DNA from: a virus | Taxonomy: Duplodnaviria > Caudoviricetes | Reading direction: 5' to 3' (one strand) | Length of the DNA stretch: 64,000 nt | IMG/VR virus record: IMGVR_UViG_3300042507_002545 | Coordinates: 1-64,000 of that record | Shown here: positions 1-64,000 of the stretch, piece by piece | How the letters are laid out: the number at the start of each line of letters is the position of its first letter | Numbering within the stretch: the stretch's first letter is position 1 | The notes under the pieces: generated by a model | Told to the model about the DNA's origin: nothing | Seen by the model: only the letters and a program-made list of their open reading frames with translations | The model's database searches: none | Made by a program: the position numbers and the translations under genes

Positions 1-1470
1 ATTTTCTTCACCGAGCCATCTACCACTAAGAGTTTCTTTAACTTTAGGCCAATTGGTACTAACACCTCTTACAAAAGTGTTATGCCTATTTAACAAACCT
101 CTAAAAGTCATGTCAGTAAGCATATCTGATTTTGCAACTCTTTGTATATCAGGTATATTATATCCATACTGTTTTGCCCAATGCTGTAAATTTTGAAGAT
201 CTTTAAATCTTCTTCCTGTGCTTCCAATTGCTCCAATATTTTTTACCGCATTTAAATCTGAAGATAAATTTTTAGCTCCTAGAAAGTTTAACGCATTGAG
301 ACCTCCTTCAAATGCTACATCTCTCCAGTCTCCTTCTCCAGCATTATATCTAGATACAGCTTGTCTAAAGTCAGATTCTGGATTTAAAAAATTATAAGTA
401 CCTACAGCTTGAAATGCTGGATTAACGACATTACCCAGTGTAACACCAGTACCTAATAACTCCAAACCTAATGTACTAGCAATAGCTGGAGCAGCTGCAT
501 ATAATCCTACTGCAGCATCTAAAGGTCCAACTGTTGTATTTGTTGTACCAAGCATGTTTGCTTTCTGCTGAGAATCTTGCTTATGTTGTTGATAAGCAGA
601 AAATTTTCTACTAAACTCCGTACTATTAATAGCTTTATCGGCCTGATCTAAAATGTATTTTTTATCTTTTAACTTAGAATTCAATTTCTTTTTTTCTTTT
701 TCATTTTTTGAAAAAGATATATCAAAAGTCAGTTGACCTATTTCGTCTTCTATTTTTTGTTTATTGTATGATGCATTTAAATAATCAGTTATGTCTGCAT
801 CACTTATTTCACTATTAGTAATATCTTCAGGACTCCATAAACTCATTCCTCCTATTTTTGGACCTGTACCAAAGCGACTTGTATATGCTGCTTTAGCATA
901 ACCAGTTTCTGGATTTACACTTTCTAAATCTTCTTGACTAGGTGTAGTAAGATGTTTTGCAAAACGTTCTTTTTTCTCCTGCTCTAAAACTTCTTTAGAT
1001 GGTTGCTTATAATTAGCATCCATCCAGTTTGCAATCTCTTTACCTCTTTCTAAATTATTCTTATTCTGAGCTGCTGTATTATATGCCCAATTTGCATTTC
1101 TATATTCATCTACTGAGTTCCATCCTGCTACCTGTGCTCTTCTGTTAAGCTCCATATTCTCAGCAGGACTTAAATTAACATCATAGCTAGAATTAAATTG
1201 ACCTGTAGTTTGGGCTTTTGGTAAAGTCTTTATTTTAACTCTTTTAAGATTTGGCATAGAGGTATTACCACCATAAGCCATCATAGGTATTTCATATACG
1301 GCAGTACCAGGAAATGTATAGTTACCTCCAGGCTGCATCATTTTAGTATTACCTAAATTATCAATACCCAATACAGGGTATGGTACACCCTTCATTGTTA
1401 TATCACCACTTGGAATAATAGTATCCTCACCAGGATATTTCCATTGTCCATATTTACTTACTTTAGCCAT
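1..1470 (-). CDS. Putative virion cargo/ejection protein, 3'-truncated by the window edge (not in ORF track)
   Basis: ATG at 1470 overlaps the TAA of the upstream gene (TAATG). My manual translation MAKVSKYGQWKYPGEDTIIPSGDITMKGVPYPVLGIDNLG...PMMAYGG stays open to base 1 and includes a hydrophobic Ala/Gly/Leu segment. Position after the muzzle gene matches crAss-like cargo genes. Confidence 0.7.
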   Translation of the reverse strand, partial: MAKVSKYGQWKYPGEDTIIPSGDITMKGVPYPVLGIDNLGNTKMMQPGGNYTFPGTAVYEIPMMAYGGNTSMPNLKRVKIKTLPKAQTTGQFNSSYDVNLSPAENMELNRRAQVAGWNSVDEYRNANWAYNTAAQNKNNLERGKEIANWMDANYKQPSKEVLEQEKKERFAKHLTTPSQEDLESVNPETGYAKAAYTSRFGTGPKIGGMSLWSPEDITNSEISDADITDYLNASYNKQKIEDEIGQLTFDISFSKNEKEKKKLNSKLKDKKYILDQADKAINSTEFSRKFSAYQQHKQDSQQKANMLGTTNTTVGPLDAAVGLYAAAPAIASTLGLELLGTGVTLGNVVNPAFQAVGTYNFLNPESDFRQAVSRYNAGEGDWRDVAFEGGLNALNFLGAKNLSSDLNAVKNIGAIGSTGRRFKDLQNLQHWAKQYGYNIPDIQRVAKSDMLTDMTFRGLLNRHNTFVRGVSTNWPKVKETLSGRWLGEEN

Positions 1471-4400
1471 TAGCGAGGAGATAAAGTTTCTTTCATATTG
1501 TTAATCTTGTAAAGCATCTTGGTATTGTTTTGACCAGGTGCATTTTCTCTAATAAGTTTTAATCTGTTTACATAGTGACGGAACTTCTTACGCTCAAAAG
1601 CCGACTTACTATAGTTAATATTATTAGGGTTTAACAAAGATATATAACCGTTTGCTTGTGTATCCCACATTTGAGTTACAAATCCAGTGTATTCACCACG
1701 GTCTCTAGTTAAATCTACAAATTGATTAAAGCGATATTTATTCTCTTCTTTAGAATACAGTATGTCTACGTATGTTGGTGTATATGTAGGGTACTGCATC
1801 GCAAGAGCCGGGTTATTTTTTGGGTGTAAGTTTAATCGTAACTCACCAGATACCTGCTCAGAGTTATATACTATAGCTTTATTAAAGTTGTAATCAAGTA
1901 CATGGAATCTGTCATAACCATCTTGGCTATAAACATAAGCCTCAAGTATGTACTCCATGCTCTTAATAGATGTAACAGTTTGCCCATTAGAAACTACTTC
2001 TTCTACTTCAAATGGATAATCAACTCCATAGAAGTTTGTATAGCTTGAAGTACTTTCATTATGCTTCCAAATGTTAGGACCCTTAGTTGTAAGGATACTC
2101 ATCTTAGATGGCATAATTAAATCAGGGTGCCAGTCATGGAATGAGATAAACGCTTTAGCCTTAGGATCATAACTTACCGTCCAGGATGCATCTTCAAAGT
2201 ATAATGGATCACCTAGTGTTACAGTTATTGAAGTAACTTGACCATTAATAACTTTGTTAAATACATCCTTCTTATCATAGACAAGTCCTGAAGGCGCATC
2301 AATTCTTAATTTAAAATCTCTTTTGGTAAAGTATACTATTTGATTTTTATTATCAAATGATGCTTGGCAACCAATACCAGCTATAGGATTTCTTACTAAT
2401 TCAAAGTCTGGAAAATCTTCTAAAAGCTTATATGGTAAATATTTTGCAAACCACCATTTTAAACCAGCTGTAGAAATCTCCTCTAAAGATTGACCAATAC
2501 CAAATATTTTACCTTGGCTTTGAGCAACATAGTATAATCCCAACGGTGTATTAACAACACTTAATGGATCTTGCACTGATGCATACTGATAAGCAGCATC
2601 TGCATTACTAAAGCTTTGCAATGGTTGTGAAAACAAACTACCATCTCCAATGTTAAGCTTTGTACCTAAATCTAGTTCAAGATTTTCTACAGTACGTGTC
2701 ATTACTGGTGAATCCTTTTCAGTAAAAATTATCACACCGCTTTGGTCATATGGCTTAACAGATATAACCTTAGACTTAAAGTCTTTATAGTTAAATGCTA
2801 AAAAGACTTGCCAGTAATCTTTAATGGCTTCTAAGTTCTGTGGTAAAGAATATATAAGACGATTAGGATAATAGGTAAAGCATTTCTCAGCTACATATGG
2901 ATTGTAACTAATAGGCTGAACATTACCCCAGCTAATTAAATCGTGATACGTCTTAGAGATACCAAGAGACATGTCATACTTAAAGAAATTACCAGCTTTG
3001 ATAATACTTGGTTCAAATAGTTCTTCTACAGTTGCATATCTGTATGGGTCGTAGAATCTTTGATCATCGGTATTACCCCAATCACGATAACTTATATTAA
3101 GTTCTGTTTCTACAAAGAAATCTCTAACCCCAGATTGGAATAAATAGAAGAATGCATTTTTTACACCAAATCTAAAGCTAACATTAAAGTTGAAACCACC
3201 ACCACCCAATGAGCCAGAAGGTGAATAGTTTCTTCTATCTAAATGATGATAATTAGATGGAATATCCCAAGTATTTGAGTTTATGTTACCTAGCGATATT
3301 ATATCACCAACCATACTACCGAGAGCTCCCATTGCATCATACTCACTTAAATTAGCCCAGTATCTTGGATATGATATCATATAGTGTAACCCATAATCAA
3401 ACTGGGTACCATCTGGTTGACCATATAACCAATCCCTAAAATAGAAGAAAGTATTTTTTTCGGTATACCTCCCTATATATACATCACCACCGTATACAAT
3501 AGAACTCGGCACTTTTTTACCTTTATCATTTTGAGTCAATGTTGCAAACGTAGTATTACTACATGAACCAAAATTATTATCAATTGGTTTTACAATAGTT
3601 CTACAACCCGAAGGAACTTGTAGTATGCTATCTATTTGACCATAAAGATTAGGCCTTCTTATTTTAAATCCTGCATAGTATGATGAAGCTGTAGTATCAA
3701 AATCTTGTTTAACAATATCTAAAAAATCATATTCATTTGCAGTTAGTCCTGCTGTAGTATCATTATCAATATCAAATTGAACACCAATTGTGGTAAGAGA
3801 ATTATCTACTATGCTTGGATCAGCAATATTATTACTTGCTTCAAACATTACAGCTCTTCCTCTATATAAGTTATTTACTCGATAACTTACTTGTGTACTA
3901 TCTGATGCTGGAAAAGTCTGTAGCAAATTATCTAAGTAATAAGATCGCTCAACTTTACGACGATGGTTACCTATTTGTACATTACCAATAATGTTATTTG
4001 TTAAATCACCATGTGATAAATATCTATAGGCATATTGTCTATATTTTGTACTAGCTTTTATGAGCTCTACGAAATTAGAAATACCCATTCCCCAGTAACT
4101 CATAAATGAAACTATACCATAACCTCCAGCAATTTTTGGATCTAGCATTTGCTGACCAGATAATTCAAGATCTAAATTTTCACTAAATCCAATTTTTACT
4201 TTAGAATCTTTATAAAATTGGTTATCAGAAAGTGTATGATAAAAACCAGTTACATCATAGTTTTGACCAAATCCAAAAATTGCATTCCACGCTTGGTTAT
4301 TACCTCCTAAACTAAATAGGTTATTACTATCATTAACACCAGATTCAACAGTATCATTAGATCCTGGACCTTGTATTTGACCGTCTACATATAAAGGAAC

Positions 4401-6830
4401 TTCAAACTTAGCTTTATCTGGAATATCATTAGCAGGATCATCCCACCATTTATCTGGAGTACTACCTTCAAAGTCACCACCATTAATTGCATTACCTGTA
4501 ATAGGAGTTATACTACCACTCCCAAATGTAAAACCGCCTCCACCCCCACTTATATCACCACCACCAACTTCATTACCTTTAACATACTGACCTAGCCATA
4601 GCTCTTTAGGACCTTGTTGAGATCTTGTTTTACGACCTCTAGCTTTTATCATAGCTTCTGCCATACCTACAACAACTGCTACTGAAAAAGCTAAATCCGT
4701 AATAAGTTTATGACGAGGATGTTCAGGTACTTCACTAAATGCACCATTAACATTATTTGCATATCCTCTTTGTCCATATAAAACAACTTCTTGAGGTGTA
4801 AGATATGGCGATATTACTTGTGTATCAGGTGAGTGAAATGTAAATATATCTCTAAATACTTTACTAGGTGGTGGATAAAGTTGTCCATTATCACTAGGTC
4901 CACCTGGTATATCTTTAGTAGATAAAGATGGATCAGGTTGTAAAGAATTATAAGGATAGTTTTGGTAAAGAATTTCATCAGCACCCGCCTCATCTTCCTT
5001 ATAGGATCTTACATTATTTATAATGCCTTTTGCAATAACTGTTTTATTACCTTGGCGAGAAGATCTTAAAATTTCATAACCTACAATACCAGGTATAACA
5101 TTACCTTGATTATCTAATGGTGGTAAGATATTATCAAACTCTACTCCCAGTACACGTATTCTAGCAGGTGAATTATCAGCATTACTTACAATGTGATTAG
5201 ATGCGTCATTATATGATACAGAACCATTGCTGTTATAAAATATAATATCAGCTGGCATTTTATGATGACGTAGTGGTTTACCACATAGATTATAATCACT
5301 ATTAAGACTAGTGTTTGGGTATGGGAAGGAGGTTGGTGTTGTCCACGGATGATCCGCATTATCAGCATCCCAAATAACAGGTTTATTATCAGGATAAATC
5401 TCTGTAGATTCCCAATAACCCATTCTACCTTTAGCTGTTATAATACCACCATCATCTTGAGTTATGGATAACCCAGGATCAGTAATAAACGCTGTATTAT
5501 ATACTTGCCAAACTGCAGTTTCATTATTTATAACATCATTAGTTATAGACGGTTGTGCAGTTTCCCAAGAATATGATGGACGTCCTGGTATATGATACGA
5601 CGAAGATGTATCTCCTGTATTATAAACCCAGCGAATAAAAAACGCATAGATTTCATCACGCATGTAACCATTAACATTACCACCTTTAAAATAGTAGTCT
5701 GAAGGATATTCTGTAACTACCCATTTAGCAGATATCTGATTTGCTAAAGGTTGATAATTAAAACTAAATCTAGACTTAGGGGATGTTCTTATTAAATAAT
5801 CATTTATTGAAAAAATACCTTCGGAAGTTTCTGTTATAGCATTTCTTACTACTAATGATGGTAAAGGTACATCTTGTAATGTATCTGGTATTTCAGGAAT
5901 TTCAACAGTTCTTGAGTTTGTGCTATATAATCCAATACGCTTAGCAACAGTTTGTTGATTAACAAATTTTACTATTACAAGCTCAAACTGATCATATAAA
6001 TCAGTTTCCATATCATTAATTACTAGCTGTAAACCTTCGGTAATATTATCATGATTAAATAAAGATTGAATATTGCTAGGGGAGTAATAGTCAGTTACAC
6101 GCTCTCCATTTAAAGCATATGCTACAAATGCAAAGTATGATCCATTAAGTAAAGTACCTCCTGATAAACTTTTAGTAAGTTCAATACATGGTGTCTTAAC
6201 AATCTTAGCTATTCTAATTTTTTCACAATCTAGCTGTAGTGGATATATTGGTTTACAATCTTCACATGGTCCTGAATTTACATCTTGTGTAATATAAGGA
6301 ACACCAGGCCAAGGTTGTTCAAATGGTGCTACTCTAATATCTCCAATGTTTAAAGTTCTATCTGGATTGTTACCATCTACAAAATATACTTGAAAAGAGC
6401 AATCATAGTTTTGCTTCGCCTCACCAGTTACAATATTATATTTTGTAAAATTTAAACAAGGATCATTAACAATGGTATGATATGAACAAGTATTTGCTAC
6501 AAATAACCCAATTTCCGAATTACCATTTTCTCCTGACGTAATAACCCACTTATCATCATAAACATGTATTGCACCGTTTATTTGATATGGCGCTGTTGTC
6601 TGAGCTCCGGGAGGAACACATAAGGTATTAGAAGGTTCATTACCTAAAACACCTACATTACCATCTGTTGAATTATTTACAGCATTACGCGCATGTGACC
6701 AACACGACTCTGGAAAATAAACATCATCGTAATCTTTTACTAAACCTTTTGAAAAAGTGTCACTTTGTGTAGTAATCATTGTGGTAATACCACTTCCTTT
6801 ACCACTTTTACCAGATACTTTCTTAGCCAT
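1470..6830 (-). CDS. Tail stabilisation / muzzle protein (crAss-like, P22 gp10-like)
   Basis: 1786 aa, beta-rich. N-terminal FSKGL..D motif, YMRDEIYAF, C-terminal WTVSYDPKAKAFISFHDW. Directly downstream of two ring-protein genes, as in crAss-like genomes. Confidence 0.8.
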   Translation of the reverse strand: MAKKVSGKSGKGSGITTMITTQSDTFSKGLVKDYDDVYFPESCWSHARNAVNNSTDGNVGVLGNEPSNTLCVPPGAQTTAPYQINGAIHVYDDKWVITSGENGNSEIGLFVANTCSYHTIVNDPCLNFTKYNIVTGEAKQNYDCSFQVYFVDGNNPDRTLNIGDIRVAPFEQPWPGVPYITQDVNSGPCEDCKPIYPLQLDCEKIRIAKIVKTPCIELTKSLSGGTLLNGSYFAFVAYALNGERVTDYYSPSNIQSLFNHDNITEGLQLVINDMETDLYDQFELVIVKFVNQQTVAKRIGLYSTNSRTVEIPEIPDTLQDVPLPSLVVRNAITETSEGIFSINDYLIRTSPKSRFSFNYQPLANQISAKWVVTEYPSDYYFKGGNVNGYMRDEIYAFFIRWVYNTGDTSSSYHIPGRPSYSWETAQPSITNDVINNETAVWQVYNTAFITDPGLSITQDDGGIITAKGRMGYWESTEIYPDNKPVIWDADNADHPWTTPTSFPYPNTSLNSDYNLCGKPLRHHKMPADIIFYNSNGSVSYNDASNHIVSNADNSPARIRVLGVEFDNILPPLDNQGNVIPGIVGYEILRSSRQGNKTVIAKGIINNVRSYKEDEAGADEILYQNYPYNSLQPDPSLSTKDIPGGPSDNGQLYPPPSKVFRDIFTFHSPDTQVISPYLTPQEVVLYGQRGYANNVNGAFSEVPEHPRHKLITDLAFSVAVVVGMAEAMIKARGRKTRSQQGPKELWLGQYVKGNEVGGGDISGGGGGFTFGSGSITPITGNAINGGDFEGSTPDKWWDDPANDIPDKAKFEVPLYVDGQIQGPGSNDTVESGVNDSNNLFSLGGNNQAWNAIFGFGQNYDVTGFYHTLSDNQFYKDSKVKIGFSENLDLELSGQQMLDPKIAGGYGIVSFMSYWGMGISNFVELIKASTKYRQYAYRYLSHGDLTNNIIGNVQIGNHRRKVERSYYLDNLLQTFPASDSTQVSYRVNNLYRGRAVMFEASNNIADPSIVDNSLTTIGVQFDIDNDTTAGLTANEYDFLDIVKQDFDTTASSYYAGFKIRRPNLYGQIDSILQVPSGCRTIVKPIDNNFGSCSNTTFATLTQNDKGKKVPSSIVYGGDVYIGRYTEKNTFFYFRDWLYGQPDGTQFDYGLHYMISYPRYWANLSEYDAMGALGSMVGDIISLGNINSNTWDIPSNYHHLDRRNYSPSGSLGGGGFNFNVSFRFGVKNAFFYLFQSGVRDFFVETELNISYRDWGNTDDQRFYDPYRYATVEELFEPSIIKAGNFFKYDMSLGISKTYHDLISWGNVQPISYNPYVAEKCFTYYPNRLIYSLPQNLEAIKDYWQVFLAFNYKDFKSKVISVKPYDQSGVIIFTEKDSPVMTRTVENLELDLGTKLNIGDGSLFSQPLQSFSNADAAYQYASVQDPLSVVNTPLGLYYVAQSQGKIFGIGQSLEEISTAGLKWWFAKYLPYKLLEDFPDFELVRNPIAGIGCQASFDNKNQIVYFTKRDFKLRIDAPSGLVYDKKDVFNKVINGQVTSITVTLGDPLYFEDASWTVSYDPKAKAFISFHDWHPDLIMPSKMSILTTKGPNIWKHNESTSSYTNFYGVDYPFEVEEVVSNGQTVTSIKSMEYILEAYVYSQDGYDRFHVLDYNFNKAIVYNSEQVSGELRLNLHPKNNPALAMQYPTYTPTYVDILYSKEENKYRFNQFVDLTRDRGEYTGFVTQMWDTQANGYISLLNPNNINYSKSAFERKKFRHYVNRLKLIRENAPGQNNTKMLYKINNMKETLSPR

Positions 6831-6832
6831 AT

Positions 6833-7744
6833 TTAGACAGCGTTATTTGTTCTATAATTTGGTGCAAATGGAAAATAAGACTTGAACATGTCGTAGTACT
6901 TAGAGTACATTGCTTTACGGTTCATAGCCCATAGTTTTTCCATTTCGGAGAAGTTAGGAGTATTAACAATAGTAAGTGCATTATTTCTAGCAGCTCTATA
7001 CTCTTGTGATACAAGTTGATATTGTGCTGCTACATTTTCTCCATCCATTACTAAGTTTTCAAGTATACGTTTTTTAATAGCATACTCATAATACTCATTA
7101 AGCATTGGATGATCCGGTATTAATAGGTCACCATTTTCATCTGTAAATGTTCCTTGATAGTTGATATAAACTGAAGCAGTTTCTAATGTTGTATACAACC
7201 AACCATCTTTAATCCAAGCTTCATCAACATGTGAGTGAAAAAGATTTGGCCAATTGCAATCTACATATTTAGAATTTCTAAATCTTAAAGGAAAAAAGTT
7301 TTTGTACGCTCTTCTTTCAGTATTTACTACTTGAATAATTTGATACTCTGAAGTTTTTTCACATTTGCTAAAACATACCGGTTGTTGTGGTAATGAATCA
7401 TTAGTGCAATATGCTTGCTCTACCCAAGGTCTCCATGTTGGCGTAACATCTTGAACGTTAGTACCTTGCGCAGGTACAACTAAATCATACCCTTGTGATA
7501 CAGCAAGAGCATAGTTCATCACATAGAAATCTTCTGGTAAACGTACTCTACCTTTTTCAACCTCAAGAATAGTTTCCTTTGTCATGTTAATTCTAAGACC
7601 TAAATCATAATTAACACGCATTGCAACTTTAATAAGTTGTGCAGGATCAATCCTATTTTCTAATGTAAGAGTTCTTAAATCTATCTTGACATCTTCAAGA
7701 AGAGATTCAAAGGTTCTATATTTAAGTGTGTAATTGTAGTTCAT
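6833..7744 (-). CDS. Tail ring / tubular protein
   Basis: 303 aa; LPEDF and DENGDLLIPD motifs; synteny immediately upstream of the muzzle gene. Confidence 0.7.
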   Translation of the reverse strand: MNYNYTLKYRTFESLLEDVKIDLRTLTLENRIDPAQLIKVAMRVNYDLGLRINMTKETILEVEKGRVRLPEDFYVMNYALAVSQGYDLVVPAQGTNVQDVTPTWRPWVEQAYCTNDSLPQQPVCFSKCEKTSEYQIIQVVNTERRAYKNFFPLRFRNSKYVDCNWPNLFHSHVDEAWIKDGWLYTTLETASVYINYQGTFTDENGDLLIPDHPMLNEYYEYAIKKRILENLVMDGENVAAQYQLVSQEYRAARNNALTIVNTPNFSEMEKLWAMNRKAMYSKYYDMFKSYFPFAPNYRTNNAV

Positions 7745-7745
7745 G

Positions 7746-8420
7746 TTAAGGTCTTAGTAAACTTTGTTTATCATCAATTGCGGTATCTGAAGGAATAGCC
7801 ATGCTAAACTTAAGATCATTATACACCTGGGCCTCAATTTGGCTAAATAAATAATCCGGTACGATAAGAGGCTGATCTTGTCTTTTAATACAATCTGGTT
7901 GAGTATCACATGTATATGGAGAAAGATCCTGCTCAAAAATACCCTCTACAGATACTGCCTCCCAATCTACATTAGGAAAATACAAGTACCCATTCAAATA
8001 CCAATAATACTTTTGTTTATTGTATTTGTAGCCTGATGTTTTAGCCATAGAGTTATATAAGGCTGGCTCTGTTTTATATACTTGAGTAGAATCATCTACT
8101 GAAGCTACAGTTCTAAATAATGGTCCATATGAGCTATCCATTACTCCGGGAATTTTATCTCTAGTGCGCTTTACCATGATGTTTGATTTAACATCACAGC
8201 ACGCCTCAACTTTATCTACCTCAATAAGGTCAACGCATGGAAGCCTCCTAAAGAAACTATTAAACCTTAATATCTCATTAAGGCTATCTTGCTTCTTAAT
8301 AAAGAACTTTGCATGTTTCATTATTAAGCTAAATATGTATCTATCTGTAAGAAAGGCGTCCTCAGTTGAGCCCTTTACTATATTTCTAACTCTAGATACT
8401 GCTTCTCCTATTGTAGTCAT
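7746..8420 (-). CDS. Tail ring protein
   Basis: 224 aa; LPCVDLIEVD, KYYWYLNGYLYFPN and VEGIFE motifs typical of crAss ring proteins; synteny. Confidence 0.7.
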   Translation of the reverse strand: MTTIGEAVSRVRNIVKGSTEDAFLTDRYIFSLIMKHAKFFIKKQDSLNEILRFNSFFRRLPCVDLIEVDKVEACCDVKSNIMVKRTRDKIPGVMDSSYGPLFRTVASVDDSTQVYKTEPALYNSMAKTSGYKYNKQKYYWYLNGYLYFPNVDWEAVSVEGIFEQDLSPYTCDTQPDCIKRQDQPLIVPDYLFSQIEAQVYNDLKFSMAIPSDTAIDDKQSLLRP

Positions 8421-8425
8421 ATCTT

Positions 8426-9016
8426 TTAAAATTCAAATTCATTATATACTGAAAGTAAAAAATCATCATCCGGCATATGCAGGTTATAATCAATATACTT
8501 TTTAGGATTAAAGTATAGTTGAGATACGGGTTTTGTTTTATCTATACTTAAGTACATCTTCCATTTCTCAGGATATACTTTAGCAAACTCACGTTTAAAT
8601 TGCCGTACTGGATTAAACGCCCATATTTCTCTATCTTTAATCTTATACTTACTATTATAGTTTGAGAAAAATATTTTACCTATAGTACCATCTGTTTCCC
8701 AGTTCATTGTACTCACTTTGTAACCACACTCAAAAGACTTCTTATAGTCTACAACCTGCTTTTTTCTTGCAGGACACGCGCCAATAAATACATATCCTAA
8801 CCCTTCTGGTAACTCAATACCATCTCGTGTATTGATTACCGTTCTCCATATCTTCTCACAATGTGTTGCTATAACGTTTTTAAACGTTATATAATCCACA
8901 TCATCATAACCTTTATGCTTTTCTTTAAAAGCATTTAATGTTGCTGCCGTTACTGTTTTAGTAACAGGCTTTCTAAATCTTGGCGCCTTTAAGTCTGGTT
9001 TTCTTATAGGTTGCAT
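8426..9016 (-). CDS. IHF/HU-like conserved crAss tail-module protein
   Basis: 196 aa, basic; GIELPEGLGYVFI resembles the HU/IHF beta-arm signature; conserved position next to ring genes. Confidence 0.55.
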   Translation of the reverse strand: MQPIRKPDLKAPRFRKPVTKTVTAATLNAFKEKHKGYDDVDYITFKNVIATHCEKIWRTVINTRDGIELPEGLGYVFIGACPARKKQVVDYKKSFECGYKVSTMNWETDGTIGKIFFSNYNSKYKIKDREIWAFNPVRQFKREFAKVYPEKWKMYLSIDKTKPVSQLYFNPKKYIDYNLHMPDDDFLLSVYNEFEF

Positions 9017-9093
9017 GTTCTCCTATTATAATTTACAAAATTTCTTCCAGCTTTAAAAGTAATACTTAATGTGTTGAGAAACAAATATTAGTG

Positions 9094-9125
9094 AAAAACC
9101 CCCAAGCCATTGCCTGAGGGTCTCT
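9094..9125 (-). terminator. Intrinsic terminator
   Basis: Minus strand GACCCTCAGGCAATGGCTTGGGGGTTTTT: GC-rich stem with G-U pairs followed by a U-tract. Confidence 0.6.
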
Positions 9126-9160
9126 CTTGTTAGTCACGCTAAACCAACAAACGTGGACTA

Positions 9161-9709
9161 TTATGCTGTTAATGTCTTTACTACAATGATTGCGCTAATT
9201 GAACTATCTATACCACAAGTTGTTCTTACTCGGAAATAATAGTTTGTATCAGCATTTAGAAGAGTAAACGTGTAAGTAGTAGTTGTTAAAGAAGGTGTAG
9301 TTGTATAAACTCCAGGAACAACTCCATAGTCTACAGTGTATGTGTTTGCACCAGTATCTTCCCAGTTAAGTATAATAGCAGTTGTACCTACATAACTAGG
9401 GTGAACATTAATAGGTGGTAGACAATCTGTATTTACATCCTGTACAGACATAGCCTGATAAGCATTCTCTAAAGATGCTCCCGCAGGTAATGCTGGATAA
9501 CTCGCACCTTCATTTCCAAACCAATTACCAAATTGATATATTGAATATAGAGAGCTATGTTTTACACAGGTATCTTGAATAGTCTCGTAACACGGAGTTG
9601 GATCCGGGCATTTGATATCAGGAGGACAAGTATATGAAGGTGCAGTTGTAAGGGGGAGATCCTTACAACCGCACTTATTATCTGAACAATTACAAGTTTT
9701 GCAAGCCAT
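9161..9709 (-). CDS. Cys-rich virion protein with C-terminal fibronectin type III domain
   Basis: N-terminal CxxCxC cluster; C-terminal LNW...YTV.Y...L.ADTNYYFRVRT FN3 pattern. Confidence 0.65.
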   Translation of the reverse strand: MACKTCNCSDNKCGCKDLPLTTAPSYTCPPDIKCPDPTPCYETIQDTCVKHSSLYSIYQFGNWFGNEGASYPALPAGASLENAYQAMSVQDVNTDCLPPINVHPSYVGTTAIILNWEDTGANTYTVDYGVVPGVYTTTPSLTTTTYTFTLLNADTNYYFRVRTTCGIDSSISAIIVVKTLTA

Positions 9710-9719
9710 GTTTTATATT

Positions 9720-11237
9720 TTATAAGGTTGTACCAGGATAATATGGTCCAGTTTCGCTAGATGAACCAGCTACCATTGTCATTCTAGTTTGATATGTAGT
9801 TGCGGTAGTTAAGCTACCAAATGTATGATTGTAAGCTATTCCTGTAGGAGGATTGTTAATTACAGTACTAGAAACAATTCCAGTAGTTGTGTTATTCCAT
9901 AACTCCAAGTAATAAGTTACAGGGCCTATGTACGTTGGAGTAAATGTAGCTCTAAGTTGTGTAGTTGATATTGGAGTAATAGTTAAAGCTGGAACAGCAT
10001 CTCCTGCTACAAATTGTGTAGGTCCTGCAAAACTACATTTTTGACCATCAGGTGTACTTAAGTTTAAACCATTAGGTAATTGAATAAAATATGCATTAGC
10101 ACCAACACAACCAGTGTTAAATGTACCAGGAGCTTCTACTGAAAAATCAATAGTTATACTTGTACCCATTAATGTAATTATGTCACTACCTGTAATATAA
10201 TTAAAATATACTCCATTACAATCTGTAATTCCAATACTTATAGTATTAGCTGTTAAACCAGCTGGAATACTACCTTGAAAGTCTATAGTTAATGTTGTTG
10301 TTCCTGGATCATAAGATGAGTTACTTAAATCAAGTATAGTTTGATTACAAGCATTACAGCAGTTTGTAACAACGTTATTTAATGCAGTACGCATATCACA
10401 TACAGTAATCCATAAGTTTTGTACCGCTGCAGCTAATGTATTAAAGTTACCACTTGATGCCGTAATCCAACCTGGGATAAGACCCATAGATGCATATGGT
10501 TGTGATAATGGAACAGCACTCTCTATACCTTGACATTGTTGAGCTAGTACATCATTAACAACAGTTTGTGCTATTGCACCATCACCTACCACAGCTGTTT
10601 TAAGATCACATAACTCAGCTTCCATTGTCTGCACAAAAGTTGCAATAGGAATATTTATAGATGGTGATAAACAACTAGTTGGAATAACAATTAAGGTAGC
10701 AGCAGTAGAACCTGATAAAATAAAAGTTTCTAATGATGTTACTCTACTATTTAAATTAATAACATCTGCTTCTAATGCTAATACTATATCAAAAAGTTCG
10801 CAAAACTTAATGCCAATAGCTATTGCGTATTCAGTAAGAGTCATTGTTGTTACTTGCTGACCAAATTGATTTGGATAATAAAAGCAAGGTGCAATAGAAA
10901 CAATGCAATTATCTGGACATAGAGGTACATCTGGATTAGTTCCAGTACCAGTAGATGCTTGCAGTTCACATAATGTATCTAATATAAATTGAATAAGATC
11001 ATGAATGCTTTCAGGCTTAGGGCAAATAGGAGGAAAACAAGATACATCAAATCCTGTAATATTTAGTTGGTCAACTAAAGTGCAAAGCTCTGTTGCTATC
11101 TTAAATGTAACATCAGAAATGCTATCACCTTTGCATAATGTAATGCATGGGATATCCGGCCCCTGCCAGATTACGCAGTTACTTGAAACAGGATTACATC
11201 CTGCTTGAGTATTAGTTGGTTGAATAGGAAGTGCCAT
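9720..11237 (-). CDS. Cys-rich fibre/virion protein with coiled coil and C-terminal FN3-like domain
   Basis: SSNCVIWQGPDIPC N-terminus, heptad segment, C-terminal FGSLTTATTYQTRM. Confidence 0.6.
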   Translation of the reverse strand: MALPIQPTNTQAGCNPVSSNCVIWQGPDIPCITLCKGDSISDVTFKIATELCTLVDQLNITGFDVSCFPPICPKPESIHDLIQFILDTLCELQASTGTGTNPDVPLCPDNCIVSIAPCFYYPNQFGQQVTTMTLTEYAIAIGIKFCELFDIVLALEADVINLNSRVTSLETFILSGSTAATLIVIPTSCLSPSINIPIATFVQTMEAELCDLKTAVVGDGAIAQTVVNDVLAQQCQGIESAVPLSQPYASMGLIPGWITASSGNFNTLAAAVQNLWITVCDMRTALNNVVTNCCNACNQTILDLSNSSYDPGTTTLTIDFQGSIPAGLTANTISIGITDCNGVYFNYITGSDIITLMGTSITIDFSVEAPGTFNTGCVGANAYFIQLPNGLNLSTPDGQKCSFAGPTQFVAGDAVPALTITPISTTQLRATFTPTYIGPVTYYLELWNNTTTGIVSSTVINNPPTGIAYNHTFGSLTTATTYQTRMTMVAGSSSETGPYYPGTTL

Positions 11238-11265
11238 ATGTATAATTTACAAAATTTTTATCTAA

Positions 11266-12585
11266 TTAACTAGGTTCTGGACAAATAACTGCTACAGGAG
11301 GTGTTGTAATAACACAAGCGGTAGCATCATATATCGCAGCTAAATCGTTTAACTCTTTCTTTATTAAGATTCTATCTTCATTAACTTCACAGTTTACGGC
11401 TATACCATACCTAATCTGCCTAAATATATTATAGTACGCATTGGCAAATTTTACATTGGTAGTCACATCACATTGAGAAGGTAGTTTATAGAATACTCTA
11501 TTTGGAGCAGGGATAATCCTGGTATATTTAGGAGGTTCCGGACCTAGGCAGCATAGGCAATCGTCATAGCCTGTTATCAAAGTAGCTTCTACAGCACCTA
11601 TACAATCTTTACTTAGACTTACTTGCCAACATCCAGGATACTCTTCTATAGTAATTACAGAATTAACATAGAATCCTAATTCACTATTAGTAATAATTTG
11701 TTGTTGAGTTTCGCAATTGGTTAAAACATAACATGTTTCTGGACAAGGTATTGCACCTAAATCTGTAACATCTGCTAAATCAATAACTACCGAGTTTAAT
11801 AAACAAGGTGCAGAATCTAAACAAGGATCAACGACTTCTTCACCTATACAGCAAATACTATCTACTAAATATGTTCCTGGATATTCAGGTAAATCTATAG
11901 TAATTGTATTACCCACATAAGAATCCCAAGTAGTATACTCAGGAGATGTATCTTCTCCAATATAAACAGTAATTGGATTACCTCCATCGCATGGTAATAA
12001 TACAGCACAACATGTTGGATCTGCTGGTGGGGCTGGTTCAAAACAAGGACCTTGTCCTAAGTTTTCATCAACAGTAGGTGGTATTACAAGTAATGATTGA
12101 TCTATACCGCATAAAGTGGCTGCAGGAACGCTACAACATACATCACTTAAATAGTATGTTCCAGAATAACCAGGTGTTGAAAATGTAAGTAACTGACCTT
12201 CTAGTGGTAACCATTCTAAATGTATAAACTGATTTTCTGTACCTAATCTTAAATATATAGGTTCCCCACCATTACATGGTATTAAAGTACCAACACAACT
12301 ATTAATTACGCAAGGTCCTGATATAACTGTTATATCATCTGAGGATGGTGCACTTGGATAAGGTCCTGCTGGAAAACCACTTAAACATGCTAACTCACAA
12401 CATATTGAACTTATGTAATACTCCGTACCTGAAACAAAAGGACTTGTTGTAGATGTAAAATGATCTCCAATTAAAGCTTCATAAAATAAAGGCACGGGAG
12501 TACCCTGTAATCCTAAATTTAAGATTATTGCATCCTCTACATCATTAGAGCCGCAGGGATATACTATTGCATAACAGATTACCAT
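11266..12585 (-). CDS. Cys-rich repeat virion protein
   Basis: Three PC.GG.PI...Y....CC repeats plus a CY.L.NC...EYPGCWQV repeat shared with the 874 aa neighbour. Confidence 0.6.
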   Translation of the reverse strand: MVICYAIVYPCGSNDVEDAIILNLGLQGTPVPLFYEALIGDHFTSTTSPFVSGTEYYISSICCELACLSGFPAGPYPSAPSSDDITVISGPCVINSCVGTLIPCNGGEPIYLRLGTENQFIHLEWLPLEGQLLTFSTPGYSGTYYLSDVCCSVPAATLCGIDQSLLVIPPTVDENLGQGPCFEPAPPADPTCCAVLLPCDGGNPITVYIGEDTSPEYTTWDSYVGNTITIDLPEYPGTYLVDSICCIGEEVVDPCLDSAPCLLNSVVIDLADVTDLGAIPCPETCYVLTNCETQQQIITNSELGFYVNSVITIEEYPGCWQVSLSKDCIGAVEATLITGYDDCLCCLGPEPPKYTRIIPAPNRVFYKLPSQCDVTTNVKFANAYYNIFRQIRYGIAVNCEVNEDRILIKKELNDLAAIYDATACVITTPPVAVICPEPS

Positions 12586-12588
12586 ATT

Positions 12589-15213
12589 TTATACGCATTG
12601 ATATTGAAAACAACATTCACAATCAGGATAACTTTGTACTATACTTACAGTAGTAAATTCTCCTACACAATTATAAGTTTCTAAAACAGTCCAGCATAAT
12701 CCTGGATATTCTGCTAACTCAACTACTAGACCTGCAACTTGACTTAAGTTTTGCTGAGTCATTATAAATACATCACCATTGTTACAGTTTGTAAGTTTGT
12801 AACAAGGATTAATTTCAATAGCTTCTTGACACTCTTGGCAGGTTGTAAATGTATCTGTAATGTTTAAATTTTCAATAGTAGTTTGACCATCGCAAGCTGA
12901 TGTTACTGTTACAAATAGACAAAGGGCAAGCCCTTCAAAAACAATAATGCTTCCTACATACTGAGCTAAGTTATCAAACCCTGAAGAGTTGGTATTTACA
13001 GTAGCGTATATAGTACCATCTGCACAATTTATTAAATCATAACAACAAGGATTATAGTCTGTACTTACACATTCACATTCTCCAGTTACTGTATTTAAAA
13101 CACAAGGATCATTGCATGATAAAGGTGGGGTTGTAACTGCACATAATAAACTTGTTCTAATTCCATCTACAATACCTGCATAATCTGCAAATTCTGTTTC
13201 ATAATAATCAGGAGTACCAGCTACATTATCGCTAGGGAATCTTAACCAGTTACCGCTACCAGGAGGTGAGTCAAATTCATATGACGCATCCCAATATTTA
13301 CAATTAGTTGCAGTAATTGAGCCATCTAAAAGCGCCCAATCATTTACATTAAATTTACAATAATCAGTAGGACCTGTGCCTGTAGGAGTAGCTCCAACAA
13401 GAGCATTTTTTGTAGTAGTTCTTTCATTTTGATTTCCTACTATAACAAGTGTAATATCTACAGCAGTTGTAACATCAATACCTGTACCATTTTTAATATC
13501 CTGAGCAAGGTCCATAGCATCAGTATACATTCTTCTTTTTCTTGCTGTAAAAACACTAGTATTAACTCCATTTGCTAAATCACTACTAGCATGGCAAATA
13601 TTTAAAGGTGGTGTAGAACCATCTACACCAACAACACCAAATAAAGTTACACAATCACCATCTGGAGTACTTGGAACTTGTGAATATCCGTTAAAGGTTC
13701 CCGTAGTAGGATCAGATTGATTTGGCCAACCATCTGTAATAAATAAGATTTTTTTTGCTGCAGAAGCTCTAGAATTTACACCTGTTACATTTTTATAGCC
13801 TTCTCGTAAACCTGCAAAATGATTAGTATTATTACCTACAACACCCATAGCATTTATGTTAGCTTTTAACATACCATTGCCTGTTCCAGATACCCATCCT
13901 CCAATTTGCAAAGGTAAACCAGCAGCGCCCGCAACAGGAGATGATGAACCAAAATACACAATACCTACTCTAACTTGATCTGTACTAATTCTATTTGTAT
14001 TACCAGCATCCTCAATGCTATCTATTATATTTTCTATAAATGCTTTATATAATGGATATTCAGTAGCCGTAATTGAACTTGATCTATCTATTACTATTGC
14101 TAAATCTAATAAACACGGTTCAGAGGGTGCTTCACATAAATCACTATCTGCATTATAAACATAACCATCGGGGCATACTGGTGTTGAACTCTCACAAAAT
14201 TGAGTATCGTTATTAAATATAAAACCTGGAGGACATCCACATGCTGGCTCAGTACCTATGGCTAGTCTACGAGGTTCACCAAATGTATCTGTTAAAGGGA
14301 TAGTATTTGTAAAAGAATCAGTTGTGCGAACTCCAAAGTTTGCTGTTGTAGGAATGTTATCAATAACAAGTCCTGATATAGTATTATAAAATTCCATATC
14401 AAATACACCATTAGTTAGATCTTGTATGGTATATACAGGAGTTGTTGTTACAAAGTTATCTGTAGTTAAATAAATATTAGTGTCATCTACAGTATAAAAA
14501 GTATCAGCTCCCACGTATGATAAAACAATTCGGGTACCAGTACCAAGTGGTGAAGGAAATGCAAAAGCTGAACTCCATGCACCACCTGTAGATGAGAAAA
14601 CACCGTTTATAGTTACTGCTAAAAATAAAGTACCACCATCATTAACATATATACCAAATGGCTCATTAACACCATCTACAGCTGCTCCGACAATAGCCCA
14701 TGATGTTCCAGCATCGTTACTATAATATACATTAGTATTAATAGAAACTACTACATCTACACCATTTGTACTATATACAGATCTTGTATTTGCTCCTGGA
14801 GGTAATCCTGAAATACTAGACGTAGTTCCTACACTAGAAAATGTAAGACCACCATCTGTTGATTTTGCAACTATATCTTGTGTAGTGCTTGCATAAATAA
14901 TATTTTCATCATTAGGAGAAATGCAGATTTTTCTAAAAATTTGTCCTGATGCTATACTTGATAACCATGTTCCTGTAGGTTGTGTAAATGTATTACCACC
15001 ATCAGTTGAATAAATTATTCCTTGAGCACCACCGCTAAGATATGTACCAATAGCAAATACAAAATTTGAATCTGTTTTTTTTGCTGCAATATCTTGAGCT
15101 ACAAGATAAGGTGTTAAAACAGATGTTCCGCATGGAACAATTGTTGCGCATAAATCATCACTATAACCAAGGTTATTAAGTTTGTTTAAGAGATATACTT
15201 TTATGCTTGACAT
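12589..15213 (-). CDS. Multidomain fibre/adhesin: BNR (Asp-box) propeller, Cys-rich linker, vWA domain and Cys-rich repeats
   Basis: Asp-boxes STDGGNTF, STDGGLTF, SNDAGTSW; CPPGF/CPDGY repeats; vWA MIDAS DRSSS...NTNH...LFITDG. Confidence 0.7.
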   Translation of the reverse strand: MSSIKVYLLNKLNNLGYSDDLCATIVPCGTSVLTPYLVAQDIAAKKTDSNFVFAIGTYLSGGAQGIIYSTDGGNTFTQPTGTWLSSIASGQIFRKICISPNDENIIYASTTQDIVAKSTDGGLTFSSVGTTSSISGLPPGANTRSVYSTNGVDVVVSINTNVYYSNDAGTSWAIVGAAVDGVNEPFGIYVNDGGTLFLAVTINGVFSSTGGAWSSAFAFPSPLGTGTRIVLSYVGADTFYTVDDTNIYLTTDNFVTTTPVYTIQDLTNGVFDMEFYNTISGLVIDNIPTTANFGVRTTDSFTNTIPLTDTFGEPRRLAIGTEPACGCPPGFIFNNDTQFCESSTPVCPDGYVYNADSDLCEAPSEPCLLDLAIVIDRSSSITATEYPLYKAFIENIIDSIEDAGNTNRISTDQVRVGIVYFGSSSPVAGAAGLPLQIGGWVSGTGNGMLKANINAMGVVGNNTNHFAGLREGYKNVTGVNSRASAAKKILFITDGWPNQSDPTTGTFNGYSQVPSTPDGDCVTLFGVVGVDGSTPPLNICHASSDLANGVNTSVFTARKRRMYTDAMDLAQDIKNGTGIDVTTAVDITLVIVGNQNERTTTKNALVGATPTGTGPTDYCKFNVNDWALLDGSITATNCKYWDASYEFDSPPGSGNWLRFPSDNVAGTPDYYETEFADYAGIVDGIRTSLLCAVTTPPLSCNDPCVLNTVTGECECVSTDYNPCCYDLINCADGTIYATVNTNSSGFDNLAQYVGSIIVFEGLALCLFVTVTSACDGQTTIENLNITDTFTTCQECQEAIEINPCYKLTNCNNGDVFIMTQQNLSQVAGLVVELAEYPGLCWTVLETYNCVGEFTTVSIVQSYPDCECCFQYQCV

Positions 15214-15224
15214 AGTTATACTAG

Positions 15225-15353
15225 TTATTTTTTAACTTCTTTCTTTTTAGTTTCATAGCTATGTACACATTTGGTACATACTTGTTTGCCATCTGGCGCT
15301 GTTCTCTTTTGGCAACCGCAACTTAGGGTTGCTCCACAATTTGCACATTTCAT
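15225..15353 (-). CDS. Small Cys-rich (Zn-ribbon-like) protein, 42 aa (not in ORF track)
   Basis: Manual translation MKCANCGATLSCGCQKRTAPDGKQVCTKCVHSYETKKKEVKK; preceded by the AAAACCAA leader used by other genes here. Confidence 0.7.
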   Translation of the reverse strand: MKCANCGATLSCGCQKRTAPDGKQVCTKCVHSYETKKKEVKK

Positions 15354-15374
15354 AATATGTTGGTTTTTAAATTA

Positions 15375-15932
15375 TTAACATGTACCACATCCACATCCGC
15401 AAGCTAACTTTTTAAGTTGAGCTGTTACATATGTGTATATTGCCATACCCTCTGTAGGATTATGACAATACTCTACTTTTGCTTTAGCTGCTTTTAGCAT
15501 TGTCGATAGGAGGTTTATTTCCCGCAACTTTTCTTTCATTGGTCCTACCGGCTCGCAGTTAGGAACATCTAGGCAACAAAGCAAGTTATTAATTTTATTT
15601 AATGCCTGAGATATACGTAGATGGTTGTACTCTACATATACCACTTCATTAGGCGCCACACTGTAGCGAATAACATATACACCATCTGGTATATCATTTC
15701 TATATGAATCACAGTTTGTAAGCTGTAATCCTAAATCACACGCAGTAAGGTTTACTGCAAACTCAGTACCCATATCTGTAATCTCTGCAGCTGTAGTAAA
15801 TCCAGGCGCAGTAATTTGCAACTTAGGACATTCTACAGGTACATTTTGGTTATAGGTAGTCATGTCTACTATACGTAGTAAACAGTTATTTAGAGTATCT
15901 GGAATTTCTAATGCTAATTGATGTTGTGCCAT
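15375..15932 (-). CDS. Conserved crAss-like virion protein (tail hub-like)
   Basis: LQITAPGF and IPDGVYVIRYSVAPN motifs; follows the auxiliary capsid gene. Confidence 0.55.
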   Translation of the reverse strand: MAQHQLALEIPDTLNNCLLRIVDMTTYNQNVPVECPKLQITAPGFTTAAEITDMGTEFAVNLTACDLGLQLTNCDSYRNDIPDGVYVIRYSVAPNEVVYVEYNHLRISQALNKINNLLCCLDVPNCEPVGPMKEKLREINLLSTMLKAAKAKVEYCHNPTEGMAIYTYVTAQLKKLACGCGCGTC

Positions 15933-15947
15933 TGTATTACTAAGTTA

Positions 15948-15955
15948 CAAAGATA
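15948..15955 (-). promoter_or_regulatory. Bacteroidota-type -7 promoter box (TATCTTTG)
   Basis: Matches TAnnTTTG, 16 nt upstream of the start at 15932 and just past a terminator. Confidence 0.55.
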
Positions 15956-15968
15956 TAGTGTAAAAATA

Positions 15969-16006
15969 AAAAAGAGGAGGGGATTTTTTATCCCACCCCT
16001 CTTTTT
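15969..16006 (-). terminator. Intrinsic terminator (possibly bidirectional)
   Basis: AAAAAGAGGAGGGGA...TCCCACCCCTCTTTTT inverted repeat with A/T tails on both sides. Confidence 0.7.
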
Positions 16007-16023
16007 ATAAGTTTTAGTTAAGA

Positions 16024-17376
16024 TTAGGCTGGTATAGTTTTAGGAGGTACTGGAGTGCAGTAGTCTGGGCAAGTATACTCAGTTAATCCTGTACAACCTG
16101 AACCTGCATTCTCCAACCATGCTGTTACAAAATCTTCAAAATCTGTATCGCGACCATCTGTTACAATTTCTAACAAGTACTGATCATTGTCAAATGTTCC
16201 AGTTGGGTTGTTGAAACGTGGCACATTGTGCTGGATATAGTAACGAGTATAGAATGATGTTCTGCTAATTGCATCATATACATCTGTACCGTTAGTAATC
16301 TCACGGATACGCAAGTCTTGACCAGTATAGAAAGGTTGTTGCATGTAACCTTCAGTTAAGATAAGGTCACGGATAACATTTTCTCCTGTTCCTTTTAATT
16401 GAAGTGCATCACAGCTATTGTATACACAAACTCCACCAAATGTACATGGATCACCATTGTTATCTACTTCAGAAGCATAAAGCTTAACTGGCTCTAAGAA
16501 AGCAATGATAGAATCATTTGGGTAGAAAGTACAATCTCCAAAACGAGTATCTTCATAAGCTCCAGTAATGATCAATCCTGCTAAAGTATCTTCAGGAGTA
16601 GCATTAGCTGGTAGAGCAGTTCCACCTAGTACATATGGAAGAAGGTTTTCAACCGATGCATTAGGGTTGTAGTTTGGTCCAAGAGTTGGATTAATAGCAG
16701 CAAGAGCATTCCATGTAGTTCCACCATCAGTTGAGTAAGTAACTGCAACTTGAATGAATGGGTTAATAAGTGGGCTATTCAACAAATCATATGCCCATTT
16801 AGAATAAACAATCAATGGGTTAACAGCTACTGGTGCAATTGAATCTTCTGGGCAACATCCAGTGTAAGCACTTGTAGTGTAGTAATCGTTACGAGTTAAG
16901 AAACGCAATGCTGGAGATCCTTTAATGTCTAAACGCAAATCGTAGTTTTCACCACAATAGAAAGTTTTGTCTACAACAGTTCCTGAGTTAGGATTACAAG
17001 GACCTTCTGTATCCCAGTTGTTTATGTTTGCACCAACTGTAATTTGAGCTTGTTGAGCAGGACAGTCATCAACAACATAGAAAGATGATACATACTTAGG
17101 GTTAATAGTCTTAGACTTTACAGTCTCAGAATATCCACCGTGGAATTTACCAATTTTGTCATTTGGGTGAATAGAAGTTGAAATTAACACTAGAGGACAA
17201 CTTGTAGTTGTTGGTCCCGCTAAGTCAGCTGGTGTTACCCAAGTCTTAGGATCCACAAAAGTAAATTGTCCAGCACGATTTTCTGGAGTAAATGCCGAAC
17301 TAGACAAACCTCCTGTTGTAGTAAACCCATCGGTTCCTACAAACATCTTTTGAAAGGCATGATTAAAATAAGCCAT
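16024..17376 (-). CDS. Probable auxiliary capsid protein
   Basis: 450 aa; VKSKTINPKYV motif; synteny after ring protein; shares its leader with the major capsid gene and is followed by a terminator. Confidence 0.6.
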   Translation of the reverse strand: MAYFNHAFQKMFVGTDGFTTTGGLSSSAFTPENRAGQFTFVDPKTWVTPADLAGPTTTSCPLVLISTSIHPNDKIGKFHGGYSETVKSKTINPKYVSSFYVVDDCPAQQAQITVGANINNWDTEGPCNPNSGTVVDKTFYCGENYDLRLDIKGSPALRFLTRNDYYTTSAYTGCCPEDSIAPVAVNPLIVYSKWAYDLLNSPLINPFIQVAVTYSTDGGTTWNALAAINPTLGPNYNPNASVENLLPYVLGGTALPANATPEDTLAGLIITGAYEDTRFGDCTFYPNDSIIAFLEPVKLYASEVDNNGDPCTFGGVCVYNSCDALQLKGTGENVIRDLILTEGYMQQPFYTGQDLRIREITNGTDVYDAISRTSFYTRYYIQHNVPRFNNPTGTFDNDQYLLEIVTDGRDTDFEDFVTAWLENAGSGCTGLTEYTCPDYCTPVPPKTIPA

Positions 17377-17441
17377 GTTTTTTTGTTTTTAAGGGTTATA
17401 AATATATATTTAATATAAGAAAAGTATTTCTACTTTCCAAA

Positions 17442-17945
17442 TTATTTTAAGAAAAGTAATTTGTACTTAGCTGAGTTTATAGCATCTTTAACTAAGTCTA
17501 GGTTATTAACTATCTCTGAATAAGGCATCATGCCTTGAAGTTTATTGATAGAATTATACATATCTCTAAGATAGGCCACCGCATCTGCTGCAGTATCTAA
17601 TGTGCGAATAGGCATATCTTTATAAGTTAAAAGCTTTTCAGTTGCTCCCTGATAACCTTCTACAAGAGTATCAGCATAACCATGTAGACCATCATAAAAA
17701 TCACCAAGAGCTTTATGAGCAGCATAAGAACCATCTCCCTTTATCTTTAGATGTAATCTATGAAAACTTACAGCAGCATTCATCATTTCTGTAGCGCAAG
17801 CTGCAGTCATGTTATCTAATGAGCTTCCTCCAACACCTGCATCAGAAGTAGGCATTGGTTTAGCAGCTTGTTCAACACTAGGTCTACTAAGCTTTTTAAT
17901 AGGCTCAGGATCTCTCTTTAATAAATTTCTTGGTTGTTCAGCCAT
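17442..17945 (-). CDS. Ferritin/Dps-like four-helix protein
   Basis: HRLHL...SYAAHKALGDFYD...DTLVEGYQG...KYKLLFLK pattern of phage Dps-like proteins. Confidence 0.75.
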   Translation of the reverse strand: MAEQPRNLLKRDPEPIKKLSRPSVEQAAKPMPTSDAGVGGSSLDNMTAACATEMMNAAVSFHRLHLKIKGDGSYAAHKALGDFYDGLHGYADTLVEGYQGATEKLLTYKDMPIRTLDTAADAVAYLRDMYNSINKLQGMMPYSEIVNNLDLVKDAINSAKYKLLFLK

Positions 17946-17947
17946 GA

Positions 17948-18652
17948 TTAATTGTTTTGTTCAGAAGCTGTAGACTCCCGAGTATATTGATTAAATGATT
18001 CTATATCTCCTGCAAGGATTGATGCTGCTGAATCTACAATTACCTCTACCACATCATCAGGAAATTCACATAACACTTCTTGAGTTGATGTTTGTAGAGT
18101 ATAAGGATCTGCACAACCTAAAATTTGGATTCTAGTTGGGTACTTATAGTAAGTATATTTAACGCTTTTTATTTCAAACTCATCATTAGTAAATACCTTG
18201 ATTTTGTTTTCCATCATAGTTGCAAAAGTCTCACGCCACTCAAAGCTAGGTTTACGTAAAAAATCATTTAGTAAAACACTAAGGTTAGCCTCTTCTGCTA
18301 AATATACCACCATATCTTTCTCCTCATTGCAACATTTGCTTACTGCTTTAACATCTATTCTTTTAAACTCCATCCAGTCATCTGGTAATACTTCGGTAAT
18401 AACATATTTATCACCATAAGTAAAAGCAAGATCTTCGGATTTAAGCATGATCATAAGATCACCAATCTTACGATTACTTTGCTCATCACCCTGTTTAAGA
18501 ATATTGTTACCAACAAGTTGACGGCGCACCCATTCTATTTGAGCTTTATTAAAAGCCTCAACTATTTGCCAACATTCAAAGTTGTCATAGTCTTGGCTAT
18601 CAAGCTTGTTGAGTCGCTCCTTAATCTTTATTTGTATGGTAGTATTGTTCAT
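17948..18652 (-). CDS. Head-tail ring protein
   Basis: LNKLDS...FNKAQIEW, LPDDW, YYKYP and CEFPD motifs; crAss-like synteny. Confidence 0.7.
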   Translation of the reverse strand: MNNTTIQIKIKERLNKLDSQDYDNFECWQIVEAFNKAQIEWVRRQLVGNNILKQGDEQSNRKIGDLMIMLKSEDLAFTYGDKYVITEVLPDDWMEFKRIDVKAVSKCCNEEKDMVVYLAEEANLSVLLNDFLRKPSFEWRETFATMMENKIKVFTNDEFEIKSVKYTYYKYPTRIQILGCADPYTLQTSTQEVLCEFPDDVVEVIVDSAASILAGDIESFNQYTRESTASEQNN

Positions 18653-18807
18653 TTCTTAGCACCGCCTTTTTTAGCGTAACCCATTTTATTTCTTACTGCA
18701 GTTGGAAGTTTAGATAGTCCCGGATTAGCACTAGGATTAACAGATTTAAGTTTAGAAGAACCACCAGATTTCATTTTAACTGAACCACAAGTTGCACACT
18801 TTTTCAT
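18649..18807 (-). CDS. Small basic protein, 52 aa
   Basis: Manual translation MKKCATCGSVKMKSGGSSKLKSVNPSANPGLSKLPTAVRNKMGYAKKGGAKK; ATGA overlap with the next gene. Confidence 0.7.
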   Translation of the reverse strand: MKKCATCGSVKMKSGGSSKLKSVNPSANPGLSKLPTAVRNKMGYAKKGGAKK

Positions 18808-18819
18808 ATCATTATAGTT

Positions 18820-19065
18820 TTAGCATTTCCATTTTCTAAGTGACTTATTAATCCTTGAGTTAGGATCATTAGCCGTTTTAGCACTAGTAAGCTTTTTCTT
18901 CATCCCGGACATTCTTGCGCAAAAGCTTTTCTTTCTAGGCCCACCCTCTGGTTGAGGTGCCTTAATATCATGACCTGCTGCTTTTAAAGAAGCACGTCCT
19001 TTAGCGTTAAGCCCTCCACTTGGAGACTTACCTTCTTTTCTTTGCCATGCTGGACTTTTTGCCAT
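18820..19065 (-). CDS. Small basic protein, 81 aa (DUF6321-like)
   Basis: Likely start MAKSPAWQRKEGK at 19065; GGLNAKGR...RKKSFCARMSG...SRINKSLRKWKC is a recurrent phage motif. Confidence 0.75.
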   Translation of the reverse strand: MAKSPAWQRKEGKSPSGGLNAKGRASLKAAGHDIKAPQPEGGPRKKSFCARMSGMKKKLTSAKTANDPNSRINKSLRKWKC

Positions 19066-19066
19066 A

Positions 19067-19216
19067 CTATTTCTTTTTAGCAGTCTTAGCAGACTGGGTA
19101 AAATCTTTTTTAGTAGGTGCACCTTTTGCTCCTACTTTACGCATCTTCTCACCGGAACCTGCGGCTATGCGAGCTCTTTTAGCATGAATGTTAGCGTATA
19201 ATCCTTGCTTTGCCAT
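19067..19216 (-). CDS. Small basic protein, 49 aa
   Basis: Manual translation MAKQGLYANIHAKRARIAAGSGEKMRKVGAKGAPTKKDFTQSAKTAKKK; 1 nt spacing to both neighbours. Confidence 0.75.
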   Translation of the reverse strand: MAKQGLYANIHAKRARIAAGSGEKMRKVGAKGAPTKKDFTQSAKTAKKK

Positions 19217-19217
19217 A

Positions 19218-19358
19218 CTATCTATTTTTAGCCATTTTTTTAAATGTCATTGCTAATGCTTTCCGTTTAGGGGTACATGTAGCTTTAGTCATAGGTGTAC
19301 AATAACCTTTATGTTTAGGATTAACAGCTTTTTGAATCCACTTTTTATCCTTTGCCAT
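19218..19358 (-). CDS. Small basic protein, 46 aa
   Basis: Manual translation MAKDKKWIQKAVNPKHKGYCTPMTKATCTPKRKALAMTFKKMAKNR. Confidence 0.7.
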   Translation of the reverse strand: MAKDKKWIQKAVNPKHKGYCTPMTKATCTPKRKALAMTFKKMAKNR

Positions 19359-19363
19359 AATGA

Positions 19364-19489
19364 TTATTTTTTACAACCACAACCAGATTTCTTGGAAGCC
19401 GTAGTACCACCTTTTTTATAAGTGGTACCATTGGGCTTGCCATATGAAATCATTTTCTTTTTTTGTTCAGGCGTTAATAAGGTGTTCAT
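19364..19489 (-). CDS. Small basic protein, 41 aa
   Basis: Manual translation MNTLLTPEQKKKMISYGKPNGTTYKKGGTTASKKSGCGCKK. Confidence 0.6.
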   Translation of the reverse strand: MNTLLTPEQKKKMISYGKPNGTTYKKGGTTASKKSGCGCKK

Positions 19490-19662
19490 CCTTTACGCTT
19501 TGGGCTTACTTCAGCAGATTTATTTCCACCGCCTGAGCGACCTTTAGCAACTTTTTGAACTTGTGCTGAAGCATTACCTCCACCAACACGTCCTTTAGCA
19601 ACCTTTTGTACCATAGCTGAAGCGTTAGGATTTTTAACACCGCCAGTCATCATTTTTTTCAT
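19486..19662 (-). CDS. Small basic protein, 58 aa, with internal tandem repeat
   Basis: Manual translation MKKMMTGGVKNP-NASAMVQKVAKGRVGGG-NASAQVQKVAKGRSGGG-NKSAEVSPKRKG; ATGA overlap with the next ORF. Confidence 0.65.
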   Translation of the reverse strand: MKKMMTGGVKNPNASAMVQKVAKGRVGGGNASAQVQKVAKGRSGGGNKSAEVSPKRKG

Positions 19663-19696
19663 TTCTTTAGTTTTAGTATGTTTAATATAAAGATAA

Positions 19697-20716
19697 TTAC
19701 ATATTCCAATACTTCTCCACTTTTTTAGAAATTTGTACTAAAACATCTTCATTAAGTGGGTTTTTAAAGAACTCAACAATCTCAGCTTGGTTTCTTCCTA
19801 ACATTGTATTAGTATCTCTAGTATATATAATTCCATCTGTTTTTGCAACAATAAACTTATAATAAGTAGCATCTTTTACAATTGCTTTAAGCTTAAGTGT
19901 TTCCATGTCAGCGTTTGCAGCATCTAAGAATGTTTGCGCAGCACGTATAGGATTTCTCTCTGTACTATCCCCATTAATAAAGTTATCCATAATATCGTAA
20001 ATGATATCATTAGGAGTAGACTTTTTATATTGGGCACTCGCAATGTCAACAACTTTTGCAACATAGAACAACTTGTTAGTGTTCTTATCATAAAGTTTTT
20101 GCAATTCAGCAAGAGCTTTGTTACGAAGCTTTTTAACTTCAGTTTTAGTTGAAGCAGTTTCTTCATACTTATCTAAATAAAAACGTGCGTTCTTATTCAT
20201 TTTTAATTTAGCATCATCATAGCTTTTTGCTACAATACTAAATCCTCCTGCATTAATTGCGTAAAGCTTAATAAGATCATAAGAATCTTTCTCAGGCTCT
20301 AAAAATACGGGGTCGTTACCACAACGTATTGTTATTTTATTCCAGAACTCATCATTGTCTGGACGTAATAATTTAACTTTATTCCAGAAATCAGGATCTT
20401 CTGGACTTATAACATTTGCAGCTAATTCTTTTTCAAGCTCAGATACAACTGTTCTAATTTCTTTAATCTTTGCTTCACGCTCTTCAGGATCAGCAATTTT
20501 TTTAATCTCAGGAGCAAATTCATTAAGTCCTGTTAGATAACGTTTTACACCATTATTCTCAAGACATGCTAACTGCTCTTCATGGGATACACCTTCAAAA
20601 AGTGTTAAACCATATTTCTCAAGACCCATGTTTGAGTTTTGATTGTTAAAATAAGGTCTAATTGCAATAGGACCTTTCTTAAGGTGTGACACCTTTTCTA
20701 CTAAAGTAAAGCTCAT
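19697..20716 (-). CDS. Conserved crAss-like protein encoded downstream of the major capsid gene
   Basis: 339 aa; RYLTGL...FW motif; conserved post-capsid position. Confidence 0.65.
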   Translation of the reverse strand: MSFTLVEKVSHLKKGPIAIRPYFNNQNSNMGLEKYGLTLFEGVSHEEQLACLENNGVKRYLTGLNEFAPEIKKIADPEEREAKIKEIRTVVSELEKELAANVISPEDPDFWNKVKLLRPDNDEFWNKITIRCGNDPVFLEPEKDSYDLIKLYAINAGGFSIVAKSYDDAKLKMNKNARFYLDKYEETASTKTEVKKLRNKALAELQKLYDKNTNKLFYVAKVVDIASAQYKKSTPNDIIYDIMDNFINGDSTERNPIRAAQTFLDAANADMETLKLKAIVKDATYYKFIVAKTDGIIYTRDTNTMLGRNQAEIVEFFKNPLNEDVLVQISKKVEKYWNM

Positions 20717-20756
20717 AACTTGTTGGTTTTATTTTATTGGTTTTTGTAAAGGTAGT

Positions 20757-20785
20757 AAAAAGGGGGAGGCTTTCAACTCTCCCCC
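20757..20785 (-). terminator. Intrinsic terminator after the major capsid gene
   Basis: GGGGGAG/CTCCCCC stem followed by a U-tract on the minus strand. Confidence 0.75.
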
Positions 20786-20805
20786 AGTTTACATATATTC
20801 TAAGA

Positions 20806-22446
20806 TTAGAATGATCCGCCAGTGATTGGGTTACGCATAACGATTTTCAATACTTTGGTTGGGTCTTTAACCCAGATCGCAGGCATTGTTTGCGTCATGA
20901 ATACACGGTATCCGTTAAATTGTCCAGAGCTTTGGAAACCTTGGGTACGTCCCATGTAATCCATAGTTCCGTTTTGGTACCACCACTTTAATTGATTATC
21001 CCAAGATAACTTCAACAAGAAGATGTTGTCATTAGTGTTATCAGTGATATCAAAGATAATGAATGAGTAAGAAGACAATGGGAAACCATCAATGATTGGG
21101 TTTTCAATGTCATTGGTGTGTAAGTTATCAAACGCTGGGTTCAACACAAACTTCACGTTAGCCAAGAATGGGATAACATAAGAAGTGAATGCAAATCCGT
21201 AGTTCAAGTCCATACCTTTACCAGTGATTGCTCCAATACCGTTGTTTTCAGCAGCTTGGATCAACAATCCTGAAGCCATAGCCTCACGCTTGATTGCTTC
21301 GTTAACCATGCGCATACCGCCCATACCGGTTTGTACAATCAATTGACGCTTAGGATCTGGACCTTGGAATTCAACCTTACCTGCGTAGAAGTTGTAAAGC
21401 TCAGAACGGAATAAGTCAAGGTTGAAGTTAGACTTGTTGTAGATGCGCTTGAATGAGTTATCTAATTGCTTCCAAAGACCCACAGATAAACGCAAGTCAT
21501 CTGGACCGTCTTGACGTACACGTCCACCTTGTCCCCACATTAAGTAGGTCTCGATGTCATTAGCTACTTTAGTCAAGTGAGCTGCTTCCATTGTAGTCAT
21601 GAAAGTACGAGACAATGAACCATTACCCATTGCACGCTTAACATAATCCTTACCCATGCGAGAAACCATGTTGTCAAGGTTAGCGATAGATGGATCAATG
21701 TTCTTGTCAAAGTTACGCCAGATTTCTACTACTGGTACAGTACCATCTGCATTCATACCACCCTTGATCATAAGATCTGCGCGAGATGAAATAGAATAGT
21801 GTACGTGTGCCTCAGCTCCTCCTACGAAGTTGTAGAACTCGCGGAAACCTGTTGCAGTAACGATGTCTGAGAAACGCTCTCCATACTCGCCACGTGCAGA
21901 ACCTTTACGGAAGATTTTAGTACCTGGTGCAAGGATAGAAGTATCCAAACCATAACTATTATCATTGTTTACTAATTGTACGGTGTAAACAAAACCGTCA
22001 CCTACTGGAACAATGTCATCAACAGTGATGTACATCTCAGCACCGTTGTACTTGTCATAAGTGATGATATCACCATGTCCAAATTCACGACGTGAAATTT
22101 TGATTTGGAAAGTAGTACCATCAGCACCAAGTGTTAATGATTCACCTTCACTATCTGATGTTAAAACTTCGTCAACAATGTAAGGAAGATCCATTACAAT
22201 TGGCGTTTGCCACTTGTACTCTCCACGAGCATTATCAACATTAATTACGTTCTTTCCACCAAAGCTAGACATTTGGTACAAAGGCATTTCTACCTTTTGC
22301 GCCATTGCCCAAAGATCTACTGGTCCTAAATCCATAGGTTCAGCATTCTTGAGCATGTTAACCAAGTGGTAAGAATCTACGTGTGAACTAGCTGCGTAGT
22401 TGGTATCGCGTAGAAATATACCATTGTTTAAAACTGGAGTTGCCAT
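20806..22446 (-). CDS. Major capsid protein
   Basis: 546 aa; EYKWQ, LMWGQG, GLWKQL, TGMGGM and IWVKDPTK motifs of crAss-like capsid proteins; strong codon bias; order portal-scaffold-capsid. Confidence 0.9.
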   Translation of the reverse strand: MATPVLNNGIFLRDTNYAASSHVDSYHLVNMLKNAEPMDLGPVDLWAMAQKVEMPLYQMSSFGGKNVINVDNARGEYKWQTPIVMDLPYIVDEVLTSDSEGESLTLGADGTTFQIKISRREFGHGDIITYDKYNGAEMYITVDDIVPVGDGFVYTVQLVNNDNSYGLDTSILAPGTKIFRKGSARGEYGERFSDIVTATGFREFYNFVGGAEAHVHYSISSRADLMIKGGMNADGTVPVVEIWRNFDKNIDPSIANLDNMVSRMGKDYVKRAMGNGSLSRTFMTTMEAAHLTKVANDIETYLMWGQGGRVRQDGPDDLRLSVGLWKQLDNSFKRIYNKSNFNLDLFRSELYNFYAGKVEFQGPDPKRQLIVQTGMGGMRMVNEAIKREAMASGLLIQAAENNGIGAITGKGMDLNYGFAFTSYVIPFLANVKFVLNPAFDNLHTNDIENPIIDGFPLSSYSFIIFDITDNTNDNIFLLKLSWDNQLKWWYQNGTMDYMGRTQGFQSSGQFNGYRVFMTQTMPAIWVKDPTKVLKIVMRNPITGGSF

Positions 22447-22472
22447 GTTTTTTTTGTTTATTTAAGGGTTAA

Positions 22473-23678
22473 TTATCGTTTAAAAAAGCTATCGTTTCTA
22501 GGAATACGGCGTTGTACTTTCTCCTCGCTTTCAACTACTGGAGAACTTATAGTGCGTCGTGCTTCCTCGGTTTTTAATTGGCGCACAGTTTTTTCAACTT
22601 GTGCTTGTTTACCTTGATCTTTAATTCTTGCTTTATAACCATCTGGGTCAGAAAGCAACCATAAAGCCTCAGCAATTAAGTCATGTCTTGGCTCAACATA
22701 TTGGTATTTCTCCAATAAGTGTCCTAACATGTTAGTTGGTTTACCTGAAATAGAAGGGTAGTTAGGTTGAACAAGACCCGCATATAACATACCTTGTGTC
22801 TTTTTATCTAACTTCACTCCACCAAGATCACCATTCTTTAATGTTTCATACACATTGTGCATGTATTGTTGAGCTGCTTGCTGCTGTTGTTTTTTCATAT
22901 GCTCTTGTTGAGCAAGTTTTTGAGCAACAACATGTTCTTGCATTTTATCCAACTTTGGCTTAAACTTAAGAGCCTTAGCTTGTAAGTCTCCGCGATCACG
23001 CCATTGATCAATTTCTTCTTCAATCTCGTCTTCATTACCAAAGTTGGTAGCTCTTAAGTATTCACGTACTATATATTCTTGATCATTTTTATCTCTAGGA
23101 TCAAGTTGGCGATGTTCTTCAACTTCCGCCAAAATTCTAAATAGTCCGCGAAGATCTTCTCCACCATCTGCTACATATTTAGCAGCGGCTTGCAACTCTT
23201 CAGGTAGTGCTTCAAAAAATTCACGAGGTGTATCCTGGCGAACTTTGTTTTCACGTTCACTGAAGTTTGCTTCAAGAAGCTCTTCAAAATCTTTTAGTGT
23301 ATACTCTTCAATAGGCTTATCATCATCAAAAGGTACAATTTGTCCTTTGTCAATAAGTTTCTTTACAAGTTCAGCTGTTCCACTTTTATCTAACTTAGGA
23401 CGTCCTGTTGCTTTTGGCGCATCAACATCATCACCATCATCTTTAAGTGGTTCATCTAAAAGACTATCTACTTCTGTTTTAGAAATAGTTTTTTCTTTTT
23501 CTTCATCATCCTCCTCATTAGGAGTGTCAAGGAACGAGGTGTCAACTTTGGGATCCGTGAACACCGACGGCTTTTTTTCTTCAGGAAGCATGATGTTATC
23601 AGCTCCTGGAATTCCCAATAATTCATCGAGGTTAACTTCAACTTGTGAAACCTCTGTAGTTTCTTTTTCTGTAGACAT
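22473..23678 (-). CDS. Putative scaffold/prohead-associated acidic protein
   Basis: Very acidic N-terminus and coiled coil; lies between portal and capsid genes. Confidence 0.65.
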   Translation of the reverse strand: MSTEKETTEVSQVEVNLDELLGIPGADNIMLPEEKKPSVFTDPKVDTSFLDTPNEEDDEEKEKTISKTEVDSLLDEPLKDDGDDVDAPKATGRPKLDKSGTAELVKKLIDKGQIVPFDDDKPIEEYTLKDFEELLEANFSERENKVRQDTPREFFEALPEELQAAAKYVADGGEDLRGLFRILAEVEEHRQLDPRDKNDQEYIVREYLRATNFGNEDEIEEEIDQWRDRGDLQAKALKFKPKLDKMQEHVVAQKLAQQEHMKKQQQQAAQQYMHNVYETLKNGDLGGVKLDKKTQGMLYAGLVQPNYPSISGKPTNMLGHLLEKYQYVEPRHDLIAEALWLLSDPDGYKARIKDQGKQAQVEKTVRQLKTEEARRTISSPVVESEEKVQRRIPRNDSFFKR

Positions 23679-23789
23679 GTTTGTTGGTTTTAGTATTAAT
23701 GTCCTATTAACAATATACGCAAATCTATTTAAATAAATTTAATAAGTTTTAATGTTGCAAAAAAAATTCGGCATTAGATAGCTATACCC

Positions 23790-26546
23790 TTATTTCTTCT
23801 TCTTTTCAGTGTTCTTTTTTTGCGCATCAAACTTGTTTTTATTCTCCATTGCAATAGCTAATTGGTTATCTGAGATCTGTTTTTGTACAGCTAATTTTTC
23901 ACGTTCAAGATCCATTTTAGCTGCTTCATTTCTTGTGCGATTACCTTCCTTCTCACGCTGTAACCCCATTGCTTGCTGGTATTCTTCACCTTTTTGAATT
24001 TTCTCAAGCATATCGGCATAGTCACTTTGCATGTTCTGATTCATATCTTGCATAGCTCCATAACCTGCAGATCTAATCTCAGCCTCAATAATTCTAGCTT
24101 CACGGTCTTTTTGATTTTCACTAGCTTCAAACTCCATCTTCTGGCGAGCTTCATCCTGTCTAGCTTTAATTTGTTGCTCTTGCATTTGTTGTTGCTGTTG
24201 CATTTCCTCTTGTCTTTGTTGCTCCATGCGCTCATCAGACTTCTTAAGGATTTGATCAACCTCAGCAATAGACTCAGCCTTCATGATGTTACCTAAATCA
24301 TAGATACTAGCACCTGAAGTATTATTCTGGATAGCTAATTGTTTAAGTTGTTCAAGAACAGCTCTATGATTAGCCTTAGTAGTACAGAAAACATTAAGAT
24401 CTCTTAATAGTAAATCTGTACCATTCATCTCAAAGTTCTTTGTTTCTTCGGTGTTAGTGATATATCTAAGACGTAGTGACGGCTTAGTTGAATGGTAATG
24501 CTGAGCCAAGTCCGTGCGCATTTGGTGTACACGCGGCATCAAGTAATCTGAGTGCTGTACAAATAGCATTTCAGTTTGCGCATAAGATCCTGATACAGCT
24601 TGCTCAACGCCGGTTGCTGTATTAGTTTGCCCAATTTGTTGACCCATACGCTGTGGTGTAATACCAATTACCTCAAAGGCCTGTTGCTTAAAGTAATTAG
24701 CCAACTGGATACGAGTCATTAAACGGTTACTTTGCTCAAGGTCAAGCTTTTGATAATGTTGGAAAGCAAGTGGATTTTCCGTATTAGTAATAGAAGTATC
24801 CAATGGTAACATCTGGAAGTTCTTCATTGCTACATACGCCTTGGCTAAGTTATTCTTTCCCCAATCCTCTCCTAATGAGTGACGAGGTAAAGAGTTTTGA
24901 TCTAACAAGATTACTGTACCAAGTTCATCTACAAGGATATCCGCAATCTGGTTATTAACAATATTATACCCAATTTGGTAAGGCTTCATTAAATCTACAA
25001 GAGCTACAGATCTTGTATTACGGTCTGAGAACACGGAACCTTCTATAGGTAACTTGCAACCATACAATGAATTGTCACCCTTGAATTGGAACTTCATAGG
25101 CGCAATATTGTTTTGGTTCATTCCTAAATATATTGGATTAATACCTCCAGGAGATTTAGTTCCCCAGAACGATGGGTGATGTGGGCCAATTTTAACTCCA
25201 CCCCATACTTCATTAATCCAAATCCAATCTATATGCTCACCAAATACTAAGTTATCCTTAGTCTTATTTTTTACAAGACGGGTATTATAAATAGGTTTAT
25301 CTACAACTTTATAGTCTTCAGTTACAATATCTTGTTGTACTGTACCATCATCATAAATTTTAGTAAGGTGTCCTATTTTACGTTGAGACTTCCAATATGC
25401 TGTAGTAACACGTAATAAGTTAACTTGTCCAAAATCAAAAAAGTCTTCTGTATCACGCATGATCCAGTTGACAATATCACCACCAACTAATGTATTATCC
25501 CACATAGATGTGTATTGGCGGTACCCTAAAGACGGCATTTGTGTATTCCAGTCATGAGTCTTGGTACCATCGTAGTAGCTACCATCATTTTGATAACCCT
25601 GAATAGGATAACCTGCAGAACGCACTGGATAAATGGCCTCAAGACTTTCTAGTTGCTCTTGTGTCATTAACCAACCATAGGCATCAATAACATCCGCTAC
25701 AGTCATCATATCAAATTTACCTACCCAGCTAGCATCTGACATGTAGCGGATCTCAGGTGACTTGTGATAAAATGTAAGAATAGGATTCCATAATTCAATT
25801 TGGTAATCATCTTCCATCATCTTAAAGTGCCAGAACTCGCGGTCTGTAATAAGCATATCACGGAATCCGCGTTCTTCTAACTCATCCATTTTAAATCTCT
25901 CGGTATCAACTTGAAGCTGATGCTCAGCCCATTGCTCTACCATTGACTTATATGTCTTGCTAAAATAACTTTCAATTTGGGGTAATGACTTAATGCTTTC
26001 AGGAGCCATTGCTTGTTGATATTGTTCACTATCTTCAGCAAGTCCCATTTGAGATAATGTTAATCTCATTTGCTCTTCAGCATCAGTTATAATTGCTTTT
26101 TCTAATTCAGCACGCTTAAGCTCTAACATCTCATTATAAGATGTTTCATCAACTCCTCTAAATGTAACACGAGTATTGCGTTTTGCAAACTCTGCTACAA
26201 GGGTATTAATTACGTTAGGAATAATAGGATAAAACTTGAGCTCTAATGCACTTACGTCTTCCTTAGTTAAAGTTTCAATAAGATCTGCATACTCATTATC
26301 CTCTTCTACAATGTAGTCACTCTTATCTATAATACCTTTTGCAAGCTTATAGTTCTTTAAGAAGCGACGTGCATTTCTACGCACTACGCGTAAGCCTTGC
26401 CATTCTAGCCAGTCTAGGTTCCAGTTAGCCCAGTCTTTATCTTTTTTATCTTTAGGTAAAAACTGGATAGGTTGATTAAGAGTACCCATTTTGTTGTACT
26501 CAACCTTGGCTCCCGCCTTTACCTGCATGGCATTATATATTTCCAT
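23790..26546 (-). CDS. Portal protein
   Basis: 918 aa; YPIIPNVINTLVAE, WIWINEVWGG, KPYQIGYNI and GITPQRMG motifs; Gln-rich C-terminal coil; follows terminase. Confidence 0.9.
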   Translation of the reverse strand: MEIYNAMQVKAGAKVEYNKMGTLNQPIQFLPKDKKDKDWANWNLDWLEWQGLRVVRRNARRFLKNYKLAKGIIDKSDYIVEEDNEYADLIETLTKEDVSALELKFYPIIPNVINTLVAEFAKRNTRVTFRGVDETSYNEMLELKRAELEKAIITDAEEQMRLTLSQMGLAEDSEQYQQAMAPESIKSLPQIESYFSKTYKSMVEQWAEHQLQVDTERFKMDELEERGFRDMLITDREFWHFKMMEDDYQIELWNPILTFYHKSPEIRYMSDASWVGKFDMMTVADVIDAYGWLMTQEQLESLEAIYPVRSAGYPIQGYQNDGSYYDGTKTHDWNTQMPSLGYRQYTSMWDNTLVGGDIVNWIMRDTEDFFDFGQVNLLRVTTAYWKSQRKIGHLTKIYDDGTVQQDIVTEDYKVVDKPIYNTRLVKNKTKDNLVFGEHIDWIWINEVWGGVKIGPHHPSFWGTKSPGGINPIYLGMNQNNIAPMKFQFKGDNSLYGCKLPIEGSVFSDRNTRSVALVDLMKPYQIGYNIVNNQIADILVDELGTVILLDQNSLPRHSLGEDWGKNNLAKAYVAMKNFQMLPLDTSITNTENPLAFQHYQKLDLEQSNRLMTRIQLANYFKQQAFEVIGITPQRMGQQIGQTNTATGVEQAVSGSYAQTEMLFVQHSDYLMPRVHQMRTDLAQHYHSTKPSLRLRYITNTEETKNFEMNGTDLLLRDLNVFCTTKANHRAVLEQLKQLAIQNNTSGASIYDLGNIMKAESIAEVDQILKKSDERMEQQRQEEMQQQQQMQEQQIKARQDEARQKMEFEASENQKDREARIIEAEIRSAGYGAMQDMNQNMQSDYADMLEKIQKGEEYQQAMGLQREKEGNRTRNEAAKMDLEREKLAVQKQISDNQLAIAMENKNKFDAQKKNTEKKKK

Positions 26547-26549
26547 AGC

Positions 26550-28763
26550 TTATCTTAAGTTTTTAAATGCTTGTCTTGGTAATTTCATACCATTAAAAGT
26601 ATGGCCCCCACCGCCAATGTGACGAAAAGGGCTCTTATTTAATTTACTGAATTTATTAGAGTTATCCAAGTTTTTTGCCAACCCAGTTTCCTCATAACGC
26701 TTTTTATAACCCCTATTTGCTTGTTGCACTTTAGCAAAAGCAATTAATGCTGCAAATGATACAAGTCTATCCACGTTGACCCCATCACGATATGCCATCA
26801 TCTCTTTCATCAACATAACATCTGGTATACGTTCTATACCATAAGTTGTTTTAACAACTTTACCATCATCTGTAGTTTCTTGATGAAGCTCTTCTCTTAT
26901 GAATTCAATAGCATAACTTATCATATGACTTTTAAATAAAGTCCCTGTATTACGCCATCCATATTCCTGAAACACATTCGCATTAGCACCAATATCTTTT
27001 AAAAATAAAATTTGACTTCGTGGTACAAGATAGCGCTGTTTTTTTCTATGAATCATATGTTGAATAAATAAACTAATATTGTTTTCAACAATTGTCCAAG
27101 CGTTATACCACTCAACAATCATCTCAAGACGCTCGTGAGTTTTTGCTATATCATCAAAGCGGCCGCACCAAGCAGCTACTATTTTATCATTTTCAATAAA
27201 AGTTTCTACTTTTTCACCATCATTACGCGTTACCTCAACTGCTGTTTTATAAACATAAATAGAACATAGAGATTCTGAGGTTGTAGTTTTTCCTTCACCA
27301 ACGGGGTCAATGCTTGCATAGTACATCCCAAACTCAGGATCTTTGCAAGGTCTTTCCCATACTACCAAAGTACCGGTTTTATCCTCAGTATTTTTAGTAA
27401 TAGGAAATTCTGTAATAGGTAGCTTATTAGTTTCTCGTGTAGCTATTTGCCCCTTGTCATCCCTATAGATATCTAAAAATTCATAGGAATACATTTTATC
27501 TTCTATTCTTCTTATCTGAGCAGTAACTAAATGACCTGGGAATACTGATACAGTTCTAAAGTCAAATGCTTCTTTAATATTTCTAGGGTGCTGAGAAATA
27601 CGGAGTTGGTATTCCTGCGGATCTAATTCTTTTTTCCAAGTAGCAAATTGCTCATCTAATGCCTTTAGCGATTCTTCTACTTTAGAATTACCGTACTCGT
27701 CAATAAATGGTGGCATTGACCATTGTTCAGGAATAAATAAACCTGTTCTACCTATTTGTCCAGTTTCATCTATTAAGTTAGATTCTACTGAGTATATATC
27801 ATTTGCGTCTGGGCGCGTAATCATTTTCTTTAAAGGTTCACACTGAGATAAATCCCCCACAGATCCTGCTGCTATAAACATACCTGTAGTCATGAAACCT
27901 GATTTCATAGCAGGGCGGATATACTCAAATGTTGTATCCATCTTAGGAGCAATACCAGCTTCCTCGTGGAAGAAGTATTTGCATGGTCCCCCTACCCCGT
28001 TAGTCGGATCTTTTTCAAAGGACATCCCTTGCATTACGCCTTTGAGACCTACTTCCGATTTACGCTTGCTTAGTGGATCTACAGTTTCAATCTTCTGCTG
28101 CCACATCATAACCTTATTAGGGTTCATAGGGCGGTACCATGCTGTATGTTTATTTAAGAAAGCCTCGTATTCATTTAAGAATTTCCATGTGCCTTTCTCA
28201 TTGATATAGTCTTTAAGACTAGCCCCCATCTTTAGGGTAATACCTTCCTCAAACCATATTTGATTAATAAGTTTACCAGCATGAAAATAGCTAGATGCAA
28301 TTTGACGTTTCTTTAATATTGCAGAATGTTTATAGTTTAATTCTGCAAGTATCTCATATAGTGCCATGTGATATTGTGCATCACGTACATCAGCAAAACC
28401 AAACCTTTGAGTCTCCTTATTAAATATCGGTAGGAAGTTCAGCCACATATAGTAATCACGAGGTATATACCACGCATTACCATTATTTTTATAAATAGCA
28501 CCTACCTTACATTTATTCTTTTGATCATTCCAATAAATAATAAAGTCTTTAGTTCCTTGAGGCGCTTTACAATAAAATCCAATATCATTAAATATCCTAG
28601 CTTGCTCATTGAACATTTTGCTGACATCATCAAATTGGTATTGACCAGGCTCTTTAAATATACTTTCTACAAATTCCTTAAAATCATTACGAGTAAGAAA
28701 AGTAGTCACTGACCACTCCCCATTTTCCCATGTAGGAATTTCTATATTATATTCTTTTAGCAT
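26550..28763 (-). CDS. terL: Terminase large subunit
   Basis: Walker A-like LKKRQIASS, Walker B FFHEEAG, nuclease YYASIDPV, IVENN and C-terminal DRLVS. Confidence 0.92.
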   Translation of the reverse strand: MLKEYNIEIPTWENGEWSVTTFLTRNDFKEFVESIFKEPGQYQFDDVSKMFNEQARIFNDIGFYCKAPQGTKDFIIYWNDQKNKCKVGAIYKNNGNAWYIPRDYYMWLNFLPIFNKETQRFGFADVRDAQYHMALYEILAELNYKHSAILKKRQIASSYFHAGKLINQIWFEEGITLKMGASLKDYINEKGTWKFLNEYEAFLNKHTAWYRPMNPNKVMMWQQKIETVDPLSKRKSEVGLKGVMQGMSFEKDPTNGVGGPCKYFFHEEAGIAPKMDTTFEYIRPAMKSGFMTTGMFIAAGSVGDLSQCEPLKKMITRPDANDIYSVESNLIDETGQIGRTGLFIPEQWSMPPFIDEYGNSKVEESLKALDEQFATWKKELDPQEYQLRISQHPRNIKEAFDFRTVSVFPGHLVTAQIRRIEDKMYSYEFLDIYRDDKGQIATRETNKLPITEFPITKNTEDKTGTLVVWERPCKDPEFGMYYASIDPVGEGKTTTSESLCSIYVYKTAVEVTRNDGEKVETFIENDKIVAAWCGRFDDIAKTHERLEMIVEWYNAWTIVENNISLFIQHMIHRKKQRYLVPRSQILFLKDIGANANVFQEYGWRNTGTLFKSHMISYAIEFIREELHQETTDDGKVVKTTYGIERIPDVMLMKEMMAYRDGVNVDRLVSFAALIAFAKVQQANRGYKKRYEETGLAKNLDNSNKFSKLNKSPFRHIGGGGHTFNGMKLPRQAFKNLR

Positions 28764-28929
28764 GCTTCTTTTTTAGACTATGTAATAAGTCTTTTAGTTC
28801 TTTAAAACCTCTAGGTTTTGCTTGCCCATTAAGATAAGATTCAACATCCTCTCTACGGACAGCATACCATTTTTCTTGAAAGATGTTATAGTGTAACAAG
28901 TAATCATAAAGGTAATCACATTTGGTCAT
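28747..28929 (-). CDS. Hypothetical protein, about 60 aa
   Basis: Likely start MTKCDYLYDY at 28929; the upstream extension in the ORF track overlaps the neighbouring gene. Confidence 0.55.
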   Translation of the reverse strand: MTKCDYLYDYLLHYNIFQEKWYAVRREDVESYLNGQAKPRGFKELKDLLHSLKKKHAKRI

Positions 28930-29434
28930 ATGCGAGCCCCGCCCCGCCTCGAGCACGGCTCGCCTGCTCTTCCTGGAGGTCTTTGTACGCGCCTTTGTAG
29001 GCTTCGCGGATTTGCTGGAATTTTGCTGCTGTGTTTGTAAGCGCTGTGATGTTACCGTCTCTTCCATCTGTGATACTTGTTGTGGCCATGTAGTTTGCTA
29101 AACGGTCAAGCATTTGCTTAATACCATTATACGCCCTCATGGTCGGGGTTTCATATAATTGTTTACAAAGCTCTAATGCGCCTGGGATACCGTCATCCTC
29201 AGAACTAAACTCTGCTTTTATCTCCGCTAATATAATCTCTTCTTTGTCATCTTCAGCAAGATTAAAAAAAGGATTTAAGTCTGGGTTAGGACAAGTCATG
29301 TAAAACAAATACTGGTATATCTTTAAGTAATCCTCTGGATAATCATCCATGATTTTCTTAAGAGTACTTATTGTATAACAATGTTCTGTAGGTACAATTA
29401 CATTGTTTTGTATATCAAATAATTTAACGATCAT
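28916..29434 (-). CDS. Conserved crAss-like protein, possible terminase small subunit
   Basis: 172 aa, helical, C-terminal ARGG motif, located just upstream of terL. Confidence 0.5.
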   Translation of the reverse strand: MIVKLFDIQNNVIVPTEHCYTISTLKKIMDDYPEDYLKIYQYLFYMTCPNPDLNPFFNLAEDDKEEIILAEIKAEFSSEDDGIPGALELCKQLYETPTMRAYNGIKQMLDRLANYMATTSITDGRDGNITALTNTAAKFQQIREAYKGAYKDLQEEQASRARGGAGLAYDQM

Positions 29435-30050
29435 CTTTATCTACGTTATAATAAAAACTATTAGTTTCTTCTGTAATCCATCTATTAGATACGCTTTCTA
29501 CAGATGGTAATGTTGTATCTACCTTTATTTCTTTTGGATCTACAGGAAAAGGTTTAGTTACCCAATTACTATCTCTCCAAAATATTCTATTATTTGGCTG
29601 ACATAATAAATAGCCATCATCAGCTACTAATATGTGTCCACATTTATAGTCGCTAGCTTCATCAGAATAAGGATTATTATACCAATCAATAGTAAACATA
29701 TATGTTGCCCAAATAAAACTTTTGTCTTTAAGTATAACTTGACACTTCTTTTCTTTAAGATGTTCATAGCTAGTAACACTTACATTCTCAGAAAAACAAT
29801 CCCATAATTGCTTCATGTGAAAATCTATATCACTAGTAGGCTCCTTTATATATATTTCTGATATAGGTACCCGAGATCTTACCATACCATAATCAGTCAT
29901 TACATGAAAAGTAAGTATCTTAGTTGTAATAGATTGAATACCAAAAGCGTATGCATTGTGGTATACATTATCATCCTCCGATTTTTTAGTAAAGTGAGAA
30001 GCTTTTACTAAACACTTAAAAGACGGTATATTTTCATTAAGCTTTGACAT
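29424..30050 (-). CDS. Conserved phage hypothetical protein
   Basis: 208 aa with LWDCFS, YMFTIDW, KCGH and QPNNRIFW motifs; translationally coupled to its neighbours. Confidence 0.6.
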   Translation of the reverse strand: MSKLNENIPSFKCLVKASHFTKKSEDDNVYHNAYAFGIQSITTKILTFHVMTDYGMVRSRVPISEIYIKEPTSDIDFHMKQLWDCFSENVSVTSYEHLKEKKCQVILKDKSFIWATYMFTIDWYNNPYSDEASDYKCGHILVADDGYLLCQPNNRIFWRDSNWVTKPFPVDPKEIKVDTTLPSVESVSNRWITEETNSFYYNVDKDDR

Positions 30051-30858
30051 TTTCTTTCAATCTATTAATAATGTTTATAACTTCAGTTTTAAGATATGGT
30101 ACATCATATTGTACAATTTCTTGTACAACTGGCTCACCAAAATCATCATATTTCACAATTCTGTTGTCATACGCGTCTTTACCAGCTTCCTCAAATAGTA
30201 TATGCTCAATAATCATTTTACCCGGTTTCAATCTGGGATTGTGTTTAAGAATCATATACATATAAAAGCTTAATTGCAATGAGTAATGATTAAGATTACA
30301 GTCATCCAAATGATTGACTGGATCAAGCATTTTATCAGTAATTCCTTCCCAGTTAGTGTAACCGGTGGTTTTAATTTCTTTATTTGTTTTATAATCATAA
30401 ATGTTGACCTTGCCATTTACTATCTCAACTCTATCCGCTTGGCCACATAGCCCCGCACTCTTAAGATACATCATATGTTCGGGATATACACCATCACCAA
30501 GCTTTTGATCTGGTGCATTTTTAATACCATCTATTTCAATAGGTTTAAAAATTGGAACAACAATATCCTCTCTACTAATACTTTCACATGATAATAGGTC
30601 ACGCTCTCTTTGTGCATGGTACCAAGTACCAAGACTCATAGCTCTATTAGATTCGCTTTTCCAAGCTTCTTTAATAGCTTCTGGTGTCATACCATACCAC
30701 TTGCTTTTTTTACTCTTAGCTGACTTAGCAGCTATAGTATCAGCATCAAATGGTTTCTTAAATTTAGATATGACACTAGTTACACTAGTCCATGAGATGT
30801 TCTCATTAGGATCAATACTTGTGTAACTGTGAGTCTCAGGTTTGAATACTATTGCCAT
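30037..30858 (-). CDS. PD-(D/E)XK (RecB/Cas4-like) nuclease
   Basis: SVTSVI, GTWYH, GQADRV, IYDYKTN and YSLQLSFY motifs. Confidence 0.85.
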   Translation of the reverse strand: MAIVFKPETHSYTSIDPNENISWTSVTSVISKFKKPFDADTIAAKSAKSKKSKWYGMTPEAIKEAWKSESNRAMSLGTWYHAQRERDLLSCESISREDIVVPIFKPIEIDGIKNAPDQKLGDGVYPEHMMYLKSAGLCGQADRVEIVNGKVNIYDYKTNKEIKTTGYTNWEGITDKMLDPVNHLDDCNLNHYSLQLSFYMYMILKHNPRLKPGKMIIEHILFEEAGKDAYDNRIVKYDDFGEPVVQEIVQYDVPYLKTEVINIINRLKENVKA

Positions 30859-30862
30859 AGTT

Positions 30863-31726
30863 TTACTTATTATACGGAATTTTATAACTTATGATTTTAA
30901 GATCATCTTCTCTACTAAAAAACTTAATAAATACTTCGCAAGTATCATTCTGATATGAGTGCATTAAGAAAAAACCTATAGATGGTCTATACTTTCTAAA
31001 CCAAAATTCAAATAATCTATGGTCATATTGGTATAGTTCATAAATAGTTTGCTTCCAACGTCCATATATATTACATACATTATTTTTATCTAGGGCAGAT
31101 TGAATAATATCTGCAGCATCATTTATAAGTTTTCCGTAATCACCTTCGTCATATATACTACCCTTAGCAATTTTAGTAGCATTCATTGTCTCATAATACT
31201 CAACAAGCTCATAATTTTTAAAAAAACATGCCTTATCACAAAGGTTAGGTTCATCTAAAAGCTCATCAGTTATATCTAAATTCAAGTTATAATCTTCTTG
31301 AGTATATACTTTATTATTAATTTTCTTAAGTATAGTGGGTTTAAAAAGAGTTTTAGGATCAACAGGTATTTCTACTAGTTCTTCAACAAGTTCATCAATA
31401 GGTGATGGCTTTTCACTAGCTTCTAATCTTGCAGTTATATCATCCTCTTCTTCTTCGCTCATTACAGCAAACCATCTTCCTTGTGGGCATGCTGATGACA
31501 TGCTATAAGTTTTATACTTAAGCGAACATCCGCAATCACCACAGCAAGGATGAGTTCCGGGTACCTCACACTTATCACCCTTGAGATCTATTAGAGGACA
31601 TGTACTACATATATCATTTCTGTAGCTTGCTATTTTCTCAATCTTCTTACGAGTAAAGTAATAGTTGAATACTCCTTCAAGAATTAACCACTTACTCTTC
31701 CAGATTTTCTTGATCTTGCTTACCAT
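30863..31726 (-). CDS. Zn-finger protein with C-terminal domain of unknown function
   Basis: RNDICSTCP...CCGDCGCSL...ACPQGRW in the first 90 aa. Confidence 0.6.
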   Translation of the reverse strand: MVSKIKKIWKSKWLILEGVFNYYFTRKKIEKIASYRNDICSTCPLIDLKGDKCEVPGTHPCCGDCGCSLKYKTYSMSSACPQGRWFAVMSEEEEDDITARLEASEKPSPIDELVEELVEIPVDPKTLFKPTILKKINNKVYTQEDYNLNLDITDELLDEPNLCDKACFFKNYELVEYYETMNATKIAKGSIYDEGDYGKLINDAADIIQSALDKNNVCNIYGRWKQTIYELYQYDHRLFEFWFRKYRPSIGFFLMHSYQNDTCEVFIKFFSREDDLKIISYKIPYNK

Positions 31727-32081
31727 ATCGTTTTTCTATAACGGTTTGTTTTATTTCTTTATAACTTTCTAGTTCTTGCTGTATCTCTAGGAGACGTTTA
31801 AGTCGGCTATCCGTTAAACTATAAGCCTGGTACTTATTAAAAGTTTTTGGGACAGGAGCCTTTTGGTACTCCCTATAGACATCAATAGTTCTACTTAATG
31901 TTTTTGGCATTACTTCAAAAGTACCAAGGTTTATAACATCAAGTCTAGGTGACATTAAGTTAGTCATTTGTTTTCGCAAACTTCCCCAATAAAAGTCAAG
32001 AATATCTCTAACGAGATTCTCATCTAGTTGGAGGTCAGTTGCTACTTGGCTGTAAAGGGTTTTCGCTTTCTTGGGATTCAA
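31692..32081 (-). CDS. HU/IHF-like DNA-binding protein
   Basis: LYSQVATDLQLDENLVRDI...VINLGTFEV matches the HU fold pattern. Confidence 0.6.
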   Translation of the reverse strand: MNPKKAKTLYSQVATDLQLDENLVRDILDFYWGSLRKQMTNLMSPRLDVINLGTFEVMPKTLSRTIDVYREYQKAPVPKTFNKYQAYSLTDSRLKRLLEIQQELESYKEIKQTVIEKRYGKQDQENLEE

Positions 32082-32439
32082 CTCTTACCATTTTATAGTC
32101 TAACAAAATATTACCAGTTGTTTGGATCATAATCTCTGGGTTAAGCTTAATGCGTTTCTTAGCCTTACCATTTTTAAATACATTTACCAAACCGCGTCGC
32201 TGACCTTTAGATATTGCATTTCTTACGGATTGGCTATTGCCGAAAATATTATTGTCGGCAACAGCATTACAAAAATCCGCAAGTTCTTTTTCACCTGATA
32301 TTGCTAAATAGGTTAAGCAATTAAGGTCACGATCAGATACTGAAATGTTTTTTAAATGGCAATGCACATTAAGCTGAAAACGTACTATGTCCCATAGGTT
32401 CATGCGTACTTTTTTCTGTACTTGATTTACTACTGCCAT
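32035..32439 (-). CDS. Putative winged-helix DNA-binding protein
   Basis: SQSVRNAISK..RRGLV...IKLNP wHTH-like pattern. Confidence 0.5.
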   Translation of the reverse strand: MAVVNQVQKKVRMNLWDIVRFQLNVHCHLKNISVSDRDLNCLTYLAISGEKELADFCNAVADNNIFGNSQSVRNAISKGQRRGLVNVFKNGKAKKRIKLNPEIMIQTTGNILLDYKMVRVESQESENPLQPSSN

Positions 32440-32445
32440 GATAAC

Positions 32446-32721
32446 TTACTTTTCTTTTCTTAAAACGCGTTTTCTAATCTCAGCCGTTTCTTCTGCAGTC
32501 TCCGGTGCATCATCACCTTCTTGTGGAGCTGGCGCCATAATTTGAGCTTGACGCATTTGAGCTACTAAACGTCTTGCACGTAACTCTTCAATTTCTGTAG
32601 CAAGTGTTTCATAGTCTTTTTGCAATTGAAGAACTTCAATTTGCTCTTTGTAAAAAGCCATTAACTCAGCTTTCTTCTCCTCAATTTGCTCAGGAGTAAA
32701 CATTTCTTGTTGGTTTTCCAT
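32446..32721 (-). CDS. Coiled-coil hypothetical protein
   Basis: Likely start MENQQEMF at 32721, downstream of a TATATTTG box. Confidence 0.6.
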   Translation of the reverse strand: MENQQEMFTPEQIEEKKAELMAFYKEQIEVLQLQKDYETLATEIEELRARRLVAQMRQAQIMAPAPQEGDDAPETAEETAEIRKRVLRKEK

Positions 32722-32745
32722 AACTTTTATATATTTAGGTTTACA

Positions 32746-32753
32746 CAAATATA
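32746..32753 (-). promoter_or_regulatory. Bacteroidota-type -7 promoter box (TATATTTG)
   Basis: TAnnTTTG located between a terminator and the packaging operon. Confidence 0.55.
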
Positions 32754-32785
32754 TGATAAAAAGTTTAAACTCCAAATGTTTAGAC

Positions 32786-32819
32786 AAAAAAATACCCAGG
32801 CACGTTTGCCCAGGTATTT
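32786..32819 (-). terminator. Intrinsic terminator
   Basis: AAATACCTGGGCA-AACG-TGCCTGGGTATTTTTTT on the minus strand. Confidence 0.75.
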
Positions 32820-32847
32820 AACCTAAATCATATTAACCAGATAAGAA

Positions 32848-33201
32848 TTAAGCGCGTTTGCCGTCTTCTTCTCTCTTAGCCTTTATGTAACCTGTTAACT
32901 CAGCAATGTTAGTACTCAATTGAGTCATGTGAGTTGTAAGGTTATCCATCTTTAGATCAAGCTTCTCGTGAGCAGCTTTTTGATCTTCTTTAAGTATTTC
33001 CATTCTATTATAGATGCTTGTCTCTTTAGCCATAAGATCTGTTTCTAGGGAGTCCATATCACCCGTAAGTTTATCTACTTTCCCTCTCAACTTTCCCAGT
33101 TCCTGCTTAAGAGCATAATATGCTGATAAACCTGATCCTATTGTCATCACTATCCAGATAACATCTTTAGTAGTGAACATCCATGCTTCTGCTGATCCCA
33201 T
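32848..33201 (-). CDS. Single-TM coiled-coil protein (holin-like or membrane cargo)
   Basis: Hydrophobic VIWIVMTIGSGLSAYYAL followed by heptad repeats. Confidence 0.5.
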   Translation of the reverse strand: MGSAEAWMFTTKDVIWIVMTIGSGLSAYYALKQELGKLRGKVDKLTGDMDSLETDLMAKETSIYNRMEILKEDQKAAHEKLDLKMDNLTTHMTQLSTNIAELTGYIKAKREEDGKRA

Positions 33202-33236
33202 AATCGTCTTACATATATATTATAATATACAACATT

Positions 33237-35279
33237 TTATAATTCTGAGCAAGGAAATTGATTTGTACAATCTATGCAGCTTCCATAATTTGCAGTTGCA
33301 TTTTGCTGATTATATAAAGTTGGCGTTGCTGTACTAAATCCTACTAATGTAACACAAGTTGGTGTATACGGACCTTCCGGAAATTCACTTAGTGGAATCA
33401 TTGCTGTACCACCAAACCCTGTATACCATGAACCAGTATATTGAACAATTATATTAGGACCTCCACAGCATTGTGAAAACTCTAATGTTTTAGTTGTATC
33501 AAGTAGTAACTCACATTCTGGACATGTTGCAAAAGGACCCTCCTTTAAAAAACCTTTACCTGAACCAGGATATGTAGGATAACCAAGAGATAATACCTCA
33601 AAACATGAGAGAATTTCTCCAAAGGATCCTAAAATAATACCTACATAAAAACCACCTATAGATGGAGGACCATCAGTGTCTAGTACTACATTGTTGTAAA
33701 CTATATCTGTTTGGCAATCTTTTATATTGTATGCACCGTTACAACCAGTATTTTCTAAACATTGTCTACAGTCTTGATAACCTGGAAAATTTGGATTTGG
33801 TAAAGAATTCCAAGGCCATATCTCAAATGTAGCTATGCCCGTAGTATTAAAAGATAATACTTCCCAACATATACCCCAGTAATCATTGAATACGGTATTT
33901 TCATTAAATAGCATAAACTCTGCGGGAACTTGAGCTACTTCTACGCGGTCATTATCACAACATGACTTAATAGTAATAAAGTATTCTTCAGGACAAGGAT
34001 TTGCTGCAATACATAAATCACATGATGTTGGTTCAACACCTTCACCTTGATATGGATACACCGTATCTACTTCAATACCGTATATAGTTGGTAACTGACC
34101 AGTATCAACCTTAGTTACTCGCCAGCATATACCGTTTGTATCTACAAAGGCATCACCTTCATTTAAGAGATTTGGTACTGCTATAATACCACCTATTCCT
34201 GCACAACACGATTGTACTCCATAAAAATAAGGACATGGGTTTGCTAACTTACATGCTTCACAATCCCCCATAATAATAGTATCTACAGTAATAGATTCTT
34301 CTGATATTGGTGCACCTGTTTCTTCAGCTACAGTCCAACATAATCCGTGGTTATCTACAAAAGTATCTCCTACAACTAATCCTGGTAAAGATCCTGTTAC
34401 ATATTCAATACCCTGTACACAACATGAACTAATGATAAGATTAAGTGGACAAGGATTTGCGTCTTGACATTCTAAGCAAGTAGCATAGTTATCTTCAAAA
34501 GTTCTAGTGAAGTTAGTCACGTCCGTAGATGTGTCTATTACCTCCCAGCAGTTACCTTCATTATCTACGTGGAAATCACCTACTACTAGACCTGGGATAT
34601 TTACCAATTCTGTAATAGAACCTTCACAACAGTTTTTAATAATGAAAGATGTGTTAACTGCCTTACAAGGTCTTTCTATATCTAGGGTGTGTGATACTGT
34701 TAATATAGTTGGTGAACCTGGTGTTACTGCATCACCTGTAGCATATGTATTATAACCTATAACAATTCTTGTTTTATGAAAATCAAAGCTAGAGTCTAAA
34801 GTTACTTCTGCATTAAAACATGCTGTTCCAAACTCATCAAAGTCTGTTAGAGTTACTGGAATAAAAGTAAACAGCTTTGGATTCTCATCTGAACAATTAA
34901 AATAATATACACCTACTATAAGAGTTACTGATGTAAAACCAGAATTTATCCAGTCTTGATAATAAGGATAATAAGCTGTACCTGATAAAGTTATTTTATC
35001 ATCAGGTACAAGATTTATAGGTAATACTATTCCTGCACTTTTTTCATCAGCGCTTAAGTTTAAACTACCCGCTGTATAGTTTTGCGGAAAATTATATTTT
35101 GTAGCAGACCATACTGGATACTCTGTACCATTTACAGGATCATAATCACCTGCAAAAAATAACTGATCTATAACTTGAGCACCTCTAAAAAAATCACCAG
35201 TAAAACCAAATGAGTGTGAAGCTATCTTAGTATACTCAGGTTGACAACCATCGCCTTTAATAAATATTTGTGTAAGCAT
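33237..35279 (-). CDS. Cys-rich repeat fibre/virion protein
   Basis: About six repeats of the form SCC...G..FVD..G.CW.V...C..C...NPC. Confidence 0.65.
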   Translation of the reverse strand: MLTQIFIKGDGCQPEYTKIASHSFGFTGDFFRGAQVIDQLFFAGDYDPVNGTEYPVWSATKYNFPQNYTAGSLNLSADEKSAGIVLPINLVPDDKITLSGTAYYPYYQDWINSGFTSVTLIVGVYYFNCSDENPKLFTFIPVTLTDFDEFGTACFNAEVTLDSSFDFHKTRIVIGYNTYATGDAVTPGSPTILTVSHTLDIERPCKAVNTSFIIKNCCEGSITELVNIPGLVVGDFHVDNEGNCWEVIDTSTDVTNFTRTFEDNYATCLECQDANPCPLNLIISSCCVQGIEYVTGSLPGLVVGDTFVDNHGLCWTVAEETGAPISEESITVDTIIMGDCEACKLANPCPYFYGVQSCCAGIGGIIAVPNLLNEGDAFVDTNGICWRVTKVDTGQLPTIYGIEVDTVYPYQGEGVEPTSCDLCIAANPCPEEYFITIKSCCDNDRVEVAQVPAEFMLFNENTVFNDYWGICWEVLSFNTTGIATFEIWPWNSLPNPNFPGYQDCRQCLENTGCNGAYNIKDCQTDIVYNNVVLDTDGPPSIGGFYVGIILGSFGEILSCFEVLSLGYPTYPGSGKGFLKEGPFATCPECELLLDTTKTLEFSQCCGGPNIIVQYTGSWYTGFGGTAMIPLSEFPEGPYTPTCVTLVGFSTATPTLYNQQNATANYGSCIDCTNQFPCSEL

Positions 35280-35280
35280 C

Positions 35281-35631
35281 TTATTTTACAGTTGTAATTA
35301 AGAATTCAGTTCCTGTTGCATTTAATGCTACATAATTTGCAGCAAATACATTATTAGGGCTACCTGCTTCAAGGTTAATAATTTCACCTGTTTTTAAATC
35401 AGTTCCATTAACTGTACCTGTTGCAGTACCTACATTAGCTACTGAGATAGAATATATAGGGGTAGTGTTAGTCCAGATTCCTGTACTTCTTTGTACTGTA
35501 AAAGTTCTAACAACGGGAGTTGCTGTACCAGATAGTACATCCACAATAGCCTGAAGACCTTTTAGCATTTTGAACTGCCAAGGGAAATTATTCTTCTTAT
35601 TTCCTTCTGTGTTTAAGTTACCTACACTCAT
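35281..35631 (-). CDS. Small virion/fibre-associated protein
   Basis: 116 aa; MSVGNLNTEGNKKNNFPWQ N-terminus and beta-rich C-terminus. Confidence 0.6.
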   Translation of the reverse strand: MSVGNLNTEGNKKNNFPWQFKMLKGLQAIVDVLSGTATPVVRTFTVQRSTGIWTNTTPIYSISVANVGTATGTVNGTDLKTGEIINLEAGSPNNVFAANYVALNATGTEFLITTVK

Positions 35632-35669
35632 TGTATTAGTTTTTTAAATGTTTTATATAATATGAATTT

Positions 35670-36920
35670 TTATCTACTTATTTCTTCCCAATCCACTGAA
35701 ACATATGCCCCTAAAGTTCCACCTGTAGCATCTATTGCCATCTCAACTGCTAATTCAAAAGCAGTTCCTGTAAAACTATTTCTTTCAAGCTGAGTAGCAA
35801 ACAATGCTTCTTTTAATATATTGATACTTGGAGATCCTTGATTGGATGAATTTACATATCCTTGTGCTAATATTCTACCTCCTGTAACAGATGATCCTGT
35901 AAGGTTGTATTCTACAGATGAATCAGCACCTGCTGAAACCCAAGATCCTCCTGTTGTTATAGCAGATTGGACAACCCTCCATGCATAGTTTTTACCGTTA
36001 CCTAATCCTAATAAAGATATTGCTGTAGTTATAACTATAGCATCTAATGTAGTAGTTTTAAGTCTAATTCCTAGCATTGGATAATACGTTCCTGCTACAG
36101 CAAATGTTTTAGGAGCAGTAATAGATGTGCCAACTGCTTGTTGAGCTCCTCTAAGTTCATAACCACCTTCAGATATTGCACTAGAACAAACTTGTTTTAG
36201 TGTACTTGGACTAGCTGTTACTCCCGTATTAGTTATCTCATATCTAAGTGGTAATGAAGCAGTAGTGATATAAGTAGAAGTAATAAGGTTAGCATGATTA
36301 AACCTATGGCATACAATGAAGTTGCCATCTATAATAAAACCTACTCTTACAGTTCCTTCTCCTAACCACTCAATATCCATGAATAAAATCTGAGCCTTAG
36401 TAATATCTAAAGTTATTCCCGATGGACCATTACCGTTTAAAGGATCAGCATTCCAAGAAGCTTGGTTAACTACTGATTCTGTAACAATACCTGTGACTAA
36501 ACTTCTTTCAACAAAACTTAAAGTACTATTATTTAATTGAACATAAATTCCATTATCCGTACCAAAGTATCCTACTCTTTGTCTAAGATTAGTTTGAGCA
36601 GGAGCCATTACAAATGTGTTCATTACAAGTAATGACTTACCTGGTTGATATGACATTACTTTAAAAGTTTCTCTTAATACTTGAGATCCGCTTGTTGTAT
36701 TTACATTTAGATTTACTAGACCTTCATTTGCACTAAATACTGCTGTTCCTCCACTGGCTGTGGAAGTGGCCCAAAGTCCATTATCACGATATCTATGTGA
36801 AGAATCAAATAGAGTTAATGGGTTTGATACTCTTAGTCTACCAAACGCATCTGCTAACATTGGATCATTAGCAACTATTGATTGATTAGATATACCAGAA
36901 GTAGATATTATTGTACTCAT
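35670..36920 (-). CDS. Virion structural protein (DAFGRLRVS family)
   Basis: DAFGRLRVSNPLTLFDS, YQPGKS, DIEWLG.G.VR.GF, LPLRYEI and SEGG motifs common in phage virion proteins. Confidence 0.7.
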   Translation of the reverse strand: MSTIISTSGISNQSIVANDPMLADAFGRLRVSNPLTLFDSSHRYRDNGLWATSTASGGTAVFSANEGLVNLNVNTTSGSQVLRETFKVMSYQPGKSLLVMNTFVMAPAQTNLRQRVGYFGTDNGIYVQLNNSTLSFVERSLVTGIVTESVVNQASWNADPLNGNGPSGITLDITKAQILFMDIEWLGEGTVRVGFIIDGNFIVCHRFNHANLITSTYITTASLPLRYEITNTGVTASPSTLKQVCSSAISEGGYELRGAQQAVGTSITAPKTFAVAGTYYPMLGIRLKTTTLDAIVITTAISLLGLGNGKNYAWRVVQSAITTGGSWVSAGADSSVEYNLTGSSVTGGRILAQGYVNSSNQGSPSINILKEALFATQLERNSFTGTAFELAVEMAIDATGGTLGAYVSVDWEEISR

Positions 36921-37003
36921 TGCGCAATTGAAATAAGTAGTAACTCTCCACCTACTTTAGAGTATTTATCTCTTTCTTTAGGATTGCCGTTACCTAGTGC
37001 CAT
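36917..37003 (-). pseudogene. 28 aa ORF, possible internally deleted paralog of 35281-35631
   Basis: MALGNGNPKERDKYSKVGGELLLISIAQ resembles both ends of the 116 aa protein; ATGA-coupled to the next gene. Confidence 0.4.
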
Positions 37004-37013
37004 AGTGGTATAT

Positions 37014-37652
37014 TTAGAGTAGCTTAGTTATCTGCAAGTATGGTTGATTAAAGAAGGTGTTATCAAACACTGGATATCCTGATGGAACAGCACCCGCGTG
37101 AAGCACCACGATACCCACATAATCACCAACGTTAAATTTAAAAATACCTGAGCCTTGTTTTGTAGCTTCTCCATTACCAGATGTTCCGATATAACCCTGA
37201 TCTAAATACTCTAACTTAGTTCCTAAGTCATTAGATAGGGCGCTTGTTGTAACCGCTAGTCTCATAAAGTCAGTAGCGCCTGTCATATCATATGACGCGT
37301 ATCTGCCGTGAACAAGATAGTAACCTTCAACATTGATGCGTACTTTAGATCCTATTGGTGTATAAACACCAGTACCCTCATTATAAGCTAGGTTATTAAA
37401 AGGAGCTAAAAAGTCTACACCATTTAGTGTATTACTTAGTCCGCTAGTACCATTAATGTTTATTTTAACTACACTGTTTTCACCAAATTGACTGGTAAAA
37501 TCAGATACGGTCATACCATAAGACTGGTACTTGTCTCCGCGTTTAGCAAATGATGCGTTACTACCAAGAATAACGAGGTCCTGTGTAGGATCCTGTACTG
37601 TAGTTTTTACTAGTTTGTTTTTGGCTAAGTAGAGCCAGTTTAAAATGTCCAT
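37014..37652 (-). CDS. Fibre/decoration protein, MDILNWL family, with C1q/TNF-like C-terminus
   Basis: Shared ~55 aa N-terminal module; C-terminal F....YN.G..Y...RINVEGYYLV...GDYV pattern. Confidence 0.6.
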   Translation of the reverse strand: MDILNWLYLAKNKLVKTTVQDPTQDLVILGSNASFAKRGDKYQSYGMTVSDFTSQFGENSVVKININGTSGLSNTLNGVDFLAPFNNLAYNEGTGVYTPIGSKVRINVEGYYLVHGRYASYDMTGATDFMRLAVTTSALSNDLGTKLEYLDQGYIGTSGNGEATKQGSGIFKFNVGDYVGIVVLHAGAVPSGYPVFDNTFFNQPYLQITKLL

Positions 37653-37653
37653 G

Positions 37654-38289
37654 TTATCCTTTATTTATTGTTACTTCATAATAACTTACAACAGTTGAGT
37701 CTGCTACACTAACGTTCTGCATATAGAATATAAAGTACTGATCCTGAGCCCAGTTTATATTGTATGTGGAAACTGCTGTAGTAGAAACAGAATCATCATC
37801 AAAACCACCCGTGTTATAAGGAAATACCTCAGTAGAGGTACTTGACTTTACAACAAGTGTTCTCGATAATTGCCCAAATGCAGCATTAGCACCTAAAGCA
37901 GCAATGGCAATACCACTACCACCTACAGCATCTGATGTATTTACACTTACGTATTGAGCTGTTATTCCAGCTGTACCTGTTTTTCTACAACGAGTTCTTA
38001 CAAAGATGCTATCTCCTGGAGCTACCGTATTAGCAGGTATGAGTACACTTGCAGATTTAGTTGCTGCAGTAACCCCTGTTACAGTAGTACCATCAGCAGT
38101 TCTAATGAACTGCGGGTTAACACCTATTGCTAATGCAAAGTCTTCAGAAGGCATGGCATAAGATTGATACTTATCACCACGCTTTTGGAAAGATACATCA
38201 GCACCTAACACTACTAAGTCTTGTGGACTATCTAGTTTAGTTCTGATTAAGTTTTGTTTTTTTATGCCAAGCCAGTTTAGGATATCCAT
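37654..38289 (-). CDS. Fibre/decoration protein, MDILNWL family
   Basis: Same N-terminal module (DLVVLGA...RGDKYQSY) with a different beta-rich C-terminus. Confidence 0.6.
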   Translation of the reverse strand: MDILNWLGIKKQNLIRTKLDSPQDLVVLGADVSFQKRGDKYQSYAMPSEDFALAIGVNPQFIRTADGTTVTGVTAATKSASVLIPANTVAPGDSIFVRTRCRKTGTAGITAQYVSVNTSDAVGGSGIAIAALGANAAFGQLSRTLVVKSSTSTEVFPYNTGGFDDDSVSTTAVSTYNINWAQDQYFIFYMQNVSVADSTVVSYYEVTINKG

Positions 38290-38301
38290 TGTGTTTTAAT
38301 A

Positions 38302-39222
38302 TTAAGATGGGTAAACGCGTACTTCAATTGAACTTCCGTTCATTAAACTATCTGTTAAGGTACCAGATCCATTGTAAGTGTTAATATAAATTGCTCCAGA
38401 ATCAAAGCTAGCTGTTGCAATTCCAAAAATGTTGTAATCCTTTGTAAAGAAAACCATAACTCTTGCATTATTTGAACCAATACCTATTAAAGTTGAATTA
38501 CCTGCAAAATAATAATACCCTGTATTAAATCTTTGCCAGCTTCCACCAACACCTCCTAGAGTATTTTCTTTTACTGTAACCGTAGGATTTCCTGATCCGG
38601 ATTGTGATATTTTAGCAGAATAAACAAGATATGATCCTCCTGCACTACCTTGGGGAATACCTAAGTTTAAAACTTGAACAGGTGAACTTCCTGTAAGAGT
38701 TGCTGTAGCACTAGAACCTGCAGCCAATGTGGTAACAGTACCTATAGATAATGCATTGCTTGGGCCTGCAGGACCAGTTGGACCTTGTAATCCAGTAGCA
38801 CCCGTAGCTCCTGTTGCACCTTGTGCTGCAAGTAATGCCCAGTTAGTAGGGTCAGCATTAGGAGGTGTGGCAGATGGACCTACAGGATCTATACAGAACC
38901 ATGATGCTCCTGCATAACCCACAGCGTCATCTACAACATAAGTTCCTGAAGCAGACCATGATCCTTGCCAATTTAATCCAGCAGGACCTACAGGACCTGG
39001 TGCACCAGCAGGACCGGTTGGACCAGCAACACCCGCTGGACCTTGAGGACCGGCAGGCAATGTAGCAGCAAAGTCGTTAATTTCCATTGCGTAGTTTTGA
39101 TAAATATCACCACGCTTATTAGCACCTACTTTAGCACCAAAGATCATTAAATCTTTAGGGTTGTCAATAGAAGTACGTACAAATTTGTTTTTGGCTAGAT
39201 AAAGCCAGTTTAGAATGTCCAT
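38302..39222 (-). CDS. Collagen-repeat fibre protein, MDILNWL family
   Basis: Same N-terminal module; two (G-X-Y)n tracts flanking a W.G.W...Y...D.V.Y.G.SW carbohydrate-binding-like module. Confidence 0.75.
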   Translation of the reverse strand: MDILNWLYLAKNKFVRTSIDNPKDLMIFGAKVGANKRGDIYQNYAMEINDFAATLPAGPQGPAGVAGPTGPAGAPGPVGPAGLNWQGSWSASGTYVVDDAVGYAGASWFCIDPVGPSATPPNADPTNWALLAAQGATGATGATGLQGPTGPAGPSNALSIGTVTTLAAGSSATATLTGSSPVQVLNLGIPQGSAGGSYLVYSAKISQSGSGNPTVTVKENTLGGVGGSWQRFNTGYYYFAGNSTLIGIGSNNARVMVFFTKDYNIFGIATASFDSGAIYINTYNGSGTLTDSLMNGSSIEVRVYPS

Positions 39223-39286
39223 GAGTTGAGTAGATTAATGGATTAATATATACTATAATATAATAAATATCTGTAGAATAACCAAA

Positions 39287-39511
39287 TTATAATGATGTTA
39301 TTGTTTCCCACGCTGTTCCATTATAAACACAAAGTTTATTAAGTGTAGTATCATAAACTACCCATCCTCCTTGAGGCGAAGGGATTGCGTTCTTTTGTAC
39401 TGTGGTCATTTGTGGAAAAGGAAATGCTCTCATTGCTGGTCTACCATTAGGACCTGTTATTTCAAGACCTAAAGGACCATATGCATTACCATTAGAATCA
39501 GTTACTTGCAT
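39287..39511 (-). CDS. Small fibre-type protein
   Basis: FPQMTT.QKNAI.SP..G.VVYDTTLNKLCVYNGTAW, a motif common in Bacteroidota and phage fibre proteins. Confidence 0.65.
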   Translation of the reverse strand: MQVTDSNGNAYGPLGLEITGPNGRPAMRAFPFPQMTTVQKNAIPSPQGGWVVYDTTLNKLCVYNGTAWETITSL

Positions 39512-39512
39512 A

Positions 39513-39815
39513 TTACACTTCTTGTATTAATACTACATACTGGGTACCAGGAGCTGTTGTTAATATATATAACTGATCACCTGCATCAAATGAATATAGA
39601 TATGCATCTGTTAAAATATCTCCAGCCGCTAAGTTTACGGTATATACTGTAGTTGTTACCGGTCCAACTGCTTTTACTTTTCTTAATGTAACGGAATTAG
39701 CAGCTGGGTTACTCAATCTTATAGATATTGTATTTGCAGCATTTAAACCCCCAGGTCTAGTATAAATAAGATTACTTCCTGCAGGTAATGACCCTTCTAA
39801 TGATATTAGTCCCAT
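39513..39815 (-). CDS. Small beta-rich virion protein
   Basis: Likely start MGLISLEG at 39815, downstream of a TATATTTG box. Confidence 0.6.
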   Translation of the reverse strand: MGLISLEGSLPAGSNLIYTRPGGLNAANTISIRLSNPAANSVTLRKVKAVGPVTTTVYTVNLAAGDILTDAYLYSFDAGDQLYILTTAPGTQYVVLIQEV

Positions 39816-39830
39816 AGTGTAAAGATAATA

Positions 39831-39838
39831 CAAATATA
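39831..39838 (-). promoter_or_regulatory. Bacteroidota-type -7 promoter box in the divergent intergenic region
   Basis: TATATTTG on the minus strand at the head of the structural module. Confidence 0.55.
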
Positions 39839-39907
39839 AAAAAATTTCATATAATGTGCTGATTATTAAAATATTTTGCTTAAACTTGTATAAGATATAC
39901 ACATCTT

Positions 39908-40909
39908 ATGAATAAGATAACCGCTACTGGCAAACTCGCTAAACAGTATCTTAAGAAGTATCCTAGTCTTCCCATCCTTACAATTGCTAAACTTATGTAC
40001 GCTGAAAATGATTTGCACTTTAATAGTGTAGATCATGCACGTTCATTACTTAAGCGTCACTCTGGACTAGGTGGTAAAGAAACCAGAAAGAACGTAGATC
40101 CAGAATTACAAAGACCTATAACATATAACTATGCTCCATTTAATGACATACCAAAATCATATAAGTCTGGACCTAATGACTTTGAATTGCCAAGTGATGC
40201 TAATCACATTCTTGCTCTTTCTGATGTTCACTTTCCTTATCACGATGAAGAAGCTCTTGGTGCTGCTATACAATACGGCATTGATCAAAAGATTAATACG
40301 GTTATTCTCAACGGTGATATTTTAGACTTCTACCAGTTGTCACGGTTTGACAAGGACCCTTCTAAACCTAAGATGCAAGTAGAACTTGAACAAGGTAGAT
40401 GGTTTATGAAAGCACTACGCACAGCATTCCCTAAAGCGAGAATCTATTACAAGATTGGTAACCACGAAGATAGACTTGAAAAGTGGTTAAAGATTAAGGC
40501 GCCAGAATGGATTGGTATGGAGGAGTTTGAGTTAAAGATGTTACTTCGTTTTGGAGAAAACCAAATACAGCTTATCGATTCAAATGCTACAATAAAAGCT
40601 GGTAATCTTAACATTATTCACGGTCATGAATATTTAGGTGGAGGTACTATAAATCCAGCAAGAAATTTGTATCTTAAAGCTAAGGCCAGTACTATTTGCG
40701 GACACTTTCATAGAAAATCAGAGTTTGTTACTCGCGATATCAACAACAATATCCAAGGTGCTTGGACTACAGGTTGTTTATGTGAACTATACCCAGAGTA
40801 CATGAAAGGACACAGCGATTGGGTACATGGTTTTGCGGTTATTAAGATAGAGAAGGATGGCACCTTTTCAGTAGATAACAAAATGATTATTGACGGAGTA
40901 GTATCATAA
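39908..40909 (+). CDS. Calcineurin-like metallophosphoesterase
   Basis: SDVH, NGDILD, GNHE, HGHE and GHFH motifs all present. Confidence 0.9.
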   Translation: MNKITATGKLAKQYLKKYPSLPILTIAKLMYAENDLHFNSVDHARSLLKRHSGLGGKETRKNVDPELQRPITYNYAPFNDIPKSYKSGPNDFELPSDANHILALSDVHFPYHDEEALGAAIQYGIDQKINTVILNGDILDFYQLSRFDKDPSKPKMQVELEQGRWFMKALRTAFPKARIYYKIGNHEDRLEKWLKIKAPEWIGMEEFELKMLLRFGENQIQLIDSNATIKAGNLNIIHGHEYLGGGTINPARNLYLKAKASTICGHFHRKSEFVTRDINNNIQGAWTTGCLCELYPEYMKGHSDWVHGFAVIKIEKDGTFSVDNKMIIDGVVS

Positions 40910-40911
40910 CT

Positions 40912-41133
40912 ATGGCAACAACTATTAGAGCTGGAATTTATATAGACCCACTCAGTGAGGAAGAGTCTACCCCTGAGATCTATATTGATCACAGCATGAT
41001 CCAGATATATAGTCAGGAGGATATCCTTGTTGCCCAAATTAGTTATGAAGAACTCCGCGGTATTTTAGCCATCATGGCGGCGGAACAAGAAAAGACTCAC
41101 CTGCGTATTCAGGCTATTGGTCGGAACAACTAG
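40912..41133 (+). CDS. Hypothetical protein, 73 aa
   Basis: ATG 2 nt after the previous stop. Confidence 0.6.
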   Translation: MATTIRAGIYIDPLSEEESTPEIYIDHSMIQIYSQEDILVAQISYEELRGILAIMAAEQEKTHLRIQAIGRNN

Positions 41134-41137
41134 TCTT

Positions 41138-41772
41138 GTAACAAATTTAGCGTAAAATTGTTACCACACTAAAGTATGTTTTAGCAGTCATTAACCCCAG
41201 TTTTCTGGATAATGTATAGTATACCATACTATAATGTGGTTTATAAGAAACAAAAAACCTCAGTTTTATACCCTGTAAGGGACATTATCATGTATAGAGA
41301 GTATACTCCGTACCTCTCCGGGTACGTTTTATAGTATTGATGTCAGGATAAACCTGGCACCATTGATATGAGATAGATGTTATAAACCACATCTGTCACA
41401 AATATGTTAAACTTTTGTGACAAGCTTGATGGGTACTGGAGGGGTACTTGGGGGAAAGTATAGTAAACTTTTGCGACAGCTATAGTGGAAAATAATCACC
41501 AGAATCAGGCTTTTAGTGGAAAATAATCCCCAACTCCCTTGCGCTAATCCGCCATTACTGGAAAATTTTAGGAGTATTGGCGAACTATAGAGTGCCAAAC
41601 TCTGTAACAAAACATGGACAAACTCGGAAGTTTACCGAGTTACCCCCTATAATTTTGCATGAATTTTTCCAGATTTTGCATGCAGATACATATAGTATTG
41701 CCACATGAGCCCATATTTATATGTAGGAGCATATAGGGAGAATGTCCAGTTTTTTGCGCAATAAACTTGACA
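41138..41772. repeat. Array of unrelated short inverted repeats
   Basis: Examples: 41138-41164, 41215-41233, 41394-41422, 41621-41641, 41743-41772. Also a 15 bp direct repeat TAGTGGAAAATAATC at 41483 and 41514. Confidence 0.7.
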
Positions 41773-42136
41773 CCTTTGGTTCTCCTACATATACCCCCCT
41801 AGGGAAGTAGACAATCAACATACCCCCGGTAGTAAGGTTAGGTGGGGACACCCCCGGGAGGATGGTGTAGGGAATTTTTTATGGGGGTAGGGGATTTATA
41901 ATGTGGGAGATGATGTGAGGGGTATACAACAAATCAACCCCCGGCTTTAAACTTTTTAGGGGGTACCCCCCATGAAATTTGAAACATTTCATTTAAAAGT
42001 TGAAATCCAAAGAAAACATTTTGCTATGTAGAAAATGTTTATACGTCATATAACTATGACATGCTTGATTTGAGTTGCACAACAAAGACTTGAGTTGTTG
42101 TGTTGTGCCACCCGACCCCGACCACCACCCCTAGAT

Positions 42137-42169
42137 ATGTTGCAAGCAACATCATTGATACAACATATC
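42137..42169 (+). promoter_or_regulatory. Candidate early promoter 1 (hairpin + ATACAACATATC)
   Basis: ATGTTGC-AA-GCAACAT followed by ATACAACATATC upstream of the ATG at 42188. Confidence 0.6.
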
Positions 42170-42187
42170 ATTCATAATCTTAAGATA

Positions 42188-42391
42188 ATGAATAACTTTT
42201 TAAACTCGCTAGTAGGTCATACTGACCTATACCAAGCTAAAAAGCAGGTGATTCGTGAAATCATTGCTTTCACCAAGTTTCCCAAATCACGCACAAGCCG
42301 TGAATTTCTTTGGGGCAAAGACATTCAAGAGCTTGCGGCAATGCACCGTGAGCTATTGACATACCAAACGGTGCAATTGGAAATCGCTTAG
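42188..42391 (+). CDS. Early hypothetical protein, 67 aa
   Basis: Likely start MNNFLNSL; the stop codon lies in the terminator loop. Confidence 0.65.
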   Translation: MNNFLNSLVGHTDLYQAKKQVIREIIAFTKFPKSRTSREFLWGKDIQELAAMHRELLTYQTVQLEIA

Positions 42392-42404
42392 GCGATTTCT
42401 TTTT
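42380..42404 (+). terminator. Intrinsic terminator
   Basis: GAAATCGC-TTAG-GCGATTTC-TTTTT. Confidence 0.85.
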
Positions 42405-42431
42405 GCTTTGCAATTATTAATACAACATATC
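42403..42431 (+). promoter_or_regulatory. Candidate early promoter 2
   Basis: TTGC-TTT-GCAA, 6 nt spacer, ATACAACATATC. Confidence 0.6.
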
Positions 42432-42447
42432 TTTCATAATCATAATT

Positions 42448-42630
42448 ATGAAAAAGTTCATGTTAATCATTACAATTATCGCATGGCTAGACAGCCTTGC
42501 GCTAATCTTCATTACTAACACTTTGCCGCATATTAGCAGTAAACCATTCGTGAATGGCTTCCTGATATTCTGCGCAGGATTCATCTCGTACTTGATATAC
42601 TATCAATTACGCGATATGAGAAAGGCTTAG
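42448..42630 (+). CDS. Early small membrane protein (2 TM)
   Basis: Two hydrophobic helices in 60 aa; has its own promoter-like motif and terminator. Confidence 0.7.
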   Translation: MKKFMLIITIIAWLDSLALIFITNTLPHISSKPFVNGFLIFCAGFISYLIYYQLRDMRKA

Positions 42631-42648
42631 GCCTTTCTCTTTTCTTTT
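42618..42648 (+). terminator. Intrinsic terminator
   Basis: GAGAAAGGC-TTAG-GCCTTTCTC-TTTTCTTTT. Confidence 0.85.
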
Positions 42649-42675
42649 GCTGCGCAATAGGTAATACACCATATA
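42647..42675 (+). promoter_or_regulatory. Candidate early promoter 3
   Basis: TTGC-TGC-GCAA, 6 nt spacer, ATACACCATATA. Confidence 0.6.
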
Positions 42676-42710
42676 CTAATAAAATCAGTTTCACTTAATT
42701 TAAATTTATC

Positions 42711-43082
42711 ATGGTAGAACCAATCAAAATTCAAATCTCGTTATCAGATTTATTAGACGTCATCAACGCAAGCAGCAATCCTATAGTTGCAGCTGCTGTT
42801 CTTGATGGCTCTTATGTAAGCCCACTTCAAGATAAAGATCTTGTAGGTCGCTTTCATAAGAACTTTAACATCAAGAAAGATGACGACACGCGTGACCATT
42901 ATTTGCTCTTGTTCCAAGGCTACAATAAATGGTCTGATGAGGTGACCTTTAAGAAAGATCACCCCAACGCGTGGTCCGGCAACAACACCATGTCTTTAGC
43001 AGAATGGCGTGCTGCCTATGACTTTGAGCCTTCTACACTTGGCAAGGCTGATACCAAGGCATCAACCGTTGGCCAATTGTAA
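42711..43082 (+). CDS. Early hypothetical protein, 123 aa
   Basis: ORF flanked by the promoter-like motif and a terminator. Confidence 0.75.
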   Translation: MVEPIKIQISLSDLLDVINASSNPIVAAAVLDGSYVSPLQDKDLVGRFHKNFNIKKDDDTRDHYLLLFQGYNKWSDEVTFKKDHPNAWSGNNTMSLAEWRAAYDFEPSTLGKADTKASTVGQL

Positions 43083-43089
43083 GGCTCAT

Positions 43090-43117
43090 GAAACCCCTTC
43101 GGGGGTTTCTTTTTTTT
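43090..43117 (+). terminator. Intrinsic terminator
   Basis: GAAACCCC-TTCG-GGGGTTTC followed by T8. Confidence 0.9.
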
Positions 43118-43145
43118 GCTTCGCAAATAGATAATACTACATATC
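43115..43145 (+). promoter_or_regulatory. Candidate early promoter 4
   Basis: TTTGC-TTC-GCAAA, 6 nt spacer, ATACTACATATC. Confidence 0.6.
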
Positions 43146-43169
43146 CTTGAAAATCAATTATCAAATTTT

Positions 43170-43580
43170 ATGAAAAATTTAACAATCAAATTTCAGCGTT
43201 CTTACCGCAAAGCAGGTAAAACGCCCGGCGCCCCTTCTCGCCTAATCTTCGTATATCTTGTAACTGGTACTGCAGAGCAGTTAACCGAGTTCCGCGATAT
43301 CCAAAGCGCAAATCTGCGTGAAGATGAAAAGGGAAACCCTTTGTTCTTCACTAGCAGATATGCTGGCGAGACAGCGATGCTCACGCTTAACCATGCTGGT
43401 ACTGACTACTATGTAGACAATACCGAGATGGATAAGCAGGCATCACTGGTTGAACAGTTTGGCGGTAATCTTGGTCAGGCAATTGCTATGCAGATTGCTG
43501 CCCAAGCCACCGGCAAAGTTCAACAGGTCGCCCCCGCTGCGGTACCCGCTGACAAGACACAAGGTCTTGGCACCGTGTAA
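43170..43580 (+). CDS. Early hypothetical protein, paralog A
   Basis: Collinear with 44018-44410 (EDEKG.PLFFTSRY, TEMDKQA..V.QFGGNLGQA, GLGTV). Confidence 0.85.
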   Translation: MKNLTIKFQRSYRKAGKTPGAPSRLIFVYLVTGTAEQLTEFRDIQSANLREDEKGNPLFFTSRYAGETAMLTLNHAGTDYYVDNTEMDKQASLVEQFGGNLGQAIAMQIAAQATGKVQQVAPAAVPADKTQGLGTV

Positions 43581-43591
43581 CTACGCGGTAC

Positions 43592-43621
43592 ACCCTACTC
43601 TTCGGAGTAGGGTTTTTTTTT
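43592..43621 (+). terminator. Intrinsic terminator
   Basis: ACCCTACTC-TTCG-GAGTAGGGT followed by a T-tract. Confidence 0.9.
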
Positions 43622-43827
43622 GCTCTGCAAGTTTTTATATACAAGTCTTGTCCAGTGTTACTTGTACAATAGTAATCGTATATAATTATATCCGTAGGAA
43701 GCCGTAAATGTATACACGTATATAGTTATTATTGGATTCCTATGTATATACCTCTCCCGGGACACAGACACACTTATGCACTGATACACAAGACATTAGC
43801 GTATTTGTATACTTGTATTCCTATTAA

Positions 43828-43945
43828 CGCTCGCGCTTCGCGCTCGCTTTTTAATGCTTCGCATTTATTTTAGCTCGCTTCGCTCGCTTTATTCGCTACG
43901 CGAATTTTTTAGATACTACTCATCTTCGCTGCGCTCGATGAGTTC
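43828..43945 (+). repeat. Cluster of GC-TNC-GC mini-hairpins ending in candidate promoter 5
   Basis: GCGC-TTC-GCGC, AATGC-TTC-GCATT and ATTCGC-TAC-GCGAAT, followed by ATACTACTCATC at 43913. Confidence 0.6.
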
Positions 43946-44017
43946 GCCGAGTACTGAGTACAGGTGAACCGGGTAAGCGTGAATAGTAATCAATTTATAA
44001 TCAATTAATTAGGGCTT

Positions 44018-44410
44018 ATGAGCACACTACAATTGACATTTGCGCGCCAGTATCGCAAGAAAACTACTGGCAAGTTGGTATTCGTGTATAACGTGAAGGG
44101 CACTGCCGCACAGTTAGATGAGTACCGTGATGCACAGGGAAGTTTCCTTGTGGAAGATGAGAAAGGACAACCATTGTTCTTTACATCTCGCTATGTGGGT
44201 GAGGTTTGCCCGCTTGTTGCTAACCATAACGGGGACGGATTCTATGCCGACACCACGGAGATGGACAAGCAAGCTGCGATGGTGCAGCAGTTTGGTGGTA
44301 ATTTGGGCCAAGCGTTGGCTGCACAGATTGCTGCAAGCGTTGCGGGTAAAGGTGCTGCTACCTCACAAGTGGCAAGTGCACCAGTGTCTAAGGGATTAGG
44401 CACAGTTTAA
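44018..44410 (+). CDS. Early hypothetical protein, paralog B
   Basis: Paralog of 43170-43580. Confidence 0.85.
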   Translation: MSTLQLTFARQYRKKTTGKLVFVYNVKGTAAQLDEYRDAQGSFLVEDEKGQPLFFTSRYVGEVCPLVANHNGDGFYADTTEMDKQAAMVQQFGGNLGQALAAQIAASVAGKGAATSQVASAPVSKGLGTV

Positions 44411-44712
44411 TGCTAACTAATTGAGTATCAGTGTGTTTGTGAGTTAATAACACACTGATGCTCTTTCTTATTAGTATTGCAATGTACAATGAAGTGCGAC
44501 AAATGAACGCGCACTAGATAGCTAAGGGATTGTAGTACGAGTACTCTTCCCTGTATTAATGCATCATAACTTACTTCACAAGGGTAAGCAGTTGTAATAG
44601 AATTCCTAATGGAGAACAAGTTTAGATACTTGACGTCTAGTTATCCTACATGGTATTACAACTGAATGCAGAGTGGTACAATAGAATGTTTAACCCCTTA
44701 ATCTTTATTACT

Positions 44713-44943
44713 ATGGAGTTTGAATACTCAAGTGTTACAAGTGCAGGTTATATATCGGCCTCTGAAGTTAGTTCTTCCGATGTACTTCCCGCTAAAGAGT
44801 TGCTTATGTCAAACTGCAGGCCTTATAAGTTTTACCAAGTGGTTGAGCATATGGCTAATGGTTCCGTTGCTTGTATAGACCAGGATTGTAATCCTGTATC
44901 TTTATCTATAAATGATGTAGCAATTGTTAATTGGTATGAGTAA
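44713..44943 (+). CDS. Hypothetical protein
   Basis: Likely start MEFEYSS after a TAACCCCTTAA leader. Confidence 0.55.
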   Translation: MEFEYSSVTSAGYISASEVSSSDVLPAKELLMSNCRPYKFYQVVEHMANGSVACIDQDCNPVSLSINDVAIVNWYE

Positions 44944-45124
44944 GTTGATTTTGTTTTTCTACTTGTTAACCGGGAAGGTTGAGAAGGTAGACGGATTGTA
45001 TACGATACATACTACTGAGAGTTCTGTTATTGAGTACGCTTGTGAGGGTGAAGTATTAGAGTATATAGAGACAGGTGTCTTTAGATATGATGATAACCTC
45101 GCAAAGCCTGGTGAGTTGGAATAG
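44936..45124 (+). CDS. Hypothetical protein
   Basis: Likely start MSKLILFF overlapping the previous stop. Confidence 0.55.
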   Translation: MSKLILFFYLLTGKVEKVDGLYTIHTTESSVIEYACEGEVLEYIETGVFRYDDNLAKPGELE

Positions 45125-45182
45125 GTAGGAAGCCGGGGTTTTTGATGATGATTTTCCCCGGCGTTCCTATATTTTTGAAAAA

Positions 45183-45578
45183 ATGTTTAACTTAATACTT
45201 AATACCGTGGAAAAGAAAGGTTTTATTATGGGCTTGGTTATAGCCTCATGTGTATGGATTACTACTATTGTATTGATTCTACGCACACAAGATAACCCGA
45301 TAATCATAGAGAAATGTGACTTTACTGAAGATGACATTATAGACACAGAGTTTGAACAACTGATGATTAACACTCGTGTTAATGCTTATGCGCATGGTTA
45401 TTATACCTGTTTACGGGATACAAGACCTGATATACATATGGCATATATGTCTTGTATTGTGCAATTAGAAACAGTACAGGGTGATGAAGCATTTAACGCT
45501 ATTGTTGATGCTGAATGTTCAAATCGTGGTCTGAGTGTTGAAGACAAGGAATATTTACGTACTCTATTATTAGATTAA
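45183..45578 (+). CDS. Membrane-anchored hypothetical protein
   Basis: N-terminal TM segment FIMGLVIASCVWITTIVLIL. Confidence 0.65.
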   Translation: MFNLILNTVEKKGFIMGLVIASCVWITTIVLILRTQDNPIIIEKCDFTEDDIIDTEFEQLMINTRVNAYAHGYYTCLRDTRPDIHMAYMSCIVQLETVQGDEAFNAIVDAECSNRGLSVEDKEYLRTLLLD

Positions 45579-45579
45579 A

Positions 45580-45798
45580 ATGACAAGAGAACTTGCTAGA
45601 ATTAAGACCATACAGAAGTTTACTAACTTACTTGATGGCACGTTGTTACCAGGATATAGTGTGGCTCAAGTAATTAGTTACTATGAGTCACAGCTTCTTG
45701 GTGTCCCTACTGATAATATTAGTAGGGTAGATGGTATCACCGCCAACTTCATGGAGGATTATATAAATAATCTCGATGATGGTGATCAAATATTGTAA
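45580..45798 (+). CDS. Hypothetical protein, 72 aa
   Basis: ATG 1 nt after the previous stop. Confidence 0.6.
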   Translation: MTRELARIKTIQKFTNLLDGTLLPGYSVAQVISYYESQLLGVPTDNISRVDGITANFMEDYINNLDDGDQIL

Positions 45799-45867
45799 AG
45801 CGAAGAATGCATACAGCACTATAAACAAACTATGGTAAAGTTAAAACGCATTCTGTATCTTTACAAT
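45792..45867 (+). ncRNA. Candidate CAGCAC-loop RNA, copy 1
   Basis: Outer stem ATTGTAAAG/CTTTACAAT, internal loop, inner stem AGAATGC/GCATTCT; loop begins ATACAGCACTATAAA. Confidence 0.65.
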
Positions 45868-45869
45868 CT

Positions 45870-45974
45870 ATTATGTGTTTAGTTGTAGGTAGCAATACCA
45901 TTTAAAGATGTGAATACTATATTTAGAGCGGGTGCTTAACACATCCCAAGTATAGTTACAACTAAATGCATAAT
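45870..45974 (+). ncRNA. Candidate pseudoknotted three-way-junction RNA
   Basis: 18 bp closing stem with two G-U pairs, GGTA-GCAA-TACC GNRA hairpin, 9 bp stem and a GATGTG/CACATC pseudoknot. Confidence 0.55.
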
Positions 45975-46045
45975 TATTTATAGCCCATAAGGGCAAATTT
46001 TAAAATTATATACCTTACATTATTCAATTGAAGTTAAATGGTGAC

Positions 46046-46197
46046 GCCTATAATCTATTAGGCTATGTGTATTTACCCGAAGGTCAGTCTACCGGGATAT
46101 TGCAGGAATGTAATAGTTACACAAATGATTGGTAAAAGAACTGTGACAGGTTCTAACCAAAGGTCGTTTGAAAGTTAAGGGTGCATGTCAAAGCACC
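46046..46197 (+). ncRNA. Candidate multi-hairpin structured RNA
   Basis: Stems GCCTA/TAGGC; TGTGTA/TACACA enclosing CCCG/CGGG and TATTGCA-GGAA-TGTAATA; TTGGT..AGAAC/GTTCT.ACCAA; GGTGC/GCACC. Confidence 0.45.
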
Positions 46198-46204
46198 GCA
46201 AGCT

Positions 46205-46289
46205 TGTTCTTATGTTAGTGAAGGATAGTTCAGCACTATAAAAACTACAATTATAAGGTTAAACAACTATTCTGTTTAACATAAGAGCA
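46205..46289 (+). ncRNA. Candidate CAGCAC-loop RNA, copy 2
   Basis: Outer stem TGTTCTTATGTTA/TAACATAAGAGCA, inner stem AGGATAGTT/AACTATTCT; loop begins CAGCACTATAAA. Confidence 0.65.
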
Positions 46290-46293
46290 TTTA

Positions 46294-46415
46294 GCACATG
46301 AAAGAATGAATCAGCACTGTAAAAAAATTACAATGCACGAGACAATAAAAGTCTCAAGGGAAAGGTAGGCCACAACAAGTTAGTTGTTAGGCTCTCTTCA
46401 TTCTGTTGTATGTGC
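46294..46415 (+). ncRNA. Candidate CAGCAC-loop RNA, copy 3 (expanded loop)
   Basis: Outer stem GCACATG/TATGTGC, inner stem AGAATGAA/TTCATTCT; loop TCAGCACTGTAAA plus GAGAC/GTCTC and ACAAC/GTTGT sub-hairpins. Confidence 0.65.
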
Positions 46416-46483
46416 AAAAGCCTAGTAGTGATACTCGTGGCCTGCCAATCTTAAATTATTGTTTAACCAAAACCCTTTACGCA

Positions 46484-47872
46484 ATGGATAATTTTACCAA
46501 CGCAATGTTTTCTAATGATAGTCTTACCAATAACGGCGCAGTTACTCATAGTACTGCAGGTAATTACTGTCTTGACCTGTTCTTTTTAGCAGGTGCGAGC
46601 CGTTTTATGTCTGAAGAAGATATCTTAAAAGCATTTATCAAGGCTTATCGTGAAGATAAGTTAACTGCTATTAAGATTCTATTTTGGGCACGCGATGCAC
46701 GTGGTGGTGCAGGGGAGAAGAGATTCTTCCAAGTGATAATGAGAAATCTATTAGTAGCAGACCCTGAAGTATATGAGCAAATTGCTATACATATACCAAC
46801 GTTTGGCTATTGGAAAGATATATTCATCATTGAAAGACCAACTGATAATACCCTTAATTGGTTGAGTATTCAACTGAAAGAGAATGAGAATGCTAATCTA
46901 TTGGCTAAATGGTTCCCTCGCAAGGGTGAATGGTTTGTGGCAATGCATAAGTATCTTGGTGTATCAGCAGGTACATTCCGTAGAAGACTTACTTCTATGT
47001 CTAATACCGTAGAGCAAAAGATGTGTGCTAATGATTGGGAATCTATTTCTTATTCACAAGTACCTTCTGTTGCAGGTAAGAGATATGCCCAGTCCTTTAC
47101 TAAACACGATTATGTAAGATACGCCTCTTATATTAGCGATGTTATGGAAGGTAAGGAGAAGATTAATGCTTCAGTATTATTCCCAAGTGACCTTGTAGCA
47201 AAAGTATTTACAGAGCATGATACCTTTGCATACAATGCTATGTGGAAGAATCTTCCTAACTATATGGAAGGTTGTACTGAAAGAATCTTACCTGTTTGCG
47301 ATGTTAGTGGTAGTATGACGGGACAACCTATGGAAGTATCTATAGGATTGGGCCTCTATATCAGTGAGCGCAATGAAGGTCCTTTCAAGGATTTAGTGTT
47401 GACATTTAGTGAATCACCGCAATTTCATAAGATAAGCGGTATGACATTAAGTGAGAAAGCACATAATCTTAGACAGGCTGATTGGGGTATGAATACGGAT
47501 TTAACCAAAACATTCACAGTGTTACTAGATCGTGCTGTTGCAGGTAAAGTAGCACAGGAAGATATGCCTACCAAGTTACTGATTATTAGTGACATGGAGT
47601 TTGACCAAGCCTGTGGTAAGCGTACTAACTTTGATACTATCAAGGATATGTATGCACACTGCGGTTATGAGATGCCGGGTATAATCTTTTGGAATGTTAA
47701 TGGTCGCCTCGGTAATGTACCTGTGAAGGCTAACACACCAAACACTGCCCTTGTTAGCGGGTATAGTCCAAGTATTATTACAAATATCTTGGGCGGTAAG
47801 GATTTGAGTCCTATAAGTGTGATGATGGAAACTATTGGCAATGTGAGATACAACTGTATCAAACTTGACTAA
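46484..47872 (+). CDS. TROVE/Ro60-like vWA protein (DUF2828-type)
   Basis: Likely ATG at 46484. LDLFF, LFWARDARGGAGEKR, GYWKD, AKWFPR and VPSVA motifs; vWA MIDAS DVSGS...NTD...ISDMEFD; IFWNV...VSGYSP. Confidence 0.85.
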   Translation: MDNFTNAMFSNDSLTNNGAVTHSTAGNYCLDLFFLAGASRFMSEEDILKAFIKAYREDKLTAIKILFWARDARGGAGEKRFFQVIMRNLLVADPEVYEQIAIHIPTFGYWKDIFIIERPTDNTLNWLSIQLKENENANLLAKWFPRKGEWFVAMHKYLGVSAGTFRRRLTSMSNTVEQKMCANDWESISYSQVPSVAGKRYAQSFTKHDYVRYASYISDVMEGKEKINASVLFPSDLVAKVFTEHDTFAYNAMWKNLPNYMEGCTERILPVCDVSGSMTGQPMEVSIGLGLYISERNEGPFKDLVLTFSESPQFHKISGMTLSEKAHNLRQADWGMNTDLTKTFTVLLDRAVAGKVAQEDMPTKLLIISDMEFDQACGKRTNFDTIKDMYAHCGYEMPGIIFWNVNGRLGNVPVKANTPNTALVSGYSPSIITNILGGKDLSPISVMMETIGNVRYNCIKLD

Positions 47873-47884
47873 TTATATAATCTT

Positions 47885-47918
47885 AAAAGGGTGCGGGAAC
47901 TATCTCGTACCCTTTTTT
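47885..47918 (+). terminator. Intrinsic terminator
   Basis: AAAAGGGTGCGGGA-ACTA-TCTCGTACCCTTTTTT. Confidence 0.8.
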
Positions 47919-47952
47919 ATTTCAATAAAGTAAATTTTAAACTGTTATATAT

Positions 47953-48132
47953 ATGAGCAAGATGCTTATTACAATTGAAGTTAGTATGCAGGATCTCTGG
48001 AAGCATACAGCACCACGTGTTGAGAGAAATAAAAAAAAGTATTACCGTAAACGTAAGCACAAAAAGCATGACGACACAAGTAGAAGTGAAGACAAAAGTT
48101 ACTCTTATAGAGGACATAAACAAAGGCATTAA
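47953..48132 (+). CDS. ArfA-like small basic peptide, 59 aa (not in ORF track)
   Basis: Manual translation MSKMLITIEVSMQDLWKHTAPRVERNKKKYYRKRKHKKH...; RVE.NKK..Y.RK.KH recalls the ArfA core but lacks GKGS. Confidence 0.5.
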   Translation: MSKMLITIEVSMQDLWKHTAPRVERNKKKYYRKRKHKKHDDTSRSEDKSYSYRGHKQRH

Positions 48133-48256
48133 TTTCCTATTTGGTAGGAATATTACTGTGGAGGAGTTCGATACCATATATGATATGAGTATATTGGAAC
48201 TTGAGTTAATGATTGAAGATATGCAAAAGCATATAAATTTAGTTATAGGAATATGA
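48068..48256 (+). CDS. Hypothetical protein
   Basis: Likely start MTTQVEVK; ATGA-coupled to the next gene. Confidence 0.55.
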   Translation: MTTQVEVKTKVTLIEDINKGINFLFGRNITVEEFDTIYDMSILELELMIEDMQKHINLVIGI

Positions 48257-48561
48257 GTAAGATTAAAAACACCCCGGAATTTGAAGCAATGATGAGAGAG
48301 CAAGAGTTAGCCGCATCATTTGACTATCAAGAGAAAGAAGCATTAATGCTAGATATTGCAGCACATGAAGCAATAGAAAAAGCATGTGATGAGTATATAG
48401 AAGCTCAAAAAGTTTTTATAGCTGCACAAAAAAAGTTTGAACAAGCTTTATGTTTATATAAGATGCATAAAAGTGAGCTTACTCCTAATGAAGAGCGTTT
48501 AGATAATGCTGTTACACAATTAGGTAATATGTTTAAAGGATTTAATCCTAATGATATATGA
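48253..48561 (+). CDS. Hypothetical helical protein
   Basis: 102 aa ORF coupled on both sides. Confidence 0.65.
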   Translation: MSKIKNTPEFEAMMREQELAASFDYQEKEALMLDIAAHEAIEKACDEYIEAQKVFIAAQKKFEQALCLYKMHKSELTPNEERLDNAVTQLGNMFKGFNPNDI

Positions 48562-48713
48562 AGAAGAGTAATGCCTACATCTTAATGTACTTTGTGTTAA
48601 TCACATTAGTAGCATTAATGACATCTTGTGCAACAACAGCACACAGTTGTGAAGATAGTTTTAAACCAAAGATTCGCGAGAACTACAACTCTCGTGGAAC
48701 TAATTGGTGGTAA
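48558..48713 (+). CDS. Small lipoprotein, 51 aa (not in ORF track)
   Basis: MKKSNAYILMYFVLITLVALMTSC-ATTAHSC...: signal peptide with lipobox; ATGA overlap. Confidence 0.6.
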   Translation: MKKSNAYILMYFVLITLVALMTSCATTAHSCEDSFKPKIRENYNSRGTNWW

Positions 48714-48717
48714 GATA

Positions 48718-48811
48718 TTGCCTCGCGTCACATACTTTTTTCATCGGGAAGGACAACGGTCCTCTATAAAGTTTAGTTTTTACTGTTAAATACAACGGTG
48801 ACGCGGGGCAA
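48718..48811 (+). ncRNA. Candidate GC-clamped stem-loop sRNA
   Basis: 14 bp stem TTGCCTCGCGTCAC/GTGACGCGGGGCAA enclosing a U-rich loop and an AGGAC/GTCCT hairpin; followed by a T-tract. Confidence 0.5.
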
Positions 48812-48842
48812 CAATATTTTTTTTCAATTAAAAAACCAATTT

Positions 48843-49613
48843 ATGACAAAAGTTTATATTGAAGATGAGCCTAACTTGAATCGTTTAGATTGCGAGAAAG
48901 TTATGCAGGCTCCATTACCGGAGCAAAGGTTTAAGTTTTTTGGTCAAATGATTTACCCCTATTCTGATATTACTAGGATGGAAACCGATACTCATGTGTA
49001 TTGGGCTAATTGCATGCATATACCTAAATGGAATGAGAAAAGCGGTATTTATCTTAAAAATGACTCAACAGCTGGTTGTAGTTATGATAAGACAACTAAG
49101 AAGTTTAATTTTTGGTATGGTAAACAAGTTATGTTTCTTAATGACGACATATACAAGGATATGTGTAAGTACTTTGGTGCTGAATGGTTTATAGAAGAAA
49201 CTAGCGGTCTTAAGATTAGCACTACTAATTCTGTATTTGTTAGAGTACTGAAAGGTAAGATTACTAATACTGAAGAGTTAGTCAATAGTATTGTGAAGAC
49301 TAACCCATTGCTTCGCAGACATAATGTTGATACTAATAAGTTACTGTCTTATGTAACAACTACTAATAATCGTATTCAAACATTAGCAGAATACGTAGAG
49401 GTTGCTCAAGACATTGATGCTTTGTTAGATCATGTATGTAAGTCCGGTTCTATTTTCTCATGGAGGATACATGACCTTATAAAGTATGCAAGAATGCTTA
49501 ATAGGAAAATAGATTTCAGTTGGAGTGAGGCTATGATTACTGATAAACGTAATAAGTGGGAAAAAGAAGTAGAGGTTATTAAACAGGAGTGGATGCCCCT
49601 GTTATCGTTTTAA
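48843..49613 (+). CDS. Hypothetical protein
   Basis: Likely start MTKVYIE after an AAAAACCAA leader. Confidence 0.7.
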   Translation: MTKVYIEDEPNLNRLDCEKVMQAPLPEQRFKFFGQMIYPYSDITRMETDTHVYWANCMHIPKWNEKSGIYLKNDSTAGCSYDKTTKKFNFWYGKQVMFLNDDIYKDMCKYFGAEWFIEETSGLKISTTNSVFVRVLKGKITNTEELVNSIVKTNPLLRRHNVDTNKLLSYVTTTNNRIQTLAEYVEVAQDIDALLDHVCKSGSIFSWRIHDLIKYARMLNRKIDFSWSEAMITDKRNKWEKEVEVIKQEWMPLLSF

Positions 49614-49703
49614 GGGTGAAGGACCTATGGCATTGCGGGAGTTTATCGATTTCTCCTGCTTTGCTAATAGGGTTAATTATGTATCAATTTAAAAACCAAT
49701 AGA

Positions 49704-50048
49704 ATGGCTAAAGTTACAAAAGAGCGTGTTGCTAATATATGCAAACGTGTGAATGGGGGTATGAAACCCGGGTATGCTACGCATGCTGAAGGATTAGGTG
49801 GTGGGTACCTAGTTGCGTTAAAAGATTCAGGTATTATCTATAAAGATAATGAAGGAAATTGGAAAGGTATGGTGAAGATCCATGCAACAAGATTTGATGA
49901 GTTTGTCAAACTACGTCAACGCTATGATAAACAAGTGAAAGAAGGTGTTATCAGCGTTAAGTATATTAACAAACGCCCTAATGATACCCCTGTGGTAGAA
50001 AAAGTTAGTTTATTTAGAAGAATTTGGAATAGTATCTTAAAGAAATGA
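49704..50048 (+). CDS. Hypothetical basic protein
   Basis: ATG after an AAAAACCAA leader. Confidence 0.7.
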   Translation: MAKVTKERVANICKRVNGGMKPGYATHAEGLGGGYLVALKDSGIIYKDNEGNWKGMVKIHATRFDEFVKLRQRYDKQVKEGVISVKYINKRPNDTPVVEKVSLFRRIWNSILKK

Positions 50049-50230
50049 TAATGAGTGAGCAAGATAAAAGACCCGTGTTTATGGGCAATTTTGAACGTTT
50101 TAAGAAAGAAACGCAAGTAAAACATGAAGATGTTATGAGACAAGCAAAGAAACTAAATGAAAAAATGACGCTTGCATTAGCTATGGCAACAGTTGCTATT
50201 ATAACAGCTATTGCAGCTTTAGCTATATAA
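50045..50230 (+). CDS. Small protein with C-terminal TM helix
   Basis: Hydrophobic tail LALAMATVAIITAIAALAI. Confidence 0.6.
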   Translation: MIMSEQDKRPVFMGNFERFKKETQVKHEDVMRQAKKLNEKMTLALAMATVAIITAIAALAI

Positions 50231-50291
50231 TGCCGATTTTTTTCTAGTAATTATTGTATATTAAAGCAATTTGTAGTAAGCAGTTTTACCT

Positions 50292-50573
50292 TTGATATAT
50301 ATGTATTACCAGCTCCCAAATGGGAAAACAATATGGCTTGACGTTAATGATATTCTTAATCTTACAGATAGGGATATTAGAGAACTCGTCGCCTGTAATG
50401 CTGGTGAACATTTATCCAATCCTTGGCATGGTGCTTCTATAAAAACGCAACAAGATGATGAGGAAGACTTTCAAGATGAGGAAGAACAAGAGAACTATTA
50501 TAAAGAGTTCTTTCCTGATGAGTTTCCTGATATAGCAGATGATGCTATAGACTTTGACAATTTAGAAGACTAA
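50292..50573 (+). CDS. Hypothetical protein with highly acidic tail
   Basis: YQLPNGKTIWL N-terminus and D/E-rich C-terminal half. Confidence 0.7.
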   Translation: MIYMYYQLPNGKTIWLDVNDILNLTDRDIRELVACNAGEHLSNPWHGASIKTQQDDEEDFQDEEEQENYYKEFFPDEFPDIADDAIDFDNLED

Positions 50574-50586
50574 AAACCAATTATTT

Positions 50587-51042
50587 ATGAGTTATCGTGT
50601 TATAGTATCCTCTAATGAGGATGGCTCGGTTATTTCTTTGAGTAAGAATAACCCCGTATATGGATACATTCGTGTATCACAAAAGCGTTTAGTTATTAAT
50701 AGGAAGGGCTGGGTAAATATGAGAGAATTATCCGCACTTGTCCAAGCTGATGTTGAAACACTAAAGCAATTAGATTGGAAAGCAGGTCAAGAACTTAATG
50801 GTCACATTGTGATTAAAGAAAGTGTTGAGCCTTTTTCCCCAGAGAATTCTGATAAAGACCTTAAGATAGCAGGTGACAGCGATGTTATTTGTAGCATTAA
50901 TGGTCAACCAATTTATCGTAAATGTTTTTATGACCCTACTGCTAATGATACCGATGTATTAGTGCAACACGATAATTTGGAAGAAATTCGTAGTGCTATG
51001 GCGGTTGCTAAATTAGCAGAAGCAGACAACTTTACTTTGTAA
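50587..51042 (+). CDS. Conserved crAss-like protein (possible ssDNA-binding fold)
   Basis: NPVYGYIRV, G.IVIKES..PF, KIAG..C...GQPIYRK and D.LVQHDN motifs; strong leader and its own terminator. Confidence 0.55.
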   Translation: MSYRVIVSSNEDGSVISLSKNNPVYGYIRVSQKRLVINRKGWVNMRELSALVQADVETLKQLDWKAGQELNGHIVIKESVEPFSPENSDKDLKIAGDSDVICSINGQPIYRKCFYDPTANDTDVLVQHDNLEEIRSAMAVAKLAEADNFTL

Positions 51043-51068
51043 AGGGGGTAAGTTTACCCTCTTTTTTG
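51041..51068 (+). terminator. Intrinsic terminator
   Basis: AAAGGGGGTAA-GT-TTACCCTCTTTTTT. Confidence 0.7.
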
Positions 51069-51091
51069 TATAAAAACCAACTCAAATAAAT

Positions 51092-51571
51092 ATGAATAAC
51101 AAGTACACTTTTGCACAAAAGGTAGTTTACAAAGGTAAGATGCAGTCTTACCAGTTGTACGGTAATCCTGGCCGTAAACAGCAGGTGGTCTATGAAAAAG
51201 ACGAGTTTAACGCACAACAGAATTTTCTGTATAAGCGTGTGTTGTTCGGATTAAGTGTATACTCCGAAGAAGAATTGACGAAAATGCATTGGGATAAGAA
51301 AAAGCGTATCCAAAAGGTGCATAGTCGTGCGCAAAACGTTTTAAATATTTGGAAACATCAGCTTACTAATCAATGGACTGCTGACCTATTGGGTCACCTG
51401 TTTTGGAATAGTAGCTTTGTTAAAGAATATAGTGAAAAATTTGTTAATGATATTGACCCTACGTATATTAGCAATCTAGAATTTAAATCTCTAGGCGTTA
51501 GTAAGAAGGAAGTAATTAACAAATTGATAGAGGAAAAGGTATTACCTTATAATTTTTATCAACTAAAATAA
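51092..51571 (+). CDS. Hypothetical protein
   Basis: 159 aa ORF with an AAAAACCAA leader. Confidence 0.7.
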   Translation: MNNKYTFAQKVVYKGKMQSYQLYGNPGRKQQVVYEKDEFNAQQNFLYKRVLFGLSVYSEEELTKMHWDKKKRIQKVHSRAQNVLNIWKHQLTNQWTADLLGHLFWNSSFVKEYSEKFVNDIDPTYISNLEFKSLGVSKKEVINKLIEEKVLPYNFYQLK

Positions 51572-51576
51572 ACGGC

Positions 51577-51888
51577 ATGAGACTCAGTGATTTAGATAAC
51601 CGTGAGATTCTATTTATCTACTTTAGCAATAGAAAATGGTTAGATACCTATGAGGATATATTTGAGTATAAGTCAACAGAGGATGTGTTAAACATTCTTG
51701 ACTTTGGTCAAATCCGTATTACTCAACCTCTTACTGATGAGGATATCGTAAAAATACAGGAATCTGATCATTTCATACTTGCTACTAATATCAATAGGAA
51801 ACTTGAGGATATAGTAGATATGATTGAAGAAGCGGATAAAGATCTATACGCTGATGTCAAAGGCTGCTTTGAAAAAGCCAAGATTTAA
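51577..51888 (+). CDS. Hypothetical protein
   Basis: 103 aa ORF within the operon. Confidence 0.65.
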   Translation: MRLSDLDNREILFIYFSNRKWLDTYEDIFEYKSTEDVLNILDFGQIRITQPLTDEDIVKIQESDHFILATNINRKLEDIVDMIEEADKDLYADVKGCFEKAKI

Positions 51889-51891
51889 TCT

Positions 51892-52101
51892 ATGAAAACA
51901 ACATTTATAATGAACGGGTCAACAAGACTTGTTCTCACTCCTGAGACGGAAGCCGAGGAGATTATGCTTAAGCAACTAACTAAACAAGATAATATTATAA
52001 CACAAGTAGGAGAGGGTAGTCATATTTCCCTTACCTATGGTAGTAATTCTATTATCATTATGAAGTCTGATAATGTTGCAAGCCAAAGCGAAGAAGTGTG
52101 A
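51892..52101 (+). CDS. Hypothetical protein
   Basis: 69 aa ORF within the operon. Confidence 0.6.
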   Translation: MKTTFIMNGSTRLVLTPETEAEEIMLKQLTKQDNIITQVGEGSHISLTYGSNSIIIMKSDNVASQSEEV

Positions 52102-52495
52102 TGGGTGTGAAACCACCCAACCTATTTGGAAGAAAGAGGGTAAACAAAGGTTTTGTAAAGCCTGCTGGAGTAAACAATTTAAGGGTTTATCTAGTACTAA
52201 AAAACCAACGGCAAAGAAACCTTTGTCCCCTCGCTCTTCTAAACAAGAAAAGTTAGATGTACTTTACAGTACTCTGCGTGGTACCTATCTAAAAACTAAT
52301 CCCATGTGTAAAGCTAAGTTGCCCGGTTGTCAGATTAATGCTACAGACGTGCATCATATGGTGGGAAGAATTGGTGAAAGGTTATTAGATAGTACCAATT
52401 TTCTTGCAGTATGTAGGACTTGTCACAACTGGATTGAAGTTAACCCTAAAGAAGCTAAGTTACTTGGCTTCAGTAAATCAAGAGAGGAATCATGA
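52073..52495 (+). CDS. HNH-type Zn-binding nuclease
   Basis: N-terminal CxxC...CxxC; C....C...ATDVHH..GR...AVCRTCHNWIE. Confidence 0.75.
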   Translation: MLQAKAKKCDGCETTQPIWKKEGKQRFCKACWSKQFKGLSSTKKPTAKKPLSPRSSKQEKLDVLYSTLRGTYLKTNPMCKAKLPGCQINATDVHHMVGRIGERLLDSTNFLAVCRTCHNWIEVNPKEAKLLGFSKSREES

Positions 52496-52833
52496 TAATT
52501 AAATTTGAAAAAATACCTGATTTTGTTAATCTCAGATTAATAGAACCCACATGGCGTGGGGATAGTGGTGAACTTGTAGTTCATCATGAACTTACCAATG
52601 GTATACTTAAGATATGGGAAGAAGAAGTAAAGGATGGTGATATACTAACCTTTGAGATATCTCCTATACCTATTAACGGTGAGTCCTATATATTTACCAA
52701 AGAGGGTAGTCCTAAAAGCATTGGTGGTTGTATGTATACAAATCCTAAAATAGGATTGCATTATATATGCGAACTACTACTTATGTATGTAGGACCTGAA
52801 TACCCCGAACATTTTTACATTAAGAAAAAATAA
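52492..52833 (+). CDS. Hypothetical protein
   Basis: 113 aa, ATGA-coupled. Confidence 0.6.
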   Translation: MIIKFEKIPDFVNLRLIEPTWRGDSGELVVHHELTNGILKIWEEEVKDGDILTFEISPIPINGESYIFTKEGSPKSIGGCMYTNPKIGLHYICELLLMYVGPEYPEHFYIKKK

Positions 52834-52840
52834 AATAAGT

Positions 52841-53647
52841 ATGAAAAATTCTATAGAATTAGACGAAATAAGACAAGATAATAAGCCTTTTATTGCAGTT
52901 GAAGACAATGTTTTTTACGGCACAGCTGTAAAACAAGATTATACTAAGAACAACCAAGATGCGGTATATGTAGATAGCCAAAATGGTATCTACTGTTTAG
53001 CAGATGGTATGGGTGGTGAGACTTCACCATTGCTATCACCTGAAGAGATGTCTAAATTTATTGTATCTAAGTTAGCAGGTTTAGAACCTTACAAAACTAG
53101 ATTGCATAAAGCAATTGAACTACTAAATGAAAACCCTGAGATAACTGCTGATAATCTTATATCATATAACTTAAGTTCATTTAGTGGTAGAAATGTTTAT
53201 TTGATGAGAGAATTACATCGTGCTATTAAAGAAAAAGAATGTCTTTTGCATGTGTATAATCAAAGAGCTGGTGCAACTACACTAATTGCTAAAAGAGTTA
53301 GTGATAACACCTATAACATATCTAAATCAGGTGATACTGTATTCTTTGTCGTAGATTCTAATAAAAATGTTAAGCAAGTACATGGTATCTCTACAGATTT
53401 TATGACTACAGGTTATTTAGGTAGTGTTAATGACGGTGAGTTTTATTTAGATGAACCAGAGTTAGATGAGTTTACAGTTACTTTAGAAGAAGGTGATACT
53501 TTAGTTTTATCTACAGATTTCATTGAGACTGAAGAAGCAATTAAAGATTTCATTGATACCAACTTTGGTTTTGACATTGACTTTAGAAACTTCCAAAGTA
53601 AGCATAAAGCAGATGATTCAACGTTTATAACTATCAAGTATGTGTAA
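52841..53647 (+). CDS. PP2C/SpoIIE-family Ser/Thr protein phosphatase
   Basis: NQDA, LADGMGG, GATT, SGDT, VLSTD and ADDST motifs. Confidence 0.85.
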   Translation: MKNSIELDEIRQDNKPFIAVEDNVFYGTAVKQDYTKNNQDAVYVDSQNGIYCLADGMGGETSPLLSPEEMSKFIVSKLAGLEPYKTRLHKAIELLNENPEITADNLISYNLSSFSGRNVYLMRELHRAIKEKECLLHVYNQRAGATTLIAKRVSDNTYNISKSGDTVFFVVDSNKNVKQVHGISTDFMTTGYLGSVNDGEFYLDEPELDEFTVTLEEGDTLVLSTDFIETEEAIKDFIDTNFGFDIDFRNFQSKHKADDSTFITIKYV

Positions 53648-54023
53648 TTTTAAAAAAGTAATTTTTAGTTTACTATTCTTACTTTTATCATTTTGCTTAA
53701 TAGCTCAAAATAATAGCCACAGTGCACGTGCAATAAGGTTTAGTCATACTGAAGATGATGCTTTTAATTGGGCAGAGTCTGTTAGTGTAGATATACCTAT
53801 TATCATAACAGATAATATTCTAAACATATACACTGAAACACCACAAACATTTCGTATTACTGGTGATCCCGTAGATGTTGACAAATTTAGCAAGCAATGG
53901 TCTGCTATAGATGGTAACGATGTAACCTGCAGTATAAAATTTGTGAGTATAAATGCAAAATTCTTCTGCTATATATATTATGCAGATGTAGCTTATTTTT
54001 ATCGAATAGCAGAGTATGAATAG
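53640..54023 (+). CDS. Secreted/periplasmic hypothetical protein
   Basis: Signal peptide KKVIFSLLFLLLSFCLIA-Q. Confidence 0.6.
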   Translation: MCNFKKVIFSLLFLLLSFCLIAQNNSHSARAIRFSHTEDDAFNWAESVSVDIPIIITDNILNIYTETPQTFRITGDPVDVDKFSKQWSAIDGNDVTCSIKFVSINAKFFCYIYYADVAYFYRIAEYE

Positions 54024-55107
54024 AGAAGAAATTCAAAAGCAAGCGTTAGATACGTTAATTGCTAATAAAAGATGTGGTATTGCTGTATCTATGGGAGTTG
54101 GTAAAACTCTCATAGGTCTACAGCATATTGCAACTAACTACTATGAAGAACTCAAAGTGTTAGTTGTAGCACCTAAGAAGTCTATATTTAAGTCCTGGGT
54201 TGAAGAGGCTGATAAGTTTAATATGTCTTATTTGAAAGAGCATATTAAGTTTACCACTTATTTATCTTTAGGGAAACAGGATTTAGATTATGATGTCGTG
54301 TACTTAGATGAGTGTCATAACCTGTTAGAATCACATGAACCTTGGCTATCTCAGTACAAGGGTACTATTGTAGGTCTTACTGGTACACCACCGCGTATTG
54401 CAAAGTCTGAGAAAGGACAAATGGTCGCCAAGTATTGTCCTATTAAATACCGTTACATCACTGATGAAGCAGTAGAAGATGGTATTCTAAATGACTATGA
54501 AATTATTATACATTTATTAGATTTAGATAAAAGCTTAACTTATAAGCAAAAAACTAAAAAAGGTTATTTTCCATCTTCAGAGTTAAAGAACTATAACTAC
54601 TGGACTGAGAAACTAATGAATGCTAATGGTTTTAAAGAAGAACAAATACTTAGAGTAATGCGTATGAAATCTATGATGGGTTACCCCAGCAAAGAGCGCT
54701 ATGCTTTAAAATTGTTCAATGCTATAACTGATAAGGTTATATTGTTTGCTAATACACAAGAGCAAGCAGATAAAATGTGTAAGTATAGTTATCATAGTGG
54801 TAATAAAGGTTCTGAAGTTAATCTCGAGTTGTTTAAGACTGGTGACATTGATAAGTTAAGTTGTGTATTGCAGCTTAATGAAGGTGTAAACATACCTAAT
54901 CTTAAACAGGGTATCATTATGCATGCATATGGTAATGAACGCAAGTCTGCTCAAAGACTTGGTCGTATGTTGAGATTAAACCCTAATGAAAAAGCAGTGA
55001 TTCACATATTGTGTTATGATAATACAGTGGATACTACATGGGTTCAGAATGCTTTAGAGCAATATGATGACACAAAAATTAAATGGATTAAAGCAAATGA
55101 ACAGTAA
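54016..55107 (+). CDS. Superfamily 2 helicase
   Basis: GVGKT, DECH, GLTGT, LNEGVNIP and QRLGR motifs. Confidence 0.9.
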   Translation: MNREEIQKQALDTLIANKRCGIAVSMGVGKTLIGLQHIATNYYEELKVLVVAPKKSIFKSWVEEADKFNMSYLKEHIKFTTYLSLGKQDLDYDVVYLDECHNLLESHEPWLSQYKGTIVGLTGTPPRIAKSEKGQMVAKYCPIKYRYITDEAVEDGILNDYEIIIHLLDLDKSLTYKQKTKKGYFPSSELKNYNYWTEKLMNANGFKEEQILRVMRMKSMMGYPSKERYALKLFNAITDKVILFANTQEQADKMCKYSYHSGNKGSEVNLELFKTGDIDKLSCVLQLNEGVNIPNLKQGIIMHAYGNERKSAQRLGRMLRLNPNEKAVIHILCYDNTVDTTWVQNALEQYDDTKIKWIKANEQ

Positions 55108-55336
55108 TTTACCCACTGGTGCAGAACAAGATGTTAATGCACCTTGGAATCAAGTAAGTGATTTATGTAAGAATTGCGACAGAGATATTATTAGAGGTAT
55201 GGCTTATGAGTCAACACCTGATGAGTCCGATGTCGATGAACATTTTGAGGCAATGCTTGAAGAAGCAGATATATGCCGTGATTGTTTTAAAGAAGAACAA
55301 GCAGATGATGATGACTGGTGTAACTGGCGAGACTAA
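55097..55336 (+). CDS. Small acidic protein with two CxxC pairs
   Basis: Likely start MNSNLPTGA...APWN; CKNC and CRDC. Confidence 0.6.
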   Translation: MNSNLPTGAEQDVNAPWNQVSDLCKNCDRDIIRGMAYESTPDESDVDEHFEAMLEEADICRDCFKEEQADDDDWCNWRD

Positions 55337-55607
55337 AACTGTTGAACTTGAAGATGTAAAGCTTGATCTGTCCTTTATGGAGGACAGCAAGCTCATCTTG
55401 TTCAATGATGACCACAATAGCTTTGATAAAGTTATTATGGCTCTTATTGTATACTGTCAAATCTCTAGTGCTAAGGCTGCAGAGATTACTATGAAAGTAC
55501 ACAATGACGGTAAAGCTGTAGCAAAGTATGGTCCTCGTAAAGACCTGGAAGTTATAGCTGGTATATTTGGTGAACTAGATTTAACCTGTGAAATAGAAGA
55601 CCCATGA
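55305..55607 (+). CDS. clpS: ClpS N-degron adaptor homolog
   Basis: LILFNDDHNSFDKVI..L...C...A...MKVHNDGKA. Confidence 0.85.
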   Translation: MMMTGVTGETKTVELEDVKLDLSFMEDSKLILFNDDHNSFDKVIMALIVYCQISSAKAAEITMKVHNDGKAVAKYGPRKDLEVIAGIFGELDLTCEIEDP

Positions 55608-55831
55608 AACCAGGAGACTACTACATAGATGATTACTATGAGCCAGATACTATTGTAGTAAAGATTACTGATCAAGATACTGCTGATGGTTACACATGTA
55701 GAGTTGTTTATTCAAGTGATCCTGGCCGTATGAGAATAGGTGAAAAGGTATCACGTTATTCAGATGACGAGGACCTTATACCAGTAGCTATGATCACCAT
55801 AGATAATAAAGTAATACTAATTAATTTATGA
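55604..55831 (+). CDS. Hypothetical protein
   Basis: 75 aa, ATGA-coupled. Confidence 0.6.
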   Translation: MKPGDYYIDDYYEPDTIVVKITDQDTADGYTCRVVYSSDPGRMRIGEKVSRYSDDEDLIPVAMITIDNKVILINL

Positions 55832-56121
55832 AAAGTAAAAGACTAACTGATGATGAAATGGTGAAAGATATAATCAACACCATGTTTATTATAGCTGGTC
55901 ATGATGTATCCTATGAGGACATTAAAGACCGTAAGGACAAATGGTATGAGCAATGGACCATGACTCCTGAGCAGGAAGAAAAGTGGACGGAGTGGATGGT
56001 AACCTACTTACGTAAGCATAGAAGGCTCGCTGTTAAGTATGCTCAGAGATCTGCTTCTATGTATAACCTGATGTGGGGCCTTAAGGTCAACCGTCCTGAA
56101 CTAGAACAAGAGAATGAGTAA
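55828..56121 (+). CDS. Hypothetical protein
   Basis: 97 aa, Trp-rich, ATGA-coupled. Confidence 0.65.
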   Translation: MKSKRLTDDEMVKDIINTMFIIAGHDVSYEDIKDRKDKWYEQWTMTPEQEEKWTEWMVTYLRKHRRLAVKYAQRSASMYNLMWGLKVNRPELEQENE

Positions 56122-56323
56122 GTATATCCTATGGGCTATAGCCTTTTTATTATTGCTAGATTGTGCAGGTACAATAGCAATGTATATGGTCTGGAAAGAC
56201 AAGCCTCTTGAGAGAGAGGACTACCAAATGTTTAAAGCTGTTTATATACCAAGAGATACCGTATATGTAGATCCTATTACTATAGGTACAACTACTGATC
56301 CTACGGATGAGGAACTAAACTGA
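56114..56323 (+). CDS. Small membrane protein
   Basis: N-terminal hydrophobic helix. Confidence 0.55.
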   Translation: MSKYILWAIAFLLLLDCAGTIAMYMVWKDKPLEREDYQMFKAVYIPRDTVYVDPITIGTTTDPTDEELN

Positions 56324-56331
56324 ATGTGTTG

Positions 56332-56339
56332 TATATTTG
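56332..56339 (+). promoter_or_regulatory. Bacteroidota-type -7 promoter box (TATATTTG)
   Basis: TAnnTTTG 20 nt upstream of the GroES-like gene. Confidence 0.55.
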
Positions 56340-56358
56340 TTAAACTAAAAAACCAATT

Positions 56359-56631
56359 ATGAAATTGCACGGAAAAAGAATTCTCATTGAGAAGCCTATT
56401 AAACCTGAGTCTCAGGTATTGTTAACAGCAGAATCTGAAGCTGCTATGGAACAAGAGTGGATGAAGAGCTGGACTAAGCTTAAGGTACATGCTACCGGAT
56501 CTGATTGTACTAATGTACAACCAGGAGATTTGGTATATGTAGGAAACGCGTTAGCTAACTCTGAGATTATTGACATTGATGGTAGCTTATACTTTCTTGT
56601 TAACGAGGCTGCGGTATGCATAACGTGGTAG
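56359..56631 (+). CDS. groES: GroES-like co-chaperonin
   Basis: LHGKRILIE...V.ATG....VQPGDLVY...IDG..Y.LV.E pattern in 90 aa. Confidence 0.75.
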   Translation: MKLHGKRILIEKPIKPESQVLLTAESEAAMEQEWMKSWTKLKVHATGSDCTNVQPGDLVYVGNALANSEIIDIDGSLYFLVNEAAVCITW

Positions 56632-56748
56632 ATACATTAAAGGAACTAATAACGCAGATGGATAATCTACGTAATAATAAAACAGTTCCTTATCTTAACC
56701 CATACAAGGGTATAGATGATTGTGTTGATCTAGTTAACCGTAAAATAC

Positions 56749-57636
56749 GTGAGCTTGAAAGAAAAAAGCCTAATCAAGAAAGTAACTAGAAAGCAATTAA
56801 AGATTACTGAATCTGGCCGAAGCACGGACTTCATTGCTCCTAGCTTTGGCCACGGTTGTCTTTATAACTGTAGTTACTGTTATATGAAACGCCACCGTCC
56901 TACGGGATTACAGGTGGCAGATAATGTAGATGATGTATTACATGCTATAACTGAACACTACTCTGACATAGTTTACTCGCCTTGGTATAAACAGAATAAG
57001 CCTAACCAAACTGATGATCATGATATAACGTATGATATAGGTAGCAATGAAGATCTTGCTTTACATGCTAAGTACTATGACATAGACCATATTTTTAAAA
57101 CTGTATATGGTAGAACATATCTTAAATTCTCATTTGCTACTAAGTATGTAAACTATGATTTACCTAATGTTTTTCATGGTATTAGAATTAGATTTAGTCT
57201 TATGCCGCAGAAGTATGCGGATGTGCTAGAGCCCGAAACCAGTTCTATTATAGAAAGGATTCAGGCTATAGATAAGTTTATAGATAAGGGTTATGAGGTT
57301 CACATTAACTTTAGTCCTGTAATTGTAACAGATACTTGGTTAGATGATTACCGAGATTTGTTTATGCTTGTTGATGAGCATGTTACAAATAAGGATAAAG
57401 TAAAGTGTGAGGTTATATTCCTTACTCACAATGAGAAGAAGCATAACTACAATCTTGCTAATGATATACCCGGCGAGGACATGTTGTGGAGACCTGAGAT
57501 TCAAGAAAATAAGATATCAGGTAACGGTGAATTAAATATTCGCTACCAACATAAACTTAAGTCTGAGTATATTTATCAATTCAAAGCATTGCATGGTATA
57601 ATCTTACCGTGGAATACAATACGTTATATTTTTTAA
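56749..57636 (+). CDS. splB: Spore photoproduct lyase-family radical SAM protein
   Basis: GRSTDFIAPSFGHGCLYNCSYCY (CxxxCxxC), FATKYVN, RIRFSLMP and HINFSPVI. Confidence 0.85.
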   Translation: MSLKEKSLIKKVTRKQLKITESGRSTDFIAPSFGHGCLYNCSYCYMKRHRPTGLQVADNVDDVLHAITEHYSDIVYSPWYKQNKPNQTDDHDITYDIGSNEDLALHAKYYDIDHIFKTVYGRTYLKFSFATKYVNYDLPNVFHGIRIRFSLMPQKYADVLEPETSSIIERIQAIDKFIDKGYEVHINFSPVIVTDTWLDDYRDLFMLVDEHVTNKDKVKCEVIFLTHNEKKHNYNLANDIPGEDMLWRPEIQENKISGNGELNIRYQHKLKSEYIYQFKALHGIILPWNTIRYIF

Positions 57637-57637
57637 G

Positions 57638-57946
57638 ATGAAAACACAATATAAAAATCGTTATGGTGATATTATCACCTTTGAAAAAAAAGATAATGTT
57701 ATAGAGATGAGTGGGTTTACTGAGCACTACCGTGTAGGTGGGTGGCCTGGTGAGACAGAGATGCCTAACTATAAATTCTCTATGATTGACCCTAGTGGTG
57801 GACCATACATTACTGCGCAAGCAGAGTGGCATGGTGAAGAGATGAGCGGTACAGATATGGGATCATTTCTATATGATTGGCAAGGGCTCAAGATAGAGTA
57901 CATTACAGTAGAAGATGGGCTAGCTAAATTACATTTATGCAATTAA
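57638..57946 (+). CDS. Hypothetical protein
   Basis: NRYGD...IDPSGGPYI motif. Confidence 0.65.
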   Translation: MKTQYKNRYGDIITFEKKDNVIEMSGFTEHYRVGGWPGETEMPNYKFSMIDPSGGPYITAQAEWHGEEMSGTDMGSFLYDWQGLKIEYITVEDGLAKLHLCN

Positions 57947-58281
57947 CAGAAGAACATTTAGATAGAGTCAAGATTGCTAATCTTGTAGTGTGGCTACAGA
58001 TGGCGGTATTTGCCGCAGATGAGACTGCTCATATTAAATGGTTTAATAGGCATAAAACTAAGAATGTTTTAAATAACTTTAATGATATCGTGATTAAAGA
58101 ACATGGTCCATTACTGAAATCATTCTGGGATATACCTGACCAAATAGACATGGTAGAAATGTCTAATAGATTAAGTAAATTTGCAGCCCTTATAACCGAT
58201 ATGGACTATGAGGACATGCAAGAAAGTATTGAATTAATAGAAAAATATTTAAAAGAAAAAAGAAATGGTAACAGTAATTGA
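57937..58281 (+). CDS. Hypothetical protein
   Basis: 114 aa ORF within the operon. Confidence 0.65.
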   Translation: MQLTEEHLDRVKIANLVVWLQMAVFAADETAHIKWFNRHKTKNVLNNFNDIVIKEHGPLLKSFWDIPDQIDMVEMSNRLSKFAALITDMDYEDMQESIELIEKYLKEKRNGNSN

Positions 58282-58573
58282 TATTTGTGTATTAACAGGC
58301 GCTGGCCTAGTAGGCGGTATCTGTGTAGGATTGCTTATAAGAGATAAGCAAATTAAAAATCTTAAGGAAGAAGTAGAGTCTGGAGACAAATCATACATGA
58401 ACTTAGCAGATAGTTATATGGAGTTGTTCAGCTCACATAGAAATCTTAAGTTAGCTAATGCTAAGAAGGAGGTTGCTAAGCGTGGACCGGGAAGACCTAA
58501 AGGAAGTACTAATAAATCTAAGAAAGATGGCAAACCAACTACCCGTAAGTATACGCGCAAAAGTAGTAAATAA
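58265..58573 (+). CDS. Membrane-anchored protein with AT-hook-like basic tail
   Basis: N-terminal TM, coiled coil and KRGPGRPKGS. Confidence 0.6.
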   Translation: MVTVIDICVLTGAGLVGGICVGLLIRDKQIKNLKEEVESGDKSYMNLADSYMELFSSHRNLKLANAKKEVAKRGPGRPKGSTNKSKKDGKPTTRKYTRKSSK

Positions 58574-58901
58574 GAACTTAGAGATAGATCCTTTGGGATC
58601 TGCTAAGCTAGGCTTATTTATTAAAGGATTGCAAGATGGTGAAAGAGTTATTATTACCTATGAAGTTCAAACTGAAGATGCTAGCTATGCTCAAATAAGC
58701 AAAGTACATAAGCACATTAGAGAACTTGCTAACTATACTGGAGATTCATTTGAGGATATGAAATTACAAGTTAAGTTACGTGCAGGACTTTGCACTGACA
58801 CTAATTGTAAGTCATTTTCGGAATGTGATAAAGAAGAATTATCTATGGCTATTCAGGCGTCGATTGAGATTGGGGAGTTGGTGGGGTTTTCTCTATACTA
58901 A
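58527..58901 (+). CDS. Hypothetical protein (NinB-like)
   Basis: Likely start MANQLPV; S.AQ....H..IRELA..TG...KSFSEC.KEELS pattern. Confidence 0.5.
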   Translation: MANQLPVSIRAKVVNKNLEIDPLGSAKLGLFIKGLQDGERVIITYEVQTEDASYAQISKVHKHIRELANYTGDSFEDMKLQVKLRAGLCTDTNCKSFSECDKEELSMAIQASIEIGELVGFSLY

Positions 58902-59196
58902 TACGCTCTCCAGTTTCTAAATCTATTTCAATTTCTTCCATTAAACCTTGCTCTTCAGCAAGATCTTCTAGTAGAACTTGAAATGCCATGACGGTATATA
59001 CATGGTAGGCAAGTGGGGTTTCCTGCTTGCCTTCCTTTAAATCCGCCATTATCTGTTTAAAATGTTCCTGGTCTTTGTACTCAAAGTGTTCAGCAAGCAT
59101 TTTGTTGAATCTATAATAGAAAATACCCGGTATTTCAGCTTTGATAATTTTATTTTTATCAATGATCTTTACCTTTTGTGTTTTCTTCTCAGACAT
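58849..59196 (-). CDS. Lone antisense hypothetical protein
   Basis: Likely start MSEKK; fills the gap between plus-strand genes; TAAGTTTG box at 59212-59219 on the minus strand. Confidence 0.65.
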   Translation of the reverse strand: MSEKKTQKVKIIDKNKIIKAEIPGIFYYRFNKMLAEHFEYKDQEHFKQIMADLKEGKQETPLAYHVYTVMAFQVLLEDLAEEQGLMEEIEIDLETGERISIEKTPPTPQSQSTPE

Positions 59197-59218
59197 AGGA
59201 TTTAATTTATACAAACTT

Positions 59219-59920
59219 ATGACTCAAGAAATTAATATACAAGAAATTAGCCAAAAACTTTATGACAAGGTAAAGGACAAAGGATGGAATAAGCTTCGCA
59301 CTTTTTTGTTATCATCTGATATGGATGATATCTTAGAAAAATTAGTGAAAGAAGTTGAGCAAAATAAACGCTTTACTCCCCCTGTTAAAAATTTATTTAC
59401 CGCTTTAGAAAAATGCCCTATAGATAATGTTAGAGTAGTTATTATAGGACAAGATCCCTATCCACAATTAGGTGTTGCGGATGGTATTGCGTTTAGTTGC
59501 AGCAATACAGGTAAGATTGAGAAGTCATTACAGTATATGCATAGTTCAATTAAAGATACTGTTGATGCGGAATATGTAGGAAGTCCTGATTTGTCCCCTT
59601 GGGCAGAACAAGGCATACTTATGTTAAACTCAGCATTAACCACAACTATTGGCAAACCAGGTACACACCAAGAATTATGGCAGCCGTTTGTTGCTTACCT
59701 CCTAGATATACTAACACATCACAAGGATGGTTTAGTATATGTATTCTTAGGTAAAAAAGCACAAGAATTTGCTGATATGGTACCAGATAGTAATCATAAG
59801 ATTATGGTATCTCATCCTGCTAGTGCTGCATATAGTGGAAGTAAGTGGGACTGCAATAACATGTGGAATAAAATAAACAACTACTTACATGAGAAAGGAC
59901 GAGAACCCATATCCTGGTAG
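59219..59920 (+). CDS. ung: Uracil-DNA glycosylase, family 1
   Basis: GQDPY, ADGIAFS, QGILMLN and SHPAS motifs; likely start MTQEINI. Confidence 0.92.
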   Translation: MTQEINIQEISQKLYDKVKDKGWNKLRTFLLSSDMDDILEKLVKEVEQNKRFTPPVKNLFTALEKCPIDNVRVVIIGQDPYPQLGVADGIAFSCSNTGKIEKSLQYMHSSIKDTVDAEYVGSPDLSPWAEQGILMLNSALTTTIGKPGTHQELWQPFVAYLLDILTHHKDGLVYVFLGKKAQEFADMVPDSNHKIMVSHPASAAYSGSKWDCNNMWNKINNYLHEKGREPISW

Positions 59921-60194
59921 AATTAAGATTAAGATTGTACTTGACCCAAACTTTGGCGAGGTGCAATTTGAAATAGAAGAAACTAATATTAAGAACAAGT
60001 GTCTATTTGATGCATTATCCGAACATGGTATTGAGCTTGAAAGAGCTAAGTATATTGCACAAGATATGGCCAAGTGTACAAACACTGGTAAGTTTTATCA
60101 TTTAGAACCAATAGATTATGTAAAATATGGCAGAGAAAGACGTTATGAAGCTGAGGAGCAATATCAGGCAAGATTTGGCCCAGCTAAACTATGA
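59889..60194 (+). CDS. Hypothetical protein
   Basis: 101 aa ORF within the operon. Confidence 0.55.
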   Translation: MRKDENPYPGRIKIKIVLDPNFGEVQFEIEETNIKNKCLFDALSEHGIELERAKYIAQDMAKCTNTGKFYHLEPIDYVKYGRERRYEAEEQYQARFGPAKL

Positions 60195-60648
60195 TCTGAA
60201 TTTAGTTATCTCTAAGTTCTTTAGTAGTATCCAACAAGATTTGAATAAGTATGATAAATACATAGGTGATTGCCATGCAATTATACCTGGCATAGATAAC
60301 TTCAACGTTGTAGTCAACTTAGCTGAAGAACTTTATCCTGATGATAAACCTTTTACTGACAACATGAAAGTTCGTAAACAACAAGTTATTATCATAAGAC
60401 AATGTTGTTACTTGATAGGTAATGAACTTGGTTTAAGTTATTCTCATATGGTAAGAGTTCTTAATGACATGCATAAAGAGAAAGTTACACATCATGCTAC
60501 TATGTTGCATGGTGCTAAGAAAACTCGTATTGCATTAGAAATCAAAGACAAAAGTGTATTACCTATATGGAGTAACTTAATGTCTAAGATGCAAGAGAGA
60601 AATTATTCAAAATCATTTGTATCTTTAGAGTCTATAGACAAGTTATGA
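60127..60648 (+). CDS. Protein with DnaA C-terminal (domain IV)-like HTH
   Basis: RKQQVIIIRQCCYLI...GLSYS...HHATMLHG resembles the DnaA R...RQ...DHTTVLH signature. Confidence 0.6.
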   Translation: MAEKDVMKLRSNIRQDLAQLNYDLNLVISKFFSSIQQDLNKYDKYIGDCHAIIPGIDNFNVVVNLAEELYPDDKPFTDNMKVRKQQVIIIRQCCYLIGNELGLSYSHMVRVLNDMHKEKVTHHATMLHGAKKTRIALEIKDKSVLPIWSNLMSKMQERNYSKSFVSLESIDKL

Positions 60649-61205
60649 AAGAACTATTTGACTTCTTAATAACTAAGGGTTTGTCCCCTAATAGTTATTA
60701 TTTATTGTGGTCCATTTACAACGGTACAGCACCTCAAAATATTAAAGTACCTCTAGAAATGAGAACTGTTGCTCAACAAGGGTATATTGATGAAGAGGGT
60801 AAATTAACTTCTAAAGGTTTAGAAATTGTAAGATTTAACTCTAAAGTTGTAAGTGCTTTACCAGATGATGCATCAGATAATATTGATAAGTATATTTCTA
60901 TATTTCCTAAAGGTAAACTTCCTAGCGGTAAAGCTGCTAGAGTAAACAAAAAGAATATAGAAGATGCTTTCAAATGGTTCTTTAAAAATTATACGTATGA
61001 TTGGGATACTATTCTACGTGCTACATTTTATTATGTAGAGACATATGAAAAGACTAATTATATGTATATGAAGAATTCACAGTACTTTATACGTAAGCAG
61101 AACACCGATAAATCTTGGGATTCTGAACTTGCAAACTACTGTGATATAATTATTAATGGAGATGATGAGCCAGAAACTCCTCATTTCAGCGATAACGTAG
61201 TATGA
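60645..61205 (+). CDS. Putative replication initiator / helicase-loader-like protein
   Basis: N-terminal wHTH-like (GYID..GKLT.KG) and C-terminal FP....R...YM....YFI pattern; precedes DnaB. Confidence 0.5.
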   Translation: MKELFDFLITKGLSPNSYYLLWSIYNGTAPQNIKVPLEMRTVAQQGYIDEEGKLTSKGLEIVRFNSKVVSALPDDASDNIDKYISIFPKGKLPSGKAARVNKKNIEDAFKWFFKNYTYDWDTILRATFYYVETYEKTNYMYMKNSQYFIRKQNTDKSWDSELANYCDIIINGDDEPETPHFSDNVV

Positions 61206-61405
61206 TTATAAATCTTTTCACAAAAGAAAAGGCATTAGCTTTAATTGTTAGTATCTTTTTTTCAGTACTCAGTTGGTTTATAACCAACACGTTAATTATA
61301 GAAATAGCCCTGTGGCAGTATTTTCTTATAGAATTACTCTTGCTTTTTCTAAGTTATTTTTATAAATTCGTAGTAGAAAAATTACAGATACCTCGTGCCG
61401 AATAG
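61202..61405 (+). CDS. Small 2-TM membrane protein
   Basis: Two hydrophobic helices; ATGA-coupled. Confidence 0.55.
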   Translation: MIINLFTKEKALALIVSIFFSVLSWFITNTLIIEIALWQYFLIELLLLFLSYFYKFVVEKLQIPRAE

Positions 61406-61430
61406 GTACGGGGTTTTTTATCCTTAAACA

Positions 61431-62429
61431 ATGACAACAAAGAAAAAAAATACAAGCTGGAATAGCCAGCGGGAAGGATTTCTTGACTCTTTGAAGTACA
61501 TGAAGGGACGTCAACAAGGCCAAATCAAAAGCTTAAAGACACCCTGGGATAAGTTTAATGACGCAACAACAAGTGGTTTAGAGTGGAACTCAATGACGGT
61601 TATAGGCGGAAGACCGGCAAGTGGGAAAACTCTTATTAAAGATCAAATAGTACGTGAAGCTTTTGTTTTGAATAAAGGCGAAAACTTTAGAGTACTGGAA
61701 TTTCAGTTTGAGATGATAGCACGTACTTCGGCTATCCGTGAATACTCCAGCGTACTTGGTAAACCTTATAAGTACTTATGCAGTGCTTCGGGGACACTTA
61801 CCGATGATGATCTTCAAAAGTGTTATGATTACGCAAAAGAAAGAGTACAATACCCTATAGATATCGTAGAGGATCCTTGTACAGTTAATGAATTCAAAGA
61901 AATCATTAAGGACTACATGGAATACTATGCTGAATCTGATGAAGATGGGGGAAAGGTATTTACAAAAACAATTGTAACGCTAGACCATTCGCTCTTACTC
62001 AAAAAGGCACCTTTTGAGAAAGACAAATATGACACGTTGTATAATTTAGGTGAGGCGCTAACGGAACTTAAACGTAAGTATCCAATAGCATTTATTATCT
62101 TAAGTCAGCTTAATAGGAATATTGATAATCCTGAGCGTAGTGAAGACGGTAAGTATGGTAATTACATACTAGAGTCTGACCTATTTGGAGCTGACGCTTT
62201 ATTGCAACATGCCGATACACTAGTAGGTATTAACAGACCTGGGAAACAAAAGATACGCTTATACGGTCCCGATAGATTTATTATTGAGGATGATAAGGTT
62301 CTTGTAATGCATTTTATCAAGTGCCGTAATGGCGATGCTAGAATGAGTTTCTTTAAGGCCGAGTTTGAGAAAATGAGGATTGTTGAAACCGAAACTCCAC
62401 CGCAACAAGAAAGAAAACTAAAATTCTAA
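61431..62429 (+). CDS. dnaB: DnaB-like replicative helicase (SF4 motor domain)
   Basis: GGRPASGKT, FQFEM, TLDH, LSQLNR, ADAL.Q.AD and KCRNG motifs. Confidence 0.9.
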   Translation: MTTKKKNTSWNSQREGFLDSLKYMKGRQQGQIKSLKTPWDKFNDATTSGLEWNSMTVIGGRPASGKTLIKDQIVREAFVLNKGENFRVLEFQFEMIARTSAIREYSSVLGKPYKYLCSASGTLTDDDLQKCYDYAKERVQYPIDIVEDPCTVNEFKEIIKDYMEYYAESDEDGGKVFTKTIVTLDHSLLLKKAPFEKDKYDTLYNLGEALTELKRKYPIAFIILSQLNRNIDNPERSEDGKYGNYILESDLFGADALLQHADTLVGINRPGKQKIRLYGPDRFIIEDDKVLVMHFIKCRNGDARMSFFKAEFEKMRIVETETPPQQERKLKF

Positions 62430-62434
62430 GTAAC

Positions 62435-62995
62435 ATGTCAATAAGTACAACACCAAAAGCAGACAATGTAAAGGATAAGCTCCAAGATCTTAGACAGTAT
62501 CATCAGCCAAGCTTTGATGCTCTAGGTATTCCTGATGCACTTTACATCCCTAAGTTAATTTATCGCCCACAAGGTAAAGATGAAATGCATTTCAGCATGT
62601 TTGTCGGCGAGCTTCGCAAAGAACAAGATGTTTATACCGAAGCTGTAAGCCAAGCAAAAGATCCTGAAGATATTAATCGCACCTTGTATGTTTGGCGTTA
62701 TAATCCACACTGGTTAGAAGAATATGATACCACCGAGCCTATGGCTAATGGTCAAGTAAGATATCTTATTCCAGCTGCTGAATTAGTTAAAGTTAACATC
62801 CCTGGTAAAGAAGACAAAAAAACTATTTCTACTAAAGGTAAATCTCCTGCAGCTCCATTAACTATGGACTTTGATGAGATTTTAGATCCTAATAGTGACG
62901 CACCATTTGACCAATTAACAATTCGCGATTTGGCCGCATTGCTATTAAAGAAGCCTGTAAGTAACAAGAAATGGTTGAATGATTTATTAAAATAA
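62435..62995 (+). CDS. Conserved hypothetical replication-module protein
   Basis: C-terminal TIRDLAALLLKKPVSNKKWLN motif; lies between DnaB and the ATPase. Confidence 0.65.
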   Translation: MSISTTPKADNVKDKLQDLRQYHQPSFDALGIPDALYIPKLIYRPQGKDEMHFSMFVGELRKEQDVYTEAVSQAKDPEDINRTLYVWRYNPHWLEEYDTTEPMANGQVRYLIPAAELVKVNIPGKEDKKTISTKGKSPAAPLTMDFDEILDPNSDAPFDQLTIRDLAALLLKKPVSNKKWLNDLLK

Positions 62996-62996
62996 C

Positions 62997-63740
62997 ATGG
63001 AAATTAAATTGCCGTTAGAAAAAGTTAAGGCTGTATCTCAAAGCCCAAGTAACTTGATTGTATTTTCAAAGCCTAAGACTGGTAAAACAACTTTGTTTGC
63101 CAACTTAGAGAATTGCCTTATTCTAGATTTAGAAAATGGTGCCGATTATATTGACGCTATTAAGATTAAAGCAAGTTCAGTTGAAGAAATCAAGCATATT
63201 GGTAAAGCTATTAAAGATGCTGGTAACCCATATCAATACGTTGCTGTAGATACTATTACAGCACTAGAGGAGATGTGTGTTCCTTATGCCGAAGAACTTT
63301 ATTCTAGAACACCTATGGGTAAAAACTGGTTTACATCAGGTAAGGCACAATATGGTACTATTCTTAGTTTACCTAATGGTGCTGGTTATCCATATCTTAG
63401 AGAAGCTTTTACAAAGGTTGTTGATTATATCAAGACCTGGGCTCCTAGAACAATATTGGTAGGACACGTAAAAGACACCCTTCTTGAGAAAAACGGTTCC
63501 GAGTTTAACTCTTTAGACTTGGATTTAACCGGTAAACTAAAGAGAATATCTTGTTCTAATTCTGATGCTATAGGTTATCTATACCGAAAAGGCAAAACTA
63601 ATATCTTAAGTTTTAAAACTTCTGATGAAATTGCCTGCGGTGCAAGACCTGAGCACTTGAGAAATCAAGAGTTTGTAGTATCTGAATTAACAGATGAAAA
63701 CGTAATTAACGTAGATTGGAGTAAAATTTATATCGATTAA
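62997..63740 (+). CDS. AAA/Sak4-like ATPase
   Basis: SKPKTGKT, LDLENG, VDTIT, LVGH and DAIGY motifs. Confidence 0.85.
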   Translation: MEIKLPLEKVKAVSQSPSNLIVFSKPKTGKTTLFANLENCLILDLENGADYIDAIKIKASSVEEIKHIGKAIKDAGNPYQYVAVDTITALEEMCVPYAEELYSRTPMGKNWFTSGKAQYGTILSLPNGAGYPYLREAFTKVVDYIKTWAPRTILVGHVKDTLLEKNGSEFNSLDLDLTGKLKRISCSNSDAIGYLYRKGKTNILSFKTSDEIACGARPEHLRNQEFVVSELTDENVINVDWSKIYID

Positions 63741-63751
63741 CCCTAAGTAAA

Positions 63752-64000
63752 ATGATAAGTACAAAAGATGTAGTAAGTACAACTGGTGGATCCAGTGTAC
63801 CTAAAGTAATTCAACCAGGTAATGAAACATGTACAGTGTTGAACATTAAGCTAGAACCAGCTCGCTTTAAAGAAGGTGGTTATGATATTATCCTTAACGT
63901 TGAAGGTCCAGCAATGGGCGATGACTTTGAAGGCTTTTGGATTAACAAAGACAACCAATCTTTGGGACGCCATTTAGGTCAAGTAGGTCGCATTCGTGCA
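63752..64000 (+). CDS. Partial ORF, probable SSB-like replication protein
   Basis: MISTKDVVSTTGGSSVPKVIQPG... is open to the window end; follows the Sak4-like ATPase, the usual SSB position. Confidence 0.5.
   Translation, partial: MISTKDVVSTTGGSSVPKVIQPGNETCTVLNIKLEPARFKEGGYDIILNVEGPAMGDDFEGFWINKDNQSLGRHLGQVGRIRA

Follow-up and report, generated by a model that had tools for sequence, protein, structure and literature searches.

The first small genes of an uncultured lake crAss-like phage are each preceded by a GC-closed hairpin and an AT-rich box, and these paired elements very probably act as phage-specific early promoters. It is also probable that they are read by the RNA polymerase carried in the virion; that the hairpin operates as a structure in the DNA of the template strand is an evenly balanced proposition. 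The explanation of the whole toward which we lean, if only somewhat, is one of early promoters in which the box forms the core, the hairpin is a clade-specific addition, and the reader is a virion RNA polymerase of the crAss type. Promoters composed of hairpin and box had been proposed in a sequence-only reading of the window, the 64,000-nucleotide stretch of DNA analyzed here. That proposal holds insofar as the elements form a distinct, phage-specific, modular, and strand-specific class shared by about 20 relatives. Its strict N4-style version fares less well in view of cassettes with only a box, a site (site 5) with only a hairpin, the near-invariance of the stem, and the folding energies.

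Four single-gene cassettes occupy positions 42137-43613 of the window, each composed of a mini-hairpin, a gap of 5-6 nt, the box ATACNNCATAT, and a small ORF closed by an intrinsic terminator; hairpin and box recur in two less strict copies at 43620 and 43891. All six previously proposed pairs are present, and they and the other array features described here lie on the + strand. Site 1 (42137-42169) joins a 7-bp hairpin, ATGTTGC-AA-GCAACAT (42137-42152), across 5 nt to the box ATACAACATATC (42158-42169), has neither a terminator nor a T-run upstream, and has orthologues in relatives L019 and L025. It precedes ORF 1 (42188-42391; 67 aa, no known family), whose ATG lies inside an imperfect inverted repeat (42170-42193) and whose stop codon falls in the loop of terminator 1 (42379-42400), a 9-bp stem followed by a T-run. 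Site 2 (42403-42431) consists of TTGC-TTT-GCAA (42403-42413), a 6-nt gap, and ATACAACATATC again (42420-42431); the start codon of its gene, ORF 2 (42448-42630; 60 aa, hydrophobic, no known family), is contained in the inverted repeat TTTCATAAT/ATTATGAAA, and terminator 2 spans 42618-42639. At site 3 (42647-42675), TTGC-TGC-GCAA (42647-42657; GCGCAGC on the template) is followed after 6 nt by ATACACCATATA (42664-42675), ORF 3 (42711-43082; 123 aa, no known family), and terminator 3 (43090-43109), and the orthologous loops read TGC, TAC, TTC, or TCC. Site 4 (43115-43145) has TTTGC-TTC-GCAAA (43115-43127; template GCGAAGC), a 6-nt gap, and ATACTACATATC (43134-43145), and it is retained ahead of the following gene's homologue in every one of the 21 relatives whose protein is at least 67% identical. 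The gene itself, ORF 4 (43170-43580; 136 aa), is conserved more widely than any other early gene of the clade; it is closed by terminator 4 (43592-43613), has relatives in the assembled contigs of four RNA libraries, and is absent from GenBank phages.

The remaining sites are less regular. Site 5 (43620-43650) carries TTGC-TCT-GCAA (43620-43630), a gap of 8 nt, and a degenerate box, ATACAAGTCTTG, at 43639, with no ORF after it; in relatives its hairpin is conserved and its box is not. Site 6 (43891-43924) carries ATTCGC-TAC-GCGAAT (43891-43905; template GCGTAGC), a gap of 7 nt, and the variant box ATACTACTCATC (43913-43924), and leads to ORF 5 (44018-44410; 130 aa), which is paralogous to ORF 4 (56% identity). 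Around site 6 lies a mini-hairpin island (43833-43934) with GCTNCGC heptamers at 43835, 43856, 43877, 43895, and 43928 (spacings of 21, 21, 18, and 33 nt), reading GCGNAGC on the template strand; in relatives the island is maintained or enlarged, with clustered runs of heptamers per locus. An extra candidate site, P0 (42014-42052), places the box ATACGTCATATA (42041-42052) directly after a 9-bp AT-rich inverted repeat, AAACATTTT/AAAATGTTT (42014-42022/42032-42040); no ORF follows this box and the downstream AA is absent, and box and context are retained in L020, L021, and L024. The seventh box at 42041, the five-heptamer GCTNCGC island at 43835-43934, and the passage of four intrinsic terminators' T-runs into the hairpins had all been overlooked in the sequence-only reading. 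Just upstream of the array is a 1-kb non-coding region with iteron-like repeats.

The concentration of these elements exceeds chance, judged by 60 first-order Markov simulations of the 97,988-bp contig. The composite TTGC-N2-3-GCAA-N5-8-ATAC occurs 5 times in the contig against a simulated mean of 0.05 (maximum 2), and all genuine copies fall at 42.0-43.9 kb on the + strand. Taken singly, TTGCN3GCAA has 5 copies, 4 of them in the array region (simulated mean 1.8, maximum 4), and ATACNNCATAT has 6 on the + strand and none on the - strand (mean 0.8, maximum 3), 5 of the 6 within 42041-43134. Of the contig's 48 GC-closed mini-hairpins, 11 are in the 42-44 kb bin, and the template strand of the rightward genes holds 14 GCGNAGC heptamers, each with two G-C pairs and a GNA loop, 7 of which lie within 42649-43928, versus 1 on the other strand.

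Related genomes extend the pattern. Across about 20 metagenomic relatives there are 88 distinct hairpin-and-box sites, which fall into 28 cassette types, all lie on the early-gene strand, and precede different, non-homologous genes. A box-pattern search of the phage's own contig and of loci from 22 relatives returned 188 unique matches. A GC-closed hairpin precedes 89 of them at a distance of 3-10 nt, and 88 of the 89 lie on the early-gene strand; hairpin and box are separated by 6 nt at 59 sites and by 7 nt at 18. A search anchored on the hairpin only found ATAC 16-19 nt downstream in 76 of 96 TTGCN3GCAA contexts, and at that distance in none of 98 in reverse orientation. The box consensus is A-ATAC-N-A/C-C-W-T-AT-M, with a T two positions past the last box base and AA at 18-19 nt. 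Counted from the box start, A18 and A19 occur without exception in the 56 sites compared, T13 in 48 of them, and A at -1 in 49, and conservation reaches about 32 nt past the loop centre. The distance from box start to ORF start is 28-47 nt at sites 1-4 and 105 nt at site 6. Given that the AA keeps its register with the box while the ATG wanders over 28-47 nt, the AA at box +18/+19 is the favoured candidate for the transcription start; the alternative, by analogy with N4 geometry, would be the conserved A just before ATAC, 11 nt past the loop centre. Relatives of at most 46% identity have C-rich box arrays behind terminators and no mini-hairpin, and since these distant relatives use other boxes without a hairpin, the signal appears to have the box as its core, the hairpin being an addition of this clade. 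Some cassettes of the sister subclade (L034-L036) similarly show a box behind a terminator and no hairpin.

The hairpin itself is small and, in its core, uniform. All 78 aligned sites pair at the central 4 bp, and 30-39 of them leave the next three outer pairs unpaired. The majority stem is the 4-bp TTGC/GCAA (52 of 89 sites), short of the 5-7 bp typical of N4; about 30 sites have stems of 5-7 bp, and the first cassettes, which lack the T-run, belong to these longer-stemmed forms. One stem pair switches from U-A (69) to C-G (9) and is unpaired in none, giving TCGC/GCGA in place of TTGC/GCAA, the type present at site 6. The stem covariation score is 0.176 versus 0.110 for shuffled alignments, and none of 500 shuffles reaches it, a score based on few events in a nearly invariant sequence. 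Nearest-neighbour DNA folding gives an unremarkable -2 to -3 kcal/mol (z -0.06 to -1.1) at 5 of the 6 sites folded; GCGNAGC is described as exceptionally stable in a way that standard thermodynamic models miss (available text of PMC13037366).

The loops are strand-biased. Among three-base loops, 62 of 83 read TNC on the top strand, hence GNA on the template, the GCGNAGC mini-hairpin type, and TNC is found in 20 of 27 cassette types. Within the window, 3 of 6 sites have a template-strand GNA loop, and the three GC-GNA-GC loops previously read there are borne out as GCA, GAA, and GTA. Only 2 of the 20 TTGCN3GCAA copies without a box have a TNC loop, and 7 of these 20 sit inside the 136-aa gene with TAT or GAT loops; counting against the GNA interpretation, 18 of 76 box-linked copies have TNT loops. 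In 125 kb of close relatives GCTNCGC occurs 248 times versus 7 for GCGNAGC. A near-invariant stem sequence would also fit a duplex recognition site, and it is conceivable, if distinctly unlikely, that the box alone is the promoter, for any polymerase, and that TTGC-N3-GCAA serves a dimeric regulator of phage or host as its operator in duplex DNA, for example in early shut-off. The palindromic and almost invariant stem, the box-only cassettes, the palindrome without a conserved box at site 5, and the weak folding energies all suit an operator. A symmetric dimer site, however, would leave unexplained both the asymmetric T..C centre and the orientation bias of the heptamers; the stems TCGC/GCGA, CTTGC/GCAAG, and ATGTTGC/GCAACAT change sequence and preserve pairing, and the GC-TNC-GC units of the island, with their 2-bp stems, do not form palindromic sites.

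The -7 element of Bacteroidota sigma-A promoters is TAnnTTTG, with TTTG near -33. This element stands upstream of 7 of 40 other genes of the phage, and all 5 cassette genes lack it, in agreement with the earlier claim that the hairpin-and-box motif is distinct from the TAnnTTTG boxes used elsewhere. An unlikely alternative is that host RNA polymerase is directed to the array by an alternative host sigma or a phage specificity factor, the T-run with TTGC serving approximately as the -35 element and the box with (C)ATAAT as the -10. Such a view gains from the standard bacterial intrinsic terminators that close every unit, a signal for bacterial RNA polymerase that counts against a phage enzyme. 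It gains as well from the resemblance of TTGC to the start of a -35 hexamer, from YATAAT 15-20 nt past the box start in many cassettes, and from a scan for TTGACA, 16-18 nt, and TATAAT (at least 9 of 12 matches), which flagged 1 of 6 sites (42417-42446; TTAATA-18-CATAAT, 9/12). Yet the sites as a group do not conform to that pattern, sigma-70-like matches in the region numbering 25 versus 18.3 ± 3.9 when shuffled, and the cassettes lack both the TAnnTTTG and the TTTG that the phage uses elsewhere. Further, the -10-like stretch is invariant at its two central A's, which are not the positions conserved in sigma-70-type promoters, and TTGCAA and CATAAT are 21 bp apart. Against a host polymerase, too, Sigma70_r2 has no match in the (incomplete) contig, the box varies among phage clades, and the TNC loop bias would have no role in a duplex -35 element. 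On the other side again, transcripts of the homologous phi14:2 polymerase gp66 are described, in the available part of the report, as having no shared motif.

The terminators raise a further possibility. Four of them (starting at 42379, 42618, 43090, and 43592) have T-runs leading straight into the hairpins, and the region holds 15 terminator-like sites versus 3.3 ± 1.8 when shuffled. The elements might work at the RNA level, as a processing site, a 5' stabilizer, or a translation signal, or the hairpin might be accessory to the upstream terminator, readings we regard as highly improbable. The hairpin does begin within the terminator T-run at four sites. Moreover, inverted repeats of 7 bp or more lie past the box in 9 of 28 cassette types (shuffles: mean 1.5, maximum 6), and the downstream repeat includes the start codon in about 12 of 28, with compensatory changes. 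At site 6, likewise, the 3' half of the box pairs with 43937-43943 (ACTCATC/GATGAGT), and a compensatory change in L005 preserves the pairing. Strong terminators directly upstream should nevertheless allow little read-through RNA, sites 1 and 6 have hairpin and box without a terminator, and late-gene terminators lack the mini-hairpin. GNA loops are specially stable on DNA, unlike UNC in RNA, for which we know of no special stability, and it is with the box, not the ATG, that the AA is in register.

Least probable by far is that the array consists of replication or priming signals, the template-strand mini-hairpins marking primase or origin sites of the kind proposed for G4-type origins and ssiA. 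Mini-hairpins are reported at phage replication origins (available text of PMC13037366), the five island heptamers have no box, and the iteron-bearing non-coding region is close by. The hairpins, however, correspond one-to-one with boxes, ORFs, and terminators at fixed spacing over 28 cassette types, and an origin would not recur before each small gene.

The virion RNA polymerase gene was expected outside the window, and a crAss-type two-barrel RNA polymerase gene is indeed located at 89397-97988 of the contig. This giant ORF, with the motif GGDFDIDK, matches crAss genes annotated as putative RNA polymerase and phi14:2 g066 (tblastn E 3e-4; DFDID is common to both), and it is the only polymerase found in the contig. 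The phi14:2 product, gp66, is reported to make rifampicin-resistant early transcripts and to transcribe single-stranded M13 and denatured phage DNA, not double-stranded M13 (available part of bioRxiv 10.1101/2020.03.07.982082). In the mechanism we propose, the reader would be the two-barrel crAss-type enzyme carried in the virion, and the AT-rich box would be its sequence-specific core, with the mini-hairpin 6 nt upstream as a subclade addition. The hairpin may extrude from under-wound or single-stranded DNA beside the easily melted T-run, mark the site, and hold the adjoining box open as a single strand, and each promoter would drive one small gene up to its own intrinsic terminator. Array and polymerase gene occur together in one record only, that of the phage itself (G000), so that a parallel change of box and enzyme can be followed in just three genomes, with their general divergence as a confounder; G003 and G006 (polymerases 52% and 43% identical) are among the relatives with C-rich box arrays.

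Few viruses of gut and aquatic Bacteroidota are as abundant as the crAss-like phages, all of which, to our knowledge, carry a giant virion RNA polymerase. No published definition of a promoter for this enzyme was found in the literature searched, and the array offers a candidate, open to testing, for the signal at which the polymerase injected by these phages starts. The clade offers 88 sites, 28 cassette types, a consensus of about 44 bp, and a strand-biased structural element, and its natural box-only, hairpin-only, and alternative-stem variants amount to a ready-made mutational series. If the reading is true, early genes in the genomes of uncultured crAss-like phages could be annotated by rule, the way in which a QDE-1-like polymerase locates its starts would become apparent, and hairpin-guided initiation of transcription would be known from a second, independent case.

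Several known systems are instructive. In having a phage-specific conserved box, about 20 bp long and recurring ahead of genes, the array recalls the promoters of T7-group single-subunit polymerases, whose upstream part the first letters of the box presumably resemble. Those promoters are read as duplex from -17 to +6 (available text of PMC4496689), and no T7-like polymerase was found here, PF00940 being without a match in a contig about 82% complete and equally silent in control genomes. Thermus phage P23-45 offers another parallel: its gp96 is a tape-measure-fused two-barrel virion RNA polymerase with a repeated AT-rich promoter, a strongly conserved motif before 14 start sites of the first-expressed genes that is present only in relatives with the enzyme (available part of bioRxiv 10.1101/2022.12.01.518664). 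It differs in polymerase family and host phylum, a term search of the available text brought up no hairpin, a special 26-nt motif marks its terminators in place of the ordinary hairpin-plus-T here, and its start sites are mapped, against candidate ones here. Cellulophaga phage phi14:2 shares with the lake phage a homologous polymerase, rightward small early genes, and long non-coding early stretches; its authors, in the available part of their report, saw no motif common upstream of early transcripts (bioRxiv 10.1101/2020.03.07.982082), and our search of its early region found no comparable array of terminated single-gene units. The d(GCGNAGC) mini-hairpins (available text of PMC13037366) have exact counterparts on the template strand, namely GCGAAGC at site 4, GCGCAGC at site 3, and GCGTAGC at site 6, and such heptamers make up the island as well, whereas sites 1, 2, and 5 have template loops TT, AAA, and AGA, and formation here is predicted.

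Hairpin promoters are known from coliphage N4. Its early promoters P1-P3 present a template-strand GNA hairpin to an injected virion RNA polymerase (available text of PMC4496689), extruded in dependence on gyrase and SSB; in this type of hairpin a sheared G:A pair closes the three-base loop. The lake phage departs from this model in its two-barrel enzyme, unrelated to N4's T7-like single-subunit polymerase, in stems mostly of 4 rather than 5-7 bp, and in the frequent pyrimidine at the loop centre (22 sites have GTA). It departs also in having a conserved 12-20 nt box downstream of the hairpin and a separate copy for each gene, 6-12 to a genome where N4 has three; the N4 hairpin is centred at -11 with conservation from -17 to +1, whereas here conservation runs to about 32 nt past the loop centre. 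In related cassettes the hairpin is dispensable, and the whole is deduced from nucleotide sequence. The likenesses are an early region in a phage with a giant RNA polymerase, a template-strand GNA loop with conserved flank (GGA/GAA in GCGGAGC in N4; GAA, GTA, GGA, and GCA here), and a reported preference for single-stranded templates in both the N4 enzyme and the crAss-type homologue gp66. As a tentative proposal, these may be the first definable promoters of a crAss-type virion RNA polymerase, read on a single-stranded template with GCGNAGC as landmark and an AT-rich box setting the start, their clade-specific boxes co-evolving with the polymerase and the whole convergent with N4.

The array of GC-closed mini-hairpins and AT-rich boxes at 42137-43924 (+ strand) is real and far above chance, with five copies of the composite hairpin-plus-box motif against 0.05 expected in 60 Markov simulations of the whole contig. 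The sequence-only reading had placed six hairpins and boxes in this stretch, and all six lie where it put them. Sites 1-4 share one order of parts: a hairpin, a gap of 5-6 nt, the box ATACNNCATAT, a small ORF starting 28-47 nt from the start of the box, and an intrinsic terminator (42379, 42618, 43090 and 43592) whose T-run continues directly into the next hairpin. Terminator-like sites in the region number 15 versus 3.3 +/- 1.8 in shuffles. Site 5 has its hairpin, a degenerate box and no ORF. At site 6 the stem diverges (ATTCGC/GCGAAT), the box is the variant ATACTACTCATC, and the ORF begins 105 nt further on. A seventh box, at 42041, lies directly 3' of an AT-rich 9-bp inverted repeat. Across the whole contig ATACNNCATAT has six + strand copies and no - strand copy, and TTGCN3GCAA occurs five times, four of them in the array region; other copies of TTGCN3GCAA and of GCTNCGC fall within coding sequence and have no box. 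None of the small early proteins could be assigned to a PHROGs or Pfam family, and Rfam at E <= 1 returned just three sub-threshold chance rows.

An exact-pattern scan of IMG/VR yielded 12 stretches, approximately the chance number, of which only two belonged to relatives: L005, hit three times, and L006, the contig of L015. Searches with the 136-aa protein of the fourth cassette gene (43170-43580) recovered loci of 96% to about 38% identity, 3 of them viral and 49 metagenomic. The signal TTTGC-TWC-GCAA(A), 6-7 nt and then ATACTAC... stands upstream of this gene in each of the 21 loci that are 67% or more identical and in none of the 28 with 46% or less. In a census of the contig and 22 close loci (one locus per contig where a contig was retrieved twice), a loose box regex found 188 unique contexts, 148 on the + and 40 on the - strand; a GC-closed hairpin lay 3-10 nt upstream in 89, of which 88 were on the early-gene strand, with hairpin and box 6 nt apart in 59 cases and 7 nt apart in 18. 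Grouped by downstream sequence, the 88 sites represent 28 different genes, with at most 11 sites in any single relative. The regex fixes some box columns by construction; in a repeat search anchored on the hairpin alone, ATAC lay 16-19 nt downstream in 76 of 96 TTGCN3GCAA contexts and in 0 of 98 in the reverse direction. The consensus of the 56 sites with a gap of 6 and a loop of 3, counted from the box start as position 0, consists of a T-run leading into the stem (-23 to -18), TTGC (-17 to -14), T-N-C (-13 to -11), GCAA (-10 to -7), a semi-conserved spacer ending in A in 49 of 56 (-6 to -1), the box ATAC-N-(A/C)-C-(A/T)-T-A-T-(C/A) (0 to 11), T at 13 (48/56), an invariant AA at 18-19 (56/56) and T at 20 (45/56). 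The distance from box to AA is constant, that from box to ATG variable (28-47 nt), so the AA is part of the signal rather than of the translation start.

It is plausible from these comparisons that the hairpin acts as a structure in the template strand. All 78 aligned distinct sites form the four core stem pairs; one of these pairs is U-A in 69, C-G in 9 and unpaired in none, and the covariation score of 0.176 exceeds both that of shuffles (0.110; 0 of 500 reach 0.176) and that of all slid registers. Against this reading, the covariation rests on few events and the stem sequence is nearly fixed. Longer stems, ATGTTGC/GCAACAT and (A)CTTGC/GCAAG(T), occur in first cassettes lacking the T-run. 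Three-base TNC loops, which are GNA on the template strand, are found in 62 of 83 sites with a three-base loop (TTC 29, TAC 22, TCC 6, TGC 5) and in 20 of 27 cassette types, and in a single orthologous group the outer T and C are constant around a variable centre (TGC, TAC, TTC, TCC). Among 20 box-less TTGCN3GCAA copies only 2 have TNC, and 7 lie inside the 136-aa gene with TAT or GAT loops; TNT loops at 18 of 76 box-linked TTGCN3GCAA sites again count against a structure. GCTNCGC outnumbers GCGNAGC by 248 to 7 in 125 kb of loci from close relatives, counted with duplicates, and by 15 to 6 in 114 kb of distant relatives; for rightward genes, GCTNCGC reads GCGNAGC on the template strand. According to the available text of a review on mini-hairpins (PMC13037366), GCGNAGC is exceptionally stable, beyond what standard thermodynamic models account for, and the GCGGAGC form occurs in N4 early promoters. 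Also against a structure, nearest-neighbour DNA folding gave only -2 to -3 kcal/mol (z between -0.06 and -1.1) at all sites but one of the six. The fold of that site, site 1 (z -3.6), pairs the box with the left arm of the hairpin and was rejected, this pairing being absent in two relatives (L019, L025).

The hairpin is nevertheless probably not the core of the signal, and the comparisons support the view that it is a local addition. In the subclade of loci L034-L036 some cassettes consist of a box straight after the terminator with no mini-hairpin, and distant relatives share the architecture of terminator, box, about 30-45 nt, ATG and one small gene, their boxes (TTACACCCYTTAT, TAACCCTCTTT, GCACCCATTAT, ACGCCCATTA, TAACCCCTTG and CAACCCCCTT) each occurring in 4-8 copies and likewise lacking the mini-hairpin. 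At site 5 the relatives display the reverse, the hairpin being kept in all while the box decays. Two complete genomes of distant relatives encode a polymerase whose catalytic region is 52% and 43% identical to that of the present phage; box type and polymerase thus appear to differ together between clades, a pattern that is suggestive only, as it spans three genomes and is confounded by overall divergence. In the related genome G002 the array and the 136-aa gene are both missing, as its contig ends fall where 33.2-56.3 kb of the present contig would lie and that whole stretch is absent. IMG/VR contains 88 relatives of the polymerase. Loci L038-L065 and L151-L153 carry arrays of 4-8 single-gene units, each with a lineage-specific C-rich box behind the terminator, and in L051 a constant AACAGCC precedes its C-rich box by 4-5 nt. 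In the window, GTTTAACCCCTTAAT (44694-44708) stands shortly before an ATG at 44714 and resembles the C-rich AACCCCTT-type array boxes of the distant relatives; an additional and older kind of box may thus persist in this phage.

The window covers the initial 64 kb of a 97,988-bp IMG/VR virus record, incomplete at 82% (CheckV). Its genes for the major capsid protein, portal and terminase have no more than distant matches in crAss-like phages (capsid protein 28.8% identical to that of Leptolyngbya phage Lbo-JY46 and 23-25% to those of gut crAss phages). From 39.8 kb the structural genes extend leftward, and from 39.9 kb the early and replication genes extend rightward. The host is probably a freshwater Bacteroidota. 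That the RNAP gene lies outside the window, as had been proposed, is borne out: it sits wholly beyond it, and the ORF concerned, at contig 89397-97988, is a giant leftward one with GGDFDIDK that matches crAss-like 'putative RNAP' genes and, weakly, phi14:2 g066 (E 3e-4), and comparison with G002 puts about 19 kb of genes between the contig ends. G002, the only record with a polymerase region 93% identical, is colinear with the contig, and its full polymerase gene (36303-46283) encodes 3326 aa. The stretch absent between window position 1 and contig position 97988 holds large leftward virion genes (2063, 1492, 864, 905 and 1075 aa). The open ORF at window 1-1470 was considered as part of the polymerase and ruled out by the colinearity, being the start of the homologue of the 1075-aa gene. 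The incomplete contig gave no match to T7-like RNAP (PF00940), for which control genomes were silent too, or to Sigma70_r2. Among GenBank phages, neither a near-identity DNA search with 41000-46000 nor tblastn with the 136-aa protein found a match.

Judged from their sequence, the cassettes very likely function as promoters, and we infer that they act early from where they lie, from the small unknown ORFs they carry and from a promoter switch at 45.17 kb. TAnnTTTG, the Bacteroidota-type promoter box, stands upstream of 7 of 40 other genes having an upstream gap, once at about 45170 directly after the last early terminator, and upstream of 0 of 5 cassette genes, in keeping with the earlier remark that the cassette motif is unlike the host boxes; a sigma-70 scan flagged one of six sites. 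No polymerase other than the host's and a packaged one can be present at the onset of infection. The virion RNAP is the likely candidate for reading the cassettes. Its homologue phi14:2 gp66, in the available text (bioRxiv 10.1101/2020.03.07.982082), makes rifampicin-resistant early transcripts and is efficient on single-stranded M13 and denatured phage DNA and inactive on double-stranded M13. A template-strand hairpin able to nucleate melting next to an AT-rich box would suit an enzyme of this kind, and N4 offers a precedent for the hairpin. The favoured candidate start is the invariant AA at +18/+19, because its conservation is fixed relative to the box, which would then span about -18 to -7 with the loop centre near -30. 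Also plausible, by analogy with N4 geometry, is a start at the conserved A that precedes ATAC and lies 11 nt from the centre of the loop, the box providing the first transcribed letters. Such a start would explain why an inverted repeat of at least 7 bp follows the box in 9 of 28 cassette types (shuffles: mean 1.5, maximum 6) and why at site 6 the 3' half of the box pairs with downstream sequence. In about 12 of 28 cassette types the start codon lies inside an inverted repeat YCATAAT-N-ATTATGR (in the window at 42170-42193 and 42432-42453), the arms of which co-vary including the second codon, e.g., TTTCATAAT/ATTATGAAA versus GTTCATAAT/ATTATGAAC; if transcribed, this repeat would sequester the AUG.

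The 136-aa protein and a 130-aa protein encoded at 44018-44410 are paralogues, 56% identical, and their genes are the most widely conserved of the early region. Relatives of both are present in four RNA libraries. Four freshwater metatranscriptome runs contain 5-9% of sampled words, and at 88% likeness their coverage is confined to relatives of these two genes, the runs being assembled contigs without starts, ends or strand, in which uncovered parts are uninformative. AlphaFold2, with 26 sequences, models the 136-aa protein (pLDDT 76) as a small beta-barrel and a long helix. A Foldseek search of the PDB had no hits at E <= 0.001, and VIA-align matches (best Z 4.1; small beta-barrels including Pf3 ssDNA-binding protein, Z 3.9) were too weak for naming the fold. 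Between the two genes, an island of five GCTNCGC heptamers (GCGNAGC on the template strand; 43833-43934, spacing 21, 21, 18 and 33 nt), of which four lack a box, is kept or expanded in every close relative, to nine between 6634 and 6730 in L017; it could be a polymerase loading zone, an SSB-excluding site or an origin. Directly upstream of the array, a 1-kb non-coding region (41134-42136) is conserved in relatives. It contains TAGTGGAAAATAATC-like repeats (41483, 41514, 41555), two copies of AAACTTTTG(T/C)GACA, three of ACCCCCGG (41822, 41850, 41937), the palindrome GGGGTACCCC, a loop-less palindrome TTGCGCAA (41754) and a near-copy of the box, ATACAACAAATC (41924), and could serve as an origin, in packaging or in regulation. 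Farther downstream, at 44545-44690 and 45800-46400, are the conserved non-coding elements TAATGCATCATAA-hairpin-TGTAATA and ATTACA..GAATGCAGAG, kept even in the related genome G003 (polymerase 52% identical). They have no Rfam match and precede the gene of a DUF2828/DUF7788 protein (46406-47872; 'RNA-binding protein' in PHROGs); possibly they are non-coding RNAs that act with a protein. Numerous middle and late genes carry AAAACCAA(C/T) at most about 15 nt before the ATG, without a Shine-Dalgarno (e.g., 22447-22472, 20717-20740, 48830-48842, 49690-49703), and phi14:2 has TAAAACTAA at the same place; AAAACCAA(C/T) is possibly a translation-initiation signal of Bacteroidota phages.

Going by the available text on N4 (PMC4496689), the likeness of the array to N4 early promoters is the template-strand GNA hairpin in both. 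The array is not a member of that family, however, since its stems are mostly 4 bp and its conserved part lies downstream of the hairpin; further, the only polymerase found in the phage has a different fold from that of N4. For phi14:2, the authors report in the available part of their paper (bioRxiv 10.1101/2020.03.07.982082) no motif common to the regions upstream of early transcripts, which counts against assigning the cassettes to the virion RNAP. Similarly, the phi14:2 early region (1-9.7 kb) contains no repeated box and no mini-hairpin array, its sole repeats being TAAAACTAA-like words directly before start codons. A full-text literature search, with the supplements of the phi14:2 paper excluded, found no published promoter for a crAss-type virion RNAP. 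A precedent is nonetheless provided by P23-45 gp96, in the available text (bioRxiv 10.1101/2022.12.01.518664) a two-barrel RNAP of the virion whose promoter is a repeated AT-rich motif, as is the box described here.
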